Shown piece by piece: positions 1-64,000 of a DNA stretch of 64,000 nt; positions within the stretch are counted from its first letter, which is position 1; every line of letters begins with the position of its first letter. The translations under genes and the position numbers were made by a program. The notes beneath the pieces are model-generated. The model did not search any database and was not told where the DNA came from. It worked only from the letters and a program-made list of their open reading frames with translations. Source of the stretch: a virus; the IMG/VR virus record IMGVR_UViG_3300032294_001887, positions 10,768 to 74,767 of that record. One strand, given 5' to 3'.

Positions 1-884
1 TTTGTAATATAGTTTTCGGAAAACACTTCTTTCATGATTTTATTAATACCATTCATGTAAGTCCACTTAACATCCGAATTTACATTGAATAACATTCTGT
101 AAAACTCATTCTCGGATTGAGAACACATTTCGGACTTTCCCTCACTTAAAACTTGTTTCATTTTAGTTGATTCCGCCAATTTAGTTTCAATTTTCATTTC
201 ATACATCTTACTAACGAAATCCCAATTAACAACTTTCCAAAAGTTTGTGATGTATTCATCTCTTTTATTTTTATACTTTAGGTAATATGCGTGTTCCCAT
301 AAGTCTAAACCTAGTAATGGGAATCCACCACCTTCGATTACATTCATTAATGGATTGTCTTGATTTGGAGTAGACATAATCTTTAAAGTATTTTTGGAAG
401 TTAAAACCAACCATACCCATCCGGACCCGAAGCGTTCTTTGGCTTGTTTTTCAAATTCTTTTTTGAAATTACTAAAAGTTCCCCATTGTTTGGTTATTTT
501 CTTATAAAGTTCACCATCCAATTTTTTTGGTTCAGGTGTCAACATATTCCAAAACAATGCGTGGTTAAATGCTCCACCGGCATTATTTCTAATGGTTTTG
601 TCGAAACGGCTGATTGTTTTAATTATTTTTTCCAAATCTAAATCACCATATTTCTTTTTTGATAATGCGGCGTTTAATTTGTCTACATAACCTTTGTAAT
701 GTTTATTGTAGTGGAAGTTCATTGTCTCTGCGTCAATAAATGTCTTCAAGGCTGAATAGGCGTAAGGTAATTTTTCTATCCCTATTTTTTTCATTTCTGT
801 AATCAACAACTCTTTTTCTTTTGTAACTTGTGATTCAAGTATTTGTGACTCAAGTTGTTGGATTTTCTCTTGTGTTTTTTTCAT
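1..884 (-). CDS. sodA: Fe/Mn superoxide dismutase (Mn-type signature) with N-terminal leader and C-terminal extension; runs off window start
   Basis: Not in ORF track; manual translation from ATG 884: MKKTQEKIQQLESQILESQVTKEKELLITEMKKIGIEKLPYAYSAL..ETMNFHYNKHYKGYV..NNAGGAFNHALFW..RFGSGWVWL..TPNQDNP..LGLDLWEHAYYLKY..VNWDFV; all four metal ligands (H, H, D, H) present; frame stays open to window edge; alternative start ATG at 794. Confidence 0.93.
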   Translation of the reverse strand, partial: MKKTQEKIQQLESQILESQVTKEKELLITEMKKIGIEKLPYAYSALKTFIDAETMNFHYNKHYKGYVDKLNAALSKKKYGDLDLEKIIKTISRFDKTIRNNAGGAFNHALFWNMLTPEPKKLDGELYKKITKQWGTFSNFKKEFEKQAKERFGSGWVWLVLTSKNTLKIMSTPNQDNPLMNVIEGGGFPLLGLDLWEHAYYLKYKNKRDEYITNFWKVVNWDFVSKMYEMKIETKLAESTKMKQVLSEGKSEMCSQSENEFYRMLFNVNSDVKWTYMNGINKIMKEVFSENYIT

Positions 885-925
885 AATTTTGAATTATCCA
901 TTGTATATAAATAATCCGTATTTCG

Positions 926-2677
926 TTATTTTCTCAAATGATTAATTCTTTTTAGAATTTCTTCTGCCGCATCGGCAGGGTTTTGATTGTCCCCCATGAC
1001 AGTTGCAATCACTTGTTTTTTGTTGTTTAAAATATCATAGATGATTCCCTCAATTGTATTTTCGAAGATAGGGTAGTAAACTAAAACATTATTTTTTTGA
1101 CCATAACGATAACTTCTATCTTCGGCTTGTGCGTGGTCTGAAGGTAAAAATGATAAATCGTTGAATATTGCAGCTTCACCGGCAGTTAAGGTAATTCCGG
1201 TTCCGGCCGCCTTTATGTTCCCAACAAAAACTTTAATCTTTTCATTTTCTTGGAATTGGTCAACACTATATTGTCTTTCGTGTTGAGACATTGACCCATC
1301 AAGTTTAACTGCTGTTTTACCAAAATGTTCTACAATTTTATTTAATGAATCGGTAAAATTACAAAAGATGATAACTTTTTTTCCTTGCTCGATAATATTC
1401 TCAGCAATTTCAATTGTTTGTTGTATTTTTTCTTCAGCAATAATTTGTCTTACTTTTGTTAACTTTGAAAATTGAACAGTTAAAGATTTTGACTCTTCAG
1501 GATTCTTGTCATACCAATCATAATATTCACCCATTACATCTTCATATGCTTTGGATTTCAATTTCAAATAAACCGGAGTTATAATTTTATCAGGTAAGTC
1601 AAGAACATTTTCTTTCAATCTTCTCAAAATGGTTCCCGATGTTCTTTCTCTTAATTCCTCAAGATTTGATGCTCCTGTTATGTTCCAAACTTTTCGGTTT
1701 CCGACTTTGAATTGATATCCGGCACAATACCTTATCGCATATGCCATCCAGTTTTTACTGACCGGAGAATCAACCAAACTCAATAAATTAAAATAATCCA
1801 TTGGTCTTGAAGTCATTGGTGTACCAGTTAATAACCACAATCTTTCAGTGTTTTTAACAAGGTCGTTAATAAGTTTTGTTCTTTGAGCGGTTGCGTTTTT
1901 AATATAGTGAGCTTCATCCACAATCACCAAATCAAATTTGGAATTAAGAATTAACGACTCCTCTTTATTTTTTGGGTCATGAAAATTTTTGATAATATCA
2001 TAATTCGCAATTACAAAATCATGTTCGGTTGAGAAGTTCTTACTTTCGGCAATGAATATTGGTCTATCAGAATAATTTTCAATTTCTCGTTTCCAATTAA
2101 TCTTCAATGTTGCCGGACAAATAATTAATATTTTTTTAGACCCAGTTTCCAGTGCTCCGATGATTGTTGAGGTCGTTTTACCCAAACCCATATCGTCAGC
2201 CAATATAAATTTTTTATTTTCCAAAAGTTTTTGGATTGCCTCTTTTTGATGCTCCAATGGAGGTCTATTGGAATATTTTGAATAATCAACTACAACATTT
2301 TGAACGGAATTATCTTTTATTATGGCGGCTTTCGGTAACCAAAAATCGTGGAGTTCCTCATTCTCGAAAACTTTACCCCAAATATGATATGCCTTTTCTT
2401 TATCCGCCAATAATTTCTCAACCCAAACTTTTTGAGGAATTTCAGTGTATAGTTTATCGTCTGCCAATTTTTGAGCAAAATAAGCATCAAGAATCACCCA
2501 CTTTCTGGCAACCTTTGGTTGTTTGTCGTGGAATGAAATTATATAGTCCGATTGGCTCCTTGTAGGGTAAAATTTCTTGTTAATTTGTGACTTACGTCTC
2601 AACTCCAACAAATAGTTATTACCACCTTCATAGGTTTCAAGAATCGTCATTGCTTTTGATTCTAAACTTATTTCCAT
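926..2677 (-). CDS. SNF2-family (HARP/SMARCAL1-like) helicase
   Basis: LADDMGLGKT (motif I), VDEAHYIKN (II), LTGTP (III), QAEDRSYRYGQ (VI). Confidence 0.92.
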   Translation of the reverse strand: MEISLESKAMTILETYEGGNNYLLELRRKSQINKKFYPTRSQSDYIISFHDKQPKVARKWVILDAYFAQKLADDKLYTEIPQKVWVEKLLADKEKAYHIWGKVFENEELHDFWLPKAAIIKDNSVQNVVVDYSKYSNRPPLEHQKEAIQKLLENKKFILADDMGLGKTTSTIIGALETGSKKILIICPATLKINWKREIENYSDRPIFIAESKNFSTEHDFVIANYDIIKNFHDPKNKEESLILNSKFDLVIVDEAHYIKNATAQRTKLINDLVKNTERLWLLTGTPMTSRPMDYFNLLSLVDSPVSKNWMAYAIRYCAGYQFKVGNRKVWNITGASNLEELRERTSGTILRRLKENVLDLPDKIITPVYLKLKSKAYEDVMGEYYDWYDKNPEESKSLTVQFSKLTKVRQIIAEEKIQQTIEIAENIIEQGKKVIIFCNFTDSLNKIVEHFGKTAVKLDGSMSQHERQYSVDQFQENEKIKVFVGNIKAAGTGITLTAGEAAIFNDLSFLPSDHAQAEDRSYRYGQKNNVLVYYPIFENTIEGIIYDILNNKKQVIATVMGDNQNPADAAEEILKRINHLRK

Positions 2678-2732
2678 TGTTTAAATAAAAGTTTGTATTA
2701 AATATAAGTGAAAATAAAGTATTTATCAATAT

Positions 2733-3050
2733 ATGAAAATGTCACAAGAAAATTTAGAAACTGCAATTAGAAAAATGTTATCGGTAATTAAACCAACAGA
2801 AGTATCATTTGTTGATTTTGATTTAACACCAATAGATGAAGATGAGTATTATATGTCAGTTAAGTATGTTGTTCCTGATGATAGTCCGATATTAAAAGTA
2901 AAAACAAGTCCAAGAGTATATGATGATTTAAGGATGAAATGGAATGAAGAGATGAAAAAAAACCTTAAAAATTTTTTTAATGCGAAAGTAATAATTACTT
3001 CAACAGGGTTAAGTTCAGAATCATTCTATAAACAAAAAAATTATAAATAA
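2733..3050 (+). CDS. hypothetical protein
   Basis: 105-aa ORF preceded by TATTTAT motif (2720-2726); weakly resembles 3572..3943. Confidence 0.7.
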   Translation: MKMSQENLETAIRKMLSVIKPTEVSFVDFDLTPIDEDEYYMSVKYVVPDDSPILKVKTSPRVYDDLRMKWNEEMKKNLKNFFNAKVIITSTGLSSESFYKQKNYK

Positions 3051-3055
3051 TTAAT

Positions 3056-3568
3056 ATGGAAAATTTAGTTCCAATAACAAGATTAGGAAAATTTTTTGGG
3101 GGTGAGGATTACTCATTAGAGATTGATATGGGCCAAGAGTGGTTAGAGGGAGACATGAACTTTACCATTGTATTATATCGTATTGATAGATATAAAACAA
3201 AGACCGATGATGTTTATGGTGAAGTTTTGGAAGATGGTATTCAATTTATGGCACCTATCGAATTAAAAGGTCTTGTTCAGATTATGGCACCAACCGTTAA
3301 ATTTATTGGTAATTCAAGAGTGGAACAGAAAGAACCTGGTAATATGAAATTTTCAATCTATCAAAAACAACTTAATGATTTGGATGTTGAAATATTTTTG
3401 GGTGATTATATTGGATATTACGAATCTGAAGACCGAGTTAGATATTATGTTGTAAGTGATGACGGATATGTTAAGTCGGACAATAAACATACATATGGGG
3501 GTTATAAACCATTCTATCGAACTATTACCGCAACCTATGTTAGTGAAAATGAATTTAAAGGTATTTAA
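3056..3568 (+). CDS. neck / head-closure protein (T4 gp14-like)
   Basis: VLYRID..DDVYGE..PIELKGLV..GDYIGY pattern; position before tail terminator and sheath. Confidence 0.6.
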   Translation: MENLVPITRLGKFFGGEDYSLEIDMGQEWLEGDMNFTIVLYRIDRYKTKTDDVYGEVLEDGIQFMAPIELKGLVQIMAPTVKFIGNSRVEQKEPGNMKFSIYQKQLNDLDVEIFLGDYIGYYESEDRVRYYVVSDDGYVKSDNKHTYGGYKPFYRTITATYVSENEFKGI

Positions 3569-3571
3569 GAT

Positions 3572-3943
3572 ATGCGAGATATTATTCACAAAATTTTAAG
3601 AGAGATGGAAAATTCTAATGAGAATAACATCAAAAAAATTGAAGACAATAAGAAGTATATTAAAAAATTACTACCAAGTATTATTAAATTTTTTAAAGAT
3701 TCATTCTCCGAAGATTTGCTCGATATTGAGGTTACAACTAAAAAGGTTCATTATGGGATGGAAAATTATTCAACAGATGAATATCTTTTAAAATTTTATT
3801 TTAATAAAATTCCCAAAGAACACGAATTTAATATGAGAAGAACAATTATTAGGAATTTAGATAATATGTTTAATATCAATATTATAAATTATGCGGTTCC
3901 TTTAGATTTAGAGATTTATGTAAAAACATGGAAAAAATTATAA
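3572..3943 (+). CDS. hypothetical protein with MRDIIHKILRE N-terminal leader
   Basis: 123-aa ORF tightly packed between neck genes. Confidence 0.7.
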   Translation: MRDIIHKILREMENSNENNIKKIEDNKKYIKKLLPSIIKFFKDSFSEDLLDIEVTTKKVHYGMENYSTDEYLLKFYFNKIPKEHEFNMRRTIIRNLDNMFNINIINYAVPLDLEIYVKTWKKL

Positions 3944-3947
3944 AATT

Positions 3948-4991
3948 ATGCCATTACCAAAAAATATAGTTAAACCAACCTTACCACTAGTTCCTCGAAA
4001 AGAGTTATCGGCTCGTAGACAAGAACTATTGCAATATATCAACGAAGATGGAACTTATTTACCCAAATCGGTATTGCATGCGGATTTAGATAGAGGTATG
4101 TTGGACTTCGTTAAAAATGAATTGAAGGTCGTTACCGCAGGAGAAATAGTTCCAATGGTTGATATTATTATTACCACTCAAAATTGGTCTCAATATGTCG
4201 AAACTTATAAATTCATAGACTTAGATTATAACCCAGACCCACCATATATTACAGTCGTTAGAAGTCCTGAAGTTAAATATGGTTCAAACCCATCACTTCA
4301 ATATACAATTCCAAATAGAAAACAATTTTATTACGCATCTGTTCCAACTTGGAATGGTAATGAACAAGGTATGGATATCTATACAATACCACAACCTGTC
4401 CCTGTCGATATCAAATATAATGTTAAAATCGTTTGTAATAGAATGAGGGAATTGAATCAATTAAATAAAATTGTAATGCAAACATTTGCGTCACGACAAG
4501 CATACACCTTTATTAAGGGTCAATATGTTCCAATTATTTTAGATAATGTTTCTGACGAATCTCAAATGACCATAGACGCAAGAAAATATTATGTTCAGAA
4601 TTATGATTTCACAATGTTAGGATATCTGATTGATGAGGAAGAATTTGAGGTAAAACCGGCAATCCAAAGAGTTACCCAACTTATTGAAATGGATACCACA
4701 ACAAGAAAACAAAAAAGAAATCAATTCCCAAAAAATCCGGACGAATTTAAATTAGATTTCTTATTTGTGACAGGTAATACAACATTGGTAGATATAATTG
4801 ATTTTAGAGCCAACATGAGTGTTGCAAATTCAGATAATGTTGACACATTCGATGTTTATATAAATAACAACTATTATGGTAGTAATGTTGGAGTGATTCA
4901 AATTACCACGAATGACATTTTAAGGATTGAAATTACTAAAATAGATAATAATAACGAGGCGTTAATTGTCTTCGATAACAAGTTAGTTTAA
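3948..4991 (+). CDS. tail terminator / sheath stabiliser (T4 gp15-like)
   Basis: PQPVPVDIKYNVKIVCNRMRELNQL motif; immediately upstream of sheath gene. Confidence 0.6.
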   Translation: MPLPKNIVKPTLPLVPRKELSARRQELLQYINEDGTYLPKSVLHADLDRGMLDFVKNELKVVTAGEIVPMVDIIITTQNWSQYVETYKFIDLDYNPDPPYITVVRSPEVKYGSNPSLQYTIPNRKQFYYASVPTWNGNEQGMDIYTIPQPVPVDIKYNVKIVCNRMRELNQLNKIVMQTFASRQAYTFIKGQYVPIILDNVSDESQMTIDARKYYVQNYDFTMLGYLIDEEEFEVKPAIQRVTQLIEMDTTTRKQKRNQFPKNPDEFKLDFLFVTGNTTLVDIIDFRANMSVANSDNVDTFDVYINNNYYGSNVGVIQITTNDILRIEITKIDNNNEALIVFDNKLV

Positions 4992-5149
4992 TCCTCACCA
5001 TAGATATCTTTCTTCTCTTTACAATTTTCTATAATTAAATTTTCCAAAAATTTATAAATTTTAATTCCTCGTTTATCACAATACTTTTTAAGGATATTGT
5101 GTGATTCGGGGGATATTTTAATGTTTTTAATTTGTTTCTTAGTTTTCAT
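4988..5149 (-). CDS. 53-aa ribbon-helix-helix-like DNA-binding protein
   Basis: Below ORF-track size; MKTKKQIKNIKISPESHNILKKYCDKRGIKIYKFLENLIIENCKEKKDIYGED; strand-helix-G-helix pattern; own TATTTATA motif on minus strand (5184-5191). Confidence 0.7.
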   Translation of the reverse strand: MKTKKQIKNIKISPESHNILKKYCDKRGIKIYKFLENLIIENCKEKKDIYGED

Positions 5150-5228
5150 GGTGAGAAAAAAGGCAGAATTAATTCATACCATTTATAAATACTTATTCAA
5201 AAGTAAAGTTTTTTCATAAAATATCGAA

Positions 5229-5235
5229 TATTTAT
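5229..5235 (+). promoter_or_regulatory. TATTTAT motif, putative late promoter of sheath gene (representative of about 14 copies)
   Basis: Same motif in sense orientation upstream of genes at 2720, 9433, 10948, 12848, 17869, 25813, 28811, 35903, 35929, 38323, 47451, 54901 and on the minus strand at 906-913 and 5184-5191. Confidence 0.7.
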
Positions 5236-5269
5236 CTATAAAATAAATCTGTAATAGAATTAATAAATA

Positions 5270-8200
5270 ATGGCAACAGCACAAGCAAACCAAAAAGTAT
5301 TCGTATCTCCGGGTGTGTATACATCAGAAACAGACCTATCTTTCGTAGCCCAAAGTGTGGGTGTTACGACATTAGGTTTAGTGGGAGAAACAATTAAAGG
5401 ACCGGCCTTTGAACCGATATTTATAACTAATTATGATGAGTTCCAAGCCTATTTCGGAGGAACAGAACCTGTCAAATTTTATAATACCCAAATTCCAAAA
5501 TATGAAGCAGCATACATTGCTAAATCATATTTACAACAATCAAATCAATTATTTGTAACAAGAATTCTTGGATTATCGGGATATGATGCAGGACCATCTT
5601 GGTCACTTACTGTTACTGCTAATGTAGACCCAACAACAATTGGTAATCCATCTACGGGAACATCATTCACGGCAAATTTTACAGGTAATTCATTAAATGA
5701 TACTGTTGAGTTTATTGGGGGCGCATTACCTTCTTTTGTGTCGGCAAATTTAAATACTCAATATAGACTACAAGATGGTTCGATATCGACATTGCAAACT
5801 GATTTTAATAATTACATAAATTCTATTGTAAATTCACCATCAACTTCAGCAACAACTGCAATTATATATGGAGCAATACCTCAAACCGATTATAATTCGG
5901 TAACAGGTCAATATACAACAATTAGAAATCCGTATGGGTGTGTAAACAATTTTGATAACAATGATTTAACTGCAGGTTCAAATGACAGTTGGTATTATGC
6001 AAATTTTGAATTTGCAAATAATGATTCTACATTAGGTTATACAGGATATTCATTTAATTATGCGGTTTCTAGTTTAATTACAGGTGCGTCAAATACATTC
6101 ACGGGTACAGTAACCGGTAATTCATATACATTCACAGGTACGGCATATAGTGAGTTCAATAATATGGTTGTTGCAACCATTCGTTCAAGAGGTATTTCAC
6201 TTTACACAAATCAAACTTCAAGTATTAACCATGGTCCGGTTTATCAAGTAGGAATAGATTATGATAATGGAGGAACTTCAGCACTAAATAATTTACAATT
6301 GATTTGTACTGGACAATATTCTGATATTTCAAAATCACCTTTCTCAACATTTTTATTATCAGGGGTAACCAAAGATAATGATGTATTCTCATTCGAAACT
6401 TCAATGTTAGCGTCATCGTCAAAATACATTACAAAAGTTTTAGGAGTTGATAATTTTGGAAAATCAAGATTTGAAGTCCCAATTTATGTTGAGGAAGCTT
6501 ATCAAGGTTCATTAAATTACGCATATAATCAAGGTTATATAAGAGGATTAGCGTGTGACTTAATTGCATTACCAGGTGCTAGAAGTCAAAACCCAACATC
6601 AATTGCTTATAATTTAGAAAGATATCAATCACCTGAAACACCATATTTGGTTTCGGAATTAAGAGGTAATAAAGTTTATAACTTATTTAAATTTATATCA
6701 ATTTCTGATGGAGATTCTGCAAACACTGAAATAAAAGTGTCAATCGCAAATCTTTCATTTAACAATATGTCATTTGATGTGTTAGTTAGAAATTTCTTTG
6801 ATACTGACTCAAATCCTGTGGTAATTGAAAAATTCACAAATTGTAATTTAGACCCATTATCAAATAATTTTATAGCTAAAAAAATTGGTTCATCTGATGG
6901 AGAATACGCGTTAATCTCAAGATATATCATGGTTGAGATGTCTCCAGAAGCACCAATAGATGCTTTACCATGTGGATTTTACGGATATACTCAAAGAGAA
7001 TATTTGGATTATGACACTTATCCTTCACCGTATCCTAAATTTAAGACAAAATATTATTTCCCTGGTGAAGTTATTGCAAATCCACCATTTGGTGTAAATG
7101 CTGGAGGAGCACCTATAGAATCCTCAGGAGATATTGTACGAAGAAGTTATTTAGGATTTTCAACACAATTTGGAATTGACGAATCTTTCTTAACATATAA
7201 GGGTAAACAAACACCTTCAAATTGGATATCCGACCCGACGGCTGAAGGTCAACCTTGGAATGTAAGAAGTAAAGGATTCCACATGGATTCAGGTGCAACG
7301 GTTGTTACAATCGGAATCAGTTCTAAATCAAGCGGAGAAACAGCGTTTGAATGTGGTGTGGCTAATTTCACTAGCGACCCTGATACACAAGAAAGTCCAT
7401 ATTATTTCATATATTCAAGAAAATATACGGTATGTTTCGCAGGAGGTTTTGACGGGTGGGATATCTACAGAGAATGGAGAACTAACGAAGACAGATTCCA
7501 ATTAGGAGCAACAGGTTATTTAGCAGGAGCTTATCCGGGTTCAAGATACCCAAATGCTACAGGAGACGGATTATTTAAAAGAATTGTTGTTCAAAATAAT
7601 ACTCAAGATTTCGCTAATACAGACTACTACGCTTACTTACTTGGTATTTTAACATTCGCAAATCCTGAATCTACAAACATTAACGTTTTTGCAACAACTG
7701 CGATTGATTATGTTAATAACTCAAACTTAGTAGAAGAAGCAATTGATATGATTCAATTCTCAAGAGCGGATTCAGTTTATATTGCAACAACACCTGACTA
7801 TAGAATGTATACACCGGATGCGACTAACTCTCAAGACATTATTTATTCTCAAGAAGCGGTTGATAATCTAGACAACACAGGAATTGACTCTAACTATACC
7901 GCAACTTATTATCCTTGGATATTAGTTCGTGATACCGTTAACAATACACAAATTTATTTACCACCGACAGGTGAAGTTTGTAGAAACTTAGCATTGACTG
8001 ATAATATATCATTCCCTTGGTTCGCATCAGCGGGTTACACGAGAGGTCTTGTAAGTTCAATCAAAGCTAGACAAAAACTTACACAGACAGATAGAGATAC
8101 CTTGTATCAGGGTAGAATTAACCCTATCGCAACTTTCTCAGATGTTGGAACTGTAATTTGGGGTAATAAAACTTTGCAAGTTGCTGACTCAGCACTTAAC

Positions 8201-8509
8201 AGATTGAATGTAAGAAGATTATTACTTCAAGCTCGTAAATTGATTTCGGCGGTAGCGGTAAGATTATTATTTGAACAAAATGACCAAATCGTTAGACAAC
8301 AATTCTTGGATAGTGTTAACCCAATCTTGGATTCAATCAGAAGAGATAGAGGTTTATATGATTTCCGTGTAACTGTATCTTCAACACCTGAAGATTTAGA
8401 CAGAAATACATTAACAGGTAAAATATATTTGAAACCTACTAAGGCGTTAGAGTTCATCGATATCGAGTTCTTCATAACTCCAACAGGTGCTTCATTTGAA
8501 AATATCTAA
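5270..8509 (+). CDS. contractile tail sheath protein
   Basis: N-term FVSPGVYTSETDLS..GPAFEP; C-term WFASAGYTRG, RINPIATF, IWGNKTLQ, LNRLNVRRLL, IYLKPTKALEFIDIEF. Confidence 0.96.
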   Translation: MATAQANQKVFVSPGVYTSETDLSFVAQSVGVTTLGLVGETIKGPAFEPIFITNYDEFQAYFGGTEPVKFYNTQIPKYEAAYIAKSYLQQSNQLFVTRILGLSGYDAGPSWSLTVTANVDPTTIGNPSTGTSFTANFTGNSLNDTVEFIGGALPSFVSANLNTQYRLQDGSISTLQTDFNNYINSIVNSPSTSATTAIIYGAIPQTDYNSVTGQYTTIRNPYGCVNNFDNNDLTAGSNDSWYYANFEFANNDSTLGYTGYSFNYAVSSLITGASNTFTGTVTGNSYTFTGTAYSEFNNMVVATIRSRGISLYTNQTSSINHGPVYQVGIDYDNGGTSALNNLQLICTGQYSDISKSPFSTFLLSGVTKDNDVFSFETSMLASSSKYITKVLGVDNFGKSRFEVPIYVEEAYQGSLNYAYNQGYIRGLACDLIALPGARSQNPTSIAYNLERYQSPETPYLVSELRGNKVYNLFKFISISDGDSANTEIKVSIANLSFNNMSFDVLVRNFFDTDSNPVVIEKFTNCNLDPLSNNFIAKKIGSSDGEYALISRYIMVEMSPEAPIDALPCGFYGYTQREYLDYDTYPSPYPKFKTKYYFPGEVIANPPFGVNAGGAPIESSGDIVRRSYLGFSTQFGIDESFLTYKGKQTPSNWISDPTAEGQPWNVRSKGFHMDSGATVVTIGISSKSSGETAFECGVANFTSDPDTQESPYYFIYSRKYTVCFAGGFDGWDIYREWRTNEDRFQLGATGYLAGAYPGSRYPNATGDGLFKRIVVQNNTQDFANTDYYAYLLGILTFANPESTNINVFATTAIDYVNNSNLVEEAIDMIQFSRADSVYIATTPDYRMYTPDATNSQDIIYSQEAVDNLDNTGIDSNYTATYYPWILVRDTVNNTQIYLPPTGEVCRNLALTDNISFPWFASAGYTRGLVSSIKARQKLTQTDRDTLYQGRINPIATFSDVGTVIWGNKTLQVADSALNRLNVRRLLLQARKLISAVAVRLLFEQNDQIVRQQFLDSVNPILDSIRRDRGLYDFRVTVSSTPEDLDRNTLTGKIYLKPTKALEFIDIEFFITPTGASFENI

Positions 8510-8519
8510 TAAATTTAAT

Positions 8520-8542
8520 GGGGATACAAAAGTATCCCCTTT
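8520..8542 (+). terminator. intrinsic terminator-like hairpin after sheath
   Basis: GGGGATAC-AAAA-GTATCCCC followed by TTT. Confidence 0.6.
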
Positions 8543-8553
8543 AATCGCCAAAT

Positions 8554-9381
8554 ATGGAAAGACAACTTAAAGAAGGATTTAAACTTGAAGGGACACCAGA
8601 TATGAAATATTACGCATTCGATTGGGATGATAATATTGTTCATATGCCAACTAAAATTATGTTAAAAACTGAAGATGGTGAGGAAATTGGTATGAGTACC
8701 GATGACTTTGCAGAGTATAGACATGATTTAGGTAAAACCCCTGTTCAATATAAAGGAGATACTATTGTCGGTTTTGCGGACAATCCATTTAGAAATTTTA
8801 GAACGGAAGGTGACAAAGATTTTTTAGTTGATGCGATGAGAGCAAAAAAAGGACCGGCATTTGATGACTTTAGAGAAGCAATTAACAATGGGTCTATTTT
8901 TTCAATAATTACCGCAAGAGGGCATAATCCTGAAACCTTAAAACAAGCTATTTATAATTACATTATAAGTGGTTTCAATGGAATAGATAAAAACATGTTA
9001 ATTAAAAATTTAAAAAAATATAGAACATTTGTGGATGAAGATGAAATGAGTGACGATGAATTAATTAAATCATATTTAGAGTTAAATAAGTATCACCCTG
9101 TTAGTTTTGGTGATGAAGAAGGTGCTGCAAATCCCGAAGAATTAAAAGTTAAAGCGATGGAAGATTTTGTATCTTATATAAAAGGAATGGCAGGAATACT
9201 TAATAAAAGAGCCTTTATTAAAAATGATATCTCAAATAATTTCATACCAGACATTAGTATTGGTTTTTCAGATGATGATATGAAAAATGTAGAAGTAATG
9301 AGTAAACATTTTAAAGATAAACCAGATAATATAGTTAAGACTTATTCTACTGCTGGAGGTATTAAAAAGTTATATAACTAG
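8554..9381 (+). CDS. HAD-superfamily phosphatase-like protein
   Basis: motif I YAFDWDDNI, motif II IITARGH, conserved K, motif IV IGFSDDD. Confidence 0.7.
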   Translation: MERQLKEGFKLEGTPDMKYYAFDWDDNIVHMPTKIMLKTEDGEEIGMSTDDFAEYRHDLGKTPVQYKGDTIVGFADNPFRNFRTEGDKDFLVDAMRAKKGPAFDDFREAINNGSIFSIITARGHNPETLKQAIYNYIISGFNGIDKNMLIKNLKKYRTFVDEDEMSDDELIKSYLELNKYHPVSFGDEEGAANPEELKVKAMEDFVSYIKGMAGILNKRAFIKNDISNNFIPDISIGFSDDDMKNVEVMSKHFKDKPDNIVKTYSTAGGIKKLYN

Positions 9382-9475
9382 AGAATAATTTCTTAAAAAA
9401 TAAAGTAAATAGAAAAATTTTCATCGAGACTATATTTATTAGATATAAACACAAAAAAAACAAAATTGAAATAAC

Positions 9476-9964
9476 ATGGCTGATTTATTAATGAAAATGC
9501 CGATACCTTACGAACCGAAACGACAGAATCGTTTTATTTTAAGGTTTCCATCAAGCTTAGGAATAAATGAATGGTTCGTAGAAACTGCGGCAAGACCATC
9601 AATTAAAATTGGTTCAACTGAAATCCAATTTTTAAATACATCAACATTTGTTGCGGGTAGATTTAATTGGGACCCAATTTCGGTTAAATTCCGTGACCCG
9701 ATTGGTCCTTCAGCGGCTCAAGCACTTATGGAGTGGGTTCGTCTACATGCAGAATCTGTTACCGGTCGTATGGGTTATGCCGCGGGTTATAAAAAAGATA
9801 TCGACCTTGAAATGTTAGACCCAACAGGAGTTGTTGTTGAAAAATGGATATTATATGGAACTTTTTTAACTGATGTAAATTTTGGTCAATTAAGTTATAG
9901 TCAAGACGCATTAGCGGATATTACCGCACAACTTCGTATGGATAGATGTGTGTTAGTTTATTGA
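9476..9964 (+). CDS. tail tube protein (T4 gp19-like)
   Basis: YEPKRQNRF..AGRFNWDPISVKFRDPI..GYKKDIDLEMLDPTGVVVEKWILYGTF; 162 aa; follows sheath. Confidence 0.92.
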   Translation: MADLLMKMPIPYEPKRQNRFILRFPSSLGINEWFVETAARPSIKIGSTEIQFLNTSTFVAGRFNWDPISVKFRDPIGPSAAQALMEWVRLHAESVTGRMGYAAGYKKDIDLEMLDPTGVVVEKWILYGTFLTDVNFGQLSYSQDALADITAQLRMDRCVLVY

Positions 9965-10005
9965 TTTACATTTAACATTTACAATTATTTTTATTTAACT
10001 TATAT

Positions 10006-10043
10006 TTAACCGTAAAGCAATAAACTTTACGGTTAATTTTTTT
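10006..10043 (+). terminator. intrinsic terminator after tail tube
   Basis: TTAACCGTAAAG-caataaa-CTTTACGGTTAA followed by T7. Confidence 0.7.
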
Positions 10044-10047
10044 ATAT

Positions 10048-10791
10048 ATGGACACACAATCAAGAGACTACGGTCAAGAAAATTTTACATTACCACACGA
10101 CGTGGTGTTATTACCTTCACAGGGAATTTTTTACAAAAACAAAAAGAAATCATTAAAAATTGGTTATCTTACGGCATCTGACGAAAATATTATAATGGCA
10201 GGAGCAAATGATTTAACTCTCAATTTATTAAGAGCAAAAATATATGAACCCGATATTAAAGTTGAAGAACTTATTGAGGGTGATGTTGAGGCTATCCTAA
10301 TATTTTTGAGAAATACTGGGTTTGGACCTGAAATTACTCTAAATTTAACTGACCCTGTTACAAAAAAACCTTTTCAATCAAATGTATTGTTAGACCAGTT
10401 ACCTGTTATTAGTGGTCAAAAACCAAATGATGATGGAACTTTTGTGATTACTCTACCAAAAACGCAATCATCAATTAAATTAAAACCATTAAACTATGGA
10501 GAGATTATGGAGATTAGTAAATTGGCGGATTCATATCCTCAAGGTAGGGTTGTTCCAAAAATTACTTGGAGATTACAAAAAGAAATTGTTGAGGTTGATG
10601 GTTCTACCGATAAATCAGTTATTTCTAAGTTTGTTGAGTCCATGCCAATTGTGGATTCAAAACACATTAGAAAATTTATGAATGAAAATGAACCAAGATT
10701 AGATATGACTAAAACAATTATGGCCCCGTCCGGAGAAAAGCTAATAGTGAATGTTGGCTTTGGGGTGGACTTTTTTCGCCCTTTCTTCTGA
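10048..10791 (+). CDS. tail assembly chaperone / baseplate hub assembly protein (T4 gp26-like)
   Basis: VVLLPSQGIFY..LTASDENI..GDVEAILIFLR..C-terminal FGVDFFRP; lies between tube and tape measure. Confidence 0.75.
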   Translation: MDTQSRDYGQENFTLPHDVVLLPSQGIFYKNKKKSLKIGYLTASDENIIMAGANDLTLNLLRAKIYEPDIKVEELIEGDVEAILIFLRNTGFGPEITLNLTDPVTKKPFQSNVLLDQLPVISGQKPNDDGTFVITLPKTQSSIKLKPLNYGEIMEISKLADSYPQGRVVPKITWRLQKEIVEVDGSTDKSVISKFVESMPIVDSKHIRKFMNENEPRLDMTKTIMAPSGEKLIVNVGFGVDFFRPFF

Positions 10792-10930
10792 TTATAGGAA
10801 AAGTCAGATAGATGAATTTTACTATCTGAACACATTGATGAAGATTACTTATCAAGATTTTGAAAGAATGCCAATATTTGTTAGAAAATATTTATTGGAT
10901 AAATGGATAGAAGATAATAAGAAGGACTAA
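10751..10930 (+). CDS. chaperone extension ORF (gp51-/lambda gpT-like), probably reached by frameshift
   Basis: +1 frame overlapping end of 10048..10791: MLALGWTFFALSSDYRKSQIDEFYYLNTLMKITYQDFERMPIFVRKYLLDKWIEDNKKD; slippery TTT TTT C at 10771-10777. Confidence 0.65.
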   Translation: MLALGWTFFALSSDYRKSQIDEFYYLNTLMKITYQDFERMPIFVRKYLLDKWIEDNKKD

Positions 10931-10946
10931 TTTTTTAGTCCTTCTT
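10919..10946 (+). terminator. hairpin at end of chaperone extension ORF
   Basis: AAGAAGGACTAA-tttt-TTAGTCCTTCTT inverted repeat spanning the stop codon. Confidence 0.5.
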
Positions 10947-10974
10947 CTATTTATATATAAAGTTAAAATTAATT

Positions 10975-12822
10975 ATGGCAGATTATAATCCAGAAGACCA
11001 AGGTAGTTTTGACGAGGCTAAAAAAAGTTTAGAAGCTTTTAGTGACCTCGCTAACCAAACAGTACTTTCTATTTTTAAGATGTATGAGGGTGCTGATAAG
11101 ATTAACAACGCCTTTCTACAAGGAAGAACTCGTTTAGACGAGATGAGTGACGCTGTTGCAAAATCGGCAGCCGGTGTCCTTCGTTTGGGTGGGAATCTTG
11201 GTGATGTTAATACCACTATGATAGGTATTGCTGATGGTGCTAGAAGGAATGTAATTGCGACAGAAGACCAAGTTAGTAAGTTATATGCGGCATCTACAAT
11301 TCTCAATACTACCTCAAGTTCCTTAGTTGAAAATTTTGCGGAAGCGGGGTACGAGGTATCTCAAGTTGGAGTTAATTTACAGGATTCTATTCAGTATGTT
11401 CAAAGTGTCGGTCTTAACGCCAAAACAGTTGTAAAAGATGTTGCGAATAACATGGAGTTGATGAATAGATTCAACTTCAGTGACGGTGTTCAAGGATTGA
11501 CAAAAATGGCTGCTCAAGCTTCAATGTTGAGATTTGATATGCAAAACACTGCTAATTTCGCAGATAAAGTAATGAGTCCTGAGAAAGCAATTGAAGCGGC
11601 TGCCGGGTTCCAAAGACTAGGTGTTAATATTGGTAACTTGGTTGACCCATTTGCGTTAATGAATGACTCAATTAATAATCCTGGTGCATTACAAGATAGT
11701 ATTATTAAAGCCACAAAAAAATATACAGAGTTTGACGAAAAAACAAAATCATTTAAGATAAACCCACAAGGTATTTTGATGTTAAAAGAATTGTCGGATG
11801 TTACTGGAATTAGTGCAAGAGAACTTTCAAAAACCGCATTAGCTGCCGCCGATTTAGATAAAAGGTTATCGGCTATTAGTCCATCATTGAAATTTGAAAA
11901 AGAGGAAGACAGACAGTTGTTGGCTAATATGGCAACAAAGAAGGATGGTGAATATGTTATACAAATTAAAGATGACCAAGGGGCGATTGAATACAAAAAA
12001 CTTGGAGATATTACGGCAGATGAATTTAAAGAGTTAAGAAAAAAACAAGATGAGGCACCTAAAACACTTGAAGAAATTCAAATTAGTCAATTAGATTATT
12101 TAAAAGACTCAAGTTCATCATTAAGGTCAATACTTGCAAAAGGGACTTTTGGGGCTGCAGGGTCTGCATTCGTTAGGGGAAATTTTTTAGGCGCCGAAAG
12201 AATTAGTAGGGGATTTACGGGTTCACTTGATGAAAATATTCCTAAAAGTGCTGAAATAATAAAAGATATTAATAGTTCTATGGAGAAAATGAAGGAACTT
12301 TTTAATATAAAAGAACTTGGTAAAATAAGTGATGCTGACTTTGCAACTAAACTCTCAAAACTTGAAAGTGAAGTTAAAAGTAAAGTAAATACTCTTGGTG
12401 AAAAAGGTATTGAAAAGTTAATAAAAACTTTTGAAGATACTAATAAAAAAATTGATGGAACAAGTGGGATTGAAGAAAAATTTAAAAAATATAGTTCAGA
12501 TATGTTAGCCGAGATTGGAAGACCACAACAATCATCTAATAAAATTTCTGGTACTGTAACCAAATCACCAATATCAAGAAATAGTTTTTTAGGTCAACAA
12601 AATGTTAACCAAACATCCGCAACAGGTTCTTTTGTAAAAGAAATTAACCAAAATATTAAGGTTGAAATTGACTACAAAACCCCGACAGGTGGAGATAGTG
12701 AACAAAAAATGAAAGATTATTTTGACAAACAATTTAAACTAATGACTCAAACAGAAGAATTTAAAAGGATTAATTATGAATATCAGTTACAAATGAAAAA
12801 AGAACTTGGATTAAAAAGGTAA
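10975..12822 (+). CDS. tape measure protein
   Basis: 615 aa, Ala/Lys/Glu-rich helical composition, canonical position after tube and chaperone. Confidence 0.75.
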   Translation: MADYNPEDQGSFDEAKKSLEAFSDLANQTVLSIFKMYEGADKINNAFLQGRTRLDEMSDAVAKSAAGVLRLGGNLGDVNTTMIGIADGARRNVIATEDQVSKLYAASTILNTTSSSLVENFAEAGYEVSQVGVNLQDSIQYVQSVGLNAKTVVKDVANNMELMNRFNFSDGVQGLTKMAAQASMLRFDMQNTANFADKVMSPEKAIEAAAGFQRLGVNIGNLVDPFALMNDSINNPGALQDSIIKATKKYTEFDEKTKSFKINPQGILMLKELSDVTGISARELSKTALAAADLDKRLSAISPSLKFEKEEDRQLLANMATKKDGEYVIQIKDDQGAIEYKKLGDITADEFKELRKKQDEAPKTLEEIQISQLDYLKDSSSSLRSILAKGTFGAAGSAFVRGNFLGAERISRGFTGSLDENIPKSAEIIKDINSSMEKMKELFNIKELGKISDADFATKLSKLESEVKSKVNTLGEKGIEKLIKTFEDTNKKIDGTSGIEEKFKKYSSDMLAEIGRPQQSSNKISGTVTKSPISRNSFLGQQNVNQTSATGSFVKEINQNIKVEIDYKTPTGGDSEQKMKDYFDKQFKLMTQTEEFKRINYEYQLQMKKELGLKR

Positions 12823-12872
12823 TTTTTAAAAAAAAATAACATTAACCTATTTATAGGTAAAGAAAAAGATAG

Positions 12873-15800
12873 ATGGGTAGTCCCTTAGATTTTATTAGTA
12901 GTGAAGGTTTTAGGAAAAAACTTATATCGAGAAATTTAGTACCATATGCTAAATCTCCGACTAAAGTTACTCCTCCAACAACATACGAGATTGTTCAATC
13001 AGACCTAACACCCGTTGATAGTCCTGATTTTTTAATTGATACACCGTATTATGCGGATTTACTATACCCGTTAAATAAATGGGGTAATGATGGTGGTTAT
13101 GAACAAGTACCTGCCTTATCAACAAATTTAAACTCGGTATCAAATCAAGGGGAATATGGTCCTGGCCAACAAGACGCTAAATTATTAAATGATGCTCAAA
13201 TCGCCGCTAAACTCGGATTTCCGGGGATTGCGCCACCATGGCAACCATTAAATGCTTATGGTCCTAATAGTTTACAACAATTAGACGCGGGAGATTATAT
13301 AACAACACCTGACTCAATAAATAATGGTGTTACAGGTGGGATACCAAATTTGTATAATAATCAACCATACCCCACAACATTTAACGCATCATCATATTCC
13401 CCACTATCTATTCTTTTAAATCCAGACCCCCAAGGTAGTAATGGATTACTTAGTTCTGATTCATTTATTGCTCGATTGGGTGCTAAAACTCTAAAGAGAG
13501 AATTTGAAGAAAGAATTGGAAGAGCCATTATTAGAGAAACGGTAGGACGAGCTAATTTTTTAAATATTAATAGTAGTACTAATGTTGTTAATATACTAAC
13601 TGGCCGAGTTCCGTTAATTGAACCAAATTATCAGATTACAGTTCCTGCAAATCCAATAACAGCCGCTGCCGATTTTTCACTTAGATTGGCAGGAAGTTTA
13701 CTACCATTTTCATTAATACCCGGTTCATATTTTGACCCAAACATTAATCCTCCAAGACCTTCAACAATTGCTCAATCATTACTCGCTAATCCAATTGCCG
13801 CGGTAGGTAACTTTGTTTCTAATTTATTAGGTGCGGGAAAAACAGGGTCTCAAATATTCTACAACAATACAGGTGGAGGACAAAAGTCTATATTGTGGAA
13901 AAATATTAACTTTAACAAGTATAAACCAAATTATGATAGAACTTTACTTGATAGATTAGGGGGAGCTATCGTAGGTACCGAAACAAACAATGCTAATTTT
14001 TATGTTGGTTCAACAACATCAGACCCATCAAGAGTATTTTCTCCAAGTAGAGAGTTACCGGTTGATGCTTTTGGTAATGAACAACAATCACCAGTTTATG
14101 GACCTCAAGAATTGGCTCAATTATATGAAGGACCAAGCAAGGAAATTCGTTTAGGCGCTAACGGTCCGACATATAGTAATGGTGGTGGTATTGAAGGAGG
14201 GTTTACATGGGTTTCTCCAAAATATAAAGGAAACGCCGGTAAGAAAGTAGGTATTGGTGGTGAAATCATGGACCAAGATTCTGATTTTAAACCATCATCA
14301 TATAACACAACGGAATCAACCGAAAGAACATTTAGAGAAGGTTCAATTCTTGATGATACCCAAAGAATTATTAATAGTCAACCACAAGGGGGTAAAAGAC
14401 TACAACACGTTGGTAATGCAATTGACCAAGTTAGTAAAGTGTTTCATGATGGTTATAAAGAATTAACTAAAGGTTCAAGGGTTATTAGATATACTGGTTC
14501 AATTGGACAAGAAGTCGGGACTGAATATTGTAGAGTTTTTGCAAAAGATTTACCATACTTACAATACAATGATTTACAAAAAACAGATGGAATTGTTACT
14601 GAAGGTAGAAGATTTTCATATTCGGTATTAGATAAAACATATAATCTTAACATTGCCCCAAATAAACAAGAGGGAGGACAAGATTCAACAAACTTAATTG
14701 GTTCAACAAATAATGCGTACGCTAAAAAATATATGTTTTCTTTAGAAAATTTAGCGTGGAGGACATCTAACTCACCTGGATTTGCGGTGTCTGATTTACC
14801 GGTATGTGAGAGAGGACCTAATGGTGGTAGAGTTATGTGGTTTCCACCATATGGTTTAACTTTTAGTGAGAGTGTACAAGCTAATTGGCAACCAACCGAT
14901 TTTATAGGTAGACCCGAACCAATTTATACTTACAAAAATACTAGTAGAACAGGTAGTTTAACTTGGAAAATAGTTGTCGACCACCCATCAGTTTTAAATG
15001 TTATTGTTAATAAAGTTTTGGCGAACGAAACTAATAAAACTAGAATTGATAGTATTTTAGAATCATTTTTTGCGGGATGTAGAAAATATGATTTATATGA
15101 ATTGGCTAAGAAATATTATACAATACCACCAAATGATTTATTTCAAATACAACAAGCAATTAGCTCCAAAGAATTAACTAAAGAACAGTTGGAATATACT
15201 ATTTCAACAATAACCACGGCCCCACAAGTATCTAGTGATACGGGTACTGGTGGTTCTCCTGAGGTAACATTAAAAAAGTTTGAACAAGTTGGGTTTTATT
15301 TTGGCAATAATTTACCGCGAGAATTTAATGAAAATTTTGGTAATCTATATGGTCCATATGTTGGACAAAAAACTTACTATGAAGAACAATCAAAGGGAAC
15401 TGAAACTACCTCATTTTTTGATAATGTAATTACTCCAAATAAAGATACAATTGATGAATTAATTAATGAAATTAAAAAACAATTTATAAGTAATACTGAT
15501 GCGGAAGGTAATATAAACGGCACTATAACAATAACATTTAATGCTAGTACATCTGCCAAGGCCAGCCAATCTTCTAATAATATTTTGGCAGCAAAAAGAA
15601 TTAACTCCGCAATAATATACATTACAGGTGACACGAGAGTAAGACAATATGTTCAGAATCAAAAATTACTTATAAAAATTGATGAAACATTAGGTGAAAA
15701 TTCTCAAACACTTGCGTTTGATAAAACAACTAAAACTCTCACACCTAATACTCCGGTTTTTTGTGGTGATAGGGATGGAGATGGTCAAAATGAAAATAAC

Positions 15801-17897
15801 GAAATTTATACGACAAAGGCAATGGCATGTAGAAGAGCATATATTTCTAATATCAAGTCAACATTAAAGGCACCTCCTGCGGTATTACCACCAAAAACTA
15901 CAACAGTTGCAACTGGAAGGGTTGTAACAAAAACCGAGACGACACCCGTTATTGAACCTAAAATAGTAGAAAGAGATAATATTAGTAAACGAGTATTACG
16001 TGCGTTATTATCAGAGTGTGATTATTTTGAAACAATCAAAGAAGAGACTCCTATGGTTTACGATAATCTTAGAGATAAGTTAAAATTTTTCCAACCAGGG
16101 TTTCACTCAATGACTCCGGAAGGTCTTAATTCTAGATTAACGTTCTTACAACAATGTATGAGACCTGGAGACACAATACCAACAATTAAAACAGTTAATG
16201 GTACTCCTACACCTGATTATAGTAATGCTACAAACACCTCTTTTGGTGCTCCACCTGTATTAATACTAAGAGTGGGAGATTTCTATAATACTAAAATAAT
16301 TCCAACTAGTTTACAATTAACTTATGAGGAGTTAGATATAAATCCTGAAGGTATTGGTGTTCAACCTATGATTGCCAACGTAACTTTGGCATTTAACTTT
16401 GTTGGTGGTAGTGGATTAAAAGAATCTGTTGATAAATTACAAAACGCGTTAACATTCAATTATTATGCTAATACTGAAATATATGATGATAGGGCCGATT
16501 CAACAGATTTAAGTTATAAAGTAATTGATAATGAGTTTATAAAGGCGGCTCAAAGTAATGTTGCTCCACCAACTGTTAATCAAGCACAAGTAAATAACGG
16601 ACAAAGTAATGATAATACTGTAGGTAGTGTTACAAGTAATATTGTTAGTCAATCGGGTCAAACAGGAACTCTTAATTATAGTTCGTTCATGGATAAATTA
16701 GTTGAAGAAACTCAATCATATTTTACTAACGTTGTTAATAAGAATAGAGAATCACTTAATCAGTATAATAATGCTGTTCGTCAACAATGGATGTTAGAAA
16801 GAATTTATCAAAATGGTAAATTTGAATTAACTAAAGATTCGGATACCGTTTTATTCGGTAAACCATATAATTTGGAACAAAGGACTGATGACATATTTGC
16901 TCAATTGGTTAAAGATATTAAAAACGAAGACGAAGGATTTATCAAATATCTTATCGACTCAAAGACATTTACAAATCGTTTAGTTAAACAAGTCCAAGAG
17001 AATTATTCAAATTTTGTTAGAAATAAAAGAAGTTCATTCCAAAGTGCAATAACTAACATCACAAATGGTATTGTTACAACTCAACAAAATTACATAAGTA
17101 ATATTGGAAAAGTTAATACCATAACTTATAATGTTCCGGCATATCCTAATACAGGGACTGATGGGTATCAAACAAAAGATGGTAAAATTGTTTCATATAT
17201 CACATCAGGAACCACTGAAGTTGACTCAAACTCACAAGGTGTAACTAATACTTTAGATGAATTACAAAATGATATTTTAAAAATTAAGAGCGGTATTACC
17301 GATTTCAACAATGTTATTTGGACACCAACTGAATTTACATATTCGGCGGATAAACAAAAATATACGGGAATTTTAGTATTTGAACCAAATTATAAAATTC
17401 CTACTAATAATGTATTCAACCCTTTTAGTTTTAACACATTATTTGATAGTAAAAATGGGTATGTATTTAGAAGAGTATATATGATAGTATCAGACGATGT
17501 AACTGATACTAAAAAATATGAAACATTTAAAAATGCATTAATTGGTAATATACTTAGTAATACAGGATTAATAGGTACAAGTACTGGTGATATTAGTAAA
17601 TCATTTGATGAATATTGGATAACAACTGCAAAACCTGCATTTGTGGAAGAAAACAATATCACTAAAGAGTTTATTGATTATATGGAAAAAGAAAAATTAA
17701 AAAATTTCTTAAAATACACTCCATTTAATTTAAAGAAGAAAAGAACATTTACCTATGATACTGAAGGTGCTAACACTGACGCTCAACAAAAATTAATTAA
17801 AGGTTTAGGTTGGGTTGAAAACCAAAACACAAATAAAAAAACATGGAATGACGAAAGTCCTGCGAATGTATTTATATCAAAAGCAAAACTTAACTAA
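12873..17897 (+). CDS. giant baseplate / tube-initiator protein (gp48/gp54-like fold) with OmpA-like insertion
   Basis: WFPPYGLTFSE..FIGRPEPIYTYKNTSRTGSLTWKI and APPVLILRVGDFYNTKII..PMIANVTLAFNFVGG halves; follows tape measure, precedes LysM gene. Confidence 0.6.
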   Translation: MGSPLDFISSEGFRKKLISRNLVPYAKSPTKVTPPTTYEIVQSDLTPVDSPDFLIDTPYYADLLYPLNKWGNDGGYEQVPALSTNLNSVSNQGEYGPGQQDAKLLNDAQIAAKLGFPGIAPPWQPLNAYGPNSLQQLDAGDYITTPDSINNGVTGGIPNLYNNQPYPTTFNASSYSPLSILLNPDPQGSNGLLSSDSFIARLGAKTLKREFEERIGRAIIRETVGRANFLNINSSTNVVNILTGRVPLIEPNYQITVPANPITAAADFSLRLAGSLLPFSLIPGSYFDPNINPPRPSTIAQSLLANPIAAVGNFVSNLLGAGKTGSQIFYNNTGGGQKSILWKNINFNKYKPNYDRTLLDRLGGAIVGTETNNANFYVGSTTSDPSRVFSPSRELPVDAFGNEQQSPVYGPQELAQLYEGPSKEIRLGANGPTYSNGGGIEGGFTWVSPKYKGNAGKKVGIGGEIMDQDSDFKPSSYNTTESTERTFREGSILDDTQRIINSQPQGGKRLQHVGNAIDQVSKVFHDGYKELTKGSRVIRYTGSIGQEVGTEYCRVFAKDLPYLQYNDLQKTDGIVTEGRRFSYSVLDKTYNLNIAPNKQEGGQDSTNLIGSTNNAYAKKYMFSLENLAWRTSNSPGFAVSDLPVCERGPNGGRVMWFPPYGLTFSESVQANWQPTDFIGRPEPIYTYKNTSRTGSLTWKIVVDHPSVLNVIVNKVLANETNKTRIDSILESFFAGCRKYDLYELAKKYYTIPPNDLFQIQQAISSKELTKEQLEYTISTITTAPQVSSDTGTGGSPEVTLKKFEQVGFYFGNNLPREFNENFGNLYGPYVGQKTYYEEQSKGTETTSFFDNVITPNKDTIDELINEIKKQFISNTDAEGNINGTITITFNASTSAKASQSSNNILAAKRINSAIIYITGDTRVRQYVQNQKLLIKIDETLGENSQTLAFDKTTKTLTPNTPVFCGDRDGDGQNENNEIYTTKAMACRRAYISNIKSTLKAPPAVLPPKTTTVATGRVVTKTETTPVIEPKIVERDNISKRVLRALLSECDYFETIKEETPMVYDNLRDKLKFFQPGFHSMTPEGLNSRLTFLQQCMRPGDTIPTIKTVNGTPTPDYSNATNTSFGAPPVLILRVGDFYNTKIIPTSLQLTYEELDINPEGIGVQPMIANVTLAFNFVGGSGLKESVDKLQNALTFNYYANTEIYDDRADSTDLSYKVIDNEFIKAAQSNVAPPTVNQAQVNNGQSNDNTVGSVTSNIVSQSGQTGTLNYSSFMDKLVEETQSYFTNVVNKNRESLNQYNNAVRQQWMLERIYQNGKFELTKDSDTVLFGKPYNLEQRTDDIFAQLVKDIKNEDEGFIKYLIDSKTFTNRLVKQVQENYSNFVRNKRSSFQSAITNITNGIVTTQQNYISNIGKVNTITYNVPAYPNTGTDGYQTKDGKIVSYITSGTTEVDSNSQGVTNTLDELQNDILKIKSGITDFNNVIWTPTEFTYSADKQKYTGILVFEPNYKIPTNNVFNPFSFNTLFDSKNGYVFRRVYMIVSDDVTDTKKYETFKNALIGNILSNTGLIGTSTGDISKSFDEYWITTAKPAFVEENNITKEFIDYMEKEKLKNFLKYTPFNLKKKRTFTYDTEGANTDAQQKLIKGLGWVENQNTNKKTWNDESPANVFISKAKLN

Positions 17898-18220
17898 TGG
17901 CATATCAATATTGGAATCGATATAGTGACTTTTTAATTAACGGTGAACAAACTGTCGTACCTTTTGTACAAATACCTCAAAAGACGACAGATAAAACATT
18001 CATCTACAAAGTTGGTAGAAGTAGATTAGATGTCGTGTCTCAAGAGTTCTACGATTCACCATACTTTGGATGGTTAATTCTCCAAGCAAATCCTGAATTT
18101 GGTGGTTTGGAAAATTACATATATGATGGTGCAGTATTGATTATTCCGTATCCTCTATTACCTTCTTTACAAGACTATAAAACTTCATTAGACAATTATT
18201 TTTATTATTATGGCAGGTAA
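17897..18220 (+). CDS. LysM-like baseplate wedge protein (T4 gp53-like)
   Basis: YKVGRSRLDVVSQEFYDSPYFGWLILQANP..LIIP. Confidence 0.8.
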   Translation: MAYQYWNRYSDFLINGEQTVVPFVQIPQKTTDKTFIYKVGRSRLDVVSQEFYDSPYFGWLILQANPEFGGLENYIYDGAVLIIPYPLLPSLQDYKTSLDNYFYYYGR

Positions 18221-21200
18221 CTTGGTGGGGGATAATAGTGGTAATATTTTAGTAGAATTTGATTACAATAATATTATTGTTGTTGACCCTAATAAAACTA
18301 TTGACAATTTAAGGAATATTAGAGAAAGATTGGTTGACCATGAAAATTTGGTTATGTTTGCCAATCTTGAAGCGGAGGTTGTACCTAGAACCAAATTGTC
18401 TGTTGGAGGAAGCCCTGAAGATAGAAATAGGACCATATCTGTTGCTAAAATGAATTTTTTAAGACCAACCGAAGAAAAATTCTTAACTACTGGTTATTAT
18501 GATGAGTTAACAGGTAAAGACACTAAAAATGGTTTGGGGGTTAATCAGTTACAAGAACAAATTATTGACCCTAAAGATGGGACTAAACCATATTCAAAAA
18601 TGGTGGTTACCGACCCCGGAGGAACCGCAACTGATAATGGACTATTAGGTATTACCAGTATTAGTGTGAGGACAAACAGTTCATTTGTCCCAAGTGTTAG
18701 TATGACTCTTGAAGATATTCAAGGAAGGGCGTTGTTTCAACTTGGAGATAATTCACCATATTCCGCATTTTTTAACTTACCTTATTGTCCATTTTATTTA
18801 ACTTTAAAAGGTTATTATGGTCAAGCTATCAGATACCAATTAAATCTTAAAACATTTAATGCTAGATTTAATACTTTTAGTGGTAATTATCTAATTGAAT
18901 TAGAATTTGTGGGATACAAGTTTAATATTTTGAATGAAATATCAATGGGGAGTTTACTTGCGACTCCACACATGTATAGTAAAAGATTTAATATATCGAA
19001 GTCGCCGACATCGCCTGAAGGAGGTTCTAACAAAAATATTGAAGCTCAATCAAAAAGTAATGCAATTTCTAAAGAATCAACAATATCATCAGATAATGTT
19101 ACAACTGAATTAGTTACGGAAAAAGGATATCAAAAAATTATTGAAGTATATAGTGAATACAAAGCCAAAGGATTAATTAGTCCTGATTTTCCTGAACTTA
19201 CATTAACTCAGTTAATGAATAAACTTTTAACTTTTGAACAATCAGTTATTGACAGATACACTAAAGTTGATGTTGAACCTTTAACTAATATCAGAGCTTA
19301 TAATGAAACTTTGGTGAACTATTTTAATGAAATTTATGGAAATAAAGATTCGTGGTTTAATATATATATGAATCCAAATCCAATCATATTAAATGGTAGT
19401 GGTCAAGAAGTATACGTGTTTAAACAAGAATTTATTAATAATCCAACAAAAAAAGAAGAAGCTAAAACACTATTAAGTGGATATACTACAGAGTTTAATA
19501 AACTATTGGCGGATAACCCAACATTAGGGATATCAAGTCAAACACCTATTAAGAATAGTATTACTTACAATACTATGGTTAAAAATGTTATCTTTTCAGA
19601 AATAGATTTAGTAAAAACTACAACATCTCAAACCGGTGTATTACAACCGACAAGTGAGGATATTAAACGAATTAATGAATTACTAACAAGTGCGTTTACT
19701 CCATCGCTGGAAAAGGAAGCATCAAATTCTAAATTGGAAACTTCAGTAGGTAATGTTGTTAACCCCCCAATATTTTATTTCAGTGAATTTCAAACTTTAT
19801 TGTCTAAAATGGAAGCGGAATCTAATAAAAAATTATCTGAAGTTGAGACAATATTAACGGCTGGATTGGCTAAAAAAATACAAGAAAATATTGGATTTAG
19901 TCCAACAGTTCGAAACATTTCTGCGGTTATTATGGCATCGGCAGAAGCATTTATTAGACTTTTAGACGATGTACACACTAATGCTTGGAATGTAAAATAT
20001 GACCCAATAAGACAACTTGCTATATTAGACAATCCATCATCGGCACCTGGTACTGATACGGTAGATAATTTTAAGATATCTGAAACCGCTCAATCATCTA
20101 ATCAAGGATTAGTGAACGGTAAAATTCCCGTTTACCCATGGCCTCAATTTTTCGTGGAAACTCCTGACGATAAAAAAGGTAGATTTCAATTGAAATATCT
20201 TGCAGACCCATCTGTAGTTAATATAACTAAGGGGTATCTTTATGAAAAATGGCCTGAAGTTGAATTTGTTGAAGAATATATGAAAGGATTAACACAAAAA
20301 TTTAATCCTCCAATATCTCAACCACCAACAGACGCTCAAAACACTACAAATATAATTAACGTAAACGCGATTGAATATCCGTCTCAAGGTATTGCATACG
20401 TTAATAAAGAAGAAGTTAAGTTTTTTTATGAGATATGGGAAAGACAATTTTTAACTTCAAATTATTCGGGATTCATAAGAGGTAATAGTAATCAATTAAA
20501 TCAATTAACTAATTTAATTGTTAGTGCGGAAACAAATAATATTGTGACCGGATTAGGGGTTAGTTCTCCATTTTTAGCCCTAAAACTTAGAAATTATAAC
20601 TTAACTTCTCAAGATTATCCTTCATTCTTATCGAGCATTTCAAATCAAGGAACCGGGCGAGCCTACCAAGACTATATTCGAGATTTTTATGTCACACCAT
20701 ATATTAGAAATTTAACTTCAAATTCTTTTAATATTTTAAGTTTAACTGATTTGGGAAGAGAACCTCAAACAAGTACAAAGTCTCAAGGTCTTTTACAATT
20801 AGTTAATAATGCCCCTAATGAACCATTAGTTATTGATACATATCCATTTACAGACCCAACATGGGTATCGACAAATATGGCGAATAGTACAACCAACACT
20901 AAAAATTTTGTATATAATACGAATAGAGTGTTAACGGTGTTTGAAGATAGGGATGTTATTTCAAACTTCAATAGTGTTTACGATTATAGTAAAAATAGAC
21001 CAGTCACAAACTTTTCATATTTAAAGGTTTCTAATCCGACAAATCAAATAACCTCTATTGGTTTATCAGGATTTTATAACATAAGAAAAGACCCAACATT
21101 TTTTATTCCTACCGAAGGATTCGTAAATTACTTTTCACCAAGTAAGAACTTATCAGTCGAAACCACAACTTCAATGTTGAACACACCATATTTTATTAAT

Positions 21201-24200
21201 GCAATTCAAAATGGGGTGTATAATTGGAGAAGAAAGGACCCACATCCATACACACAAGCGGCTTACTTATTTATTAATTCATTACCATTAGCGTCCTTAA
21301 AAGAAAAATATAAGACATTAGACGCTTCAAGTGACTTAGATTATATCGCTACTTGTTTTAAAAAGTTTGGCGCGATACATAAGATGCCATACGCTTGGGT
21401 TTTGAAGATGGGTTCAATATGGCATAGATATAAAACATATAAGGCAAGTAATGTTGATATTTTAGATTCTGTTTGGAAAGACTTTAATTATAAAGAAAAC
21501 TTTGACCCAATAGCCAGTGCCGATACAAAAACATATACTTTTAATTTTGACGGAACAAATAATATAACACTACAAAACACTTCAAACAATATTAATAGGA
21601 TTCAAACAGGATTTTATCCAAAAGTTATAAATGACTTTAACGTATTTTACAATGGGTATGATTTGTATAGTGGATACACAAATGATGAAATACAAAAAAG
21701 TGTGGATAATGGTGTTAAAGTTTATAATTTTACGGATTCAAATATTAATATCCAAAGTGGGACATCATATTCAAATATTCAAACATGGTCTGTAGTAATA
21801 CCTAACGGTATTTTTAGTCTAACAAATGTTGGGTCGGTTTGTAATCCAAGTAATAACACTCTTTCTGATACATATTATATTGCTCCATCGTTTGGAACTC
21901 AACTTAACCAAGTAAGTGTTGAATGTATTAGTAATAATGTTCAGGTTTGTCCTTTCATTAATAATCCTTCAATATATAATGGTTCTGTTAGATTACTATG
22001 GTCAGCACCGAACTATGGATATTTTAATAATAGTGAAATCTCAAAACCACAACCGGATTCATATGTTAATAAAATTAAAACTGGTTCAGAACAACAATCT
22101 TCGTTTAGGTTATTGATGGACAAAGATTATTCTAATATAGAGGAGATATTTTCAGTTTTCAGTAAAGATATTTTGGATAAATTTGAACAAGAATTCTTAA
22201 ATTTCTCTAAACCGGTTGCTAATATTGATTTAGGTCCTCAAGTCGTTGTTCCTATTGGTGTATCACCTACTGACCCAAATGGGTTATTTAAAAACTTCCA
22301 ATATCTTTTTAGAAATTTAATGGAAGTTAATTCCAATAATCCTTCAGTTACAACCGCAGAGTATTTTAAAACAATTGGAGAGGCCCAACTAACGGTATTT
22401 TCAAATACCATAAAATCGTTTTTAGAGTATGATGTTATTTTAAAATATGGTAACCCCGCACAATATAACCGAAGAGTAATGGATTCTTATCTCGCTCAAG
22501 GAGGAGGTAATAATCCAATTGTTGACCCAATAGTTTTTAACCCATATGTTAGAAATAGTTTACCGTCTAAATTAAATACTACTACTCTTGCGGCATCTAA
22601 ATCTAGTAATCCACAAGCTTGGTTTGAATTGGAAACTCAAGTCGGGTTCTCAACAATTACTAATTTAAAATATACTGATTCTGGTTCGTATATTACAGAC
22701 TTTTTCATTGATAATGATATTGAATTTACTCAAAACAATGTAATATTATTGGTACCAATCATTAAAATGTTTGCAACTCAAAAATTATATACACCAACTT
22801 TATCAAGAAATGAATTTAAAAATAGATTACAAATTTATCTAAATTCGACAACTGAGTTTCAAAGTAATCTCTTAAACTTGATATTAAGTCAAGTTAGAGG
22901 TAACTTACCTGACCAACAAGAATTACCTGAAAGAGTTATTCAAAGTTCAATTGATGGACAACAAAGTAAAGTTGAAAATTATGAGGTATTTAAGGCATTA
23001 AATGATAAGTGGGTTGCTGGTTCTGATTATACATCTAAAACTTTATTTGAGGATGTTATGTTCTTAGATAGGGCATCAAGAAATATTGGAGACACAATTC
23101 TTGTTGATATATTTGATTTGAAAGACACATTAAGTGAAAATTCTCTTAATATGGAAATGAGTGTGTTCACATTTTTAAGCGGTATTTTAATTAAAAATAA
23201 ATTTAATATCATGCCACTTCCGGCGTATGTTAATTTTTATAATATACAGGAAGTTGACGGAACAACAACGGCACAAGCTGACGGAAGTTTAGAATTTGCT
23301 GACAATATGTGGGGAACATTTTTGAATGTTGATTATAGAAAATCGGGACCTAAAATGATTTGTTTTTATGCTGGAATGCCTTCATCTTACTTGGCATTAC
23401 CAAAAGGTAATTCAAGATTTAGAGACGACGCTTTTGATTTAAGAAGAGCCTCGGATAATCCTTTAATTGAAAATCAAACAAATAAAAAAGATTGGGCGGT
23501 ATCAAACAAGTGTGTTGGATTTAATGTCGATTTTGGTATTAGAAATCAAAATATTTTTACGTCACTTCAAGTTTCTATGGATAGTGGTAAGGCAACATCG
23601 GAAACTATTGAAACTCAGTTAAATATGGTTAATCAAGCTTCAGGTAGAAATGTTGCAACACAAAATGTTGGTCTATATAACTTGTATAAACAGAGAAGTT
23701 ATGGTTGTCAAGTTCAATCTTTAGGTAATGCATTATTACAACCTACAATGTATTTTAATTTAAGACACGTCCCAATGTTTAACGGGCCTTATTTTATAAC
23801 TGAAGTTAATCATAACATTACTCCCGGTAATTTTGAAACAACATTCAATGGAGTTAGACAAGGTATTTATGATTTACCATCAATTGATAGTTTCTTACAG
23901 AGTGTTAATCAAAATTTATTAACTCAAATTGAAACTATAGTTAAGAATAGAAAAGATAGTGTCACCGGAAAAGCAATTACCAATATAGATAAATCTAAAT
24001 ACATAACCCAAACTGCTAATAACACTGCGGCCGCTCAAAATTCATGTATTGTAAATTTACAAGGAACTCCATATGTTACTTGGGCTGACGTACAAACATC
24101 AGTTAGTACGACCATAACTCCACAAGAATTTGCTAATGAACTTATAAAGAAAACTAGTAACGTGGAATTACAACAACTAATTTACTCAATATGTTATGTT

Positions 24201-25802
24201 AATACGTTCCCTCAGAAAGGTGCTAAGTTTGAAGGGTATAACAACAATTATGCTAATATAACATTAACTAATGACTATGGGTATAGTGCGGGTGATTTCA
24301 TACAAAAAAAATGTGCGTGCGTTAATATCTCAAATTCAACTGGTAACCCAACATCACAACCAATTGCCATTTTTGAAACAATTGGTAAGTTTTTTGATTT
24401 TATGATTGCTAGATTAAGGGCAAATGTTAATAGAGTTTATGGTGAAACCAATATTGGTGTTCCTAAATATTATGTATGTTATTGGCCGGTATCAAAAATT
24501 TCGGAATCATATTACGATAGTCATTTGAGTGAATATAGTGAATTAATAAAAAGATTTAATGCTTCTTTTGATGCTGCCAAAGAAGTTGGAATAAATGTTG
24601 CAAAACCTATAACACCAACCACCCCAACCACAACACCAGTACCAAATAATTTAAATACAACCACAACGGTTGTTCCATCTTGTCCTTCACCTACCATAAC
24701 ATCATTCTCACCATTAACAGGTATTAGTGGAACTATATTAACAATAGTTGGTAAAGATTTAGACCAAATAACGGGAGTTACAATTAATAATGTTACAACA
24801 AATAGTAACATAACGATTAATAATCCATTTAATATTAGTGTTGTAGTACCATTTAGTAATACACCGGTTCAACAACAAAATCCAATAATAGTTAGAGGAG
24901 TTAATGGAAATGCTACGAGTCAAAGTGGATTTACATATAATCCAGCTCAGGTTACACCAGTCCCAAGTAATTCTACGAATACAAATGTACAACCACAACA
25001 ATCCGGGCCTGTTACTTTAAATGCTCAGACACAAACATCTCCGGGTGGAGTCACTCAACAATTAACGGTTTCGGTTAACCCACAAGCTGCGGCATTAAAC
25101 ACATGGGTTTTAGAACAAAATGTCACAATGATTATTTCTGTTTACAATAATTCCGTTGTTAACAATGTTACAACGCAAACATTAAATAGAACGGTAACAA
25201 CAACGGTATCTAATTATGTTTCGGGTAATGTGTTCACCATGACTTATAATAATGTTGCAGATATGTTAGTTAATAACCCAATACCTCAATTCCAAACAGC
25301 ACCTATTGAAGATGGTCAAACCGCTAATATTAAATTTACGGTTACTGCGGTTCCTGTGGATAAAGTTGAAAACCCTCAAAATGTGTCACAAACATTTAAT
25401 TTCGCATTTACACCAATATCCTCAACAACACAAACAAAACCAGGTGCATTATTTAAAGTTTCCGAAACATATGGAGGAAATGTACCAAATTTTAATGGTA
25501 GTGATTACTACAATATTAAAAAACCTACTGGAGGATACATTACATACCAATTTACTTGTACAAAACTAATTTCTAAGGGAAAAGTTGAAGTATATTCAAT
25601 ACCTGACCTTGTTAAACAAAATATTACGATAACCAATAACTCAGGCACAAAATACACAAATGTTATTGAATTTAATACTTTAGGAACATTCCAACTTTCG
25701 GTTGAGTACACATCAGAAGATTATGTGGGAACCAATACAACTTTATTAAGCTTTGGTAAACCAATTTCTGTATTTGCAACATCACCACCATTCACTTTAT
25801 AA
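18210..25802 (+). CDS. giant baseplate hub protein (gp27/gpD-like termini) with C-terminal IPT/TIG domain
   Basis: GITSISVR..VSMTLEDIQG near N-term; GNALLQPTMYFNL..NGPYFITEVNHNITPGNFETTFNGVR hub-type motif; PTITSFSPLTGISGTILTIVGKDL IPT/TIG motif. Confidence 0.6.
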   Translation: MAGNLVGDNSGNILVEFDYNNIIVVDPNKTIDNLRNIRERLVDHENLVMFANLEAEVVPRTKLSVGGSPEDRNRTISVAKMNFLRPTEEKFLTTGYYDELTGKDTKNGLGVNQLQEQIIDPKDGTKPYSKMVVTDPGGTATDNGLLGITSISVRTNSSFVPSVSMTLEDIQGRALFQLGDNSPYSAFFNLPYCPFYLTLKGYYGQAIRYQLNLKTFNARFNTFSGNYLIELEFVGYKFNILNEISMGSLLATPHMYSKRFNISKSPTSPEGGSNKNIEAQSKSNAISKESTISSDNVTTELVTEKGYQKIIEVYSEYKAKGLISPDFPELTLTQLMNKLLTFEQSVIDRYTKVDVEPLTNIRAYNETLVNYFNEIYGNKDSWFNIYMNPNPIILNGSGQEVYVFKQEFINNPTKKEEAKTLLSGYTTEFNKLLADNPTLGISSQTPIKNSITYNTMVKNVIFSEIDLVKTTTSQTGVLQPTSEDIKRINELLTSAFTPSLEKEASNSKLETSVGNVVNPPIFYFSEFQTLLSKMEAESNKKLSEVETILTAGLAKKIQENIGFSPTVRNISAVIMASAEAFIRLLDDVHTNAWNVKYDPIRQLAILDNPSSAPGTDTVDNFKISETAQSSNQGLVNGKIPVYPWPQFFVETPDDKKGRFQLKYLADPSVVNITKGYLYEKWPEVEFVEEYMKGLTQKFNPPISQPPTDAQNTTNIINVNAIEYPSQGIAYVNKEEVKFFYEIWERQFLTSNYSGFIRGNSNQLNQLTNLIVSAETNNIVTGLGVSSPFLALKLRNYNLTSQDYPSFLSSISNQGTGRAYQDYIRDFYVTPYIRNLTSNSFNILSLTDLGREPQTSTKSQGLLQLVNNAPNEPLVIDTYPFTDPTWVSTNMANSTTNTKNFVYNTNRVLTVFEDRDVISNFNSVYDYSKNRPVTNFSYLKVSNPTNQITSIGLSGFYNIRKDPTFFIPTEGFVNYFSPSKNLSVETTTSMLNTPYFINAIQNGVYNWRRKDPHPYTQAAYLFINSLPLASLKEKYKTLDASSDLDYIATCFKKFGAIHKMPYAWVLKMGSIWHRYKTYKASNVDILDSVWKDFNYKENFDPIASADTKTYTFNFDGTNNITLQNTSNNINRIQTGFYPKVINDFNVFYNGYDLYSGYTNDEIQKSVDNGVKVYNFTDSNINIQSGTSYSNIQTWSVVIPNGIFSLTNVGSVCNPSNNTLSDTYYIAPSFGTQLNQVSVECISNNVQVCPFINNPSIYNGSVRLLWSAPNYGYFNNSEISKPQPDSYVNKIKTGSEQQSSFRLLMDKDYSNIEEIFSVFSKDILDKFEQEFLNFSKPVANIDLGPQVVVPIGVSPTDPNGLFKNFQYLFRNLMEVNSNNPSVTTAEYFKTIGEAQLTVFSNTIKSFLEYDVILKYGNPAQYNRRVMDSYLAQGGGNNPIVDPIVFNPYVRNSLPSKLNTTTLAASKSSNPQAWFELETQVGFSTITNLKYTDSGSYITDFFIDNDIEFTQNNVILLVPIIKMFATQKLYTPTLSRNEFKNRLQIYLNSTTEFQSNLLNLILSQVRGNLPDQQELPERVIQSSIDGQQSKVENYEVFKALNDKWVAGSDYTSKTLFEDVMFLDRASRNIGDTILVDIFDLKDTLSENSLNMEMSVFTFLSGILIKNKFNIMPLPAYVNFYNIQEVDGTTTAQADGSLEFADNMWGTFLNVDYRKSGPKMICFYAGMPSSYLALPKGNSRFRDDAFDLRRASDNPLIENQTNKKDWAVSNKCVGFNVDFGIRNQNIFTSLQVSMDSGKATSETIETQLNMVNQASGRNVATQNVGLYNLYKQRSYGCQVQSLGNALLQPTMYFNLRHVPMFNGPYFITEVNHNITPGNFETTFNGVRQGIYDLPSIDSFLQSVNQNLLTQIETIVKNRKDSVTGKAITNIDKSKYITQTANNTAAAQNSCIVNLQGTPYVTWADVQTSVSTTITPQEFANELIKKTSNVELQQLIYSICYVNTFPQKGAKFEGYNNNYANITLTNDYGYSAGDFIQKKCACVNISNSTGNPTSQPIAIFETIGKFFDFMIARLRANVNRVYGETNIGVPKYYVCYWPVSKISESYYDSHLSEYSELIKRFNASFDAAKEVGINVAKPITPTTPTTTPVPNNLNTTTTVVPSCPSPTITSFSPLTGISGTILTIVGKDLDQITGVTINNVTTNSNITINNPFNISVVVPFSNTPVQQQNPIIVRGVNGNATSQSGFTYNPAQVTPVPSNSTNTNVQPQQSGPVTLNAQTQTSPGGVTQQLTVSVNPQAAALNTWVLEQNVTMIISVYNNSVVNNVTTQTLNRTVTTTVSNYVSGNVFTMTYNNVADMLVNNPIPQFQTAPIEDGQTANIKFTVTAVPVDKVENPQNVSQTFNFAFTPISSTTQTKPGALFKVSETYGGNVPNFNGSDYYNIKKPTGGYITYQFTCTKLISKGKVEVYSIPDLVKQNITITNNSGTKYTNVIEFNTLGTFQLSVEYTSEDYVGTNTTLLSFGKPISVFATSPPFTL

Positions 25803-25835
25803 CATAACGATATATTTATATATAAAAATAATTTT

Positions 25836-26060
25836 ATGAATTTAAAAGCAACATTAGACAACTATCTTGGAAAATCGGTTAGATATTCTGAAGAGGACAA
25901 TGGAGACGGAACTAAACAAGTTTGTGATTTAGATACTGGTGATTGTTATGTGGTTAGAGAAAGAGACGGTCTGATTGAAAGAGCCGGACATCAAACAACT
26001 GCCAATAGAAGAGTTAGAGTTGAAACTTCAAGAGGAATTAAACAATTATTAAACGGATAA
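25836..26060 (+). CDS. hypothetical protein (CDLDTGDC)
   Basis: 74-aa ORF preceded by TATTTATA (25813-25820). Confidence 0.7.
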   Translation: MNLKATLDNYLGKSVRYSEEDNGDGTKQVCDLDTGDCYVVRERDGLIERAGHQTTANRRVRVETSRGIKQLLNG

Positions 26061-26064
26061 TAAA

Positions 26065-26715
26065 ATGAGTTTAGATAAAAAAATATTAGAAGAAATCCAA
26101 AGATATAAAAGTATTAATAACTATATCTCAGAACAGGATGCAATTGATGATTTAACTGCACCATTACCTGGAGCTGAAACAGCACCGGCACCCGGAGCAG
26201 AAGCAACACCACCGGCATCCGGAGCAGATACAACACCACAACCAATTGATGTTGAAACTGACCCTGATGTTGAAAAAATTGATGATGAAGGAAAATCTGA
26301 AGAAGGTGAAGAATCTGATTCGGAAGAATTGGACATCACCGAATTGGTCGATGCTCAAAAAAATATCTCAACCAAACAAGATGATTATTTTGAAAATTTA
26401 TTTAATCAATTAAATAGTTTGGAACAAAAATTGGGTGAGATGGATACCATTATGAATAAACTTAATTCACTTGAAAATAAAATTGAGAAATACAGAGAAA
26501 AAACACCTCAAGAAAAATTAGAATTAAGAAGTTATGACTCATACCCATTCAATCAAAAACTATCACAATTTTTTGATGACAAACAAGAGGAGATGGAAAA
26601 AACAGGAAAAAATGATTATGTTTTAACATCAGATGATGTGACAGACATAAATGTAAGTGATATCAAAAATTCATTTCAAGGTGGAGGATTTAAAGACGAT
26701 TTAAAATACAGATAA
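26065..26715 (+). CDS. acidic coiled-coil protein, possible head-internal/scaffold-like
   Basis: N-term KKILEEIQR..YISEQ, Pro/Ala acidic linker, heptad region LNSLEQKLGEMDTIMNKLNSLENKI. Confidence 0.55.
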   Translation: MSLDKKILEEIQRYKSINNYISEQDAIDDLTAPLPGAETAPAPGAEATPPASGADTTPQPIDVETDPDVEKIDDEGKSEEGEESDSEELDITELVDAQKNISTKQDDYFENLFNQLNSLEQKLGEMDTIMNKLNSLENKIEKYREKTPQEKLELRSYDSYPFNQKLSQFFDDKQEEMEKTGKNDYVLTSDDVTDINVSDIKNSFQGGGFKDDLKYR

Positions 26716-26735
26716 AGAGAAAAAAAATAAATGAG

Positions 26736-26764
26736 AAAACCACCCAAAAGGTGGTTTTTTTTAT
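26736..26764 (+). terminator. intrinsic terminator ending first structural block
   Basis: AAAACCACC-caaaa-GGTGGTTTT followed by further Ts. Confidence 0.75.
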
Positions 26765-26793
26765 TTGACAAAGAGACTAATTTCAGTTATTAT
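26765..26793 (+). promoter_or_regulatory. sigma70-like promoter of replication block
   Basis: TTGACA (26765-26770), 17-nt spacer, TATTAT (26788-26793), upstream of SSB. Confidence 0.65.
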
Positions 26794-26829
26794 TAACTTA
26801 ATTATTATAACATTTAAAATTTAAAACAC

Positions 26830-27693
26830 ATGATGAGTTCATTAGACGCCGTATTGGCACAGTACGAAAAAGCACAACAAGCAGGGGGCGGGGCCCAAAG
26901 TAAAATGTCTCAAGATGAAAGAATGAAAAAGTATTTCGCTCTTATTCTTGGGGAAAAAGAAAAATCAGGACAACGAAGAGTTCGTATCCTACCAACACAA
27001 GATGGTAGTTCACCATTTAAAGAAGCTTGGTATCACGAAATCCAAGTAGGTGGACAATGGCAAAAATTCTATGACCCGGGAAAGAATGACAATGAGCGTT
27101 CTCCATTAAACGAAGTTTATGAGGAGTTGATGTCTACGGGTAAAGAGTCTGACAAAGAATTAGCAAAACAATATAAATCTCGTAAATTTTACATCGTTAA
27201 AGTTATCGATAGAGATAATGAAGCAGATGGACCAAAATTTTGGAGATTCAAACATAACTATAAAAATGATGGTATCTTGGATAAGATTATTCCTATTTGG
27301 AGAAACAAAGGAGACATCACAGACCCTGAAAAAGGTCGTGACCTTATCATTGAACTTGCAAAGTCTAAAACACCGGCAGGTAAAGAATATACAAGTGTGT
27401 CGACGATTATGTATGATGACCCGACTCAGGTTCATGAAGAAAAAGAACAAGCTAACTCTTGGATTAATGATGAATTGACTTGGTTGGATGTTTATTCTAA
27501 AAAACCTGTTGAATATCTTGAAGCTATCGCTCGTGGAGAAACTCCAAAATGGGATAGTGAGAAAGGTGGATATGTTTATGGTAATGATACAGAATCTACC
27601 ACAACTATGGGTGGCTCTAAAAAAACAGAAACAAAAACAACAATCGTTGACCCTCAAGTAAATGATGTGGTCGATGGTGATTTACCATTCTAA
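26830..27693 (+). CDS. single-stranded DNA-binding protein (T4 gp32-like)
   Basis: RVRILP..PFKEAWYH..KFYIVKVIDRD..GDITDPEKGRDLII; acidic tail ending DGDLPF; adjacent to UvsX. Confidence 0.82.
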   Translation: MMSSLDAVLAQYEKAQQAGGGAQSKMSQDERMKKYFALILGEKEKSGQRRVRILPTQDGSSPFKEAWYHEIQVGGQWQKFYDPGKNDNERSPLNEVYEELMSTGKESDKELAKQYKSRKFYIVKVIDRDNEADGPKFWRFKHNYKNDGILDKIIPIWRNKGDITDPEKGRDLIIELAKSKTPAGKEYTSVSTIMYDDPTQVHEEKEQANSWINDELTWLDVYSKKPVEYLEAIARGETPKWDSEKGGYVYGNDTESTTTMGGSKKTETKTTIVDPQVNDVVDGDLPF

Positions 27694-27706
27694 TAACTCA
27701 TCGAAG

Positions 27707-27746
27707 ACATTCTCAAAGACATTTTGTCCTTGAGAATGTTTTTTTT
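27707..27746 (+). terminator. hairpin/terminator between SSB and UvsX
   Basis: ACATTCTCAA.GACA-ttt-TGTC.TTGAGAATGT followed by T run. Confidence 0.55.
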
Positions 27747-27763
27747 AAATAAAAACAAAAATT

Positions 27764-28771
27764 ATGGCAATAAAGAAAAATGATTTCAGTTCGTTGAAGA
27801 AAAAGTTCTCAACATCTGCAAAATATAAACCACAAAGATTTTTTGATTTGGGTCCTGACTTCTTGGATGCGGTAGGATTACCAGGTCCGGCAATTGGACA
27901 TTTGAATATGTTATTGGGTCACTCTGATACGGGTAAAACAACGGCATTAGTTAAAACTGCGGTTGACGCTCAAAAGAAAGGTATTCTTCCTGTATTCATT
28001 ATTACAGAACAGAAATGGAGCTTTGAACATGCTAAACTTATGGGATTCCAATGTGAAGAAGTTGTTGATGAAGAAACAGGTGAACTTGATTGGGATGGAT
28101 TCTTTATAATAAACAATAATTTTGAGTATATTGAACAGATTACAGATTACATAAATGAATTATTAGATGCTCAAGAGAAAGGTGAGTTAGATTATGATTT
28201 GTGTATAATGTGGGATTCGGTAGGTTCAATTCCGTGTAAAATGACTTATGACGGAAAGGGAGGTAAGCAACATACGGCAGGTGTTCTATCAGATAAAATT
28301 GGTATGGGAATCAACCAAAGAATATCAGGTTCTCGTAGAGCAGATTCAAAATATGAAAACACTTTAGTAATTGTTAACCAACCATGGGTGAGTTTACCTG
28401 ATAACCCTTTTAGTCAGCCTAAAATTATGTCTAAAGGAGGTAATGCGGTTTGGCTTAACTCATCTTTAGTTTTCCTATTTGGAAATCAAAAAGATGCTGG
28501 TACTTCTAAAATTACCGCTACAAAAGATAAACGCTCAATTAAATTTGCAATACGAAGTAAGGTGTCTGTCTTAAAAAATCACATATCAGGATTAGGTTAT
28601 GATGATGGTAAAATAATTGTTACGCCACATGGATTTTTGGCTGGTAAAGATTCTACTGAAGAAAAATCTAATATTGAAAAATACAAAAAAGAGTATGCGG
28701 AATATTGGAAAGACATTATTGGTGTTGATGGTGATTTTGATTTGAAAGAAGAATTTGAGGAAGATAAATAA
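27764..28771 (+). CDS. uvsX: RecA/UvsX-like recombinase
   Basis: Walker A GHSDTGKTT, catalytic TE, Walker B IMWDSVGS, IVNQ, KGG and KNH motifs. Confidence 0.88.
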   Translation: MAIKKNDFSSLKKKFSTSAKYKPQRFFDLGPDFLDAVGLPGPAIGHLNMLLGHSDTGKTTALVKTAVDAQKKGILPVFIITEQKWSFEHAKLMGFQCEEVVDEETGELDWDGFFIINNNFEYIEQITDYINELLDAQEKGELDYDLCIMWDSVGSIPCKMTYDGKGGKQHTAGVLSDKIGMGINQRISGSRRADSKYENTLVIVNQPWVSLPDNPFSQPKIMSKGGNAVWLNSSLVFLFGNQKDAGTSKITATKDKRSIKFAIRSKVSVLKNHISGLGYDDGKIIVTPHGFLAGKDSTEEKSNIEKYKKEYAEYWKDIIGVDGDFDLKEEFEEDK

Positions 28772-28777
28772 AAAAAG

Positions 28778-28806
28778 TTGTAATTATTCTACTTTTATTA
28801 TATTTG
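28778..28806 (+). promoter_or_regulatory. possible Bacteroidota-type housekeeping promoter
   Basis: TTG (28778-28780), 18 nt, TATATTTG (28799-28806) matching TAnnTTTG; upstream of RHH-HNH pair. Confidence 0.35.
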
Positions 28807-28821
28807 CAGATATTTATTAAT

Positions 28822-28974
28822 ATGGGAAGAAAGAAAAAAGAAGAAATTGAAAAAAAAGTTAAGATTGGAGTTTCGGTTGACCCCGAGCTTCCACAATACT
28901 TTAAAGACAAATCTATTAATCTATCTTCTCTTGTTAATAAGTTGTTAAAAGAATATATTAAAAATGGAAACTAA
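28822..28974 (+). CDS. 50-aa ribbon-helix-helix-like protein
   Basis: Below ORF-track size; MGRKKKEEIEKKVKIGVSVDPELPQYFKDKSINLSSLVNKLLKEYIKNGN; overlaps HNH start by 11 nt. Confidence 0.72.
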   Translation: MGRKKKEEIEKKVKIGVSVDPELPQYFKDKSINLSSLVNKLLKEYIKNGN

Positions 28975-29581
28975 AGTTTGTAGTAAATGTTCTGTTGATA
29001 AACCACTATTGAAATATAATGTATGTTCTAGAGTGAAAGATGGGAGGAAAGCTGAATGTAGAGAGTGTCAAAGACTTGGAACTAAAGAATATAAGTTTAA
29101 AAATAAGGAAAAAATAAAAGAATATAATTCTAAATGGAATTCCGAAAACAAATCCTATTATCAAGAATATCGTAAAATATGGGAGGTTAAAAATTATGAT
29201 AAAGTTTTAGAAAAAAGAAAAAGATTCAAAGAAAAAAATCCTAGTTATATTAACAATTATAATAAACAAAGGAAAAAAGAAGATATCTTATTCAGGCTTA
29301 TATCTGATATGAGAAATTCTGTTAATCGATACCTGAAATATAGGTCAAAAAAAACTTTCGAAATCGTTGGATGTACTCCGGAATTTCTTAAGGAACATTT
29401 AGAAAAACAATTTGTTGATGGCATGACTTGGGAGAATAGGGGTGAATGGCATATTGACCACAAAATTCCATTATCTTCTGCGAAAACAGAAGAAGAACTT
29501 TACAAGTTGTGTCATTATACAAACCTTCAACCATTATGGGCTGAAGAAAATTTGAAAAAAGGTAACAAAATTATTGTCTAA
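28964..29581 (+). CDS. HNH / endonuclease VII-like putative homing endonuclease
   Basis: N-term CSKC..CREC zinc finger; C-term WHIDHKIPLS..HYTNLQPLWAEENLKKGNK. Confidence 0.85.
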   Translation: METKVCSKCSVDKPLLKYNVCSRVKDGRKAECRECQRLGTKEYKFKNKEKIKEYNSKWNSENKSYYQEYRKIWEVKNYDKVLEKRKRFKEKNPSYINNYNKQRKKEDILFRLISDMRNSVNRYLKYRSKKTFEIVGCTPEFLKEHLEKQFVDGMTWENRGEWHIDHKIPLSSAKTEEELYKLCHYTNLQPLWAEENLKKGNKIIV

Positions 29582-29598
29582 CCAATAAATGAAAAAAA

Positions 29599-30600
29599 TT
29601 GAAAAAAACATTATTAGTCGATGGAAACAATGCTCTTTTAATAGGGTTCTACGGGGCTAGAGATTTATACAACAATGGTGAACACTTAGGTGGAATTTAC
29701 CATTTTATTAATACCTTAAGAAAATTTCTTGAAGAACATAATCACGATAAGGTTATCGTCTTTTGGGATGGAGAATCAAACTCATCCATTAGAAAGTCCA
29801 TTTACCCCCAATATAAAGCGAACCGAAGACAAGATATGAACGAGTTCAAATACGAGTCGTATCTTCAACAAAAAGTTCGTGTAAAACAATACTTGGAAGA
29901 AATCTTTGTTAGACAGGTTGAGATGGTTGATAACGAAGCCGATGACCTCATGGCATTTTACACACAAATCGCAACCGATGAGGATATTATAATCTTCTCT
30001 GCGGACAAAGACCTCACCCAACTTATTTCCGAACGAGTAACCATTTATTCACCAATTTCAAAACAATATTACAAGAATGGTGATATGATATCAATTAATA
30101 AAGTTGATATTCCCCACTATAATGTGTTGTTAACCAAAATCTTTACTGGTGACAAATCCGATAACATTTATGGTATTGAAGGATTGGGAGAAAAAACATT
30201 GATTAAATATTTCCCTCAAGTGCAGGAGAAACCATGCACTATCGAAGAAATCTTGGACTACGCACGAAATATCGAGCAAAAGAAACCTATTAAAACTCTG
30301 AATAATATTTTGACTGGTAAGACAAAATTGTCTATACTTGGAGAAGAGTTCTATAATACGAACAAAAAAATTGTTGACCTTAAAAACCCCCTAATTACAG
30401 ATGACGGAAAAGACTTAGTAGAACAGATTTTAACAGACGATATAGACCCTACAGATAGGGGATATAAAAACTTAATGAGAATGATGATGGAGGATGGTCT
30501 CTTTAAGTATTTACCAAAAGACGATGACGCTTGGGTAAATTTCCTCAAACCATTTATGAAATTAACAAGAAAAGAAAAAAGAAACACAAACAAAAATTAA
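29599..30600 (+). CDS. 5'-3' exonuclease / flap endonuclease (T4 RNase H / PolI N-terminal-like)
   Basis: LLVDGN, VFWDG, YKANR, EADDL, SADKDL, GDKSDNIYGIEGLGEKT (H3TH); TTG start. Confidence 0.92.
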   Translation: MKKTLLVDGNNALLIGFYGARDLYNNGEHLGGIYHFINTLRKFLEEHNHDKVIVFWDGESNSSIRKSIYPQYKANRRQDMNEFKYESYLQQKVRVKQYLEEIFVRQVEMVDNEADDLMAFYTQIATDEDIIIFSADKDLTQLISERVTIYSPISKQYYKNGDMISINKVDIPHYNVLLTKIFTGDKSDNIYGIEGLGEKTLIKYFPQVQEKPCTIEEILDYARNIEQKKPIKTLNNILTGKTKLSILGEEFYNTNKKIVDLKNPLITDDGKDLVEQILTDDIDPTDRGYKNLMRMMMEDGLFKYLPKDDDAWVNFLKPFMKLTRKEKRNTNKN

Positions 30601-30605
30601 AAATT

Positions 30606-31058
30606 ATGGCAGAACAAGAAAGCACAAAAATTGAATTTTTATTGAAATTGAATGATAACATTATTGTTCAAAGATTTTTCAATGTGAGGGGGTTTAACCC
30701 AAAAGCAAAGAATTCGTTGGAATTACATTATTTTATGAAATATTTTAAAGATGAACTCCAATATCATTTGAAAATGAAAACCGTAACTTATATGATGGAC
30801 AATCAAGATTTAATATCAAATGACCCAACAGTTATGAATACATCGTTTACCGATGGTCCGGAAATCTTCAATATGTATATAAAAATTGGAGAACAGACAA
30901 TTTGTCATAGAATGTTTGATGGAAAATTATTTCCGCCAAAAGTTCGTTATACGGTTGATATACGACCTATTTTGAAAGATGCCCTTCGTGAATTGACTGA
31001 CATTTTTTCCTCAAAAAAATTAAATTTTAATTATTTGGAGTTTGACTTGAGCAAGTAA
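30606..31058 (+). CDS. hypothetical protein
   Basis: Probable start ATG 30606 (MAEQESTKIEF) rather than 30531, which overlaps the upstream gene. Confidence 0.7.
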   Translation: MAEQESTKIEFLLKLNDNIIVQRFFNVRGFNPKAKNSLELHYFMKYFKDELQYHLKMKTVTYMMDNQDLISNDPTVMNTSFTDGPEIFNMYIKIGEQTICHRMFDGKLFPPKVRYTVDIRPILKDALRELTDIFSSKKLNFNYLEFDLSK

Positions 31059-31093
31059 CTATTTAATAAAACAGGTAAACTTACAAACGATAT

Positions 31094-32470
31094 ATGAACA
31101 AGAATTTTGACTACTTAGGTAATACATTTCAAATACAACTTTTAAATCAGATTATAGTAGATAAAGAATTTTCAATGACAATTATGGATGTTATTGAAAG
31201 CTCTTATTTTGACAACAAATACTTCAAAATCATTTTACAAATGGTTAAAGAGTATTATGTGAAATATCAATCAACACCTAATTTTGATACTCTTGAGCAA
31301 ATCGTTAAATCAGAAATCTCACAAGAATTGGTTGCAAAAATCGTTCTTGATACTATTACACAAATTAAAGACGCTCCATTTGAAGGAACAATGTTCGTTC
31401 AAGAAAAGGCGTTGAAGTTTTGTAAACAACAAGAACTCCAAAAGGCGATGGATAAGGCTCAAAAGATTATCACTGAAGGTGATTTTGAATCTTATGATAA
31501 GGTCGAAGGATTGGTTCGTGAAGCATTACAAGTTGGAGAAAGAGAAACCGGCTTAACCGATATCTTCTCCAATCTTGATAGTGTTTTGGATGAGGATTTT
31601 AGACACCCAATACCTATGGGAATACCTGGTATTGATAAGTTATTAAAAGGTGGTTTGGCTAAAGGTGAGATTGGGGTTATCCTTGCTCCAACCGGAGTTG
31701 GTAAGACGACCATCTTAACTAAAATTGCAAACACTGCATTTAATCTTGGGTATAATGTTCTTCAAATATTTTTTGAAGACAACCCAAAGATTGTTCAAAG
31801 AAAACATTTTACCCTTTGGACTGGTATTGAACCGGATAATTTGGTTCAACATAAAGAAGAGGTTATGGGTAAAATTACTGAGATTAAGGAAACAATGAAG
31901 AATGAGTTAATCTTGAAAAAACTCCCTTCAGATTCAATAACAATGAGTCATATCAAAAATCAACTTAGAAAAATGATTGCTGATGGAACTAAAATTGATT
32001 TGGTCTTGTTAGATTATATTGATTGTGTGGTTCCTGAAAGTTCAAGTAAGGATGAGTGGAAAGCTGAAGGGTCGGTAATGAGAGGTTTTGAAGCAATGTG
32101 TCATGAACTTAATTTGGTTGGTTGGACTGCAACACAAGGGAATAGGTCTTCAATCTCATCTGAGGTTGTAACGACAGACCAAATGGGTGGGTCAATCAAA
32201 AAAGCACAAGTTGGGCATGTTATTATATCTGTTGCCAAAACATTGCAACAAAAAGAAATGAATTTGGCAACAATTGCAATCACCAAGTCACGTCTTGGTA
32301 AAGATGGTGTCGTTTTTGAAAATTGTAAATTCAATAACGAATTACTTGAAATAGATACTGAAAGTTCTGTAACATTCTTGGGATTTGAAGAACAACAAGA
32401 AGAAAGAAAGCGTGATAGAGTTAAAGAACTTTTGGAAAAAAGAAAATTAAGAGAACAACAAAATAATTAA
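31094..32470 (+). CDS. replicative helicase (DnaB / T4 gp41-like)
   Basis: Walker A APTGVGKT, LDYID, WTATQGNR, KSRLG. Confidence 0.92.
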   Translation: MNKNFDYLGNTFQIQLLNQIIVDKEFSMTIMDVIESSYFDNKYFKIILQMVKEYYVKYQSTPNFDTLEQIVKSEISQELVAKIVLDTITQIKDAPFEGTMFVQEKALKFCKQQELQKAMDKAQKIITEGDFESYDKVEGLVREALQVGERETGLTDIFSNLDSVLDEDFRHPIPMGIPGIDKLLKGGLAKGEIGVILAPTGVGKTTILTKIANTAFNLGYNVLQIFFEDNPKIVQRKHFTLWTGIEPDNLVQHKEEVMGKITEIKETMKNELILKKLPSDSITMSHIKNQLRKMIADGTKIDLVLLDYIDCVVPESSSKDEWKAEGSVMRGFEAMCHELNLVGWTATQGNRSSISSEVVTTDQMGGSIKKAQVGHVIISVAKTLQQKEMNLATIAITKSRLGKDGVVFENCKFNNELLEIDTESSVTFLGFEEQQEERKRDRVKELLEKRKLREQQNN

Positions 32471-32480
32471 ATTATAAAAA

Positions 32481-33428
32481 ATGGAAAAAATATTAAAAGA
32501 AAATCCCAACCGATTTGTTATCTTCCCAATAGAACATGATGATATTTGGGAGTATTATAAGCAACACCAAGCAGCTTTCTGGACGGCAGAAGAAGTTGAT
32601 TTAACAAATGATATCCGTGATTGGGAAAATTTATCGGATAATGAGAAATACTTCGTTAAGAATGTTTTATCGTTTTTTGCTGCATCAGATGGAATCGTTA
32701 ATGAGAATTTAGCGGAAAACTTTTTGAAGGAAGTTCAATATCCTGAAGCGAAATTCTTTTATGGATTTCAACTTATGATGGAGAATATTCACTCGTTAAT
32801 GTATTCACTTTTGATTGATACATATGTTTCAAATCCTAAAGAAAAAGATGAGTGTTTCCATGCGATTGATAGATTACCGGCGGTTCAGAAGAAAGCATCA
32901 TGGGCTCTCGATTGGATTAAGAATGCATCTTTCCAAGAAAGATTGGTTGCGTTCGCCGCGGTTGAAGGTATCTTCTTCTCAGGTTCATTCTGTTCAATCT
33001 TCTGGTTGAAATCAAGAGGAATCATGCAAGGATTATGTAACGCTAATTCATTAATCTTTAAAGACGAGAACTTACATTGTGATTTTGCAATTCACTTGTT
33101 AAATAATCACATAGAGGATAAACCAAGTGAAAAAAGAATTAAAGAAATCTTATTATCTGCTTTGGAAATTGAAAAAGAATTTATCACAGAATCTTTACCG
33201 GTTTCACTTATTGGTATGAACTCAAACTTGATGAAACAATATCTTGAGTTTGTTGTTGACGGACTTTTGGTTAAACTTGGATGTAAAAAAGAGTTTAATG
33301 TTGAACAACCATTTAAGTTCATGGAACAAATTGCGGTTGAGACCAAAGGTAATTTCTTCGAGTCAAGAACGATGGAATACCAAAAGGCAAAATTGAACGA
33401 AACAATAACATTTACAGAAGATTTCTAA
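32481..33428 (+). CDS. nrdB: class Ia ribonucleotide reductase beta subunit
   Basis: [49 protein letters not shown]. Confidence 0.96.
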
Positions 33429-33440
33429 ACCATATAAATT

Positions 33441-35861
33441 ATGATGTCATTAAGAATTAAAAAAAGAGGTGGAGAGGATGCTCCCTTTAATCCTCAAAAA
33501 ATTTACAATAGAATTAAAAGAGCGGCAAAAGGATTAAATGTTAATTCTGACGAGATTTTTATAAAAGTAATAACTTCAGTTCCAACTGAAGGTTTGATTA
33601 CAACTAAAGAATTGGATAAACTTGTTTATGAAATCGCTGCGGCATATACGGGTAGTCACCACGACTACTCAAGACTAGCATCATCAGTTGCTATTTCAGC
33701 GTATCATAAGGAAACTAAAGATAGTTTTTCAGAGACAATGATGGAACTCCATGAAACGGGGGTGGTTAATGACAAGTTTATTGAGACTATCAATAACTAC
33801 GGACCGGAAAAAATTGATGAAGTTATTAATCATGAGAATGATTATAATTTCGACTATTTTGCTTGGAGGTCATTACAGGAAATGTATTTGTTAAAAACAC
33901 CACAAGGTAAAGTGATTGAAAGACCTCAACATATGTATATGAGGGTTGCGATATGGGTTACAAATTCATTTGAAGAAGCGATGGATTATTACAATTCATT
34001 ATCGAACCAATTAATATCACCAGCAACTCCAATTATGATTAATTCGGGGACTAAAGTTCCTCAATTGGCTTCTTGTGTATTACATTACAACAATTCAGAT
34101 TCTCGTAATGGTTTATTACAAACTTTGAATGATATCTCAACTTATTCTTCGGATGCTGCGGGTATTGGATTATCAATGTCTAATATTAGAAGTAAAGAAA
34201 GTAGAATTAATTCATCAGGTGGATTTGCCGGTGGATTATTGAAATACCTTAAGATTGTTAATGAGTCATTGAGATTTTTTAACCAACAAGGAAGAAGACC
34301 TGGTAGTGCGGCGATTTACCTTGAACCATGGCATAAAGATATTATTGACTTACTTGAAATTAAAAAGAATACAGGTGCTGAGGAGTTGAGGGCAAGAGAC
34401 TTGTTCACGGCATTATGGATACCGGATAATTTTATGAGAGCGGTTAGAGAAGGTGGAGATTGGTATCTATTTTGTCCTAATGAAATTATTAAGGCGGGAA
34501 TTAAACCACTACAAGAATGTTATGGGGATGAATATGAATCAAATTATGATAAAGCTGTTGAAATGGGACTTGGAAAAAAAATCAAGGCTCAAGAGATTTG
34601 GACAAAAATTGTAGAGTCTCAAATTGAAACAGGAGTTCCATATCTATGTTCAAAAGACAATGCTAATAGAAAGACAAATCACCAAAACATTGGAGTAATC
34701 AAACAATCTAATCTTTGTAATGAGATTTACCAATATACGGATGAGAAAACTACTGCAATTTGTACCCTATCATCAATGGTGTTAAAGAATTTCATTAAGG
34801 ATGGTAAATTCGATTATAACTTGTTAATCAGTGAAGTAAGGAAAGTTGTTAGAGCGTTGAATAATGTGGTTGATAAGAATAACTATTCAACAGAAAAAGG
34901 TTTAAAAGGTGGTCTTGAACAAAGAGCAATTGCAATTGGAACACAAGGATTGGCGGATGTATTCTACTTGATGGATTATATTTTCACTTCAGAAGATGCG
35001 AAAACTTTAAATAAAAACATTTTTGAAGCAATTTATTTCGCAGCGGTTACTGAAAGTATGGAATTATGTAAGTCAGGAGTTAGAACTCCTTATAAGTTTT
35101 TTGAAGGTTCTCCGATGTCTAAAGGTATTCTTCAATTCGATATGTGGGGATTAAGTGAAACTGATTTATTTTTGGATTGGTCATTACTAAAAGAAGATGT
35201 TAAAAAATATGGTGTTTGTAATAGTTTGTTCACTGCTCAAATGCCTGTGGCGTCTTCAGCTAAGATTACAGGTTCATTTGAAATGACCGAACCAGCTCAC
35301 TCTGCCTTATTTAATAGACGAGTTGTTGGAGGGGAAATATTAATCGTAAACAAATACTTAATTAATGATTTTGAGAAGATGGGTATTTGGAGTGAAGATT
35401 TGAAAAATGAAATCATTATGAATGAAGGGTCTATCCAAAATATTAATTTTAACAACTACCTTGACCCGGAAGATAAAAATTATCTTAAGAAAGTTAAAAG
35501 AGCTGAACACCTGATTAGTAAGTATAAAACAATTTGGGAGATATCTCAAAGAGAATTGATTGATATGGCGGCAGACAGAGCACCATTCGTTGACCAATCA
35601 CAATCAATGAATATCTATATGGCTAATCCAACATTATCAAAAATTACATCATCACATTTCCATTCATGGGAAAAAGGTTTGAAAACTTTATGTTATTATG
35701 TAAGAACTAAAGCGATTTCAACAGGAGCAAAACACTTGGCGGTTGATGTTTCAAAAATACAACAAGTTAAAAATAAAGTCGAAATACCTAAAGTGGATAT
35801 TATTAATACATCGGTTAAACCCGAAGATAGTCCATTTGAATGTTTCGGTTGTTCTTCTTAA
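33441..35861 (+). CDS. nrdA: class Ia ribonucleotide reductase alpha subunit with ATP cone
   Basis: IKKRGG ATP cone, ERPQHMYMR, QLASC, YLEPWH, SNLCNEI, DQSQSMN, GLKTLCYYVRT, C-terminal CFGC. Confidence 0.96.
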   Translation: MMSLRIKKRGGEDAPFNPQKIYNRIKRAAKGLNVNSDEIFIKVITSVPTEGLITTKELDKLVYEIAAAYTGSHHDYSRLASSVAISAYHKETKDSFSETMMELHETGVVNDKFIETINNYGPEKIDEVINHENDYNFDYFAWRSLQEMYLLKTPQGKVIERPQHMYMRVAIWVTNSFEEAMDYYNSLSNQLISPATPIMINSGTKVPQLASCVLHYNNSDSRNGLLQTLNDISTYSSDAAGIGLSMSNIRSKESRINSSGGFAGGLLKYLKIVNESLRFFNQQGRRPGSAAIYLEPWHKDIIDLLEIKKNTGAEELRARDLFTALWIPDNFMRAVREGGDWYLFCPNEIIKAGIKPLQECYGDEYESNYDKAVEMGLGKKIKAQEIWTKIVESQIETGVPYLCSKDNANRKTNHQNIGVIKQSNLCNEIYQYTDEKTTAICTLSSMVLKNFIKDGKFDYNLLISEVRKVVRALNNVVDKNNYSTEKGLKGGLEQRAIAIGTQGLADVFYLMDYIFTSEDAKTLNKNIFEAIYFAAVTESMELCKSGVRTPYKFFEGSPMSKGILQFDMWGLSETDLFLDWSLLKEDVKKYGVCNSLFTAQMPVASSAKITGSFEMTEPAHSALFNRRVVGGEILIVNKYLINDFEKMGIWSEDLKNEIIMNEGSIQNINFNNYLDPEDKNYLKKVKRAEHLISKYKTIWEISQRELIDMAADRAPFVDQSQSMNIYMANPTLSKITSSHFHSWEKGLKTLCYYVRTKAISTGAKHLAVDVSKIQQVKNKVEIPKVDIINTSVKPEDSPFECFGCSS

Positions 35862-35865
35862 AATA

Positions 35866-35898
35866 AAAATCCCAACATATGTTGGGATTTTCTTTTTT
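35866..35898 (+). terminator. terminator after nrdA
   Basis: perfect 26-bp palindrome AAAATCCCAACATATGTTGGGATTTT followed by T run. Confidence 0.72.
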
Positions 35899-35939
35899 AA
35901 TCTATTTATAAGAAAAAACAGAAGAGTATATTTATAGTT

Positions 35940-36410
35940 ATGGCTAATGGTGTTACATATGGTATTAATTTTCCGTTTAGAGATTCTCTAAGAGGAGACT
36001 ACTTACAATTAACAGAATTACAATCAGAAGAAATTAAAGCTGATTTAATTCATCTATTGTTAACTAGAAAGGGTTCGAGATATTTTCTACCTGAATTTGG
36101 AACAAGATTATATGAATTTCTTTTTGAACCATTTGATGGATTAACATTTAATGCTATTGAATCTGATATAAGAGATGCGATTGAAAACTTTATGCCAAAT
36201 TTATTGGTTAATAGTTTAAGTATAACACCGGCCGACCCACAAGAAGAAGTTGATATTGCAACAGGTCAAAATTTTGTGGGAACAAGTGAATCGTCAGTAT
36301 ATCGATTTCCGGGAAAAGGAACTTCAGAATATACTGCAAAAATAAGGATAGATTACTCAACCAATGGTTCTACTTTTGGTCAAAGTGATTTTGTGATTAT
36401 TAATATTTAA
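35940..36410 (+). CDS. baseplate wedge / sheath initiator (T4 gp25-like)
   Basis: GINFPF..IKADLIHLLLTRKGSRYFLPEFGTRLYEFLFEP. Confidence 0.88.
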   Translation: MANGVTYGINFPFRDSLRGDYLQLTELQSEEIKADLIHLLLTRKGSRYFLPEFGTRLYEFLFEPFDGLTFNAIESDIRDAIENFMPNLLVNSLSITPADPQEEVDIATGQNFVGTSESSVYRFPGKGTSEYTAKIRIDYSTNGSTFGQSDFVIINI

Positions 36411-36415
36411 ATAAG

Positions 36416-38254
36416 ATGGCAAACAACAGAATATCATACGCTAGTAGAGATTATCAGTCGATTAGAACTGAACTTTTAAATTATACTAGAACATATTACC
36501 CTGAATTAATCCAAGACTTTAACGACGCTTCGGTATTTTCGGTATTTCTTGATTTAAATGCTGCGGTTGCAGATAATTTACATTATAATATTGACCGAAG
36601 TATTCAAGAAACGGTTCTACAATATGCTCAACAAAGGTCGTCAATTTATAACATAGCAAGAACCTACGGGTTAAAATTACCGGGACAAAGACCGTCTGTT
36701 TCATTGGTAGACTTCTCAATCACAGTCCCTGCTTTTGGGGATAAAGAGGATGAGAGATATCTTGGAACATTGGCTCGAGGGTCTCAAGTTGTTGGTGCGG
36801 GTGTTGTATTTGAGAATGTTTACGATATTGATTTTGCGTCACCATATAATGCTCAAGGATTCCCAAATCGTTTAAAGATTCCAAACTTCAATGCTAATAA
36901 TATTTTAATAAATTACACAATAACAAAGAGAGAAATTGTTGTGAATGGTATTACTAAAGTTTTCAAGAAGGTTATTGGTGCGAATGATGTTAAACCTTTC
37001 TTTGAATTATTTTTACCTGAAAAAAATGTTTTAGGAATTACAAGTGTATTATTGAAGAATGGAACGAACTATACCAATACTCCTACAGTCGCAGAATTTT
37101 TAGGTTTGGATAATAGATGGTATGAGGTTGACGCATTGGCTGAAGATAGGGTATTTGTTGAAGACCCGACAAAAGTATCTGACCAACCGGGTATTAAAGT
37201 TGGTAGATATATTCAAACCCAAAATAGATTTATTACTGAATATACACCAGAAGGATTTAAAAAAATGACATTTGGAGGAGGAACCAATACTGCTCAAGAC
37301 CAATTGAATCAATTTACAACTTTAGGTACTACATTAGAATTACAAAAATATTCAAATAACTTTTCATTGGGGTCAACTTTAACTCCAAATTCGACATTAT
37401 TTATTCAGTATAGAGTTGGAGGAGGATTGGCAACTAACTTGGGAACAAATGTTATCAATCAAATTGGAACCGTATCGTTTTTTGTTAATGGTCCGTCAGA
37501 AACAACTAATTCATCTGTTGTTAACTCATTGAGATGTGTCAATGTAACCGCAGCGGTTGGAGGGGCAGGTATTCCATCATTGGAAGAAATTAGAAATTAT
37601 GTTTCATTTAACTTCTCAGCACAAAAAAGAGCGGTAACCGTTCAAGATTATGAATCATTAATTCGAAATATGCCGGCTCAATTCGGAGCGCCAGCTAAAG
37701 TATCAATTACAGAAAATGATAATAAAATTTTAATTCAAATATTATCATATGACACTTCAGGTAAGTTAACAAACATTGTTTCAAATACTTTGAGACAAAA
37801 TATTGCAAATTATTTATCAAACTATAGAATGATGAATGATTATATTTCAATCTTTAGTGCTGAAGTTATTGATTTAAGTTTGGATGTCTCAATAGTGTTA
37901 GATTCGGCTCAAAATTCAGGACAAGTAATTTCAAGTGTTGTTGATAAAATATCTGCATATTTTAATGCACAAACAAGACAATTAGGACAGAATGTTTATT
38001 TATCTGAACTTAGAAGTTTAGTTCAAAATACTAATGGGGTATTAACGGTTGCAAGTATGGATGTATTTAATGAGGTTGGAGGACAATACTCGTCAGCAGA
38101 AACTTCAATGACTTATAGGGACGAAGCGACAAGATTAATTGAACCTGTTGATGATACAATTTTTGCGCAACCTTCACAAGTTTATCAAGTTAGATATCCG
38201 AATAAGGATATTAGAGTTTCAGTTAAAAATTTCCAATCAGTTACTTTTTCATAA
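36416..38254 (+). CDS. baseplate wedge protein (T4 gp6 / P2 gpJ-like)
   Basis: YASRDYQSIRTEL, AQQRSSIYNIARTYG, YRVGGG, AAVGGAG..SLEEIR, QKRAVTVQDYE. Confidence 0.88.
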   Translation: MANNRISYASRDYQSIRTELLNYTRTYYPELIQDFNDASVFSVFLDLNAAVADNLHYNIDRSIQETVLQYAQQRSSIYNIARTYGLKLPGQRPSVSLVDFSITVPAFGDKEDERYLGTLARGSQVVGAGVVFENVYDIDFASPYNAQGFPNRLKIPNFNANNILINYTITKREIVVNGITKVFKKVIGANDVKPFFELFLPEKNVLGITSVLLKNGTNYTNTPTVAEFLGLDNRWYEVDALAEDRVFVEDPTKVSDQPGIKVGRYIQTQNRFITEYTPEGFKKMTFGGGTNTAQDQLNQFTTLGTTLELQKYSNNFSLGSTLTPNSTLFIQYRVGGGLATNLGTNVINQIGTVSFFVNGPSETTNSSVVNSLRCVNVTAAVGGAGIPSLEEIRNYVSFNFSAQKRAVTVQDYESLIRNMPAQFGAPAKVSITENDNKILIQILSYDTSGKLTNIVSNTLRQNIANYLSNYRMMNDYISIFSAEVIDLSLDVSIVLDSAQNSGQVISSVVDKISAYFNAQTRQLGQNVYLSELRSLVQNTNGVLTVASMDVFNEVGGQYSSAETSMTYRDEATRLIEPVDDTIFAQPSQVYQVRYPNKDIRVSVKNFQSVTFS

Positions 38255-38342
38255 AAAGTTCACTTTATTTTTCTTTAGTTTATTATTTAGTGGTGTGAGC
38301 GTTTTAAAAATCTCTCATAAACTATTTATAAATTAAAGTAAC

Positions 38343-41300
38343 TTGATGGGTCAATCATATAGAATAAGAACTGAATTAGGGGTTAATAAATCGATTAACG
38401 TACAACTAGACCAAGAGTTTGAATTTTTAGAGATTTTATCTTTAAAACTTCAACAAGAAGACATCTATACAAAAAGTTGTGCCGAATATGGGGTAGTTGT
38501 AGGTAGAGTAACTGCAAATAATGGATTCGGAATACCTAATGCTAGAGTTTCAATTTTTATCCCAATAGATTCGGTAGACGAATCAAATCCTATAATTTCA
38601 AGTATATATCCATATAAATCACCAAGTGATAAAAATGAAGATGGTTATAGATATAACTTACTTCCGTATGAAAAATCATATTCAACTCATGCTGCAACAG
38701 GGACATTACCATCAAGATTAGATGTTTTGACGGGTGGTACCGCAGTTGAAATTTATGACAAATATTACAAATTTAGTGTAAAAACTAATGAAAGTGGTGA
38801 CTATATGATAATGGGAGTCCCACAAGGAGAACGGACTATAGTTATGGATGTTGACTTATCCGATATTGGAGAATTTTCTTTAACACCTCAAGATTTAATT
38901 AGAATGGGATTAGCAACCGAATCCCAAGTTGCCGGAGGAAGATTTAGAACATCAAATGATTTAAATTCTTTACCTCAAATTATTAATCTTGTTAAAAATT
39001 TAGAAGTATCTCCATTATGGGGAGACCCTGAATTATGTACTATCGCAATTAACCGAGTTGATTTTGATTTGAGAGATGATGCAAATGTCGACATCCAACC
39101 AACATCGGTATTCATGGGGTCAATTTATTCTACTGCTGACACATATAGAATTAGACCAAACGCAAAACCTGCGGATGATATGGGTAATCTTTGTGCATTA
39201 GTTGCGGGACCCGGACAAATTTTGGCGATTAGACAAACAATTTACCAAGATAATGATGGTAATCCTGTGTTAGAACAACATCAGTTAGAACAATCCGGAA
39301 ATATTATCGATGGGAATGGAGTTTGGTTAACTGAATTACCTATGAACTTGGATTATTTCATTACCAATGAATTTGGTGAAAAAGTTTTATCTAATGACCC
39401 AACAATTGGTATACCAACTAAAGCAAAATATAGGTTTAAGATAAAATGGCAACAATCACCTGGTTTAACTGAACAGGTGAGGAGACCATACTATTTAGTT
39501 CCAAATATTAAAGAATATGGTTGGTCATCAGGAGGTGGAGGAATAAGTGATGTTAATGAGCAGCAAAGTTCATATTATTTTGGGTTGGCGTGGAGTGGAT
39601 ACACCAATGGATTTACAGGGACTCAAAAAAATAATAGACTAAACGAAATCATTAATTGTGAGGATACTTTTTATGAATTCCAATTTAACAAAGTTTACAC
39701 AATTGCGGGATTAATTGATGAATTTAAAAATGGTGGAAGAGGAAACTTTATTGGTATAAAAGAAATTGATAGTCCGGATTGTGCGAACACAATTAATAAA
39801 TTCCCGGTTAACGATGGTTTTAAAAATTTTGATTTAATTTACTTTATTTTTGCAATAATTCTTCAAATAATACAAATACTTGGAATCCCTTTATTAATAG
39901 TGTTTCATTTTTTAGCTTTTCTTTGGAATAATTTTGCCACACCAATTTTATTATTTTTTATTGGGTTGTTAGTTAAAGCTGCGGTTCAACAAGGAATTTT
40001 AGTTATTGCGGCAATTGCGGGTTCCGCGGCATTTGGTGCGACGCTTGCAATGATTGCGCCACACGCCTTACTTGCAATTTTATATAGCGTCAGTGCAATT
40101 TTCTTAACAATTAATTTTAGACAAATTGTAAGTTATACATTTGGTCGACTTAAATTACCTATGATGACATATCCTGATTGTCAATCTTGTGAGTGTGACC
40201 CTGAAACTACTGCTCCGGGAGGAGGAGACCAAGAGAGTGTGCCACCATCAGGATTTTTGACACAATTATCTAATGGGGGATTATATATTGATAATCTTGA
40301 GGTTAATTTTTTTGACCCTAGTGGAACTAATGAAGATAATGAAGATAACGCTCAATTAAGTGCGGTTACAATTTCACAAGCAATTTCGGGAAAATTTAGT
40401 AGGAAAACACCCACGATATATAAATCAACCTTTACAGAGCCATTTACTTTTCCTGACCCAATTCCGGATAGTAGTGGTGGTAAAAAGCTCATTGCCGCAG
40501 GTATTACCTTACCTCCGGGAGAAAGAGTTAATAAGTATAATACAAGAAAAAAATATTTTGATAATGTTAACAAAATAAAAGTAACGTTTAATTATCCAAG
40601 TAATATTGGAAAATCTCACGACGATAACACATTAACCGTTTTGGCGTCACAAGCTCTTGAACCAGGAACTCTATTAACTTTTATTGACCCTCTTAAAACT
40701 AAAGACGTTAATTTTTTATGGACAGGAACAACCTCAATCGGAGCTAATAAATTAACCGGAATTAATGGTATTATAAAAAATAATCAATTTAATGCGGATG
40801 TCATATATGCGAAAACACAGACAACTTCCGATATGGTTTCATATATCATACCATCAGGTAATTCAACTTGTTTTTTATCAATAACATTTGATGTGGTGTC
40901 TACGGGAACCACAACTTATTTTAGTTGTGCCAACGAAAAAGTAACGGTAACCGCGACAACAACTGGTTCTAAAACAATAACCAATGCAAATGGTATAGAC
41001 ATCACAACATTAGGAGGAACCGCCGAAATAAGTGGAATTACTTATGGACAGGCTTGTCAAAGATATATTTATCCTTCAGACCTTGAATATTATCAAGTAT
41101 TAACTGCAATCACCATTAACACAAATGTTGACCCTGGCACCGGCAAGACAATTTATTCATTACCCGGTCAAGGAGACCCAACAAAAGGATTTTGGAATGA
41201 TTTAATAGCGGATAATAAAATGTTTTTATTAGCAAACTGGGCTTTAGATGGTTATGAAAATTATGGATATGTTAAAGGAACGGATGCAGGAAATTTGATT

Positions 41301-43826
41301 GGTCGTTACACACCACCAAATACCCCTAGTTATAGTTTCCCCACATCAATACTTGACGGATTTAGTGAACAAGTTGTGTTGATTCTGCAAAGAGGGGTTG
41401 ACCCATACTCACCAAAATTACCAAATAGTTATGGTATTGGAAGAATATTGGGTCACTCAAGTGAAAATGCGGTGGTGATATCGGGAATGACGAGAATGAA
41501 TACACCAATTCAGCCATTACCTCCGACTTCAACTATTTCAGTACAAAACCATAAAAATGTTAATGAAATATTCTCGGGGTCACATTTTTATACTCCGGGA
41601 ATTCCGAACAGTATAATACCAAATGCGTCATCAACTCCAGGTCTTGCTTTTTCATCCTATACTACGAGTAATGTAGGGTATTACGGAGCGTTAGATAGTC
41701 GATATACGACGACAACACCACCTCGATTAACTATCAAATCAGTTTTAAATCAAGTGTTTTATGGAAATGGAATCAATCAAAGTACTTTTGGTGAACAGAA
41801 AGCTGGAACTTTTGGGTTTAAAGCAGGTACGACAACTAGAAGTACTAATTATGGTGTCTATCCTATTTCTGTTGGAGGTCCCACAACCATGAAAGGGGTT
41901 GCGGTAACCCAACCATCACAAAATGTTTTTGGGGTTCAAACCACAACATTTACAAATAATATTACGTCTGTTAGTTATGGTGGAAATACTCTTTTAAACC
42001 CAAGTACTAGATATCGTTTGGATGAGGATTTATCCGGTGCTGCATATATGTTTAGAGGACCTTTGGAAGTGTTCCTTGCGGAATATAGGGTTGCTAAAAC
42101 TGATTTTTATGGTTATAAAGCAACTGAAGGTCAACCTTTTAGTCTATATTTTAGTCCATTATTATTACCTGAATTTACAGGAGGTACCACAGGACCTAAT
42201 GCCGGATTAACTATTAGTAACCCAACAACTCAAATGGTAATGAGGACTGACCGATTACCATCTTCTGATGAATTTGATGTTCAGAGAAGAGCAACAGATT
42301 TTGCGTTTTTAAATGGTAGTGTTGGATTATTGCAACAAAATTTGTCATTTGCGGTTTATTCTACCGAGGTTGGTTTAAGTTTTGGTGCACCTAGCTTTTC
42401 AACAGGTGCGGAACAAGTTACGGCGGATATTCAAGGTCAAGTATTACAAGCAACCGTTTTTGAAACTATGAATGATTGTGAAAAAATGGTTGGACTTGAT
42501 TATTATGAAGGTAATGGTTCCACATTTAGAGTAAAACCTGGAGCATTACAAAATGATAATGTTGAAAACGGGTGTTATGTGATGATGAATAGACCATTAT
42601 TAGATTTAACAAAAGATTTAGATACATTTGGAGAGTGGGGATATAGATTTAGATTTTATTATGGATTATGTAGGGGGGTTTTATCTCAATCATTTGTTAA
42701 TAATTGGGTAAATGGGTCATTATATATGTTCCCGATGCAAATTGACACTTATTTCGACACTAATAATCAACCATTAAGACCTAGATTTGCTGAAGAAATT
42801 GTTTATTTTGATGATAAAACAAATAATTTCTATTATAGGAGTTCACCATATATAAATTCTATTAGTAACCCAAGATTTGTTGGTGCACCCACAAATAGCA
42901 CTGCGGTAAATAAACGCAACTTATTGTTTCCAACAACGATAATAAATTTAGGATATAAGGATGATTTTTACGGGGAAGTATTATTCGACCCAGCAGCTAA
43001 AGGGTATATTATGAAAAGTTTATCACCAACGACATATTCAGATACTTCAGATTTGGTTAATTTATTTGTTATTAGTAGAATTACGGATAGTGGATTTTTA
43101 ACTAGAATTTTATCCGGTTTAAATAGTTCACTTAATATCTTATTCTCAAGAAAACAACTTAGAATTGATGGTGATTTAGCTCAAGCTATGTCAATTAATT
43201 CAGAGTATGGTGTTATACCATTCTCACCACAATATTATAGTCCTGAAAGTGGTTCTGTTGTGGTATTACCGGGTCCAACTATGGGAGTTTTCTTTTCATC
43301 TACCACAATTGATTTACAAAATAAAGATTTTTTAAGTCCGGGAATTATTAATTTTAGGTCACCATTTAATTCTAATGTAAACACATATGAATATGGGATA
43401 AAATCACAAGTTGTCCCATTTTATCAATGGGGATTATTTACTGGTAACACTACAAATACAATATTTGGGAGTGAAAGAAATGATTGGGATACAAGTCAGA
43501 GTGCCTCGAATCTTAGTGAAGGTATTTTTAGTGAAAGATATCAATCCTTGAATAGAAGAAATCCTGATGTTCCGGGAAATCCAAGTTATTTTATGACTTC
43601 AAATGTGATAAGCTCTAGTGTTAGTGATATATATAAACGAGGTTATATCTTTGCGGTTAATTCGAATGGGGGTTATGCATATAGTCTTAACCCAAGTCTC
43701 TCAAATTATGCTGGAGGTACAACACCTAAATTTTTAGTTGGAGCTCCTAATCATTTTTATTTTGGTATAATCCAAGGTGAAACTGCATTGGATAAATTTA
43801 AAACAAAATATTCGGTTGATGAATAA
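38343..43826 (+). CDS. large virion/baseplate protein with carboxypeptidase-regulatory-like N-terminal domain and long hydrophobic segment
   Basis: GVVVGRVTANNGFGIPNARVSIF..TNESGDYMIMGVP; about 100-aa hydrophobic tract near residues 495-595; within baseplate operon. Confidence 0.55.
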   Translation: MMGQSYRIRTELGVNKSINVQLDQEFEFLEILSLKLQQEDIYTKSCAEYGVVVGRVTANNGFGIPNARVSIFIPIDSVDESNPIISSIYPYKSPSDKNEDGYRYNLLPYEKSYSTHAATGTLPSRLDVLTGGTAVEIYDKYYKFSVKTNESGDYMIMGVPQGERTIVMDVDLSDIGEFSLTPQDLIRMGLATESQVAGGRFRTSNDLNSLPQIINLVKNLEVSPLWGDPELCTIAINRVDFDLRDDANVDIQPTSVFMGSIYSTADTYRIRPNAKPADDMGNLCALVAGPGQILAIRQTIYQDNDGNPVLEQHQLEQSGNIIDGNGVWLTELPMNLDYFITNEFGEKVLSNDPTIGIPTKAKYRFKIKWQQSPGLTEQVRRPYYLVPNIKEYGWSSGGGGISDVNEQQSSYYFGLAWSGYTNGFTGTQKNNRLNEIINCEDTFYEFQFNKVYTIAGLIDEFKNGGRGNFIGIKEIDSPDCANTINKFPVNDGFKNFDLIYFIFAIILQIIQILGIPLLIVFHFLAFLWNNFATPILLFFIGLLVKAAVQQGILVIAAIAGSAAFGATLAMIAPHALLAILYSVSAIFLTINFRQIVSYTFGRLKLPMMTYPDCQSCECDPETTAPGGGDQESVPPSGFLTQLSNGGLYIDNLEVNFFDPSGTNEDNEDNAQLSAVTISQAISGKFSRKTPTIYKSTFTEPFTFPDPIPDSSGGKKLIAAGITLPPGERVNKYNTRKKYFDNVNKIKVTFNYPSNIGKSHDDNTLTVLASQALEPGTLLTFIDPLKTKDVNFLWTGTTSIGANKLTGINGIIKNNQFNADVIYAKTQTTSDMVSYIIPSGNSTCFLSITFDVVSTGTTTYFSCANEKVTVTATTTGSKTITNANGIDITTLGGTAEISGITYGQACQRYIYPSDLEYYQVLTAITINTNVDPGTGKTIYSLPGQGDPTKGFWNDLIADNKMFLLANWALDGYENYGYVKGTDAGNLIGRYTPPNTPSYSFPTSILDGFSEQVVLILQRGVDPYSPKLPNSYGIGRILGHSSENAVVISGMTRMNTPIQPLPPTSTISVQNHKNVNEIFSGSHFYTPGIPNSIIPNASSTPGLAFSSYTTSNVGYYGALDSRYTTTTPPRLTIKSVLNQVFYGNGINQSTFGEQKAGTFGFKAGTTTRSTNYGVYPISVGGPTTMKGVAVTQPSQNVFGVQTTTFTNNITSVSYGGNTLLNPSTRYRLDEDLSGAAYMFRGPLEVFLAEYRVAKTDFYGYKATEGQPFSLYFSPLLLPEFTGGTTGPNAGLTISNPTTQMVMRTDRLPSSDEFDVQRRATDFAFLNGSVGLLQQNLSFAVYSTEVGLSFGAPSFSTGAEQVTADIQGQVLQATVFETMNDCEKMVGLDYYEGNGSTFRVKPGALQNDNVENGCYVMMNRPLLDLTKDLDTFGEWGYRFRFYYGLCRGVLSQSFVNNWVNGSLYMFPMQIDTYFDTNNQPLRPRFAEEIVYFDDKTNNFYYRSSPYINSISNPRFVGAPTNSTAVNKRNLLFPTTIINLGYKDDFYGEVLFDPAAKGYIMKSLSPTTYSDTSDLVNLFVISRITDSGFLTRILSGLNSSLNILFSRKQLRIDGDLAQAMSINSEYGVIPFSPQYYSPESGSVVVLPGPTMGVFFSSTTIDLQNKDFLSPGIINFRSPFNSNVNTYEYGIKSQVVPFYQWGLFTGNTTNTIFGSERNDWDTSQSASNLSEGIFSERYQSLNRRNPDVPGNPSYFMTSNVISSSVSDIYKRGYIFAVNSNGGYAYSLNPSLSNYAGGTTPKFLVGAPNHFYFGIIQGETALDKFKTKYSVDE

Positions 43827-45510
43827 GTACACAATTATTCCAAGTAGTTTACAATTTAAGTCGGCACCATTTGTTGACCAAGAAATTTCATTGTCTTTGG
43901 AACAACAAAGTCAACAGATTACTGAATATGATAGAAGTCAGAGTATTAGTTTGGCTCAAATATTTGACAATGAAAGACAGACCTGTTCAATATTTAGACC
44001 TACATTTAAATTAAATTATTTGTACGCCAACACTTATACAGGAACTACTGAATATATTCCATTTAGAAATACCTTATATTATGTTCAACCCGAACAATCT
44101 TCTTTTAATAATGTTTGGTTTGGGTACCCACAATATTATGAGTTTGATTTTTATAGACCTGATGTTAGTGACCAACATATTAGATATCAAGCAAAAAGTG
44201 CTTATACTTACAATTGGACTTATTATGTTAGTTATGCTCACCAAAACAATTATAATAAGAAATTATTTTATGAATTAAATAACACTAGTTTAACATGGAC
44301 TGCTTCCGAAGGAATCCCATTCTCAATTTTTAACACAACCCAAAATGGAAATAGTGTTATTGGATTCCAATGTATTGCACCACACGGATTAAATGTTGGA
44401 GAATATGTTGAGTTGTCATTTGATTATGACAAAATAAAATTATTCCAAGTTTATTCATTAGGAAATGGTTTATTGGATAGTGATGAATATATTTTTAATA
44501 TTTATAATGTTGGTTACCGCGGAGGAACATTCTCAAATCAAAAAACAGGTACATTCAAGAGAGTTATAAATCCTGAAAATATTTTGGAAACAAAATCAAA
44601 ATATTATGTGAGAGAACATAAGATTTTAACAAATCTTGAGGATTGTGTTATGACAAAAAATGCGTTTGAAAAAAATGTATTTAATGAGGAAAGACAACTT
44701 GAATTAAGTTCAATTACACCAAATAAAATTACTAGAATTTCTCAAAAAACAAGTAGTAATTCATATAACATCACAATTAAACGTGACTTAGACCTTGCAA
44801 ATGTATTGGATAATCAGAAAAGACCTGTTAGTGAGTTATTTTTAACCATAATAAATAAAGGTTATACGGGATATTTTAATTACCCGACAAATGGTAACAT
44901 TGCGTTAAAACAAGGTTGGAAATTTAATTTAACTAATTCACCAAATTCTTGGTGGGACAACACTAATCCGGAATCAAATACTAAGATTCCAACATCAAGT
45001 TATTCATTAAGTAATAAAACATTTTATTATAATCAAAATTTAATTTCGGGAGATACCATAGATGGAGATTTTTGTGAGTGGAACGACTATGAACAATTGG
45101 AAAGGGTTATTTCTCCGTATTATCAAAAAATTAAATATAACCAGAGTGTATTTCAATCGTCTGACATTCCGGGTGATACTAATTCACCAGGGTTCTATTA
45201 CCAACCACATACACCAATGACTATTAGAGTGTTTTCGGATTATATTGAAACAGGTGATTTAGAATTTATTGAAGGAATACCAAACTATGCCTATTTCTCC
45301 AATTCAGACCAACAATTTAGATGGAGAGATTTGTACACTTATGGGTTTAATGATAATTTAGGTAGAGGTGTTGATTATCCTTTTTTAAATTTTGCTCAAT
45401 ACCCATTTAAGGATGTTCAATTTAGATTGATACCTGAAGGAATAAACTATAACTCCGTAATAACTGGAGTTGATTTCCCAATAAAACCTTTGATAGATGG
45501 ATGTGAATAA
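43819..45510 (+). CDS. putative baseplate/structural protein
   Basis: Probable start ATG 43819 (MNKYTIIP) overlapping upstream stop; Tyr/Phe/Asn-rich composition. Confidence 0.6.
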   Translation: MNKYTIIPSSLQFKSAPFVDQEISLSLEQQSQQITEYDRSQSISLAQIFDNERQTCSIFRPTFKLNYLYANTYTGTTEYIPFRNTLYYVQPEQSSFNNVWFGYPQYYEFDFYRPDVSDQHIRYQAKSAYTYNWTYYVSYAHQNNYNKKLFYELNNTSLTWTASEGIPFSIFNTTQNGNSVIGFQCIAPHGLNVGEYVELSFDYDKIKLFQVYSLGNGLLDSDEYIFNIYNVGYRGGTFSNQKTGTFKRVINPENILETKSKYYVREHKILTNLEDCVMTKNAFEKNVFNEERQLELSSITPNKITRISQKTSSNSYNITIKRDLDLANVLDNQKRPVSELFLTIINKGYTGYFNYPTNGNIALKQGWKFNLTNSPNSWWDNTNPESNTKIPTSSYSLSNKTFYYNQNLISGDTIDGDFCEWNDYEQLERVISPYYQKIKYNQSVFQSSDIPGDTNSPGFYYQPHTPMTIRVFSDYIETGDLEFIEGIPNYAYFSNSDQQFRWRDLYTYGFNDNLGRGVDYPFLNFAQYPFKDVQFRLIPEGINYNSVITGVDFPIKPLIDGCE

Positions 45511-46339
45511 AATACAAATAAGGAAAGACGGATTTACAAATAAAGAATTGGTTATACCTATTCAATTAACTTGGGATTATCTTGGGTTAGACCAAAGTAT
45601 TGATGAATATGAAGCTGAAATCATTAAACAAGTTACTGGCGATTATGGTGATTTTGAAGTTGATAGATTCGCTCATGCTCCAATAACCATTCAAGACCCG
45701 TTAAGTAATACACCTTTTGAGTTTACTGACATTCAGTATGAATTTAATTTTTGGTCAGGAGGGTCTTTAAATACTCCATTAAGTTGGAGCGGTACATACC
45801 TTTACGAAGGATTCACCACTCAAGAAATATATTATTACACAAATAATTTCTCAAATTCTTTTTTCAAGTTAGATTTATACGATAGTGTTGATGAAAAACA
45901 ACAAACGAACTATATTACAATAATAATACCAACACAACAAGGGTTAACTCAGGATGCTTTGCTGGATAGGACTCCCGTTAAAATTAAAAGACCTTATTTT
46001 GTTTTGGATTATGTCGGAGATAAAGAAGGGTTTTTTATCTATTGGTTAAAGAAAAGAAATTTCTTGGACATATCAACATTCTATATGACCGCAAAATTTT
46101 ATGATGCTAGACTAGGGTTTTTCACAAAAATGATGAACATGCCTCAATCATCAATATCGGGAGATAAATACGTTTTTGATTATAAAAATTATTTCTATTA
46201 TAGAGTTGACTTAGATTATGAAAAACAAAACTATCAAGTTTTTAATATAAACAAATATCAGAATATATATAGTAACTTAAATAACAGGGCGGGTGCGACT
46301 ATACCCATAAAATGGTATGAATATGTTAATCCTCAATAA
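45497..46339 (+). CDS. putative baseplate/structural protein
   Basis: translationally coupled within baseplate operon. Confidence 0.55.
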   Translation: MDVNKIQIRKDGFTNKELVIPIQLTWDYLGLDQSIDEYEAEIIKQVTGDYGDFEVDRFAHAPITIQDPLSNTPFEFTDIQYEFNFWSGGSLNTPLSWSGTYLYEGFTTQEIYYYTNNFSNSFFKLDLYDSVDEKQQTNYITIIIPTQQGLTQDALLDRTPVKIKRPYFVLDYVGDKEGFFIYWLKKRNFLDISTFYMTAKFYDARLGFFTKMMNMPQSSISGDKYVFDYKNYFYYRVDLDYEKQNYQVFNINKYQNIYSNLNNRAGATIPIKWYEYVNPQ

Positions 46340-47448
46340 TGGAAGATTTTTATAAAATAATAGTTTCACCTGAGACAATAAAAGGTGATTTATTTTTAGT
46401 AAATTTACAAGGAAACAATGTAAGTGGTAGTTCTACCGGACAAACTGTCGGTGTTTACTCTGCAATGACCCAAGTTCTTAGTTCCGGGCCAAACGGGTCT
46501 TCATTATTAACGGGGTTAACGGTTCCAATACTAATTAGACAAACCGCAATAGATGTAGGATATTATAGTCCGTTTGACGGAGCGGTATTACAAAAAGATG
46601 TTGTTACGAATTTTATATTCTCATCAACAACTTCAAATCCTTATAGATATAATATCTATAATACTTCAAGTGAATTTCAAAAATTTTTGGACTTATCTTC
46701 ATATCAGGTAGATTGGGGTGATGGCTCACCAAAACAACGCATAACGACATATACACCAAATTCCCTAAATCATACATATCCTACGGCAAATAAAACATAT
46801 ACAATTACATTAGAACAGACAAATCCTTGGGGGATTACAAGAGTAAGTAAAACGATTACAACACCTTATACTAATGTTGTCCCAACCAATCCAAACGGTG
46901 AAGCATTTTTCACACCTGCTGGCGGTAACTGGGTTCAGACCCCTGTTAGTTACGATTATATATTTTCGGGTGACTCGGTTAATGAAGTTCAACCTCAAAC
47001 ATCAATTAATTATGTGACCATACCATATACGGTTTCCGGAATAACAAAATCAAGTATTACTGATTTGGCGTTATATGGGTCGGTGAAATATCAGGTTAAT
47101 ACACCTGTAATTAAGAACGGACAAATTTGGGGTGTAATTACAGATATAGACGATATTTTTACCGCCTATACTATTAACTCCGTTAATTACGTTGATTATA
47201 TTGATGGGACAACAATATTTTTTGAACAATCTTCAGGTTTTACCGATAGTAACTTAACTGCAGTTCCTATTACTAAAGATGAGGTTTTGTTAAAAGTTGT
47301 TGCTCAGGCACAAATACAATCCGATATTTTTATTGAACGCGGAAAGAATTCTGCATATGAAAGAATTCAAAGATTAGGAGAAGTTGATAATTTAGGTGAT
47401 ATGATAAACTATGGGTATGGATTTTTTAATGTTGAAAAAAAGAACTAA
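46339..47448 (+). CDS. PKD-domain virion protein
   Basis: YQVDWGDGS..NHTYPTANKTYTITL PKD signature. Confidence 0.65.
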   Translation: MEDFYKIIVSPETIKGDLFLVNLQGNNVSGSSTGQTVGVYSAMTQVLSSGPNGSSLLTGLTVPILIRQTAIDVGYYSPFDGAVLQKDVVTNFIFSSTTSNPYRYNIYNTSSEFQKFLDLSSYQVDWGDGSPKQRITTYTPNSLNHTYPTANKTYTITLEQTNPWGITRVSKTITTPYTNVVPTNPNGEAFFTPAGGNWVQTPVSYDYIFSGDSVNEVQPQTSINYVTIPYTVSGITKSSITDLALYGSVKYQVNTPVIKNGQIWGVITDIDDIFTAYTINSVNYVDYIDGTTIFFEQSSGFTDSNLTAVPITKDEVLLKVVAQAQIQSDIFIERGKNSAYERIQRLGEVDNLGDMINYGYGFFNVEKKN

Positions 47449-47472
47449 ACTATTTATAAATAAAAAGACAAA

Positions 47473-48381
47473 ATGGCAATTGGAAGCTACGGCACGATAA
47501 GACCTTCAGACGTAAGTCCTGAAGATGTTCAAATCATAATGAACTATACACCATCAAGGGATGTTACGGATAATTTCATCCTAACAGAACTTGATGCTCA
47601 AACATTACTAAAACCATATTTTAATAATACAGAAACAGGTGGGAATGCGAATGTTGAAATTTTGGGGGGGTTATATAATTTAACATTACCTGCCGAACAA
47701 TTTAACGCTCTTGGAATTTATACTTTATATCTAAGACCTGCTCAAATTAGAACCGTAATAACAGATTGTGGTGTGTTAAGTGCATTACCAAATGTTAAAG
47801 GTATTGTAATTGACATTACAAATGTACCGGTTCAATATCAGAATAAATTTGTTCCACAAGGTTTGGTTGGATTTAGAATTGAATATTTGAATCCAGATGG
47901 CTCAAAAATACCAAATTTCTTTAGAGTTGTGACTTCATCTTTCTTTTGTGAGCCGGTTGTATCTAATGAAGTAAATACAACTCAAAAGTCAATAAGATAT
48001 AGATATGTTGATGGTAGTTCAAATTTAATTTTTTTAACACTATCACCATCATCTTCTCCGACAAATAAACCAAATGCAACACCTTTTATTGGACAACCTG
48101 ACCAAAATATTATAATCACAAATACATTTTTCAATCCGGTTACATTAGAGGTTGAAATGGTTGAATATGACATATCATCTCTTGCAATTGCTCTTTATGG
48201 TAATCAGACTAAATCTATTGATGATGGTATCTACACAATTTACGATTCTGAAAATAATATTTACAGACAATACAATCTATACGAAATTAGAGACCAATTT
48301 AACGCTCTTCTTTATGAGGTTAGACAAAGTAGAGGAAATAATATTGATTTTAGTAAAAACTTCACAACAATAACGAGTTAA
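47473..48381 (+). CDS. putative structural protein
   Basis: 302-aa ORF with TATTTATA at 47451; coupled to downstream wedge gene. Confidence 0.6.
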   Translation: MAIGSYGTIRPSDVSPEDVQIIMNYTPSRDVTDNFILTELDAQTLLKPYFNNTETGGNANVEILGGLYNLTLPAEQFNALGIYTLYLRPAQIRTVITDCGVLSALPNVKGIVIDITNVPVQYQNKFVPQGLVGFRIEYLNPDGSKIPNFFRVVTSSFFCEPVVSNEVNTTQKSIRYRYVDGSSNLIFLTLSPSSSPTNKPNATPFIGQPDQNIIITNTFFNPVTLEVEMVEYDISSLAIALYGNQTKSIDDGIYTIYDSENNIYRQYNLYEIRDQFNALLYEVRQSRGNNIDFSKNFTTITS

Positions 48382-51300
48382 TGGCGGTAGAGATAAAAAA
48401 TACTAAATACTTTTATCCGCCGCGTCCTGGTAATGGCGCGGGGACTTTTTCTGACAACATTGTAGGATTACAAACCGTTGAAGGAGGAGGACTTACGCAA
48501 GGTAATTTTGAGTTTACTACGGGTGTAACGGAAAAGGTGAACAGAACCTTCAATGTCGGAGCTTTCTCCGAACCAATATCGTTAGACATGTTGGGTGTAG
48601 ACAGTTTGGAACAAAGTAGACTAATACTTGCAACACAATTTAGAGTTTATCCTAATTACGATATTTCCCAAGTTCTTAATTTTTCAATGTATGGTTCACT
48701 ATCTAAAAGATTTAGTGTGTCGATAACAAAAATTATTAATTACTTTCCGGCATCATTAGATGTAATGTTCACTAATGATGACTATGTTACAGGTAATACC
48801 GCTTATGATATTGTGTATGATAGGGAAGCTGATGAAACTTATTTTAAAGTAAATGTGGATAGAATTAGTAACCCTTTTGATATTGATTATTCTATAAACG
48901 CTACAACTAATTTAAACATCAGAGAGATTAGTGTATCACCATATAGAAATCTATATAATACTTACTTGGATTATTGTGTTAGTATTAATGATAATATTTT
49001 TAATATATTGGCGTTTGTTCCATCAGAAACATTATCATTAGGATACATTCAACTTTACGCTTCAGGGGCACCATTCGGAACCACCGCAACAACAATTAAT
49101 GATGAGTTCCAAGTTAGACCCAACGACTATATCGTTGATAAAACTTTCCAAGAATCTTTTGACGAAGTTGAAAAATTCTTGGTTAATAGATTAGTAAGAC
49201 CTGAATATACTGCAGTATTCCAAGTCCCACAACAAAATGAATATGGTCAAACATATACTGAATACAAACAAGTTACTTGGCCGAAAAAAGGACCTTGGAA
49301 TTTAGATATTAGTTCATTTCTATTCGACAACTATCTTGAAGAAATTCAGGCAATTGCGATTAATTTAGATTCTTTCAAAACAAACTTAATCTCAAGATTT
49401 TTAGTTACAGATTCTTTAAAAGAATTTGATACTTTAGGTCAAAAAGTTGAAAAAATATTTCAAATCTATGGTAGAAGTTTTGACCAAGTAAAACAATTCA
49501 TTGACGGATTAGCTTATATGAATTCGGTTAACTATAACCCTTCAAATGACATCCCTTCAGAATTGTTGGTGAATTTGTCAAGAACATTAGGGTGGTCATC
49601 AAACTTTTCTCCAATAACAAATGAGGATTTTTTAAGTTCAGTTTTTGGTAATACCTCAACTCCAACATATCCTGGATATGCAAGAGCCCTGACTCCAACA
49701 GAGTTAAATTATGCTTATTATCGTAATTTAATTCTCAATGCTTCCTATCTTTTTAAATCAAAAGGAACAAGAAGGTCAATTGAGTTTTTATTAAGATTAA
49801 TCGGAGCACCTGATTCATTAATCGAATACAATGAGCACATCTATTTGGCTGACCAAAAAATTAATCTTGAACAATTCGATACTCAATGGGCGGCTATATC
49901 AGGTGGAACTTATGTTAATAATGTTCCTAGTTATTTACCAAATGACACATACAAGATTCAAGGAAATTTATATACCGCATTTACATCAAGTGCGATATAC
50001 CAAGATGTTAATGTAAATTTAACTGATTACCCTATTGATACTGAAGGGTATCCAAAAGCACCTCAAAATACGGAAACATTCTTTTTTCAAATTGGTGCAG
50101 GTTGGTATGAAGTAACACCACAACATAGAAGTCCTGATGCTGTCCAAATAACCGGAAATGTATACACAGGGCAAAATTTTAATGTCCAAACTCAACTAAC
50201 ACCGTTCACTTATGGTCAGACTTATCTTAACCGATACCGAAACTTTCCATATATGAGTGAAGGTTTCAAATTACAAAAAGTTGTTGATAATAATAAATCT
50301 TGGTTATCTAGCGACGATAAAATAAGAATATCGACTCAAGGGGATTATAACGCTTATTATTTTGTGGATAATGAAAAATTAGTGTTGAATGTTAAAAATG
50401 TTGATATTTTCTTAAATCCCGCGCAAGGTCTCGTATATGATGTTTGGGACCAATCAAGACAATATGATTATCCAATACCTGAATCGGGATTAACGGTGGG
50501 ATATCCGGTACCTGGAGGAGTCGATTGGACATACATTAATCCTGAACCAAAGAAAAAAACATTCTTTGAATTTTCTCAAACATTTTGGGAGAATATGATT
50601 AACACAAGAAATAGACAATATATTTCAGATGGAAAAACCGGAGGATACCCAACACTCCAATCAATCTTTTGGAAATATATCGAATCGGAACAAACAGTTG
50701 GATTACCAAATAACCAATATACTTATCAAAAGTTAATTGATTATGTAAATGGAATTGGACCATATTGGACAAAGTTGGTGGAACAAATGGTTCCTGCAAC
50801 TACAATATGGAATGGGGGAGTTAGATTGGAAAATTCTATTTTCCACAAACAAAAGTTGGCGTATAGACGACAACGAGGTTGTGAATTTATTTTAGTTCCT
50901 GTCAATCCATGTTATATAAATTCAGGTATTTTTGATTACACTTGTAATTCAGAAGAGGCTACCTTTAACATTTATCCATGGTTTAATCAGGATATAAAAG
51001 TTTCAAACTTCAGTAGTATCTTAGGTTATACACTTAATAATATGTTATCACAACAAGGTTTAACCCTAAATGATTGTAACCAAAATTCAGTATTAACTGA
51101 ATGGTATGTAGATTTAGTTATTGATGGGCAACAAATAATAAAAGAACTTTTTTATACTGGATACGGTATATTAGATGTCCCAACTCCAAATCAATGGAGA
51201 TTTGCATTGCTTAATTATTTACCACAATTAATAAATTATGGATATTCTTATTCGTTTAATAGTGACAATTTAGTAAGTGGTAATATATTAACAATAACGA

Positions 51301-51383
51301 ATTTAAATTGTTTGAATAATACAACAATTAGTTCAGTTTCACTCTATGTAGGAATAAACATTAATATTAATTGTGCTCGATAA
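48381..51383 (+). CDS. baseplate wedge protein (T4 gp7 / P2 gpI-like)
   Basis: IPSELLVNLSRTLGW..LILNASYLFKSKGTRRSIEFLLRLIG. Confidence 0.7.
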   Translation: MAVEIKNTKYFYPPRPGNGAGTFSDNIVGLQTVEGGGLTQGNFEFTTGVTEKVNRTFNVGAFSEPISLDMLGVDSLEQSRLILATQFRVYPNYDISQVLNFSMYGSLSKRFSVSITKIINYFPASLDVMFTNDDYVTGNTAYDIVYDREADETYFKVNVDRISNPFDIDYSINATTNLNIREISVSPYRNLYNTYLDYCVSINDNIFNILAFVPSETLSLGYIQLYASGAPFGTTATTINDEFQVRPNDYIVDKTFQESFDEVEKFLVNRLVRPEYTAVFQVPQQNEYGQTYTEYKQVTWPKKGPWNLDISSFLFDNYLEEIQAIAINLDSFKTNLISRFLVTDSLKEFDTLGQKVEKIFQIYGRSFDQVKQFIDGLAYMNSVNYNPSNDIPSELLVNLSRTLGWSSNFSPITNEDFLSSVFGNTSTPTYPGYARALTPTELNYAYYRNLILNASYLFKSKGTRRSIEFLLRLIGAPDSLIEYNEHIYLADQKINLEQFDTQWAAISGGTYVNNVPSYLPNDTYKIQGNLYTAFTSSAIYQDVNVNLTDYPIDTEGYPKAPQNTETFFFQIGAGWYEVTPQHRSPDAVQITGNVYTGQNFNVQTQLTPFTYGQTYLNRYRNFPYMSEGFKLQKVVDNNKSWLSSDDKIRISTQGDYNAYYFVDNEKLVLNVKNVDIFLNPAQGLVYDVWDQSRQYDYPIPESGLTVGYPVPGGVDWTYINPEPKKKTFFEFSQTFWENMINTRNRQYISDGKTGGYPTLQSIFWKYIESEQTVGLPNNQYTYQKLIDYVNGIGPYWTKLVEQMVPATTIWNGGVRLENSIFHKQKLAYRRQRGCEFILVPVNPCYINSGIFDYTCNSEEATFNIYPWFNQDIKVSNFSSILGYTLNNMLSQQGLTLNDCNQNSVLTEWYVDLVIDGQQIIKELFYTGYGILDVPTPNQWRFALLNYLPQLINYGYSYSFNSDNLVSGNILTITNLNCLNNTTISSVSLYVGINININCAR

Positions 51384-54300
51384 TGAATTATAATCTATTA
51401 ATAACTGGAGATTGTCAAAGTAACGGTTCAGGCGCAATATCTCTTTCAATTAATGGTGGTAATGAACCATATATTGTCCAATGGACATTACTTACTACTC
51501 CTCCAACAAGTTTGGGGACAGATACAATAACATCTCTGTATCCATCAATAAGAACTTCATTAAGTTCCGGTAATTACCTAGCCACCGTTAGTGATAGTAC
51601 TGCACCTGTTCAACAAACTTTAAATATTAGTATACCTGTATCATCAGGAGTATGTGCTAGTATTCTTGGAGTCCAAGGGACAACCTGTTCTTTAGATAAT
51701 GGTTCGGTTACAGGAACCTCATCCTCAAATTTTTCAACTACACAATTTTATTTATATGATTCTAATGATAACGAAATCACGAATCAAAGTACTAATATAA
51801 ATGTCAATGATGTTATTTTTGGTACTTTAAGCGCCGGAACGTATTATATGAAAGTGGTTGATATTGGAGGTTGTACAGGATATAGTCAAAATTTCATTAT
51901 TGAAGACTCAACTCCTTTAGATTTTGGAATATATAATGTGCCAAATTCTTCTTGTGGAGGAACACCTATAGGTAAACTTTTTGTTACAGGAGTCACTGGG
52001 TCTCCCCCGTATAGTTATATTTGGTCTAATGGAGCGACAGGGTCTACGATAACTGGTCTAACTTCGGGAGCCTATTCGGTAACTGTTACGGATTCTTTAG
52101 GGTGTTCACAAACTAAAGGGGTAAATGTGGTTAATGTACCTCAAGTGGGTTTAGGTGCATTTACTGCAGTACCGCCAAGTTGTTTTGCCGCGGATGGGTC
52201 ATTGACCATTCAAATTACAGGAGGTACTGCACCATTCTACTATTCTGCGTCCACAGGAGAAGTATCAATTCAATATGGGACATCTTGGACTTTAAATGGA
52301 TTATCACCCGGGTTTTATTCTATCCAAGTTACAGATGCGGCACTGTGTTCATTTGTAGCAGGTACCACATTAATATCTCCTCAAGGAATGGTCTCCGTCA
52401 CTATTGATACGAGTGGGTCAACTTGTTCAAGTTCTGACGGGTCAATAAAAGTATCTGTGGTTGGAGGTGTTACACCATACACATATACTTTAATTTATCC
52501 TAATGGTAATACAAAAAACATTGGCGGAAATAATACGGTTCAAATATTCCCAAATTTAACGTCAGGGACTTATTCAGTCGCGGTTCAAGATTCTTCGTCT
52601 TGTTATTACATGGAAGAGGTTACTTTATTTGCAACAGATACTTACACAATCTCAACAAATACGACTGGAACAACTTGTAATTTAAACAATGGAATTGTCT
52701 CGGTAACAAGAACTAATGGTGGAGTATCACCATATAATTACTCTTTGGATGGAATTCAGAATGTTCCAAATACCGCGTTATCTGCGGTTACATTTTCAAA
52801 TGTTAGTTCAGGACAACATACCGTAACCGTTACGGATGCCGCGGGTTGTGTTCAAACCACTCAAGTTTATGTTAATCCAAGTAGTTCTTTAGATTTTAGT
52901 TTGTATAGTACATCTTGCGGAAATGGTTCTAATGGGATGATTAATGCTTTAATATCTTCAGGAACACCACCATTTACGTTTTATTGGTCAAATAATGTTA
53001 TTGGCAATCCTCAAGAAATTCAAGTTGAAGGATTAAGTGCCGGTACATATACTCTAAGAATAGTTGATGATATAGGATGTTCTTTAGAAAGGTCAACAAC
53101 TATAAATTGTGATAAACTCTATGTTTCCTACCAGAGATATCTTATGGGTGGGGAAAACTTTACAATAAATAGTCAAACCAAGTTTGGGTTAGTTCAAATG
53201 TTAAATGAAGGGTTTAAAGATTTGACAGTAGGACAAACCGGTTGCAATTTATTACAAAGTGTTTTTGATATAAAAATTTCAGTTAATCCATCAGGTTATA
53301 GTGTAAATGAAAGTTTCTTTACCGGTTATACATTAAACTCTGTACCTAGTGATAATTTATATATTAATACTCTTAGAGAAATGTTGTTAAATATTCCTGG
53401 AGTTGGAGGGGTAATTGTTAATGGAGATACTAACCAATTAACAATTAATACCATACCCGGAGATAATACATTAGTTGGTCAACAAATAATAGTTGAATTG
53501 GTTATAAATTATGATATTTTATGTAATTGTTCGCCACCTATTAATTTTGATATTACCGCTAATTGGAGTTTAGTTGGTGTGACAAATCAAGCAACATTCG
53601 TTGCATGGTTAACCTCCTTGGGGGCTACTTCTGTTAACGTTACCGCATTTGATTTAAATGGAGGTAAATTACAGGCAACTATTTCAGTTAATGGGATTAC
53701 AACATTAAATTTAAATAATTTAGGCGTAACTTTGGTTAACAAAGTAGGGGGATTAACAGGTTTAAATACTTTGGATTTATCAGACAATAATATCGTAACA
53801 TTTAATCCATCAATTGCGTTACCAACGACTTTACAAACTTTAGGTTTAAATGGTAATCAAATTGTAACATTTAATCCATCAATTGCGTTACCAACGACTT
53901 TACAAACTTTAGGTTTAAATGGTAATCAAATTGTAACATTTAATCCATCAATTGCGTTACCAACGACTTTACAAATTTTAGGTTTAAATGGTAATCAAAT
54001 TGTAACATTTAATCCATCAATTGCGTTACCAACGACTTTACAAATTTTAGGTTTAAATAGTAATCAAATTGTAACATTTAATCCATCAATTGCGTTACCA
54101 ACGAGCTTAGAGACATTAGATTTAGGGACCAACCAAATTGTGACATTTAATCCATCAATTGCATTACCAACGAGCTTACTACAATTATATTTAAATGATA
54201 ATCAAATTGTAACATTTAATCCATCAATTACGTTACCAACGAGCTTGCAACAATTATATTTAAATGGTAATCAAATTGTAACATTTAATCCATCAATTGC

Positions 54301-54778
54301 GTTACCAACGAACCTGCTAGAATTATTATTGTATAATAACCAAATTGTAACATTTAATCCATCAATTGCATTACCAACGAGCTTGCTAGCATTATATTTA
54401 AGTAATAACCAAATTGTAACATTTAATCCATCAATTGCATTACCAACGAACTTACTAGCATTATATATAGATAATAATCAAATTGTAACATTTAATCCAT
54501 CAATTGCATTACCAATAACCTTCAACTTATTAAGTTTACGAGGCAATCAAATTGTGGCATTTAATCCAACAATTCCGTTACCCAATAGTTTAGAGATTTT
54601 GGACTTAACAGGTAATCTCATGACAACCGCTGGTTATACTATTAGTGAAACATGGGCAAATGCTCAAACACCATTTACATCCGTTTGTGCTATTAGTTTT
54701 ACGGGGAATGTTAACTCTATAACCGGTACTAATTTAGAGTCTATTTTGATATCTAAAAATTGTTCAATTATCCCATAG
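51383..54778 (+). CDS. SprB-repeat fibre/adhesin with C-terminal leucine-rich-repeat domain
   Basis: about 7 units of C..GSI.V..GG..PY.Y.W..L.AG.Y.V.V.D..GC; then 12 full 23-aa LRRs LxxLxLxxNQIVTFNPSIALPTx; probable start ATG 51383. Confidence 0.82.
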   Translation: MNYNLLITGDCQSNGSGAISLSINGGNEPYIVQWTLLTTPPTSLGTDTITSLYPSIRTSLSSGNYLATVSDSTAPVQQTLNISIPVSSGVCASILGVQGTTCSLDNGSVTGTSSSNFSTTQFYLYDSNDNEITNQSTNINVNDVIFGTLSAGTYYMKVVDIGGCTGYSQNFIIEDSTPLDFGIYNVPNSSCGGTPIGKLFVTGVTGSPPYSYIWSNGATGSTITGLTSGAYSVTVTDSLGCSQTKGVNVVNVPQVGLGAFTAVPPSCFAADGSLTIQITGGTAPFYYSASTGEVSIQYGTSWTLNGLSPGFYSIQVTDAALCSFVAGTTLISPQGMVSVTIDTSGSTCSSSDGSIKVSVVGGVTPYTYTLIYPNGNTKNIGGNNTVQIFPNLTSGTYSVAVQDSSSCYYMEEVTLFATDTYTISTNTTGTTCNLNNGIVSVTRTNGGVSPYNYSLDGIQNVPNTALSAVTFSNVSSGQHTVTVTDAAGCVQTTQVYVNPSSSLDFSLYSTSCGNGSNGMINALISSGTPPFTFYWSNNVIGNPQEIQVEGLSAGTYTLRIVDDIGCSLERSTTINCDKLYVSYQRYLMGGENFTINSQTKFGLVQMLNEGFKDLTVGQTGCNLLQSVFDIKISVNPSGYSVNESFFTGYTLNSVPSDNLYINTLREMLLNIPGVGGVIVNGDTNQLTINTIPGDNTLVGQQIIVELVINYDILCNCSPPINFDITANWSLVGVTNQATFVAWLTSLGATSVNVTAFDLNGGKLQATISVNGITTLNLNNLGVTLVNKVGGLTGLNTLDLSDNNIVTFNPSIALPTTLQTLGLNGNQIVTFNPSIALPTTLQTLGLNGNQIVTFNPSIALPTTLQILGLNGNQIVTFNPSIALPTTLQILGLNSNQIVTFNPSIALPTSLETLDLGTNQIVTFNPSIALPTSLLQLYLNDNQIVTFNPSITLPTSLQQLYLNGNQIVTFNPSIALPTNLLELLLYNNQIVTFNPSIALPTSLLALYLSNNQIVTFNPSIALPTNLLALYIDNNQIVTFNPSIALPITFNLLSLRGNQIVAFNPTIPLPNSLEILDLTGNLMTTAGYTISETWANAQTPFTSVCAISFTGNVNSITGTNLESILISKNCSIIP
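53762..54589 (+). repeat. 69-bp tandem repeat x12 encoding LRRs
   Basis: constant core AATCAAATTGTAACATTTAATCCATCAATTGCRTTACCAACGA recurring every 69 nt with a 26-nt variable part. Confidence 0.95.
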
Positions 54779-54953
54779 GTTGTCAAATTACTAAAAGTTA
54801 GTTAACCTTTTTCAGTTGAGTAACATGAAATGTCAATAGGAATTTAAACAACGGACGAACGAGTTGATGTGATTAAGAGGTTCAAAATTATTAATGATGA
54901 TATTTATAATTTAAATACTCAGGAATCTTTAGTTCTTGGGCGAGTTATAGACA

Positions 54954-56048
54954 ATGGTACAAATACGAATAACAAATATTTCGGGCGGAACTTATCCAAT
55001 TGATGTTTTTATCTCAGATGTTTATGGGAATAATAAAAGTCATTTAACAACAATAACATCTGGTCCTGTACCGCCTGCGTTATTTTATACTACAACTATT
55101 CCTCAAATATTTGAGACGGCACCTGAAATATTGTTAACTTTAGTTGATGCTAACGGATGTGAATTATTTGAACTTATCCCATGTAGTAGCCCAACACCAA
55201 CTCCAACACCAACTGTTACACCAACTCCGGGACCAACTAGTACTCAAACTCCAACGCCAACTACAACACCAACTGCTACGCCTACTCCAACTCCGGGACC
55301 AACTAGTACTCAAACTCCAACACCAACTACAACACCAACTGCTACGCCTACTCCAACTCCGGGGCCAACTAGTACTCAAACTCCGACACCAACTACTACT
55401 CCAACCTCAACGCCTACACCAACTCCAACACAACCACTTTATTATGCTTATTTATTTGCGGAACCTCAAAACTTTAATGATGGATTGGTGATAGATGATT
55501 ATATGACCATTCAAAACTCGGCAACATGGGGAGGATATCAATTCTATGGTATACCAAGTAGTACAAATTACTCATCAAATCTTGATTTATATGCTCATTT
55601 CTCAGGATGGACTAGTGGTCTTGGTAATTACATAACGGCACCTCAATCGTTTGCTGGTTTAATTAGACAATCGTCTGGTTCAGGTACCGACACTTACGGA
55701 TGTTCTCAAAATCAATATACTTTTGGAACAATTCCGGTTTCAACGTCTCAAGTTAATACTAATATACAATATTACTATTCTATTTGGGTACCATTGGCAG
55801 GGGTTGGTGGTAGCATGACTAACATGACTGTGGATATTGGTTCGGGAGGACCATGTACCTTTAATATAATAAATGATGGTATTCCTGATAGTATTGCGGG
55901 AACTAATGTAAATGTAACTTCAGGTGGAGCAATACCTGCAGGTAATTATAGAGTACTTTGGTTAGGTTCTTTCGCGGTACAACCATCGGCAGTTCCTCCA
56001 CCACCATTATCTGTTACATTATACTTTAAAGGAGACACTAAAACTTAA
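54954..56048 (+). CDS. virion protein with Pro/Thr mucin-like stalk between two globular domains
   Basis: N-domain ending [15 protein letters not shown], about 80-aa PT tract, beta-rich C-domain. Confidence 0.78.
55221..55418 (+). repeat. 66-bp tandem repeat x3 ([22 protein letters not shown])
   Basis: units begin at 55221, 55287, 55353. Confidence 0.9.
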
Positions 56049-56068
56049 AAATAAACAAAATATAGAAT

Positions 56069-59000
56069 ATGTCATTTCCATATAAAAATCCGATATCCGC
56101 AAGCCAAATTTCTGGAACGGAAAGTGCTTCAAGAACATCAACATTTGGTACTAACTTCTCAGTTCTCCAAACAGGGGGGTATATGGAAGTTTATGGTTTA
56201 TCTGATTTGAATTGGTCAACTTATGGGGCAACAGGTTCAATCCAAAATTCTGGTAATACAATACCAATTCAATTTACAGTTGCAGGTTCTTTTAGTGCGT
56301 TAACCCTTAACTCAGACAACATATCTTCAGGTAGACGAAGATTAGGTATGCAGGTTCATGTACAAGAAACTGATACGGTATACCAATATACTATACCAAA
56401 CTACAATACGTTATTTGCTGCACTAACAGGTTTAACTGGGTTATCCGCAATATCAGTTAGTGATTATTCAACAATCGTAAATACTCGTTCACAGGCTGGT
56501 AGAAATTTCATCAACGCTTGGACAGGTTCAACAATTGAAGGTGTTGGTGGTGTTAGTCGTAATGATGCAAGATGGAGAATAGTTTATGGAAGCGATGTTC
56601 AAATAACAGGAGGAACTTATTTTTCCGCAATTACAACTTTAGATTTATATAATAGTACGGGAGGGACAATCTCAATATCAGGATTTAATGGAACAGTTAC
56701 TGGTGGGACATATAATAGCGGGACATCAACAATAACTTTAAATAATAGTGATGGTAGTTTTGTTAATATAACAGGTATCACATCAAACGCCGGTACTCTT
56801 ACTGTTTATGATGCAACCTCAGGGGTGACGGTAACAAATGTCACAGGTATGACATTTTCAGGGGCTTCTGTAATTAATAACGGAGGTGGGAATGTCTTAA
56901 TTAATATTACCGGTGGAACAAGTGGTAGTTCGGGTTCTTCAGGAACAAGTGGTAGTAGTGGAACCTCAGGTATAAATGGTTCAAGTGGAACTTCAGGAAC
57001 AAGTGGTAGTAGTGGGACATCGGGTTCAAGTGGAACTAGTGGTTCTTCAGGAACTAGTGGTAGTAGTGGGACTTCGGGTTTAAGCGGAGCTTCAGGCACA
57101 AGTGGAACTTCAGGTAGTAGCGGTACGGGAGGTAGTTCAGGTTCAAGTGGTTCGTCAGGAACATCAGGCTCAAGTGGAACTAGTGGTAGTTCAGGAACAT
57201 CAGGTTCGTCAGGGACATCAGGAAGTTCAGGGAGTAGTGGAACCTCAGGTTCAAGCGGAACTAGTGGTTCTTCAGGGACTTCGGGTTCAAGTGGGACTAG
57301 CGGAACAGATGGTAGTTCAGGTACAAGCGGTAGTAGTGGTACATCAGGTTCTTCAGGAACATCGGGTAGTAGTGGTACCTCAGGTTCTTCAGGGACTAGT
57401 GGATTAACAGGAGCGTCAGGTACTAGCGGAACTTCAGGTTCTTCAGGAACTAGTGGTAGTAGTGGAATAAGTGGTTCTTCAGGAACTTCAGGTTCAAGTG
57501 GAACGAGCGGTTCAAGCGGAACAAGTGGTAGTAGTGGAACAGATGGTTCTTCAGGAACATCGGGTAGTAGTGGGACAAGTGGTTCTTCAGGTTCAAGTGG
57601 AACTAGCGGAACATCGGGTAGTAGTGGAACAAGTGGAACAGATGGTAGTAGTGGTACGAGTGGTAGTTCAGGCTCAAGTGGTACAAGTGGCTCGTCAGGG
57701 TCTTCAGGAACATCCGGCTCATCAGGAACTTCAGGTTCTAGCGGTAGTTCAGGTTCATCAGGGACTAGCGGTTCAAGCGGTTCATCAGGAAGTTCAGGAA
57801 CATCCGGTTCAAGTGGGTCTTCAGGGACAAGTGGATTAACAGGAGCGTCAGGTACTAGCGGAACATCAGGTTCAAGTGGAACAAGTGGTTCTTCAGGGAC
57901 TGGTGGAAGTAGTGGAACAAGTGGTTCATCGGGAACAAGCGGTAGTAGTGGTACATCAGGTTCTTCAGGAAGTAGTGGAACCTCAGGTTCGAGCGGTACG
58001 AGTGGCTCTTCAGGTAGTTCAGGTTCGAGCGGTACGAGTGGCTCTTCAGGTAGTTCAGGGACAAGCGGTAGTAGTGGTACATCAGGTTCAAGTGGAACAA
58101 GTGGTTCGTCAGGAACTAGCGGAACAGATGGTAGTTCAGGAACTAGTGGTAGTAGCGGAACTTCAGGTTCTTCAGGGACTAGTGGTAGTTCAGGTTCAAG
58201 TGGTACTAGCGGTTCATCAGGAACTTCAGGTTCAAGTGGGTCTTCAGGGTCTTCAGGAACCTCCGGCTCATCAGGAACTTCAGGGTCTTCGGGTACATCA
58301 GGAAGTAGTGGAAGTTCAGGAACATCCGGTTCTTCAGGTTCATCAGGAAGTTCGGGAACCAGTGGTAGTTCAGGTTCGTCAGGAACATCAGGTTCAAGCG
58401 GGTCTTCAGGAACTAGTGGATTAACAGGAGCGTCAGGAACTAGCGGAACTTCAGGTTCTTCAGGAACCAGTGGTAGTAGTGGTATAAGTGGTTCGTCAGG
58501 AACATCGGGCTCAAGTGGGACTAGCGGTTCATCAGGGAGTAGCGGTACGAGCGGTTCATCAGGAAGTAGTGGAAGTTCAGGAACAAGTGGAACTAGTGGT
58601 TCATCGGGAACAAGCGGTAGTTCAGGCTCAAGTGGTACTAGTGGTTCATCAGGTTCAAGTGGTTCGTCAGGAACTAGTGGTAGTTCAGGCTCAAGTGGAA
58701 CAAGTGGCAGTTCAGGTTCAAGTGGTTCGTCAGGAAGTTCAGGAACAAGCGGAAGTAGTGGAACTTCAGGAACCTCAGGTTCAAGCGGAACATCAGGTTC
58801 ATCAGGAAGTAGTGGGACATCAGGCTCAAGTGGAAGTAGTGGTTCAAGTGGAACTAGCGGTTCATCAGGAAGTAGTGGGACATCAGGCTCAAGTGGTTCA
58901 TCCGGGACATCAGGAACTAGTGGAAGTAGTGGTTCATCCGGAACATCAGGGACAAGTGGGTCGTCGGGAACATCAGGTTCTTCAGGAACTAGCGGTTCAT

Positions 59001-62000
59001 CAGGAAGTAGTGGGACAAGCGGTAGTTCAGGTTCATCAGGAACAAGTGGGTCGTCAGGAACATCAGGCTCTTCAGGTAGTTCAGGGTCTTCAGGGACTAG
59101 TGGTAGTTCAGGTTCGTCAGGAACATCAGGTAGTTCAGGTTCGTCAGGAACATCAGGTTCTTCAGGAAGTTCGGGAACTAGTGGTAGTTCAGGTTCTTCA
59201 GGAACATCAGGAACAAGTGGGTCGTCAGGAACCAGTGGATTAACAGGAGCGTCAGGCACTAGCGGAACTTCAGGTTCTTCAGGAACCAGTGGTAGTAGTG
59301 GTATAAGTGGTTCGTCAGGAACATCGGGCTCAAGTGGAACTAGCGGAACAGGATTTTCTGCGGTAACAAATCCTGCACTAACTAGAGTATTAACATCAGA
59401 CGGAACACCTAATGGTGCAATTGCCCAATCAGGATTAACTTACAATGGAACACAATTAACTGTTAGTGGTATAACATATACTAAAGGAATTACATCAGTT
59501 AGTGGAATAATATTTCCTCAACTTACAATCAATAGTACCTATGTTGTAACGGACGATGACTACATGGTTGATGTTACAGGTGGCACTTTCAATGTTCAAC
59601 TTCAAACTGCTGTTGGTAGAAAAGGTAGATTGATTGTAATTAAAAATAATGGTGGTGGTGCGGTAACCGTATTACCGTATTCAGGTGAAAATATTGACGA
59701 TAAAGCATTTGTTATATTAGGTGAAACGAATTCAATTCAATTAGCGAGTAATGGTTCAAACTGGGTTGCAATTTCTTATAATATTTCAACGGTTAACTCA
59801 TCAACAGGGGTGTTTGAGTTTTCGGGATTAAGTATCGCTTCTCCCACATCGTTCACTGTTGCACCGGTTAAAGGTTGGATTGTTGATGATAACACAAATC
59901 CTTTATCTCCGCAACTTTATTATCTTTCATATACAGGTGGGACATATAGTGCGACTTATGTTACGGCTACTACTGAAACTTGGATTTATATAACGAGTGG
60001 TGGAACAATTACACAATTGAACATTCCTCCAACGGAAACACAAAGAAGACAAAACATCTTCTTGGGTAAGTTGGGACATGCGAATAAAACAAGTATTATT
60101 AATGCGTTCAGTCAACCCGATTTTGTTCAATCACCATTGGCACAACTTCGTGATATGTTCACTCCAATTAACTTAATAAACGGAGGTATAAGTGCTTCAC
60201 CAAATGGTGCTAATTTAAGTTTCAATACAAGTGCAGAATATTTGTATGGATTAGGTATTAATTTTGCCGTTAACCCATTACAACCAGATGCATTATATGT
60301 TTCAGGTACCGCTCCGTGTACTTTCCAATATAGAACACAAACAGGTGGAACCGCAACAAACACAACAACAATTAACCCAACGGTTTATGATGTTAACGGT
60401 GTCGTTACGCCACTTTCAGGTACCAAAGCAACTAACCAAAGAATTTATTTGGTTCAAAATGGTGTGTTTAGAGTTCAATACGGACAAACCGAATATTCAA
60501 CATTGGCTCAAGCGGTTGCGGGTATTGCGACGGAACCATTTGTCGAATTTTCCAATTTCTCAACCAATGGTATTTTAATTGGTATTTTATCCGTAACAAG
60601 TAATGCTACTAATTTATCGGATACATCAAGAGCGTTATTTTTCAATGTGTCAAAATTTGGTGAAGGTGCAGGTGCTGCGGGTGGTACACCAACAACAAAT
60701 TTACAACAAGCATATAATAACTCCGTTCAACCTGAAATTATAACAAATTCAACATTAGGTCCATTATCACTTCAAGATGGTACAAATAATCTAAATAGTG
60801 GTGTTATTGAAGGTAGGAATTTTACTGGTGGTACTACTTTTAGTGTAAATGCTTCAGGTAGAACAACAACAACCTCATTATCAATAACAGGTATTACAAG
60901 TGGAACTAGCTTAACACGATTTGTTGTTGTTGATAATAGTGGAAATACTTTTTATCAAACAGCTGGTGCTAGTGGTTCGTCAGGTACTAGTGGAACTTCA
61001 GGTTCTTCAGGAACATCCGGCTCATCAGGAAGTAGTGGGACATCAGGCTCAAGTGGTTCGTCAGGAACTTCAGGTTCAAGTGGAACTAGCGGTTCATCAG
61101 GAAGTAGTGGAAGTAGCGGTTCATCAGGAAGTAGTGGAAGTTCAGGAACAAGTGGAACTAGTGGTTCATCGGGAACAAGCGGTAGTTCAGGAACTAGTGG
61201 TTCATCGGGTTCATCCGGAACTAGTGGCAGTTCAGGCTCAAGTGGAACAAGTGGTAGTTCAGGTTCAAGTGGTTCGTCAGGAAGTAGTGGGACATCAGGC
61301 TCAAGTGGTTCTTCAGGTTCATCAGGAACTAGTGGAAGTAGTGGTTCATCCGGAACATCAGGTTCATCCGGAACATCAGGTTCTTCGGGTACATCAGGAA
61401 GTAGTGGAAGTTCAGGAACATCAGGTTCAAGCGGAACAAGTGGTTCTTCAGGAAGTTCGGGGACTAGTGGTAGTTCAGGCTCTTCAGGAACAAGTGGCTC
61501 ATCGGGAACTAGTGGTAGTTCAGGTTCATCAGGAACAGCAGGAACAAGTGGTTCATCAGGAACATCGGGAACAAACGGAAGTAGTGGTTCATCAGGAACA
61601 TCAGGTTCTTCGGGCTCATCCGGAACAAGCGGAAGTAGTGGAAGTTCAGGTTCTTCGGGCTCATCCGGAACAAGCGGAAGTAGTGGAACTTCAGGAACAT
61701 CAGGTTCAAGTGGGACAAGCGGTTCATCAGGAACATCAGGTTCTTCAGGTTCTTCAGGTTCAAGTGGGACAAGCGGAACATCTCCTACAGGTTTAGTTGC
61801 GTCTAACTATGTTGCAAAAGGAGTCAAAGGAGGTTCTTCTCAAACTATAACAAATGGGTCTGACCAAGTCGTAACATTTGTTGATGAGTTTGACCCAAAT
61901 AATTGGATAACTTCAAATAAATTTCAACCAACAATAGCAGGTTATTATGACATTCAAGTCGCGGTATGGTGGGATGCTGGCTCAGTCACTAATAATCAAT

Positions 62001-64000
62001 GTAACATTCAGATTAGGAAAAATGGTACTACGCAAGTTGCCATTCAGCAAACTCAAATTTTAACAGGTTCTGGATATGGTATGGAAATTGATATTATTGT
62101 GTATTTTAATGGTACAACAGATTATATTGAAGTAACCGCATTTACTGGTAATCCAACATCTCAAAATATAAATGGGTCGAGTTCGGGTACTTGGATTACC
62201 GCAGCATTAATTGTTGGAGGAGGAACCTCAGGAACGAGTGGTTCTTCAGGAACAAGCGGTAGTTCAGGTTCATCAGGAACCTCCGGCTCTTCAGGTTCAA
62301 GTGGAACTAGTGGTTCTTCAGGTTCATCAGGAACCTCCGGTTCTTCGGGAAGTTCAGGAACTAGTGGTTCATCAGGAAGTTCAGGAACAAGTGGTTCATC
62401 AGGTAGTTCAGGGACATCAGGTTCATCTGGAACCTCAGGTTCTTCGGGAACTAGTGGGATAAATGGTTCTTCGGGAACTAGTGGTTCTTCAGGTTCATCA
62501 GGAAGTTCAGGAACAAGTGGTTCTTCGGGTTCAAGTGGAACAAGTGGTAGTTCAGGTTCTTCGGGTTCTTCAGGAACATCAGGAACAAGCGGTAGTAGTG
62601 GGACATCAGGAAGTTCAGGAACAAGTGGTTCTTCGGGTTCATCCGGGACTAGCGGAAGTAGTGGGTCATCAGGAACATCAGGTTCTTCGGGAACTAGTGG
62701 CACTTCAGGAAGTTCAGGTTCAAGTGGAACGAGTGGAAGTAGTGGCTCATCAGGAACATCAGGGTCTTCGGGCACTTCAGGTTCAAGCGGAACAAGTGGC
62801 TCATCGGGTACTAGCGGTTCTTCAGGTTCAAGTGGTAGTAGTGGGACTTCAGGTTCTTCGGGAAGTTCAGGAACTAGTGGTTCATCAGGTTCTTCAGGAA
62901 CATCCGGTTCTTCGGGTTCAAGTGGAACGAGCGGTAGTTCGGGTTCTTCAGGAACTAGTGGAAGTAGTGGTTCATCTGGGACATCAGGAACTAGTGGAAG
63001 TAGCGGTTCATCAGGAACTAGCGGCTCTTCAGGAAGTTCAGGAACATCTGGTTCAAGTGGCTCATCTGGAACAAGTGGTAGTTCAGGTTCATCAGGAAGT
63101 TCAGGAACATCAGGTTCAAGTGGTAGTAGTGGAACAAGCGGTAGTTCAGGCTCTTCGGGAACATCAGGTTCTTCAGGTACTAGCGGAACAAGCGGTTCAT
63201 CCGGAACATCGGGTTCTTCGGGTTCAAGTGGAACGAGCGGTAGTTCGGGTTCTTCAGGAACTTCAGGTTCGAGCGGAACAAGTGGTAGTAGTGGAACATC
63301 AGGTTCAAGTGGTTCTTCGGGAACTTCAGGTTCAAGTGGTACGAGCGGTTCATCAGGAAGTTCGGGAACTAGTGGAAGTAGCGGCTCATCAGGAACATCA
63401 GGTTCAAGTGGAAGTAGTGGTTCATCAGGTAGTTCAGGGACAAGTGGTTCTTCGGGTTCAAGCGGAAGTAGCGGAACATCAGGAAGTTCGGGTACAAGTG
63501 GAATAAGTGGTTCATCAGGAACAAGCGGAAGTAGTGGTAGTAGTGGAACTAGTGGCTCTTCAGGAAGTAGTGGGACATCAGGTTCTTCGGGTTCATCCGG
63601 GACTAGCGGAAGTAGTGGAACAAGTGGTTCTTCAGGTTCATCAGGAAGTTCAGGAACTAGTGGTAGTTCAGGTTCTTCAGGAACAAGCGGGTCATCAGGA
63701 ACATCAGGCTCTTCAGGTTCATCCGGTTCTTCGGGTTCAAGTGGTAGTAGCGGAATATCCGGTTCTTCAGGAACTTCAGGTTCAAGTGGGACCAGCGGTT
63801 CTTCAGGAACTAGTGGATTAACAGGAGCGTCAGGTACTAGCGGAACATCAGGAAGTTCGGGTACAAGTGGAATAAGTGGCTCATCGGGAACTAGTGGTAG
63901 TTCAGGTTCATCAGGAACATCAGGTTCAAGTGGTTCGTCAGGAAGTTCAGGGACAAGCGGTTCATCGGGAACTAGTGGAAGTAGTGGTTCATCAGGAACA
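56069..64000 (+). CDS. giant Gly-X-Ser collagen-like fibre protein (>2640 aa, runs off window end)
   Basis: Not in ORF track; ATG 56069 MSFPYKNPISASQ..; frame read through without a stop in the globular parts and held in 9-nt register across the repeats; three G-(S/T)-S tracts separated by globular domains. Confidence 0.9.
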   Translation, partial: MSFPYKNPISASQISGTESASRTSTFGTNFSVLQTGGYMEVYGLSDLNWSTYGATGSIQNSGNTIPIQFTVAGSFSALTLNSDNISSGRRRLGMQVHVQETDTVYQYTIPNYNTLFAALTGLTGLSAISVSDYSTIVNTRSQAGRNFINAWTGSTIEGVGGVSRNDARWRIVYGSDVQITGGTYFSAITTLDLYNSTGGTISISGFNGTVTGGTYNSGTSTITLNNSDGSFVNITGITSNAGTLTVYDATSGVTVTNVTGMTFSGASVINNGGGNVLINITGGTSGSSGSSGTSGSSGTSGINGSSGTSGTSGSSGTSGSSGTSGSSGTSGSSGTSGLSGASGTSGTSGSSGTGGSSGSSGSSGTSGSSGTSGSSGTSGSSGTSGSSGSSGTSGSSGTSGSSGTSGSSGTSGTDGSSGTSGSSGTSGSSGTSGSSGTSGSSGTSGLTGASGTSGTSGSSGTSGSSGISGSSGTSGSSGTSGSSGTSGSSGTDGSSGTSGSSGTSGSSGSSGTSGTSGSSGTSGTDGSSGTSGSSGSSGTSGSSGSSGTSGSSGTSGSSGSSGSSGTSGSSGSSGSSGTSGSSGSSGTSGLTGASGTSGTSGSSGTSGSSGTGGSSGTSGSSGTSGSSGTSGSSGSSGTSGSSGTSGSSGSSGSSGTSGSSGSSGTSGSSGTSGSSGTSGSSGTSGTDGSSGTSGSSGTSGSSGTSGSSGSSGTSGSSGTSGSSGSSGSSGTSGSSGTSGSSGTSGSSGSSGTSGSSGSSGSSGTSGSSGSSGTSGSSGSSGTSGLTGASGTSGTSGSSGTSGSSGISGSSGTSGSSGTSGSSGSSGTSGSSGSSGSSGTSGTSGSSGTSGSSGSSGTSGSSGSSGSSGTSGSSGSSGTSGSSGSSGSSGSSGTSGSSGTSGTSGSSGTSGSSGSSGTSGSSGSSGSSGTSGSSGSSGTSGSSGSSGTSGTSGSSGSSGTSGTSGSSGTSGSSGTSGSSGSSGTSGSSGSSGTSGSSGTSGSSGSSGSSGTSGSSGSSGTSGSSGSSGTSGSSGSSGTSGSSGSSGTSGTSGSSGTSGLTGASGTSGTSGSSGTSGSSGISGSSGTSGSSGTSGTGFSAVTNPALTRVLTSDGTPNGAIAQSGLTYNGTQLTVSGITYTKGITSVSGIIFPQLTINSTYVVTDDDYMVDVTGGTFNVQLQTAVGRKGRLIVIKNNGGGAVTVLPYSGENIDDKAFVILGETNSIQLASNGSNWVAISYNISTVNSSTGVFEFSGLSIASPTSFTVAPVKGWIVDDNTNPLSPQLYYLSYTGGTYSATYVTATTETWIYITSGGTITQLNIPPTETQRRQNIFLGKLGHANKTSIINAFSQPDFVQSPLAQLRDMFTPINLINGGISASPNGANLSFNTSAEYLYGLGINFAVNPLQPDALYVSGTAPCTFQYRTQTGGTATNTTTINPTVYDVNGVVTPLSGTKATNQRIYLVQNGVFRVQYGQTEYSTLAQAVAGIATEPFVEFSNFSTNGILIGILSVTSNATNLSDTSRALFFNVSKFGEGAGAAGGTPTTNLQQAYNNSVQPEIITNSTLGPLSLQDGTNNLNSGVIEGRNFTGGTTFSVNASGRTTTTSLSITGITSGTSLTRFVVVDNSGNTFYQTAGASGSSGTSGTSGSSGTSGSSGSSGTSGSSGSSGTSGSSGTSGSSGSSGSSGSSGSSGSSGTSGTSGSSGTSGSSGTSGSSGSSGTSGSSGSSGTSGSSGSSGSSGSSGTSGSSGSSGSSGTSGSSGSSGTSGSSGTSGSSGTSGSSGSSGTSGSSGTSGSSGSSGTSGSSGSSGTSGSSGTSGSSGSSGTAGTSGSSGTSGTNGSSGSSGTSGSSGSSGTSGSSGSSGSSGSSGTSGSSGTSGTSGSSGTSGSSGTSGSSGSSGSSGTSGTSPTGLVASNYVAKGVKGGSSQTITNGSDQVVTFVDEFDPNNWITSNKFQPTIAGYYDIQVAVWWDAGSVTNNQCNIQIRKNGTTQVAIQQTQILTGSGYGMEIDIIVYFNGTTDYIEVTAFTGNPTSQNINGSSSGTWITAALIVGGGTSGTSGSSGTSGSSGSSGTSGSSGSSGTSGSSGSSGTSGSSGSSGTSGSSGSSGTSGSSGSSGTSGSSGTSGSSGTSGINGSSGTSGSSGSSGSSGTSGSSGSSGTSGSSGSSGSSGTSGTSGSSGTSGSSGTSGSSGSSGTSGSSGSSGTSGSSGTSGTSGSSGSSGTSGSSGSSGTSGSSGTSGSSGTSGSSGTSGSSGSSGSSGTSGSSGSSGTSGSSGSSGTSGSSGSSGTSGSSGSSGTSGSSGSSGTSGTSGSSGSSGTSGSSGSSGTSGSSGSSGTSGSSGSSGSSGTSGSSGSSGTSGSSGSSGTSGSSGTSGTSGSSGTSGSSGSSGTSGSSGSSGTSGSSGTSGSSGTSGSSGSSGTSGSSGTSGSSGSSGTSGSSGSSGTSGSSGSSGSSGSSGTSGSSGSSGSSGTSGSSGTSGISGSSGTSGSSGSSGTSGSSGSSGTSGSSGSSGTSGSSGTSGSSGSSGSSGTSGSSGSSGTSGSSGTSGSSGSSGSSGSSGSSGISGSSGTSGSSGTSGSSGTSGLTGASGTSGTSGSSGTSGISGSSGTSGSSGSSGTSGSSGSSGSSGTSGSSGTSGSSGSSGT
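56915..59344 (+). repeat. Gly-X-Y tract 1 (270 triplets, mostly GSS/GTS)
   Basis: Gly codon every 9 nt; 2430 nt = 270 x 9. Confidence 0.93.
60965..61783 (+). repeat. Gly-X-Y tract 2 (91 triplets)
   Basis: 819 nt = 91 x 9, GSS/GTS. Confidence 0.93.
61784..62221 (+). other. C1q/TNF-like globular domain within giant fibre
   Basis: SQTITNGSDQVVTF..FQPTIAGYYDIQVAV..IQIRKNG..IVYFNGTTDYIEV..TWITAALI. Confidence 0.72.
62222..64000 (+). repeat. Gly-X-Y tract 3 (at least 197 triplets, truncated by window)
   Basis: Gly codon every 9 nt from 62222 to 63995. Confidence 0.93.

Follow-up and report, generated by a model that had tools for sequence, protein, structure and literature searches.

A modular set of probable host-recognition fibre genes with long collagen-like tracts in an uncultured jumbo myovirus

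The window (the whole 64,000-nucleotide stretch of DNA that was analysed) ends where its contig ends. The contig amounts to about 25% of the genome of an uncultured jumbo myovirus of approximately 300 kb, of which 74.8 kb could be searched and whose host is probably a member of the Bacteroidota. A tail sheath, a gp6-like wedge protein, RNR and DnaB are encoded within the window. Three co-oriented genes, designated A, B and C, occupy positions 51383-64000 of the plus strand (Table 1), with gene C cut by the contig end. The ATG of gene A (51383) overlaps the stop codon of an upstream gene encoding 1000 amino acids (48381-51383), and gene C begins 20 nt past the end of gene B; on account of this overlap and close spacing, the three genes look like one transcription unit. 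The locus is common to at least 219 related viral contigs.

A first-pass annotation, made from the letters of the window alone, had placed gene A directly after the last wedge gene, but the gene at 48381-51383 has no wedge homology detectable in Pfam, PHROG or PDB sequence searches. The only wedge gene recognisable in the window by profile and PHROG searches is the gp6-like gene (36416-38254). None of the five genes between it and gene A has a useful PHROG match, and the upstream proteins of 1000 and 1827 amino acids gave no useful match in PDB sequence searches. Flavobacterium phage immuto has the same order: a gp6-like gene, then large genes of unknown function, then fibre genes. The motif TATTTATA upstream of gene B is also present 11-37 nt upstream of the starts at 10975, 12873, 17897, 35940, 38343 and 47473; since its total count is not enriched (18 observed versus 12 expected), it is a weak positional hint only.

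Table 1. Features of the A-B-C locus and their positions in the window
Feature	Position	Strand	Properties and evidence
Gene A (P0001), 1131-1135 aa	51371/51383..54778	+	ORF; Pfam SprB, LRR_8, LRR_4
Tandem 69-bp (23-aa) LRR units	53795..54582	+	TRF, 11.4 copies, 88% matches
TATTTATA motif, candidate shared promoter element of structural genes	54901..54908	+	46 nt upstream of gene B start
Gene B (P0002), 364 aa	54954..56048	+	72-aa N-terminal domain, 86-aa Pro/Thr linker, 205-aa C-terminal head
66-bp (22-aa) Pro/Thr repeat	55191..55426	+	TRF, 3.7 copies, 89% matches
Gene C (P0003), >2643 aa, open at window end	56069..64000	+	ORF; Pfam Collagen
Gene C N-terminal 282-aa domain, presumed virion anchor	56069..56914	+	Conserved in relatives
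Collagen-like tract 1	56915..59353	+	271 unbroken Gly-(Ser/Thr)-Ser triplets
Module G1, 537 aa, between tracts 1 and 2	59354..60964	+	Core resembles receptor-binding-protein shoulder
Collagen-like tract 2	60965..61783	+	91 triplets
Module G2, 146-aa knob between tracts 2 and 3	61784..62221	+	C1q/TNF fold
Collagen-like tract 3	62222..64000	+	At least 197 triplets, cut by contig end

The product of gene A is composed of seven SprB/Ig-like repeats (residues ~10-575), a conserved middle domain (~575-720) and a lineage-specific tip, which consists of an LRR array of 23-aa units followed by a Cys-containing C-terminal cap. The match to Pfam SprB (PF13573) scores 4.7e-20 with three stretches passing, seven repeats of the C-x3-(N/D)G type can be recognised by eye, and the SprB family is also present in gene A of five relatives. 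The tip is recognised by the profiles LRR_8 (1.1e-16) and LRR_4 (1.1e-14) and contains 12 matches to the motif LxxLxLxxN spaced 23 residues apart; the array has about 13 units at the protein level, and the longest exact repeat in its DNA is 112 bp. Across 78 related loci, identity over residues 1 to ~720 is 53-99%. None of 80 related loci has a match to the LRR tip; the relatives of the tip, at 64-81% identity, are at least 12 other proteins that combine SprB repeats with LRRs. The number of LRR units ranges from 11 to 16 among homologues, which constitutes germ-line copy-number variation between phage lineages. The alternative tips that replace those of genes A and B in relatives match no Pfam family.

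Gene B joins its N-terminal domain to a beta-rich C-terminal head through a linker (residues ~77-162) of mucin-like composition, in which 40 of the 86 residues are Thr, 28 are Pro and six are Ser. In 65 related loci the N-terminal domain matches a separate ORF of ~105-120 amino acids, and in 41 related loci the head matches the C-terminal end of a separate Pro/Thr-rich gene; the window and one relative (L017) possess a fused form that lacks the N-terminal domain usually proper to gene B. There is no PHROG hit to gene B, no Pfam match to its N-terminal domain or head even at E<=5, and the head matches only unnamed viral clusters in the ESM Atlas.

Gene C begins with a domain that also opens the collagen gene of 48 related loci (46-84% identity) and for which searches of Pfam (E<=5) and PDB sequences returned nothing and the ESM Atlas only unnamed viral clusters. 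The remainder alternates between collagen-like tracts and globular modules. Altogether 559 unbroken G-X-Y triplets are present, of which 317 are GSS and 212 are GTS, and the match to Pfam Collagen (PF01391) scores 1.4e-217 over nine stretches. The tracts contain no Pro, almost no charged residues, and 1086 Ser/Thr per chain. Two of the stalks had been credited with well over a thousand Ser/Thr hydroxyls per set of chains, but only the collagen-like stalk exceeds 1000; the Pro/Thr stalk of gene B contributes 46 per chain. The triplet register is unbroken despite scrambling of codons (four for Gly, six for Ser and four for Thr), and relatives keep the periodicity with other residues at X and Y (GTD, GID, GSD). 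Internal DNA repeats had been ascribed to all three genes. Genes A and B do contain tandem arrays (69 bp and 66 bp, respectively), but the repeats in gene C are degenerate (60-90% matches, 85 distinct 9-mers, longest exact repeat 80 bp) and do not form clean arrays. Long ORFs on the reverse strand of the collagen-like tracts (for example, 56806-59259) were rejected as by-products of low-complexity sequence.

Of the two modules within gene C, G1 is represented by 4294 representative clusters at E<=1e-3, all of its matches in BFVD are tailed-phage proteins, and its tblastn matches include cultured-phage genes annotated as tail fiber, tailspike or minor tail protein. G1 belongs to no Pfam family (searched to E<=5), had no useful match in a PDB sequence search, and gave no clear Foldseek match against the PDB. 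Its AF2 model is confident for core residues 150-440, and VIA-align related the module to the cyanophage A-1(L) tail fibre (Z 8.5), Mtd (7.9), the phage 1358 receptor-binding protein (7.6) and TssK (7.1), Z-scores of 7-8.5 being in the range that the tool calls middling. HylP structures are among the weak matches of the C-terminal part of G1.

Module G2 has 117 homologues, mostly in collagen-repeat proteins, and tblastn matches to proteins of the Pelagibacter phages HTVC019P and HTVC203P. The AF2 monomer model (pLDDT 91.9) is a jelly roll of ten strands, for which Foldseek found C1QL1-3 (TM to target 0.79-0.83, rmsd 2.4-3.0, probability 1.00), TNF ligands and BclA (probability 1.00), as well as the phi812 spike knob and cyanophage fibre domains. 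Structure prediction and Foldseek therefore agree with the initial description of this head as C1q-like (TM ~0.8 to C1QL1-3). Because G2 has no PF00386 hit at E<=5, the link to C1q is at the level of the fold and of transitive sequence similarity only, two distant homologues (P0082 and P0110) having a PF00386 hit; PDB sequence searches gave no useful match. Overall, the pairing of a stalk with a head holds for all three genes according to their ORFs, domain profiles and composition.

Changes in repeat number and exchanges of heads, which the first-pass annotation had proposed to look for, are evident among relatives: the N-terminal domains are conserved (48-78 loci) and the distal parts are replaced. 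Gene B ranges from 160 to 855 amino acids and gene C from 1524 to 2030 amino acids, with linkers of variable length. In one relative (L068), gene A is followed by a glycosyltransferase-like ORF with neither gene B nor gene C in between, and so these two genes may be dispensable.

Glycosyltransferases had been predicted to be encoded nearby. They are located directly downstream of the collagen gene in every relative with a complete collagen gene, and the contig itself has a GT60 cluster beside a Pro/Thr-repeat protein. Since the contig stops within gene C, it is only in relatives that glycosylation genes can be observed next to this gene; those relatives are 76-87% identical in the neighbouring 1000-aa gene or 85-88% identical in G2. 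The types of gene that adjoin relatives' collagen genes include TibC-type protein O-glycosyltransferases, GT25, GT7, Anp1-like enzymes, sulfotransferases and methyltransferases. In G004, a GT4 domain is fused to a TibC-like domain (PDB 4rap, 8e-32), alongside methyltransferases and an acyltransferase; in L189, a TibC-like enzyme (5e-52) is accompanied by a methyltransferase-GT34 fusion. Both of these enzymes match nearly the whole TibC chain, and there is no LPS heptosyltransferase among their PDB matches. G001 and G002 have an Anp1-like glycosyltransferase, a methyltransferase, an NAD epimerase/dehydratase and two GT7-LamG enzymes beside the collagen gene, and L190 and L201 have GT25, GT9 and a sulfotransferase, the GT9-like protein of L201 having no PDB sequence match. 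Among 23 distinct loci with an Anp1-like glycosyltransferase at least 55% identical, the collagen tract ends at most 3 kb upstream of that gene in 21. The cluster in the contig itself comprises GT60 (PF11397, 6e-67), DUF3431 and HtrL directly after a (PVTPTAT)13 protein; in G001, likewise, GT60 comes after genes for a Pro/Thr-rich protein and a collagen-like tail fibre. The GT60 family is absent from 14 control bacterial genomes. Searches of the 74.8 kb for PF00535, PF00534, GT2, GT1 and TibC-like enzymes found none.

Because genes for protein glycosylation adjoin such fibre genes in related phages, the fibres are probably sugar-coated. It is rather unlikely that the virion fibres are unglycosylated and that the adjoining transferases modify phage DNA or host surface polysaccharide, being co-located merely as part of a flexible host-interaction region. 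Phage glycosyltransferases are best known for modification of DNA and O-antigen (discussed in PMC12619734), the sets of enzymes differ between lineages, and a long distance separates the TibC-like gene from the collagen gene in G001 and G002, all of which favour such a role. However, the adjoining families have characterised members that act on proteins (TibC-type heptosyltransferase, GT60 polypeptide GlcNAc-transferase), and such neighbourhoods are seen, with different enzymes, in at least five gene contexts and also, through GT60, at a second fibre locus.

On balance, genes A, B and C appear to encode a modular set of peripheral host-recognition fibres of this jumbo myovirus, with O-glycosylation a probable part of the picture. 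By analogy with fibres of other phages, the conserved N-terminal part of each product would attach the chain to the virion; it would be followed by a spacer (the SprB/Ig-like string of A, the Pro/Thr linker of B, the Gly-Ser/Thr-Ser tracts of C) and then by exchangeable distal modules. The product of gene C would most likely trimerise via the C1q/TNF-fold knob and the receptor-binding-protein-like module, whereupon its strictly periodic G-X-Y tracts could wind into a proline-free triple helix of the collagen type and serve in adsorption. Collagen triple helices rise 0.286 nm per residue, which gives a length of at least ~480 nm for the portion of gene C within the window if it forms such a helix. 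Inside the infected cell, soluble transferases encoded by the phage would probably O-glycosylate the Ser/Thr-rich tracts and the Pro/Thr linkers, and the sugars may stabilise and protect the fibre. The low-complexity spacers and tandem DNA repeats may act as recombination joints, so that lineages differ in tip, anchor and length.

The GSS and GTS tracts have neither Pro nor charged pairs, and hence a triple helix that is not modified may lack stability, and the tracts could serve as flexible tethers. Gly/Ser sequences are classic flexible linkers, and tracts without Pro and with almost no charged residues would suit disordered, highly hydrated tethers or bristles that hold the knobs far from the particle instead of forming triple helices. 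Nevertheless, disorder needs no periodicity, whereas the three-residue periodicity is perfect over 271, 91 and at least 197 triplets and extends to diverged relatives; furthermore, the tracts flank a C1q/TNF-fold domain, and in C1q and BclA this fold forms trimers that set the register of the collagen. Disordered tethers are accordingly considered unlikely.

Synteny and sequence homology would place the products of all three genes on the virion, but gene C, and perhaps gene B, might instead encode head, neck or sheath 'hairs' that stick to particles or protect the virion and do not serve host recognition. Hairy jumbo phages exist, including the Tenacibaculum phages PTm1 and PTm5, which have a Bacteroidota host (PMC13282480), and no homology of the anchor to a known baseplate socket was found in Pfam, the ESM Atlas or PDB sequences. 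The location of the genes at the end of the baseplate block and the homology of the internal modules to modules of tail fibres and receptor-binding proteins argue against hairs, which are given a low probability. It is highly improbable that misassembly of repetitive DNA produced the giant ORF or that the proteins are non-virion (for example, host-surface effectors): the contig does end inside a repeat, and many related contigs break there too, but identical complete copies of gene C occur on contigs from independent samples (2030 amino acids in L006 and L007, 1706 amino acids in L055 and L056), the DNA repeats are degenerate enough to assemble, and none of the three N-termini looks by eye like a secretion signal.

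The interpretation of A, B and C as a recognition fibre set can be compared with several known systems. BclA and BclA3 are 'hair' glycoproteins of the exosporium, with GPT triplets in BclA of Bacillus, and in the BclA3/SgtA system the transferase gene adjoins the gene of its substrate. They resemble gene C in having a Thr/Ser-rich collagen-like stalk that carries a head of the C1q/TNF fold. In contrast, gene C is viral, tenfold longer, has triplets without Pro and a glycosylation that is predicted only, and its C1q-fold knob is internal between tracts and accompanied by a second module resembling receptor-binding proteins. TibC and Aah are autotransporter heptosyltransferases that act on TibA and AIDA-I, and TibC modifies its repetitive adhesin on Ser residues within the cytoplasm; the TibC-like enzymes of phages differ by their GT4 fusion and by a presumed substrate that is a collagen-like repeat and not a beta-helix passenger. 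The BclA3 stalk of Clostridioides difficile is O-glycosylated by a soluble transferase, SgtA (PMC7157674).

Mimivirus, a virus of eukaryotes, has collagen-like proteins and its own machinery for fibre glycosylation with sugars linked to hydroxylysine; neither a lysyl hydroxylase nor Lys-rich triplets are present here. The known collagen-like fibres of phages carry only short tracts. Such fibres (PHROG 'collagen like minor tail', streptococcal HylP) have a trimeric G-X-Y spacer as proposed for gene C, which differs in its 559 or more triplets, its lack of Pro and the set of glycosylation genes in relatives; another example is provided by the prophage collagens of E. coli O157 (PMC3368898). Genes with C1q domains beside tail fibres have been proposed to encode hypervariable receptor-binding proteins in pelagiphages and cryoconite phages (PMC3909814, PMC7468147). 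Those genes are described as being of ordinary size (one is 1.7 kb), whereas G2 is a single bead on a chain that exceeds 2643 amino acids and has collagen tracts on either side of it. According to the account in PMC12619734 of experimental work by Freeman et al. 2023, mycobacteriophage transferases O-glycosylate Ser/Thr-rich extensions of virion proteins. The sugars there go onto short tails at the C-termini of capsid and tail-tube subunits; the targets here would be fibres. A literature search found no paper that pairs collagen-like fibres with protein glycosyltransferases in phages.

The system had been put forward as a candidate undescribed one, a description that is not justified: all of its parts belong to kinds of fibre module already known from phages, and both internal knobs have homologues in cultured phages annotated as tail fibre or putative receptor-binding protein. 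The accompanying picture of a branched network that enlarges the capture radius or shields the virion, convergent with VLRs, is a matter of analogy only. A more specific possibility, advanced tentatively, is that a widespread group of aquatic jumbo phages makes proteoglycan-like fibres several hundred nm long, of proline-free collagen stabilised by dense phage-encoded O-glycosylation, on which the knobs are exchanged as beads. The sugars would then take the role of hydroxyproline in animal collagen, and in some lineages they would be methylated or sulfated. Such fibres would represent natural collagen folding without proline, a test case for sugar-stabilised triple helices with possible use as designable fibres, and would help to account for the ability of very large phages to find rare hosts. 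Provided that the fibres exist and bear sugars, glycosylation of virions, demonstrated experimentally so far only in mycobacteriophages, would prove common in environmental jumbo phages.

The moraphages (PMC12619734), whose hosts are predicted to be Flavobacteriia, are jumbo phages from aquatic habitats with genomes that reach 307 kb; they have four core groups of glycosyltransferases, and the word collagen does not occur in that paper. They resemble the source of gene C in being aquatic jumbo phages with predicted Bacteroidota hosts. Module G1, with its more than 4000 sequence clusters outside any Pfam family, merits a name as a large fibre module that lacks annotation.

The three consecutive co-oriented open reading frames (ORFs) at the 3' end of the window, which the first-pass annotation had read as extended stalks bearing recognition-type heads, were confirmed with three corrections. 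Gene A begins at an ATG that overlaps the stop codon of a 1000-aa gene, which had been taken for a baseplate wedge gene but for which no wedge homology is demonstrable. Gene A matches the Pfam families SprB (4.7e-20), LRR_8 (1e-16) and LRR_4 (1e-14), and gene B encodes an N-domain of 72 aa, a Pro/Thr linker of 86 aa (40 T, 28 P) and a head of 205 aa with no family match. Gene C, the first codon of which lies 20 nt past gene B, is still open at the contig end after 2643 codons and matches Pfam Collagen (1.4e-217), its tracts alternating with two modules, G1 and G2; the 559 triplets include 317 GSS and 212 GTS, and no proline. Internal DNA repeats had been ascribed to each gene: they are present in gene A and in gene B, where a 66-bp repeat encodes the linker, but the collagen-like DNA is degenerate and codon-scrambled (four Gly, six Ser and four Thr codons; 85 distinct 9-mers), without a clean array. 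Of two stalks credited with more than a thousand hydroxyls, the collagen-like one has 1086 Ser/Thr in the tracts of each chain, but the figure does not hold for the other stalks.

Coordinates of features in the window and in compared viral contigs
Feature	Sequence	Position	Remarks
Window	own contig (L002)	10768-74767	ends at contig end
Two very large ORFs	window	12873-25802	1674 and 2530 aa
Ribonucleotide reductase small and large subunit genes	window	32481-35861	
gp6-like baseplate wedge protein	window	36416-38254	homology
1000-aa gene	window	48381-51383	directly upstream of gene A
Genes A, B and C	window	51383-64000	
Gene A tandem repeat	window	53795-54582	69-bp unit x 11.4
G1	window	59354-60964	
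Gene C order	gene C protein		N-domain 1-282; 271 triplets; G1 (537 aa); 91 triplets; G2 (146 aa); at least 197 triplets
TATTTATA	window, + strand	10948, 12848, 17869, 35929, 38323, 47451, 54901	11-53 nt 5' of seven structural-gene starts
Collagen-like gene	L195	6317-15799	3160 aa
Collagen-like gene	L190	788-9325	2845 aa
Collagen-like gene	L191	659-8680	2673 aa
Gene A followed by three ORFs	L068	12988-17565	138, 218 and 306 aa
GT7-LamG paralogues	L097 (G001)	12562-15428	
Second fibre locus	L211 (G001)	5892-9929	
Sulfotransferase gene	L190	13971-14792	PF13469, 2e-21
Sulfotransferase gene	L201	5635-6456	PF13469, 4e-16
(PVTPTAT)13-ending protein and following genes	own contig (L002)	2-4573	5' of window

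Relatives of the 1000-aa gene occur in at least 219 viral contigs; the 80 compared are 75-100% identical in this gene. The order of 1000-aa gene, gene A, small ORF, Pro/Thr-rich gene B and collagen gene is conserved in relatives. Among the 80 loci, 78 keep residues 1 to ~720 of gene A (53-99% identity), 65 the N-domain of gene B and 48 that of gene C (46-84% identity). The anticipated variation among relatives was found in the distal parts: none of the 80 loci matches the LRR tip of the window's gene A, their gene A either ending at ~711 aa or running on into a Pro/Thr linker and other unannotated domains; the length of gene B varies between 160 and 855 aa; and the complete collagen genes of relatives (1524, 1543, 1706 and 2030 aa) differ in the numbers of tracts and beads and in their favoured triplets (GTS, GTD, GID and GSD), and lack both G1 and G2. 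The SprB-plus-LRR design recurs at 64-81% identity in at least 12 other metagenomic proteins, with 11 to 16 LRR units. Constant anchors combined with reshuffled distal modules typify phage fibres. In the window and in contig L017, the N-domain of the small ORF is fused straight onto the linker and head, the usual N-domain of gene B being absent. An assembly artefact is disfavoured by the presence of identical complete genes in independent samples (L006 and L007; L055 and L056). In contig L068, gene A is followed directly by three ORFs, with no gene B or collagen gene between; the 218-aa ORF is 28% identical to an Anp1-like transferase, and the arrangement may be a natural deletion variant.

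Homologues of G2 (n=117) are mostly within collagen-repeat proteins. Foldseek neighbours of its predicted structure (pLDDT 91.9; built with 25 homologues) include the central spike knob of phi812, cyanophage fibre domains, TNF ligands, BclA, and the globular heads of C1QL1-3 (TM to target ~0.8). Although a C1q profile does not match the G2 sequence, two distant homologues carry a precomputed C1q match, and the C1q-like domain proposed for gene C is upheld at the level of the modelled fold. Matches to G2 were also found in pelagiphage proteins by tblastn; C1q-domain genes adjoining tail fibres in marine and cryoconite phages have been proposed to encode hypervariable receptor-binding proteins (PMC3909814, PMC7468147). 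Three other giant collagen-like genes, on contigs of up to 430 kb, are complete and arranged as beads on a string; they have unrelated N-termini, a C1q-fold knob 74-85% identical to G2, and large C-terminal globular parts of 195-689 aa.

The G1 family, for which Pfam has no model, is very large, with 4294 representative clusters within E<=1e-3 and 1031 within E<=1e-30; the module spans ~380-520 aa in tailed-phage proteins of 330 to 2800 aa. Its model is confident over residues 150-440, and Foldseek against the PDB gave no useful match. In a full alignment search, residues ~141-268 grouped with the shoulder domains found in phage receptor-binding proteins and in TssK, at Z values that are middling by the search tool's own note (cyanophage A-1(L) fibre, 8.5; Mtd, 7.9; phage 1358 RBP, 7.6; HFTV1 fibre, 7.3; p2 RBP, 7.1). 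Despite these values the list is coherent, and it is in line with the tblastn results, which are genes annotated as tail fiber, tailspike or minor tail protein in phages of Stenotrophomonas, Streptomyces and Flavobacterium, and with BFVD matches, all of which are tailed-phage proteins.

Glycosyltransferases had been predicted nearby, and they are present beside every complete collagen gene of relatives, although the window's own contig ends within gene C. In G001 (326 kb, rated 100% complete) and G002, two small ORFs follow the collagen gene, together with genes for an Anp1-like GT-A enzyme, a methyltransferase, an NAD-dependent sugar epimerase/dehydratase, a GT2_4-like protein, two GT7-LamG fusion enzymes and radical-SAM proteins. 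The GT7 enzymes of G001 are tandem paralogues of unusual architecture, in which a beta-4-galactosyltransferase-like catalytic domain is joined to a LamG/concanavalin-like domain, a combination that could link binding of the substrate with transfer of the sugar. In G004, where the 1000-aa gene is 87% identical, the collagen gene abuts a convergent gene for a 774-aa enzyme, the C-terminal half of which matches nearly all of TibC, a protein O-heptosyltransferase (PDB 4rap, 8e-32), with no LPS heptosyltransferase among its PDB matches; next come genes for a methyltransferase, a hexapeptide acyltransferase and an FkbM methyltransferase. Contig L189, with a G2 88% identical to the window's, encodes a 1027-aa TibC-like enzyme (5e-52) and a methyltransferase-GT34 fusion, and L190/L191 and L201 encode GT25, GT9-like enzymes and sulfotransferases. 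The sulfotransferase genes, a few genes from giant collagen-like genes on other jumbo-phage contigs, hint at sulfated glycans or sulfated Ser/Thr/Tyr on the fibres.

Of 23 distinct loci with an Anp1-like gene at >=55% identity, 21 have a collagen tract that ends <=3 kb upstream of it; the same holds for 6 of 18 loci at 45-55% identity and for none of 8 below 45%. The contig of the window opens inside a gene whose protein has (PVTPTAT)13 at its end; next come a homologue of GT60 polypeptide GlcNAc-transferases (PF11397, 6e-67), a DUF3431 protein, two unannotated ORFs and an HtrL-like protein. Of five related records, four contain GT60; all of 14 control bacteria lack it. The second fibre locus of G001 encodes a 794-aa protein (PHROG matches to 'collagen like minor tail' and tail fibre), a 187-aa ORF and a 334-aa Pro/Thr-rich protein, followed by a GT60 gene. 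Fibre genes and protein-type transferases are thus linked repeatedly, with a set of enzymes that changes from one context to another, which is good circumstantial evidence, though no more, for action on the fibres. The transferases could act on targets other than the fibres, and in G001 and G002 the TibC-like gene is located elsewhere in the genome, apart from the collagen gene.

Three kinds of fibre would be attached through the conserved N-domains, at the baseplate or close to it, with spacers that would keep exchangeable binding modules at a distance from the particle. The exact triplet periodicity of gene C is retained despite heavy synonymous scrambling, also in diverged relatives, which points to a structural constraint on the tracts, most simply a triple helix that would be set in register by the C1q-fold knob. 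At the textbook value of 0.286 nm per residue, the lengths of triple-helical tracts would be ~233, 78 and at least 169 nm. Since they have neither proline nor charge, dense O-glycosylation would be the likeliest stabiliser; alternatively, they may be flexible tethers. The first-pass ideas that the fibres might enlarge the capture radius or shield the virion are reasonable by analogy. The first-pass interpretation as a whole is supported in part.

Known parallels include collagen-like phage fibres, C1q-type phage receptor-binding proteins, TibC with TibA, BclA/BclA3 with SgtA (PMC7157674), Mimivirus fibrils, and mycobacteriophage virion glycosylation, as cited in PMC12619734. Collagen is mentioned neither in a 2026 review of jumbo phages, which does not mention glycosylation either, nor in that moraphage paper (PMC12619734), where virion glycosylation figures only among the possible roles of its glycosyltransferases. 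Literature searches found no published description of collagen-like fibres paired with glycosylation genes in phages. Several features are unusual: gene C is very large, its Gly-Ser/Thr-Ser triplets contain no proline, its modules are strung like beads with a C1q-fold knob inside the chain, a SprB stalk carries an LRR tip, and the pairing with glycosylation genes recurs.

The window's contig is a linear IMG/VR viral sequence of 74,767 bp, rated 25% complete by CheckV, which implies a genome of ~300 kb; with the (PVTPTAT)13 protein at its start and gene C at its end, both ends lie within low-complexity fibre-type repeats. Among the products of the window are a tail sheath, a gp6-like baseplate wedge protein, ribonucleotide reductase, DnaB, and UvsX-like and SSB proteins. 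The nearest relatives of the gp6-like protein (26-28% identity) are in an uncultured 484-kb phage, Flavobacterium phages 'immuto' and a Microcystis phage, and together with the G+C content of 32% and the SprB repeats they point to a jumbo myovirus with a putative Bacteroidota host. The ribonucleotide reductase genes separate the replication genes from the baseplate block and immediately precede the gp6-like wedge region. Two very large ORFs, the 1674-aa one having no PHROG match, are located downstream of the sheath and tube genes; one of the two may encode a very long tape measure, in which case the tail would be long. The octamer TATTTATA, which is not in excess over chance in the window as a whole, may be a late promoter element 5' of structural genes.

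What the first reader, a model, noticed from the sequence alone, without database searches (positions are those of the whole stretch)
56069..64000. Giant proline-free Gly-(Ser/Thr)-Ser collagen-like protein invisible to the ORF track
Seen: one frame from 56069 past the window end with in-register Gly-X-Y tracts of 270, 91 and at least 197 triplets. Y is almost always Ser, X is Ser or Thr, and there is no Pro and almost no charge. Established: prokaryotic collagens normally rely on Pro and charged pairs or on Thr in Y (BclA); glycosylated Thr can stabilise triple helices; Gly-X-X repeats can alternatively form polyglycine-II bundles (snow-flea antifreeze protein). Inference: at about 0.29 nm per residue a triple helix would total at least 480 nm, longer than vertebrate type I collagen, and would probably need O-glycosylation. 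Alternatives are a PGII bundle with a regular hydroxyl face (ice or mineral binding) or a flexible tether.
Basis: partly seen in the sequence, partly recalled or inferred. Interest (0 to 1): 0.85.

Follow-up and report, generated by a model that had tools for sequence, protein, structure and literature searches.

The report
Giant proline-free collagen-like phage tail fibre
An uncultured large T4-like phage, probably infecting Bacteroidota, encodes a tail-fibre protein of more than 2,644 residues whose shaft is 560 glycine-serine/threonine-serine collagen-type triplets with no proline, a collagen chemistry that appears untested experimentally but is common in metagenomic phages.

Summary
One frame is open from 56069 to the window end, which is also the contig end. 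It holds in-register Gly-X-Y tracts of 271, 91 and at least 198 triplets. X is Ser or Thr, Y is 97% Ser, and the tracts contain no proline and only four charged residues (Asp).

It is a real gene. Codon usage matches the genome, synonymous sites are scrambled, and all 560 glycines are kept.

It is the distal gene of a T4-like baseplate and tail module in a phage contig that is about 25% complete. The middle domain matches phage tail-fibre families. The 146-residue domain between tracts folds confidently as a C1q/TNF jelly roll (Z 15-17.5).

The N-terminal domain defines a family of at least 191 viral contigs. Sixty-eight of the 80 loci fetched carry the same proline-free tract at residue about 288, with up to 760 triplets in complete genes. 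Fifty-seven contigs break inside the tract.

In relatives, protein-glycosylating enzymes (TibC-type, GT60) lie directly beside the fibre gene. This contig carries a GT60 cluster, but the region beyond the fibre gene is missing.

Best reading: a trimeric fibre at least 0.5 µm long with collagen-type shafts, possibly O-glycosylated. The triple helix itself is untested.

The scan has found this kind before, in at least 117 other genomes.

The parts
35940..38254 (+). Baseplate wedge genes: gp25-like (35940-36410) and gp6-like (36416-38254), opening the tail and baseplate module that ends with the fibre gene
   Evidence: PHROG baseplate wedge families phrog_261 at 2.9e-19 and phrog_219 at 2.2e-23. 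The gene order matches Flavobacterium phage immuto, where tail fibre and tailspike genes follow 10-15 kb downstream.
56069..56914 (+). N-terminal domain (aa 1-282), the conserved family-defining part and probably the virion (baseplate) attachment domain
   Evidence: 191 relatives in IMG/VR at 55-84% identity. The start MSFPYKNP is near-invariant, which fixes the start codon. There is no Pfam or PHROG match. The AF2 monomer model is poor, pLDDT 56.8.
56915..59353 (+). Collagen-register tract 1: 271 uninterrupted Gly-(Ser/Thr)-Ser triplets with five copies of a GL(T/S)GASGTSGTSGSSG landmark (a sixth copy lies in tract 3)
   Evidence: Pfam PF01391 for the whole protein at 5.9e-218.
59354..60964 (+). 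Mosaic 537-aa globular middle region. Residues 1-46 resemble the start of the C-terminal domain of relatives' fibre gene 1. Residues 44-138 resemble the N-terminal domain of relatives' adjacent fibre gene 2. Residues about 150-435 are a tail-fibre/tailspike module.
   Evidence: BLASTP at 70% identity to the C-terminal domains of the first fibre gene in L057 and L040, and at 44% identity to residues 14-108 of the second fibre gene in L057. PHROG tail fiber phrog_16641 at 6.6e-22 and phrog_5668 at 9.7e-17. tblastn to tail fibre or tailspike genes of Stenotrophomonas, Streptomyces and Flavobacterium phages.
60965..61783 (+). Collagen-register tract 2: 91 triplets
61784..62221 (+). 146-aa C1q/TNF-like jelly-roll knob between tracts 2 and 3
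   Evidence: AF2 pLDDT 93.2. Foldseek gives phage phi812 central spike knob at 5e-8 and C1QL3 at TM 0.74/0.83. VIA Z is 17.5 for phi812, 16.2 for Caprin-2 and C1QL2 C1q, and 15 for BclA. There are 3,450 representative clusters with E<=1e-3. No Pfam C1q sequence match.
62222..64000 (+). Collagen-register tract 3: at least 198 triplets, cut by the contig end
51371..54778 (+). Neighbouring 1135-aa protein with SprB repeats and leucine-rich repeats, probably another receptor-binding or fibre component. It is a hint to a Bacteroidota host.
   Evidence: Pfam SprB at 4.7e-20 and LRR_8 at 1.1e-16.

Best explanation
The ORF encodes the long tail fibre of an uncultured T4-like jumbo phage of roughly 300 kb, probably infecting Bacteroidota. 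Three chains are anchored to the baseplate by the conserved N-terminal domain. They run in parallel through three shaft segments made of proline-free Gly-(Ser/Thr)-Ser triplets, which most likely form a collagen-type triple helix. Trimeric globular modules keep the segments in register: a tail-fibre/tailspike-like module and a C1q/TNF-like knob. These modules probably also bind host surface structures. The visible part would span about 0.5 µm and would act as a long-reach capture line. The Ser/Thr hydroxyls are probably O-glycosylated by phage enzymes, which would stiffen or stabilise the shaft. Shown: the gene is real, the tracts and their conservation, the tail-module context, tail-fibre homology, the C1q/TNF fold, and glycosyltransferase genes beside orthologues. 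Inferred: the triple helix, the trimeric state, glycosylation in this phage, the length and the capture role.
For: The gene is real and under selection. It lies at the end of a T4-like baseplate module, with the same layout as Flavobacterium phage immuto. The middle domain hits PHROG tail-fibre families and annotated tail fibre or tailspike genes. The N-terminal domain is conserved while the distal parts vary. 68 of 80 relatives start a Pro-free G-(T/S)-(S/D) tract at aa about 288. Across 70 distinct relatives, 11,347 triplets contain only 4 Pro and 4 Lys/Arg. Relatives end in C1q (Pfam 4.2e-7) or Peptidase_S74 chaperone domains, which are typical of trimeric fibres. The internal knob has a C1q/TNF fold with Z 15-17.5, and the solved structures it matches belong to families known to be trimeric (established knowledge). 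The same knob family is attached to ordinary proline-containing collagen tracts (10-19% Pro) in many other proteins, so the Pro-free tract occupies the structural place of a conventional collagen tract. A phage tail-fibre collagen domain has been shown experimentally to form a trimeric triple helix: EPclA, Tm 42 C (PMC3368898). For glycosylation, fused GT4 + TibC-type genes lie convergent directly after the fibre stop in L026 and L055, and a TibC-type pair lies about 8 kb beyond the stop in the 295-kb relative G001. GT60 is the next gene after the fibre in L087. A GT60 + DUF3431 + HtrL cluster lies at bases 384-4573 of this contig, upstream of the window. The complete 309-kb relative whose fibre lacks the tract has neither collagen tracts nor TibC.
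Against: From my recollection of Persikov-type host-guest data, Ser in Y and Ser or Thr in X are poor triple-helix formers, and the tracts lack the known stabilisers Pro/Hyp, charge pairs and Thr in Y. Gly/Ser-rich sequence is also the classic composition of flexible linkers. No TibC-type gene lies on the 74.8 kb available. GT60 is also present in the relative without collagen tracts, so it is a clade feature, not tract-specific. Two relatives with shorter tracts (L047, L087) have no TibC on 63-110-kb contigs. A head or neck location is not excluded. Tract lengths rest on one short-read assembly that broke in tract 3.
Confidence: 0.6

Rival explanations
1. The protein is a virion fibre, but the Gly-Ser/Thr-Ser tracts are not triple-helical. 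They are flexible, disordered or mucin-like (glycan-stiffened) tethers, and the three chains are joined only at the globular knobs.
For: The composition resembles that of engineered flexible linkers. No Pro, charge pairs or Thr in Y are present.
Against: A disordered linker needs no register. Here Gly is kept at every third residue in 560 of 560 triplets, and across 11,347 triplets in relatives, despite saturated synonymous divergence. No indel breaks the frame of three in tracts of up to 569 triplets. The homologous knob is joined to ordinary Pro-containing collagen tracts elsewhere.
Confidence: 0.25
2. The tracts form polyglycine-II bundles or another glycine-based fold with a hydroxyl face, as in snow-flea antifreeze protein, serving ice or mineral binding.
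For: The only support is the Gly-every-third periodicity and the hydroxyl-rich composition.
Against: Known PGII bundles, as I recall them, consist of short helices joined by turns. Here 271 triplets run without any break or turn motif. Trimeric knobs at the tract ends imply three parallel chains. The gene belongs to a tail module.
Confidence: 0.04
3. The giant frame is an assembly artefact, either a chimera or a mis-sized repeat, or it is not one gene.
For: The contig ends inside tract 3. 57 of 80 related contigs also end inside the tract. An 80-nt exact repeat exists in tract 1. The middle region joins modules that in relatives belong to two adjacent genes.
Against: The junction of the two modules lies in unique, non-repetitive sequence. 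The tracts are only 58% identical to one another at the DNA level. Complete relatives from independent metagenomes have 1,656-2,796-aa genes of the same design. An independent relative (P0005) repeats the order middle-domain end, tract, knob, tract.
Confidence: 0.05
4. It is a head, neck or whisker fibre (a decoration) rather than a baseplate tail fibre.
For: In T4 the whisker gene wac follows the baseplate genes (established knowledge). The N-terminal domain has no recognised baseplate-binding family.
Against: PHROG and tblastn matches are to tail fibre and tailspike proteins. Relatives carry C1q or Peptidase_S74 ends typical of receptor-binding fibres. Tail fibre genes occupy the syntenic position in phage immuto.
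Confidence: 0.1

Closest known systems
Collagen-like prophage tail-fibre proteins EPclA/EPclB of E. coli O157:H7 (Ghosh et al. 2012, PMC3368898); 'Bacteriophage collagen' (Smith et al. 1998, cited in PMC1079782)
   Same: A phage fibre with an N-terminal attachment domain, a Gly-X-Y shaft and trimerising globular domains. EPclA was shown to be a trimer with a true triple helix, Tm 42 C, unglycosylated.
   Different: EPclA is a 47-kDa chain with one short collagen domain of conventional composition. Here there are at least 1,680 tract residues in three segments, no proline, almost no charge, Ser in Y, different terminal domains (no PfN/PfC) and no experimental data.
Gly-X-Y tail-fibre candidates of T4-like cyanophages (P-SSM2 orf28; Sullivan et al. 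2005, PMC1079782)
   Same: T4-like phages of aquatic bacteria. About half of that ORF is Gly-X-Y, with X and Y often Pro, Ser or Thr, and it was interpreted as a tail fibre.
   Different: Those tracts include proline and are much shorter. No homology of the non-collagen domains was shown here.
BclA of Bacillus anthracis exosporium (PDB 1WCK, 2Z5W, 3TYJ)
   Same: A collagen-like stalk with a C1q/TNF-fold trimeric knob; the knob model matches BclA at Z about 15. The BclA stalk is glycosylated (PMC8968730).
   Different: The BclA repeat is mostly Gly-Pro-Thr (my recollection), so Pro is in X and Thr in Y, and its knob is C-terminal. Here X is Ser or Thr, Y is Ser, and the knob is internal between two tracts. 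Sequence identity is only about 16%.
TibC-TibA and Aah-AIDA-I autotransporter heptosyltransferase systems (NCBIfam TIGR04414)
   Same: Relatives of this fibre gene are flanked by TIGR04414-type enzymes scoring 203-280 bits, above the cut-off.
   Different: The known substrates are beta-helical autotransporters, not Gly-X-Y tracts. In relatives the enzyme is fused to a GT4 domain. No such gene is visible on this contig fragment.
Complement C1q, C1q-like and TNF-family globular domains
   Same: A collagen tract with a jelly-roll head. The fold matches at Z 15-17 with rmsd about 2 A over about 125 residues.
   Different: There is no sequence-level match to Pfam C1q (profile comparison not significant). 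The domain is internal, phage-encoded and part of a 3,450-cluster family of mostly fragmentary metagenomic proteins, many with Gly-X-Y tracts.

Membership tests
Collagen-like proteins (Pfam PF01391, triple-helix repeat) | Uninterrupted Gly-X-Y periodicity over long stretches | tested here: met
   271, 91 and at least 198 triplets with Gly in 560 of 560 first positions. PF01391 at 5.9e-218, although a periodic low-complexity sequence inflates this score.
Collagen-like proteins (Pfam PF01391, triple-helix repeat) | Known stabilising composition: Pro/Hyp, charged pairs, or Thr in Y | tested here: not met
   The tracts hold 0 Pro, 4 Asp and no Lys/Arg, and Y is 97% Ser. Bacterial collagens are reported with 19-31% Pro in X and 32-48% Thr in Y (PMC8968730).
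Collagen-like proteins (Pfam PF01391, triple-helix repeat) | An adjacent trimerisation domain that nucleates and registers the helix | tested here: met
   A C1q/TNF-fold knob lies between tracts 2 and 3. Relatives end in C1q or Peptidase_S74 domains. The trimeric state itself was not tested.
Collagen-like proteins (Pfam PF01391, triple-helix repeat) | Actual triple-helical conformation (CD maximum near 220-225 nm, cooperative melt, protease resistance) | not testable with these tools
   This needs recombinant protein.
Phage tail fibre / receptor-binding protein | Gene located in the tail or baseplate module | tested here: met
   gp25-like and gp6-like genes lie at 35940-38254, and all genes run on the same strand down to the fibre. 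The syntenic position holds tail fibre and tailspike genes in phage immuto.
Phage tail fibre / receptor-binding protein | Sequence homology to annotated tail-fibre families | tested here: met
   phrog_16641 at 6.6e-22 and phrog_5668 at 9.7e-17. tblastn to tail fibre or tailspike genes at 1e-26 to 7e-24.
Phage tail fibre / receptor-binding protein | Conserved N-terminal anchor with variable, modular distal parts | tested here: met
   The N-terminal domain is 55-86% identical in 80 loci, while tract length and distal domains vary or are absent.
Phage tail fibre / receptor-binding protein | Presence in the virion, on the baseplate | not testable with these tools
   The phage is uncultured, and there are no proteomic or imaging data.
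C1q domain (Pfam PF00386) / TNF superfamily, for aa 1906-2051 | Ten-stranded jelly-roll fold of C1q/TNF heads | tested here: met
   pLDDT 93.2. C1QL3 at TM 0.74/0.83. Z 16.2 for C1QL2 and Caprin-2 C1q and 17.1 for EDA-A1.
C1q domain (Pfam PF00386) / TNF superfamily, for aa 1906-2051 | Match to the Pfam C1q sequence profile | tested here: not met
   No C1q hit at E<=1. None among 31 family members. The profile comparison with a relative's Pfam-positive C1q domain gave a probability of 1.8%.
Substrates of TibC/Aah-type O-heptosyltransferases (TIGR04414) | A cognate transferase gene in the same genome, near the substrate gene | tested here: inconclusive
   None lies on the 74.8-kb fragment, and the region downstream of the fibre is missing. 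It is present next to orthologous fibre genes in L026 and L055 and about 8 kb away in G001.
Polyglycine-II bundle proteins (snow-flea antifreeze type) | Short Gly-X-X helices connected by turns into an antiparallel bundle | tested here: not met
   No breaks or turn motifs occur in 271 consecutive triplets.

The most novel reading that the evidence does not exclude
These tracts form a genuine collagen-type triple helix that uses neither imino acids, nor charge pairs, nor Thr in Y. It would be held together by dense O-glycosylation from phage-encoded TibC-type or GT60 enzymes, or by hydroxyl-water networks alone. That would be a third, undescribed route to collagen stability. It would let phages build protein threads of 0.5 to more than 0.65 µm, longer than vertebrate type I collagen, as long-range host-capture lines. 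Fusion here of two fibre genes that are separate in relatives would further imply that the relatives' fibres join end to end.
Probability: 0.35. Interest if true: 0.8.

Novelty: new variant of a known kind. Interest (0 to 1): 0.58.

Why it matters
Collagen stability rules were derived from animal and a few bacterial collagens: imino acids, charge pairs and glycosylated or free Thr in Y. This family keeps a strict collagen register over hundreds of triplets using only Gly, Ser and Thr, with Asp added in many relatives.

The family is abundant: 191 viral contigs share the N-terminal domain and 3,450 clusters share the knob domain. If helical, it would extend the known sequence space of the triple helix. 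It would also offer a very simple, hydroxyl-rich scaffold for biomaterials and a system for studying protein O-glycosylation by phages.

For phage ecology, it suggests half-micrometre capture fibres on jumbo phages of aquatic bacteria.

Practically, these genes break short-read assemblies: 57 of 80 related contigs end inside the tract. They are therefore systematically truncated and left as 'hypothetical protein' in databases.

Tried and rejected
- **N-terminal domain.** The AF2 model had pLDDT 56.8 and was unusable for fold search. Pfam and PHROG found nothing. The protein atlas gave only viral 'hypothetical' clusters.
- **Middle domain.** There is no PDB sequence match. The atlas gave only leads: a collagen-associated viral cluster and a weak T4_gp9_10_N share of 12%.
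- **PDB hit 8ZXL** ('spindlefibril/axialfibril'). The one paper I looked at that cites it is a collagen-assembly study; this is not a phage relative.
- **Sequence-level C1q membership.** Not shown.
- **GT60 as a tract-specific partner.** Rejected, because all five related genomes have it, including the one without collagen tracts.
- **'Moraphage' lineage paper** (PMC12619734). It describes large aquatic Bacteroidota phages with core glycosyltransferases but does not mention collagen. I did not test whether this phage belongs to that lineage.
- **Literature.** Searches for proline-free collagen triple helices found no study of Gly-Ser/Thr-Ser tracts.
- **Named relatives.** A homologue search of 5.8 billion proteins returned 41 giant relatives, none with a functional name (only 'hypothetical protein' or none).
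Full report
**Observation**

The frame starting at ATG 56069 is open for 2,644 codons to base 64000. The window is bases 10768-74767 of a 74,767-bp linear IMG/VR viral contig that CheckV rates about 25% complete. The ORF therefore runs off the contig, not just the window.

Gly occupies every third residue without exception in three tracts:
- aa 283-1095, 271 triplets
- aa 1633-1905, 91 triplets
- aa 2052-2644+, 198 triplets

X is Ser (317) or Thr (222). Y is Ser in 543 of 560 triplets. The tracts contain no proline, four Asp and no Lys/Arg.

**Is it a real gene?**

- Gly, Ser and Thr codon usage in the tracts matches that of the other large genes of the window.
- The DNA is not a clean tandem repeat. 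Tandem Repeats Finder sees only 60-90% matching units of many periods.
- In-register 120-nt pieces of tract 1 are on average 58% identical, and the longest exact self-repeat is 80 nt.
- Synonymous sites are thus near saturation, while the first two bases of all 560 Gly codons are unchanged. This is strong purifying selection on the register.
- The long ORFs in other frames and on the minus strand are mechanical consequences of the composition.
- The N-terminus MSFPYKNP is nearly invariant in 42 aligned relatives, which fixes the start codon.

**Genomic context**

The window is a T4-like phage. It encodes gp32-like SSB, a UvsX-like recombinase, endonuclease VII, a DnaB-like helicase and both RNR subunits. 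It also has gp25-like and gp6-like baseplate wedge proteins at 35940-38254.

All genes from there to the fibre lie on the plus strand. The gp6 homologue is closest to an uncultured 484-kb phage and to Flavobacterium phage immuto. In immuto, tail fibre and tailspike genes lie 10-15 kb downstream of the wedge genes.

The gene two upstream of the fibre carries SprB repeats and leucine-rich repeats. Together these features suggest a Bacteroidota host; this is an inference.

**The non-collagen parts**

*N-terminal domain (aa 1-282).* It has no Pfam or PHROG family. A monomer AF2 model was poor.

*Middle region (537 aa).*
- It matches PHROG tail-fibre families (6.6e-22 and 9.7e-17).
- By tblastn it matches annotated tail fibre or tailspike genes of Stenotrophomonas, Streptomyces and Flavobacterium phages.
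- It is a mosaic. Its first 46 residues are 70% identical to the beginning of the C-terminal domain that ends the fibre gene in relatives L057 and L040.
- Residues 44-138 are 44% identical to the N-terminal domain of the next, separate collagen-like fibre gene in L057.
- The junction lies in unique sequence. The window's ORF therefore looks like an in-frame fusion or module shuffle of two fibre genes that are adjacent in relatives.
- An independent metagenomic protein (P0005) repeats the order: end of middle domain, tract, knob, tract, C-terminal domain.

*The 146-aa domain between tracts 2 and 3.*
- It has 3,450 representative clusters of relatives.
- It folds with pLDDT 93.2.
- It matches the phi812 central-spike knob, C1q-like, Caprin-2 C1q, TNF-family and BclA heads, with Foldseek E 5e-8 to 1e-5 and VIA Z 15-17.5.
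- It does not match the Pfam C1q profile.
- As far as I know, the solved families it matches are all trimeric.

**The family**

A scan of IMG/VR with the N-terminal domain found 191 relatives, and 80 loci were fetched.

- 68 of the 80 start a tract at residue about 288.
- Over 70 distinct proteins, the 11,347 triplets have X = Thr 62% and Ser 29%, and Y = Ser 78% and Asp 16%. They contain only 4 Pro and 4 Lys/Arg.
- Complete genes reach 2,733 aa (705 triplets) and 2,796 aa (760 triplets, one tract of 569).
- Other members (556-815 aa) have no tract at all. The tract is therefore an optional spacer of variable length between a conserved anchor and variable distal domains.
- Distal domains include a shared C-terminal domain of about 150 aa, Pfam C1q, and the Peptidase_S74 intramolecular chaperone.
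- 57 of 80 contigs end inside the tract. In the 98%-complete 295-kb relative, the two contig ends are the two halves of the fibre gene.
- These genes systematically break short-read assemblies. That explains both the truncation here and the absence of annotation.
- 41 giant relatives found among 5.8 billion proteins carry no functional name, only 'hypothetical protein' or none.

**Triple helix or not?**

Arguments for a triple helix:
- The register is absolutely conserved despite saturated synonymous change.
- No out-of-phase indels occur over hundreds of triplets.
- Trimeric-fold knobs flank the tracts.
- The same knob family is joined to ordinary proline-containing collagen tracts (10-19% Pro) in many other proteins.
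- There is experimental precedent that a phage tail-fibre collagen domain forms a stable trimeric triple helix (EPclA, Tm 42 C; PMC3368898).

Arguments against:
- The composition lacks every known stabiliser. A review gives 19-31% Pro in X and 32-48% Thr in Y for bacterial collagens, and regards phage collagens as about 18 residues long (PMC8968730).
- As I recall from host-guest peptide work, Ser in Y is a weak helix former.
- Gly/Ser is the classic flexible-linker composition.

I could not test this computationally because the complex predictor was closed. I put the triple helix at about 0.6 and a non-helical tether at about 0.25. The polyglycine-II idea gets a few per cent, because there are no turns or breaks and the chains must run parallel between trimeric knobs.

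**Glycosylation**

Earlier notes of this scan pointed to TibC-type heptosyltransferases, and I tested that lead on this family.
- TIGR04414 scores above its cut-off in three relatives' records.
- In L026 and L055 the gene is a GT4 + GT9/TibC fusion lying convergent immediately after the fibre stop codon.
- In G001 a TibC-like pair lies about 8 kb beyond the fibre stop. Several neighbouring ORFs there looked like sugar-metabolism genes from their N-terminal motifs, but I did not test this.
- In L087 the gene right after the fibre is a GT60 polypeptide GlcNAc-transferase homologue.
- The 100%-complete relative whose fibre homologue lacks the tract has no collagen tract and no TibC.
- In other relatives the next genes are further collagen-like fibre genes and the contigs end. 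Two relatives with shorter tracts show no TibC on 63-110 kb.

On this contig no TibC is visible, but everything downstream of the fibre is missing. A GT60 (6e-67) + DUF3431 + HtrL_YibB cluster lies at contig bases 384-4573, upstream of the window. GT60 occurs in all five related genomes examined, including the tract-free one, so it is not tract-specific. Glycosylation of this fibre is therefore plausible at about 0.45 but unproven.

**Function**

The best reading is a trimeric long tail fibre. If helical, its visible shaft segments sum to about 480 nm (1,680 residues at about 0.29 nm), with globular binding modules spaced along it. This would be a long-reach capture device for a large phage in dilute water. 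The length, the capture role and the binding function of the knobs are all inferences.

**Novelty**

Collagen-like phage tail fibres are a known kind (Smith 1998; Sullivan 2005; Ghosh 2012). The strictly proline-free, almost uncharged Gly-Ser/Thr-Ser chemistry at this scale is a new variant. I found no published study of it.

This scan has already reported the same kind on other DNA: 141 notes in at least 117 genomes.

Specific to this locus:
- the near absence of Asp compared with the family average of 16% in Y
- the internal C1q/TNF knob, confirmed by fold
- the apparent fusion of two neighbouring fibre genes into one frame

Noticed in passing
window 51371-54778: A 1135-aa protein combines SprB repeats (4.7e-20), a BiPBP_C-like piece and leucine-rich repeats (LRR_8 at 1.1e-16). 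It sits between the baseplate genes and the fibre. It is probably another receptor-binding component and a hint to a Bacteroidota host.
   Followed up: partly
contig G000 bases 384-4573 (upstream of the window; locus L089): A cluster of GT60 polypeptide GlcNAc-transferase homologue (PF11397, 6e-67), DUF3431 and HtrL_YibB proteins. GT60 is conserved in all five related phage genomes examined.
   Followed up: partly
L026:18237-20858 (-) and L055:16295-18616 (-): Fused two-domain glycosyltransferases (GT4 Glycos_transf_1 + GT9/TibC-type, TIGR04414 at 203-280 bits) lie convergent directly after the stop of the orthologous fibre genes.
   Followed up: yes
L057:16248-18881, L040:19724-20854, L047:15425-20848: Relatives carry second and third collagen-like fibre genes directly downstream of the first. 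The N-terminal domain of the second gene is found fused inside the window's ORF. This raises the possibility that the separate fibres join end to end.
   Followed up: partly
G001 contig ends (L101, L102): A 295-kb, 98%-complete relative has the two halves of its fibre gene at opposite contig ends. The only assembly break of that genome therefore lies in the collagen tract. From their N-terminal motifs, several ORFs between the fibre stop and the TibC-like pair look like sugar-metabolism genes; I did not test this.
   Followed up: partly
window 56915-59353 and 63815-63886: A 24-residue landmark GL(T/S)GASGTSGTSGSSGT.G.SG recurs six times inside the tracts, at aa 337, 445, 589, 784, 1057 and 2583. 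Two copies are 99% identical at the DNA level over 90 nt (80 nt exactly). Its role (hinge, enzyme recognition site or recombination point) is unknown.
   Followed up: partly
relatives L009-L088, tract regions: Most relatives have Asp in about 16% of Y positions with virtually no Lys/Arg, giving strongly acidic shafts. The window's protein has almost none, 4 of 560.
   Followed up: no
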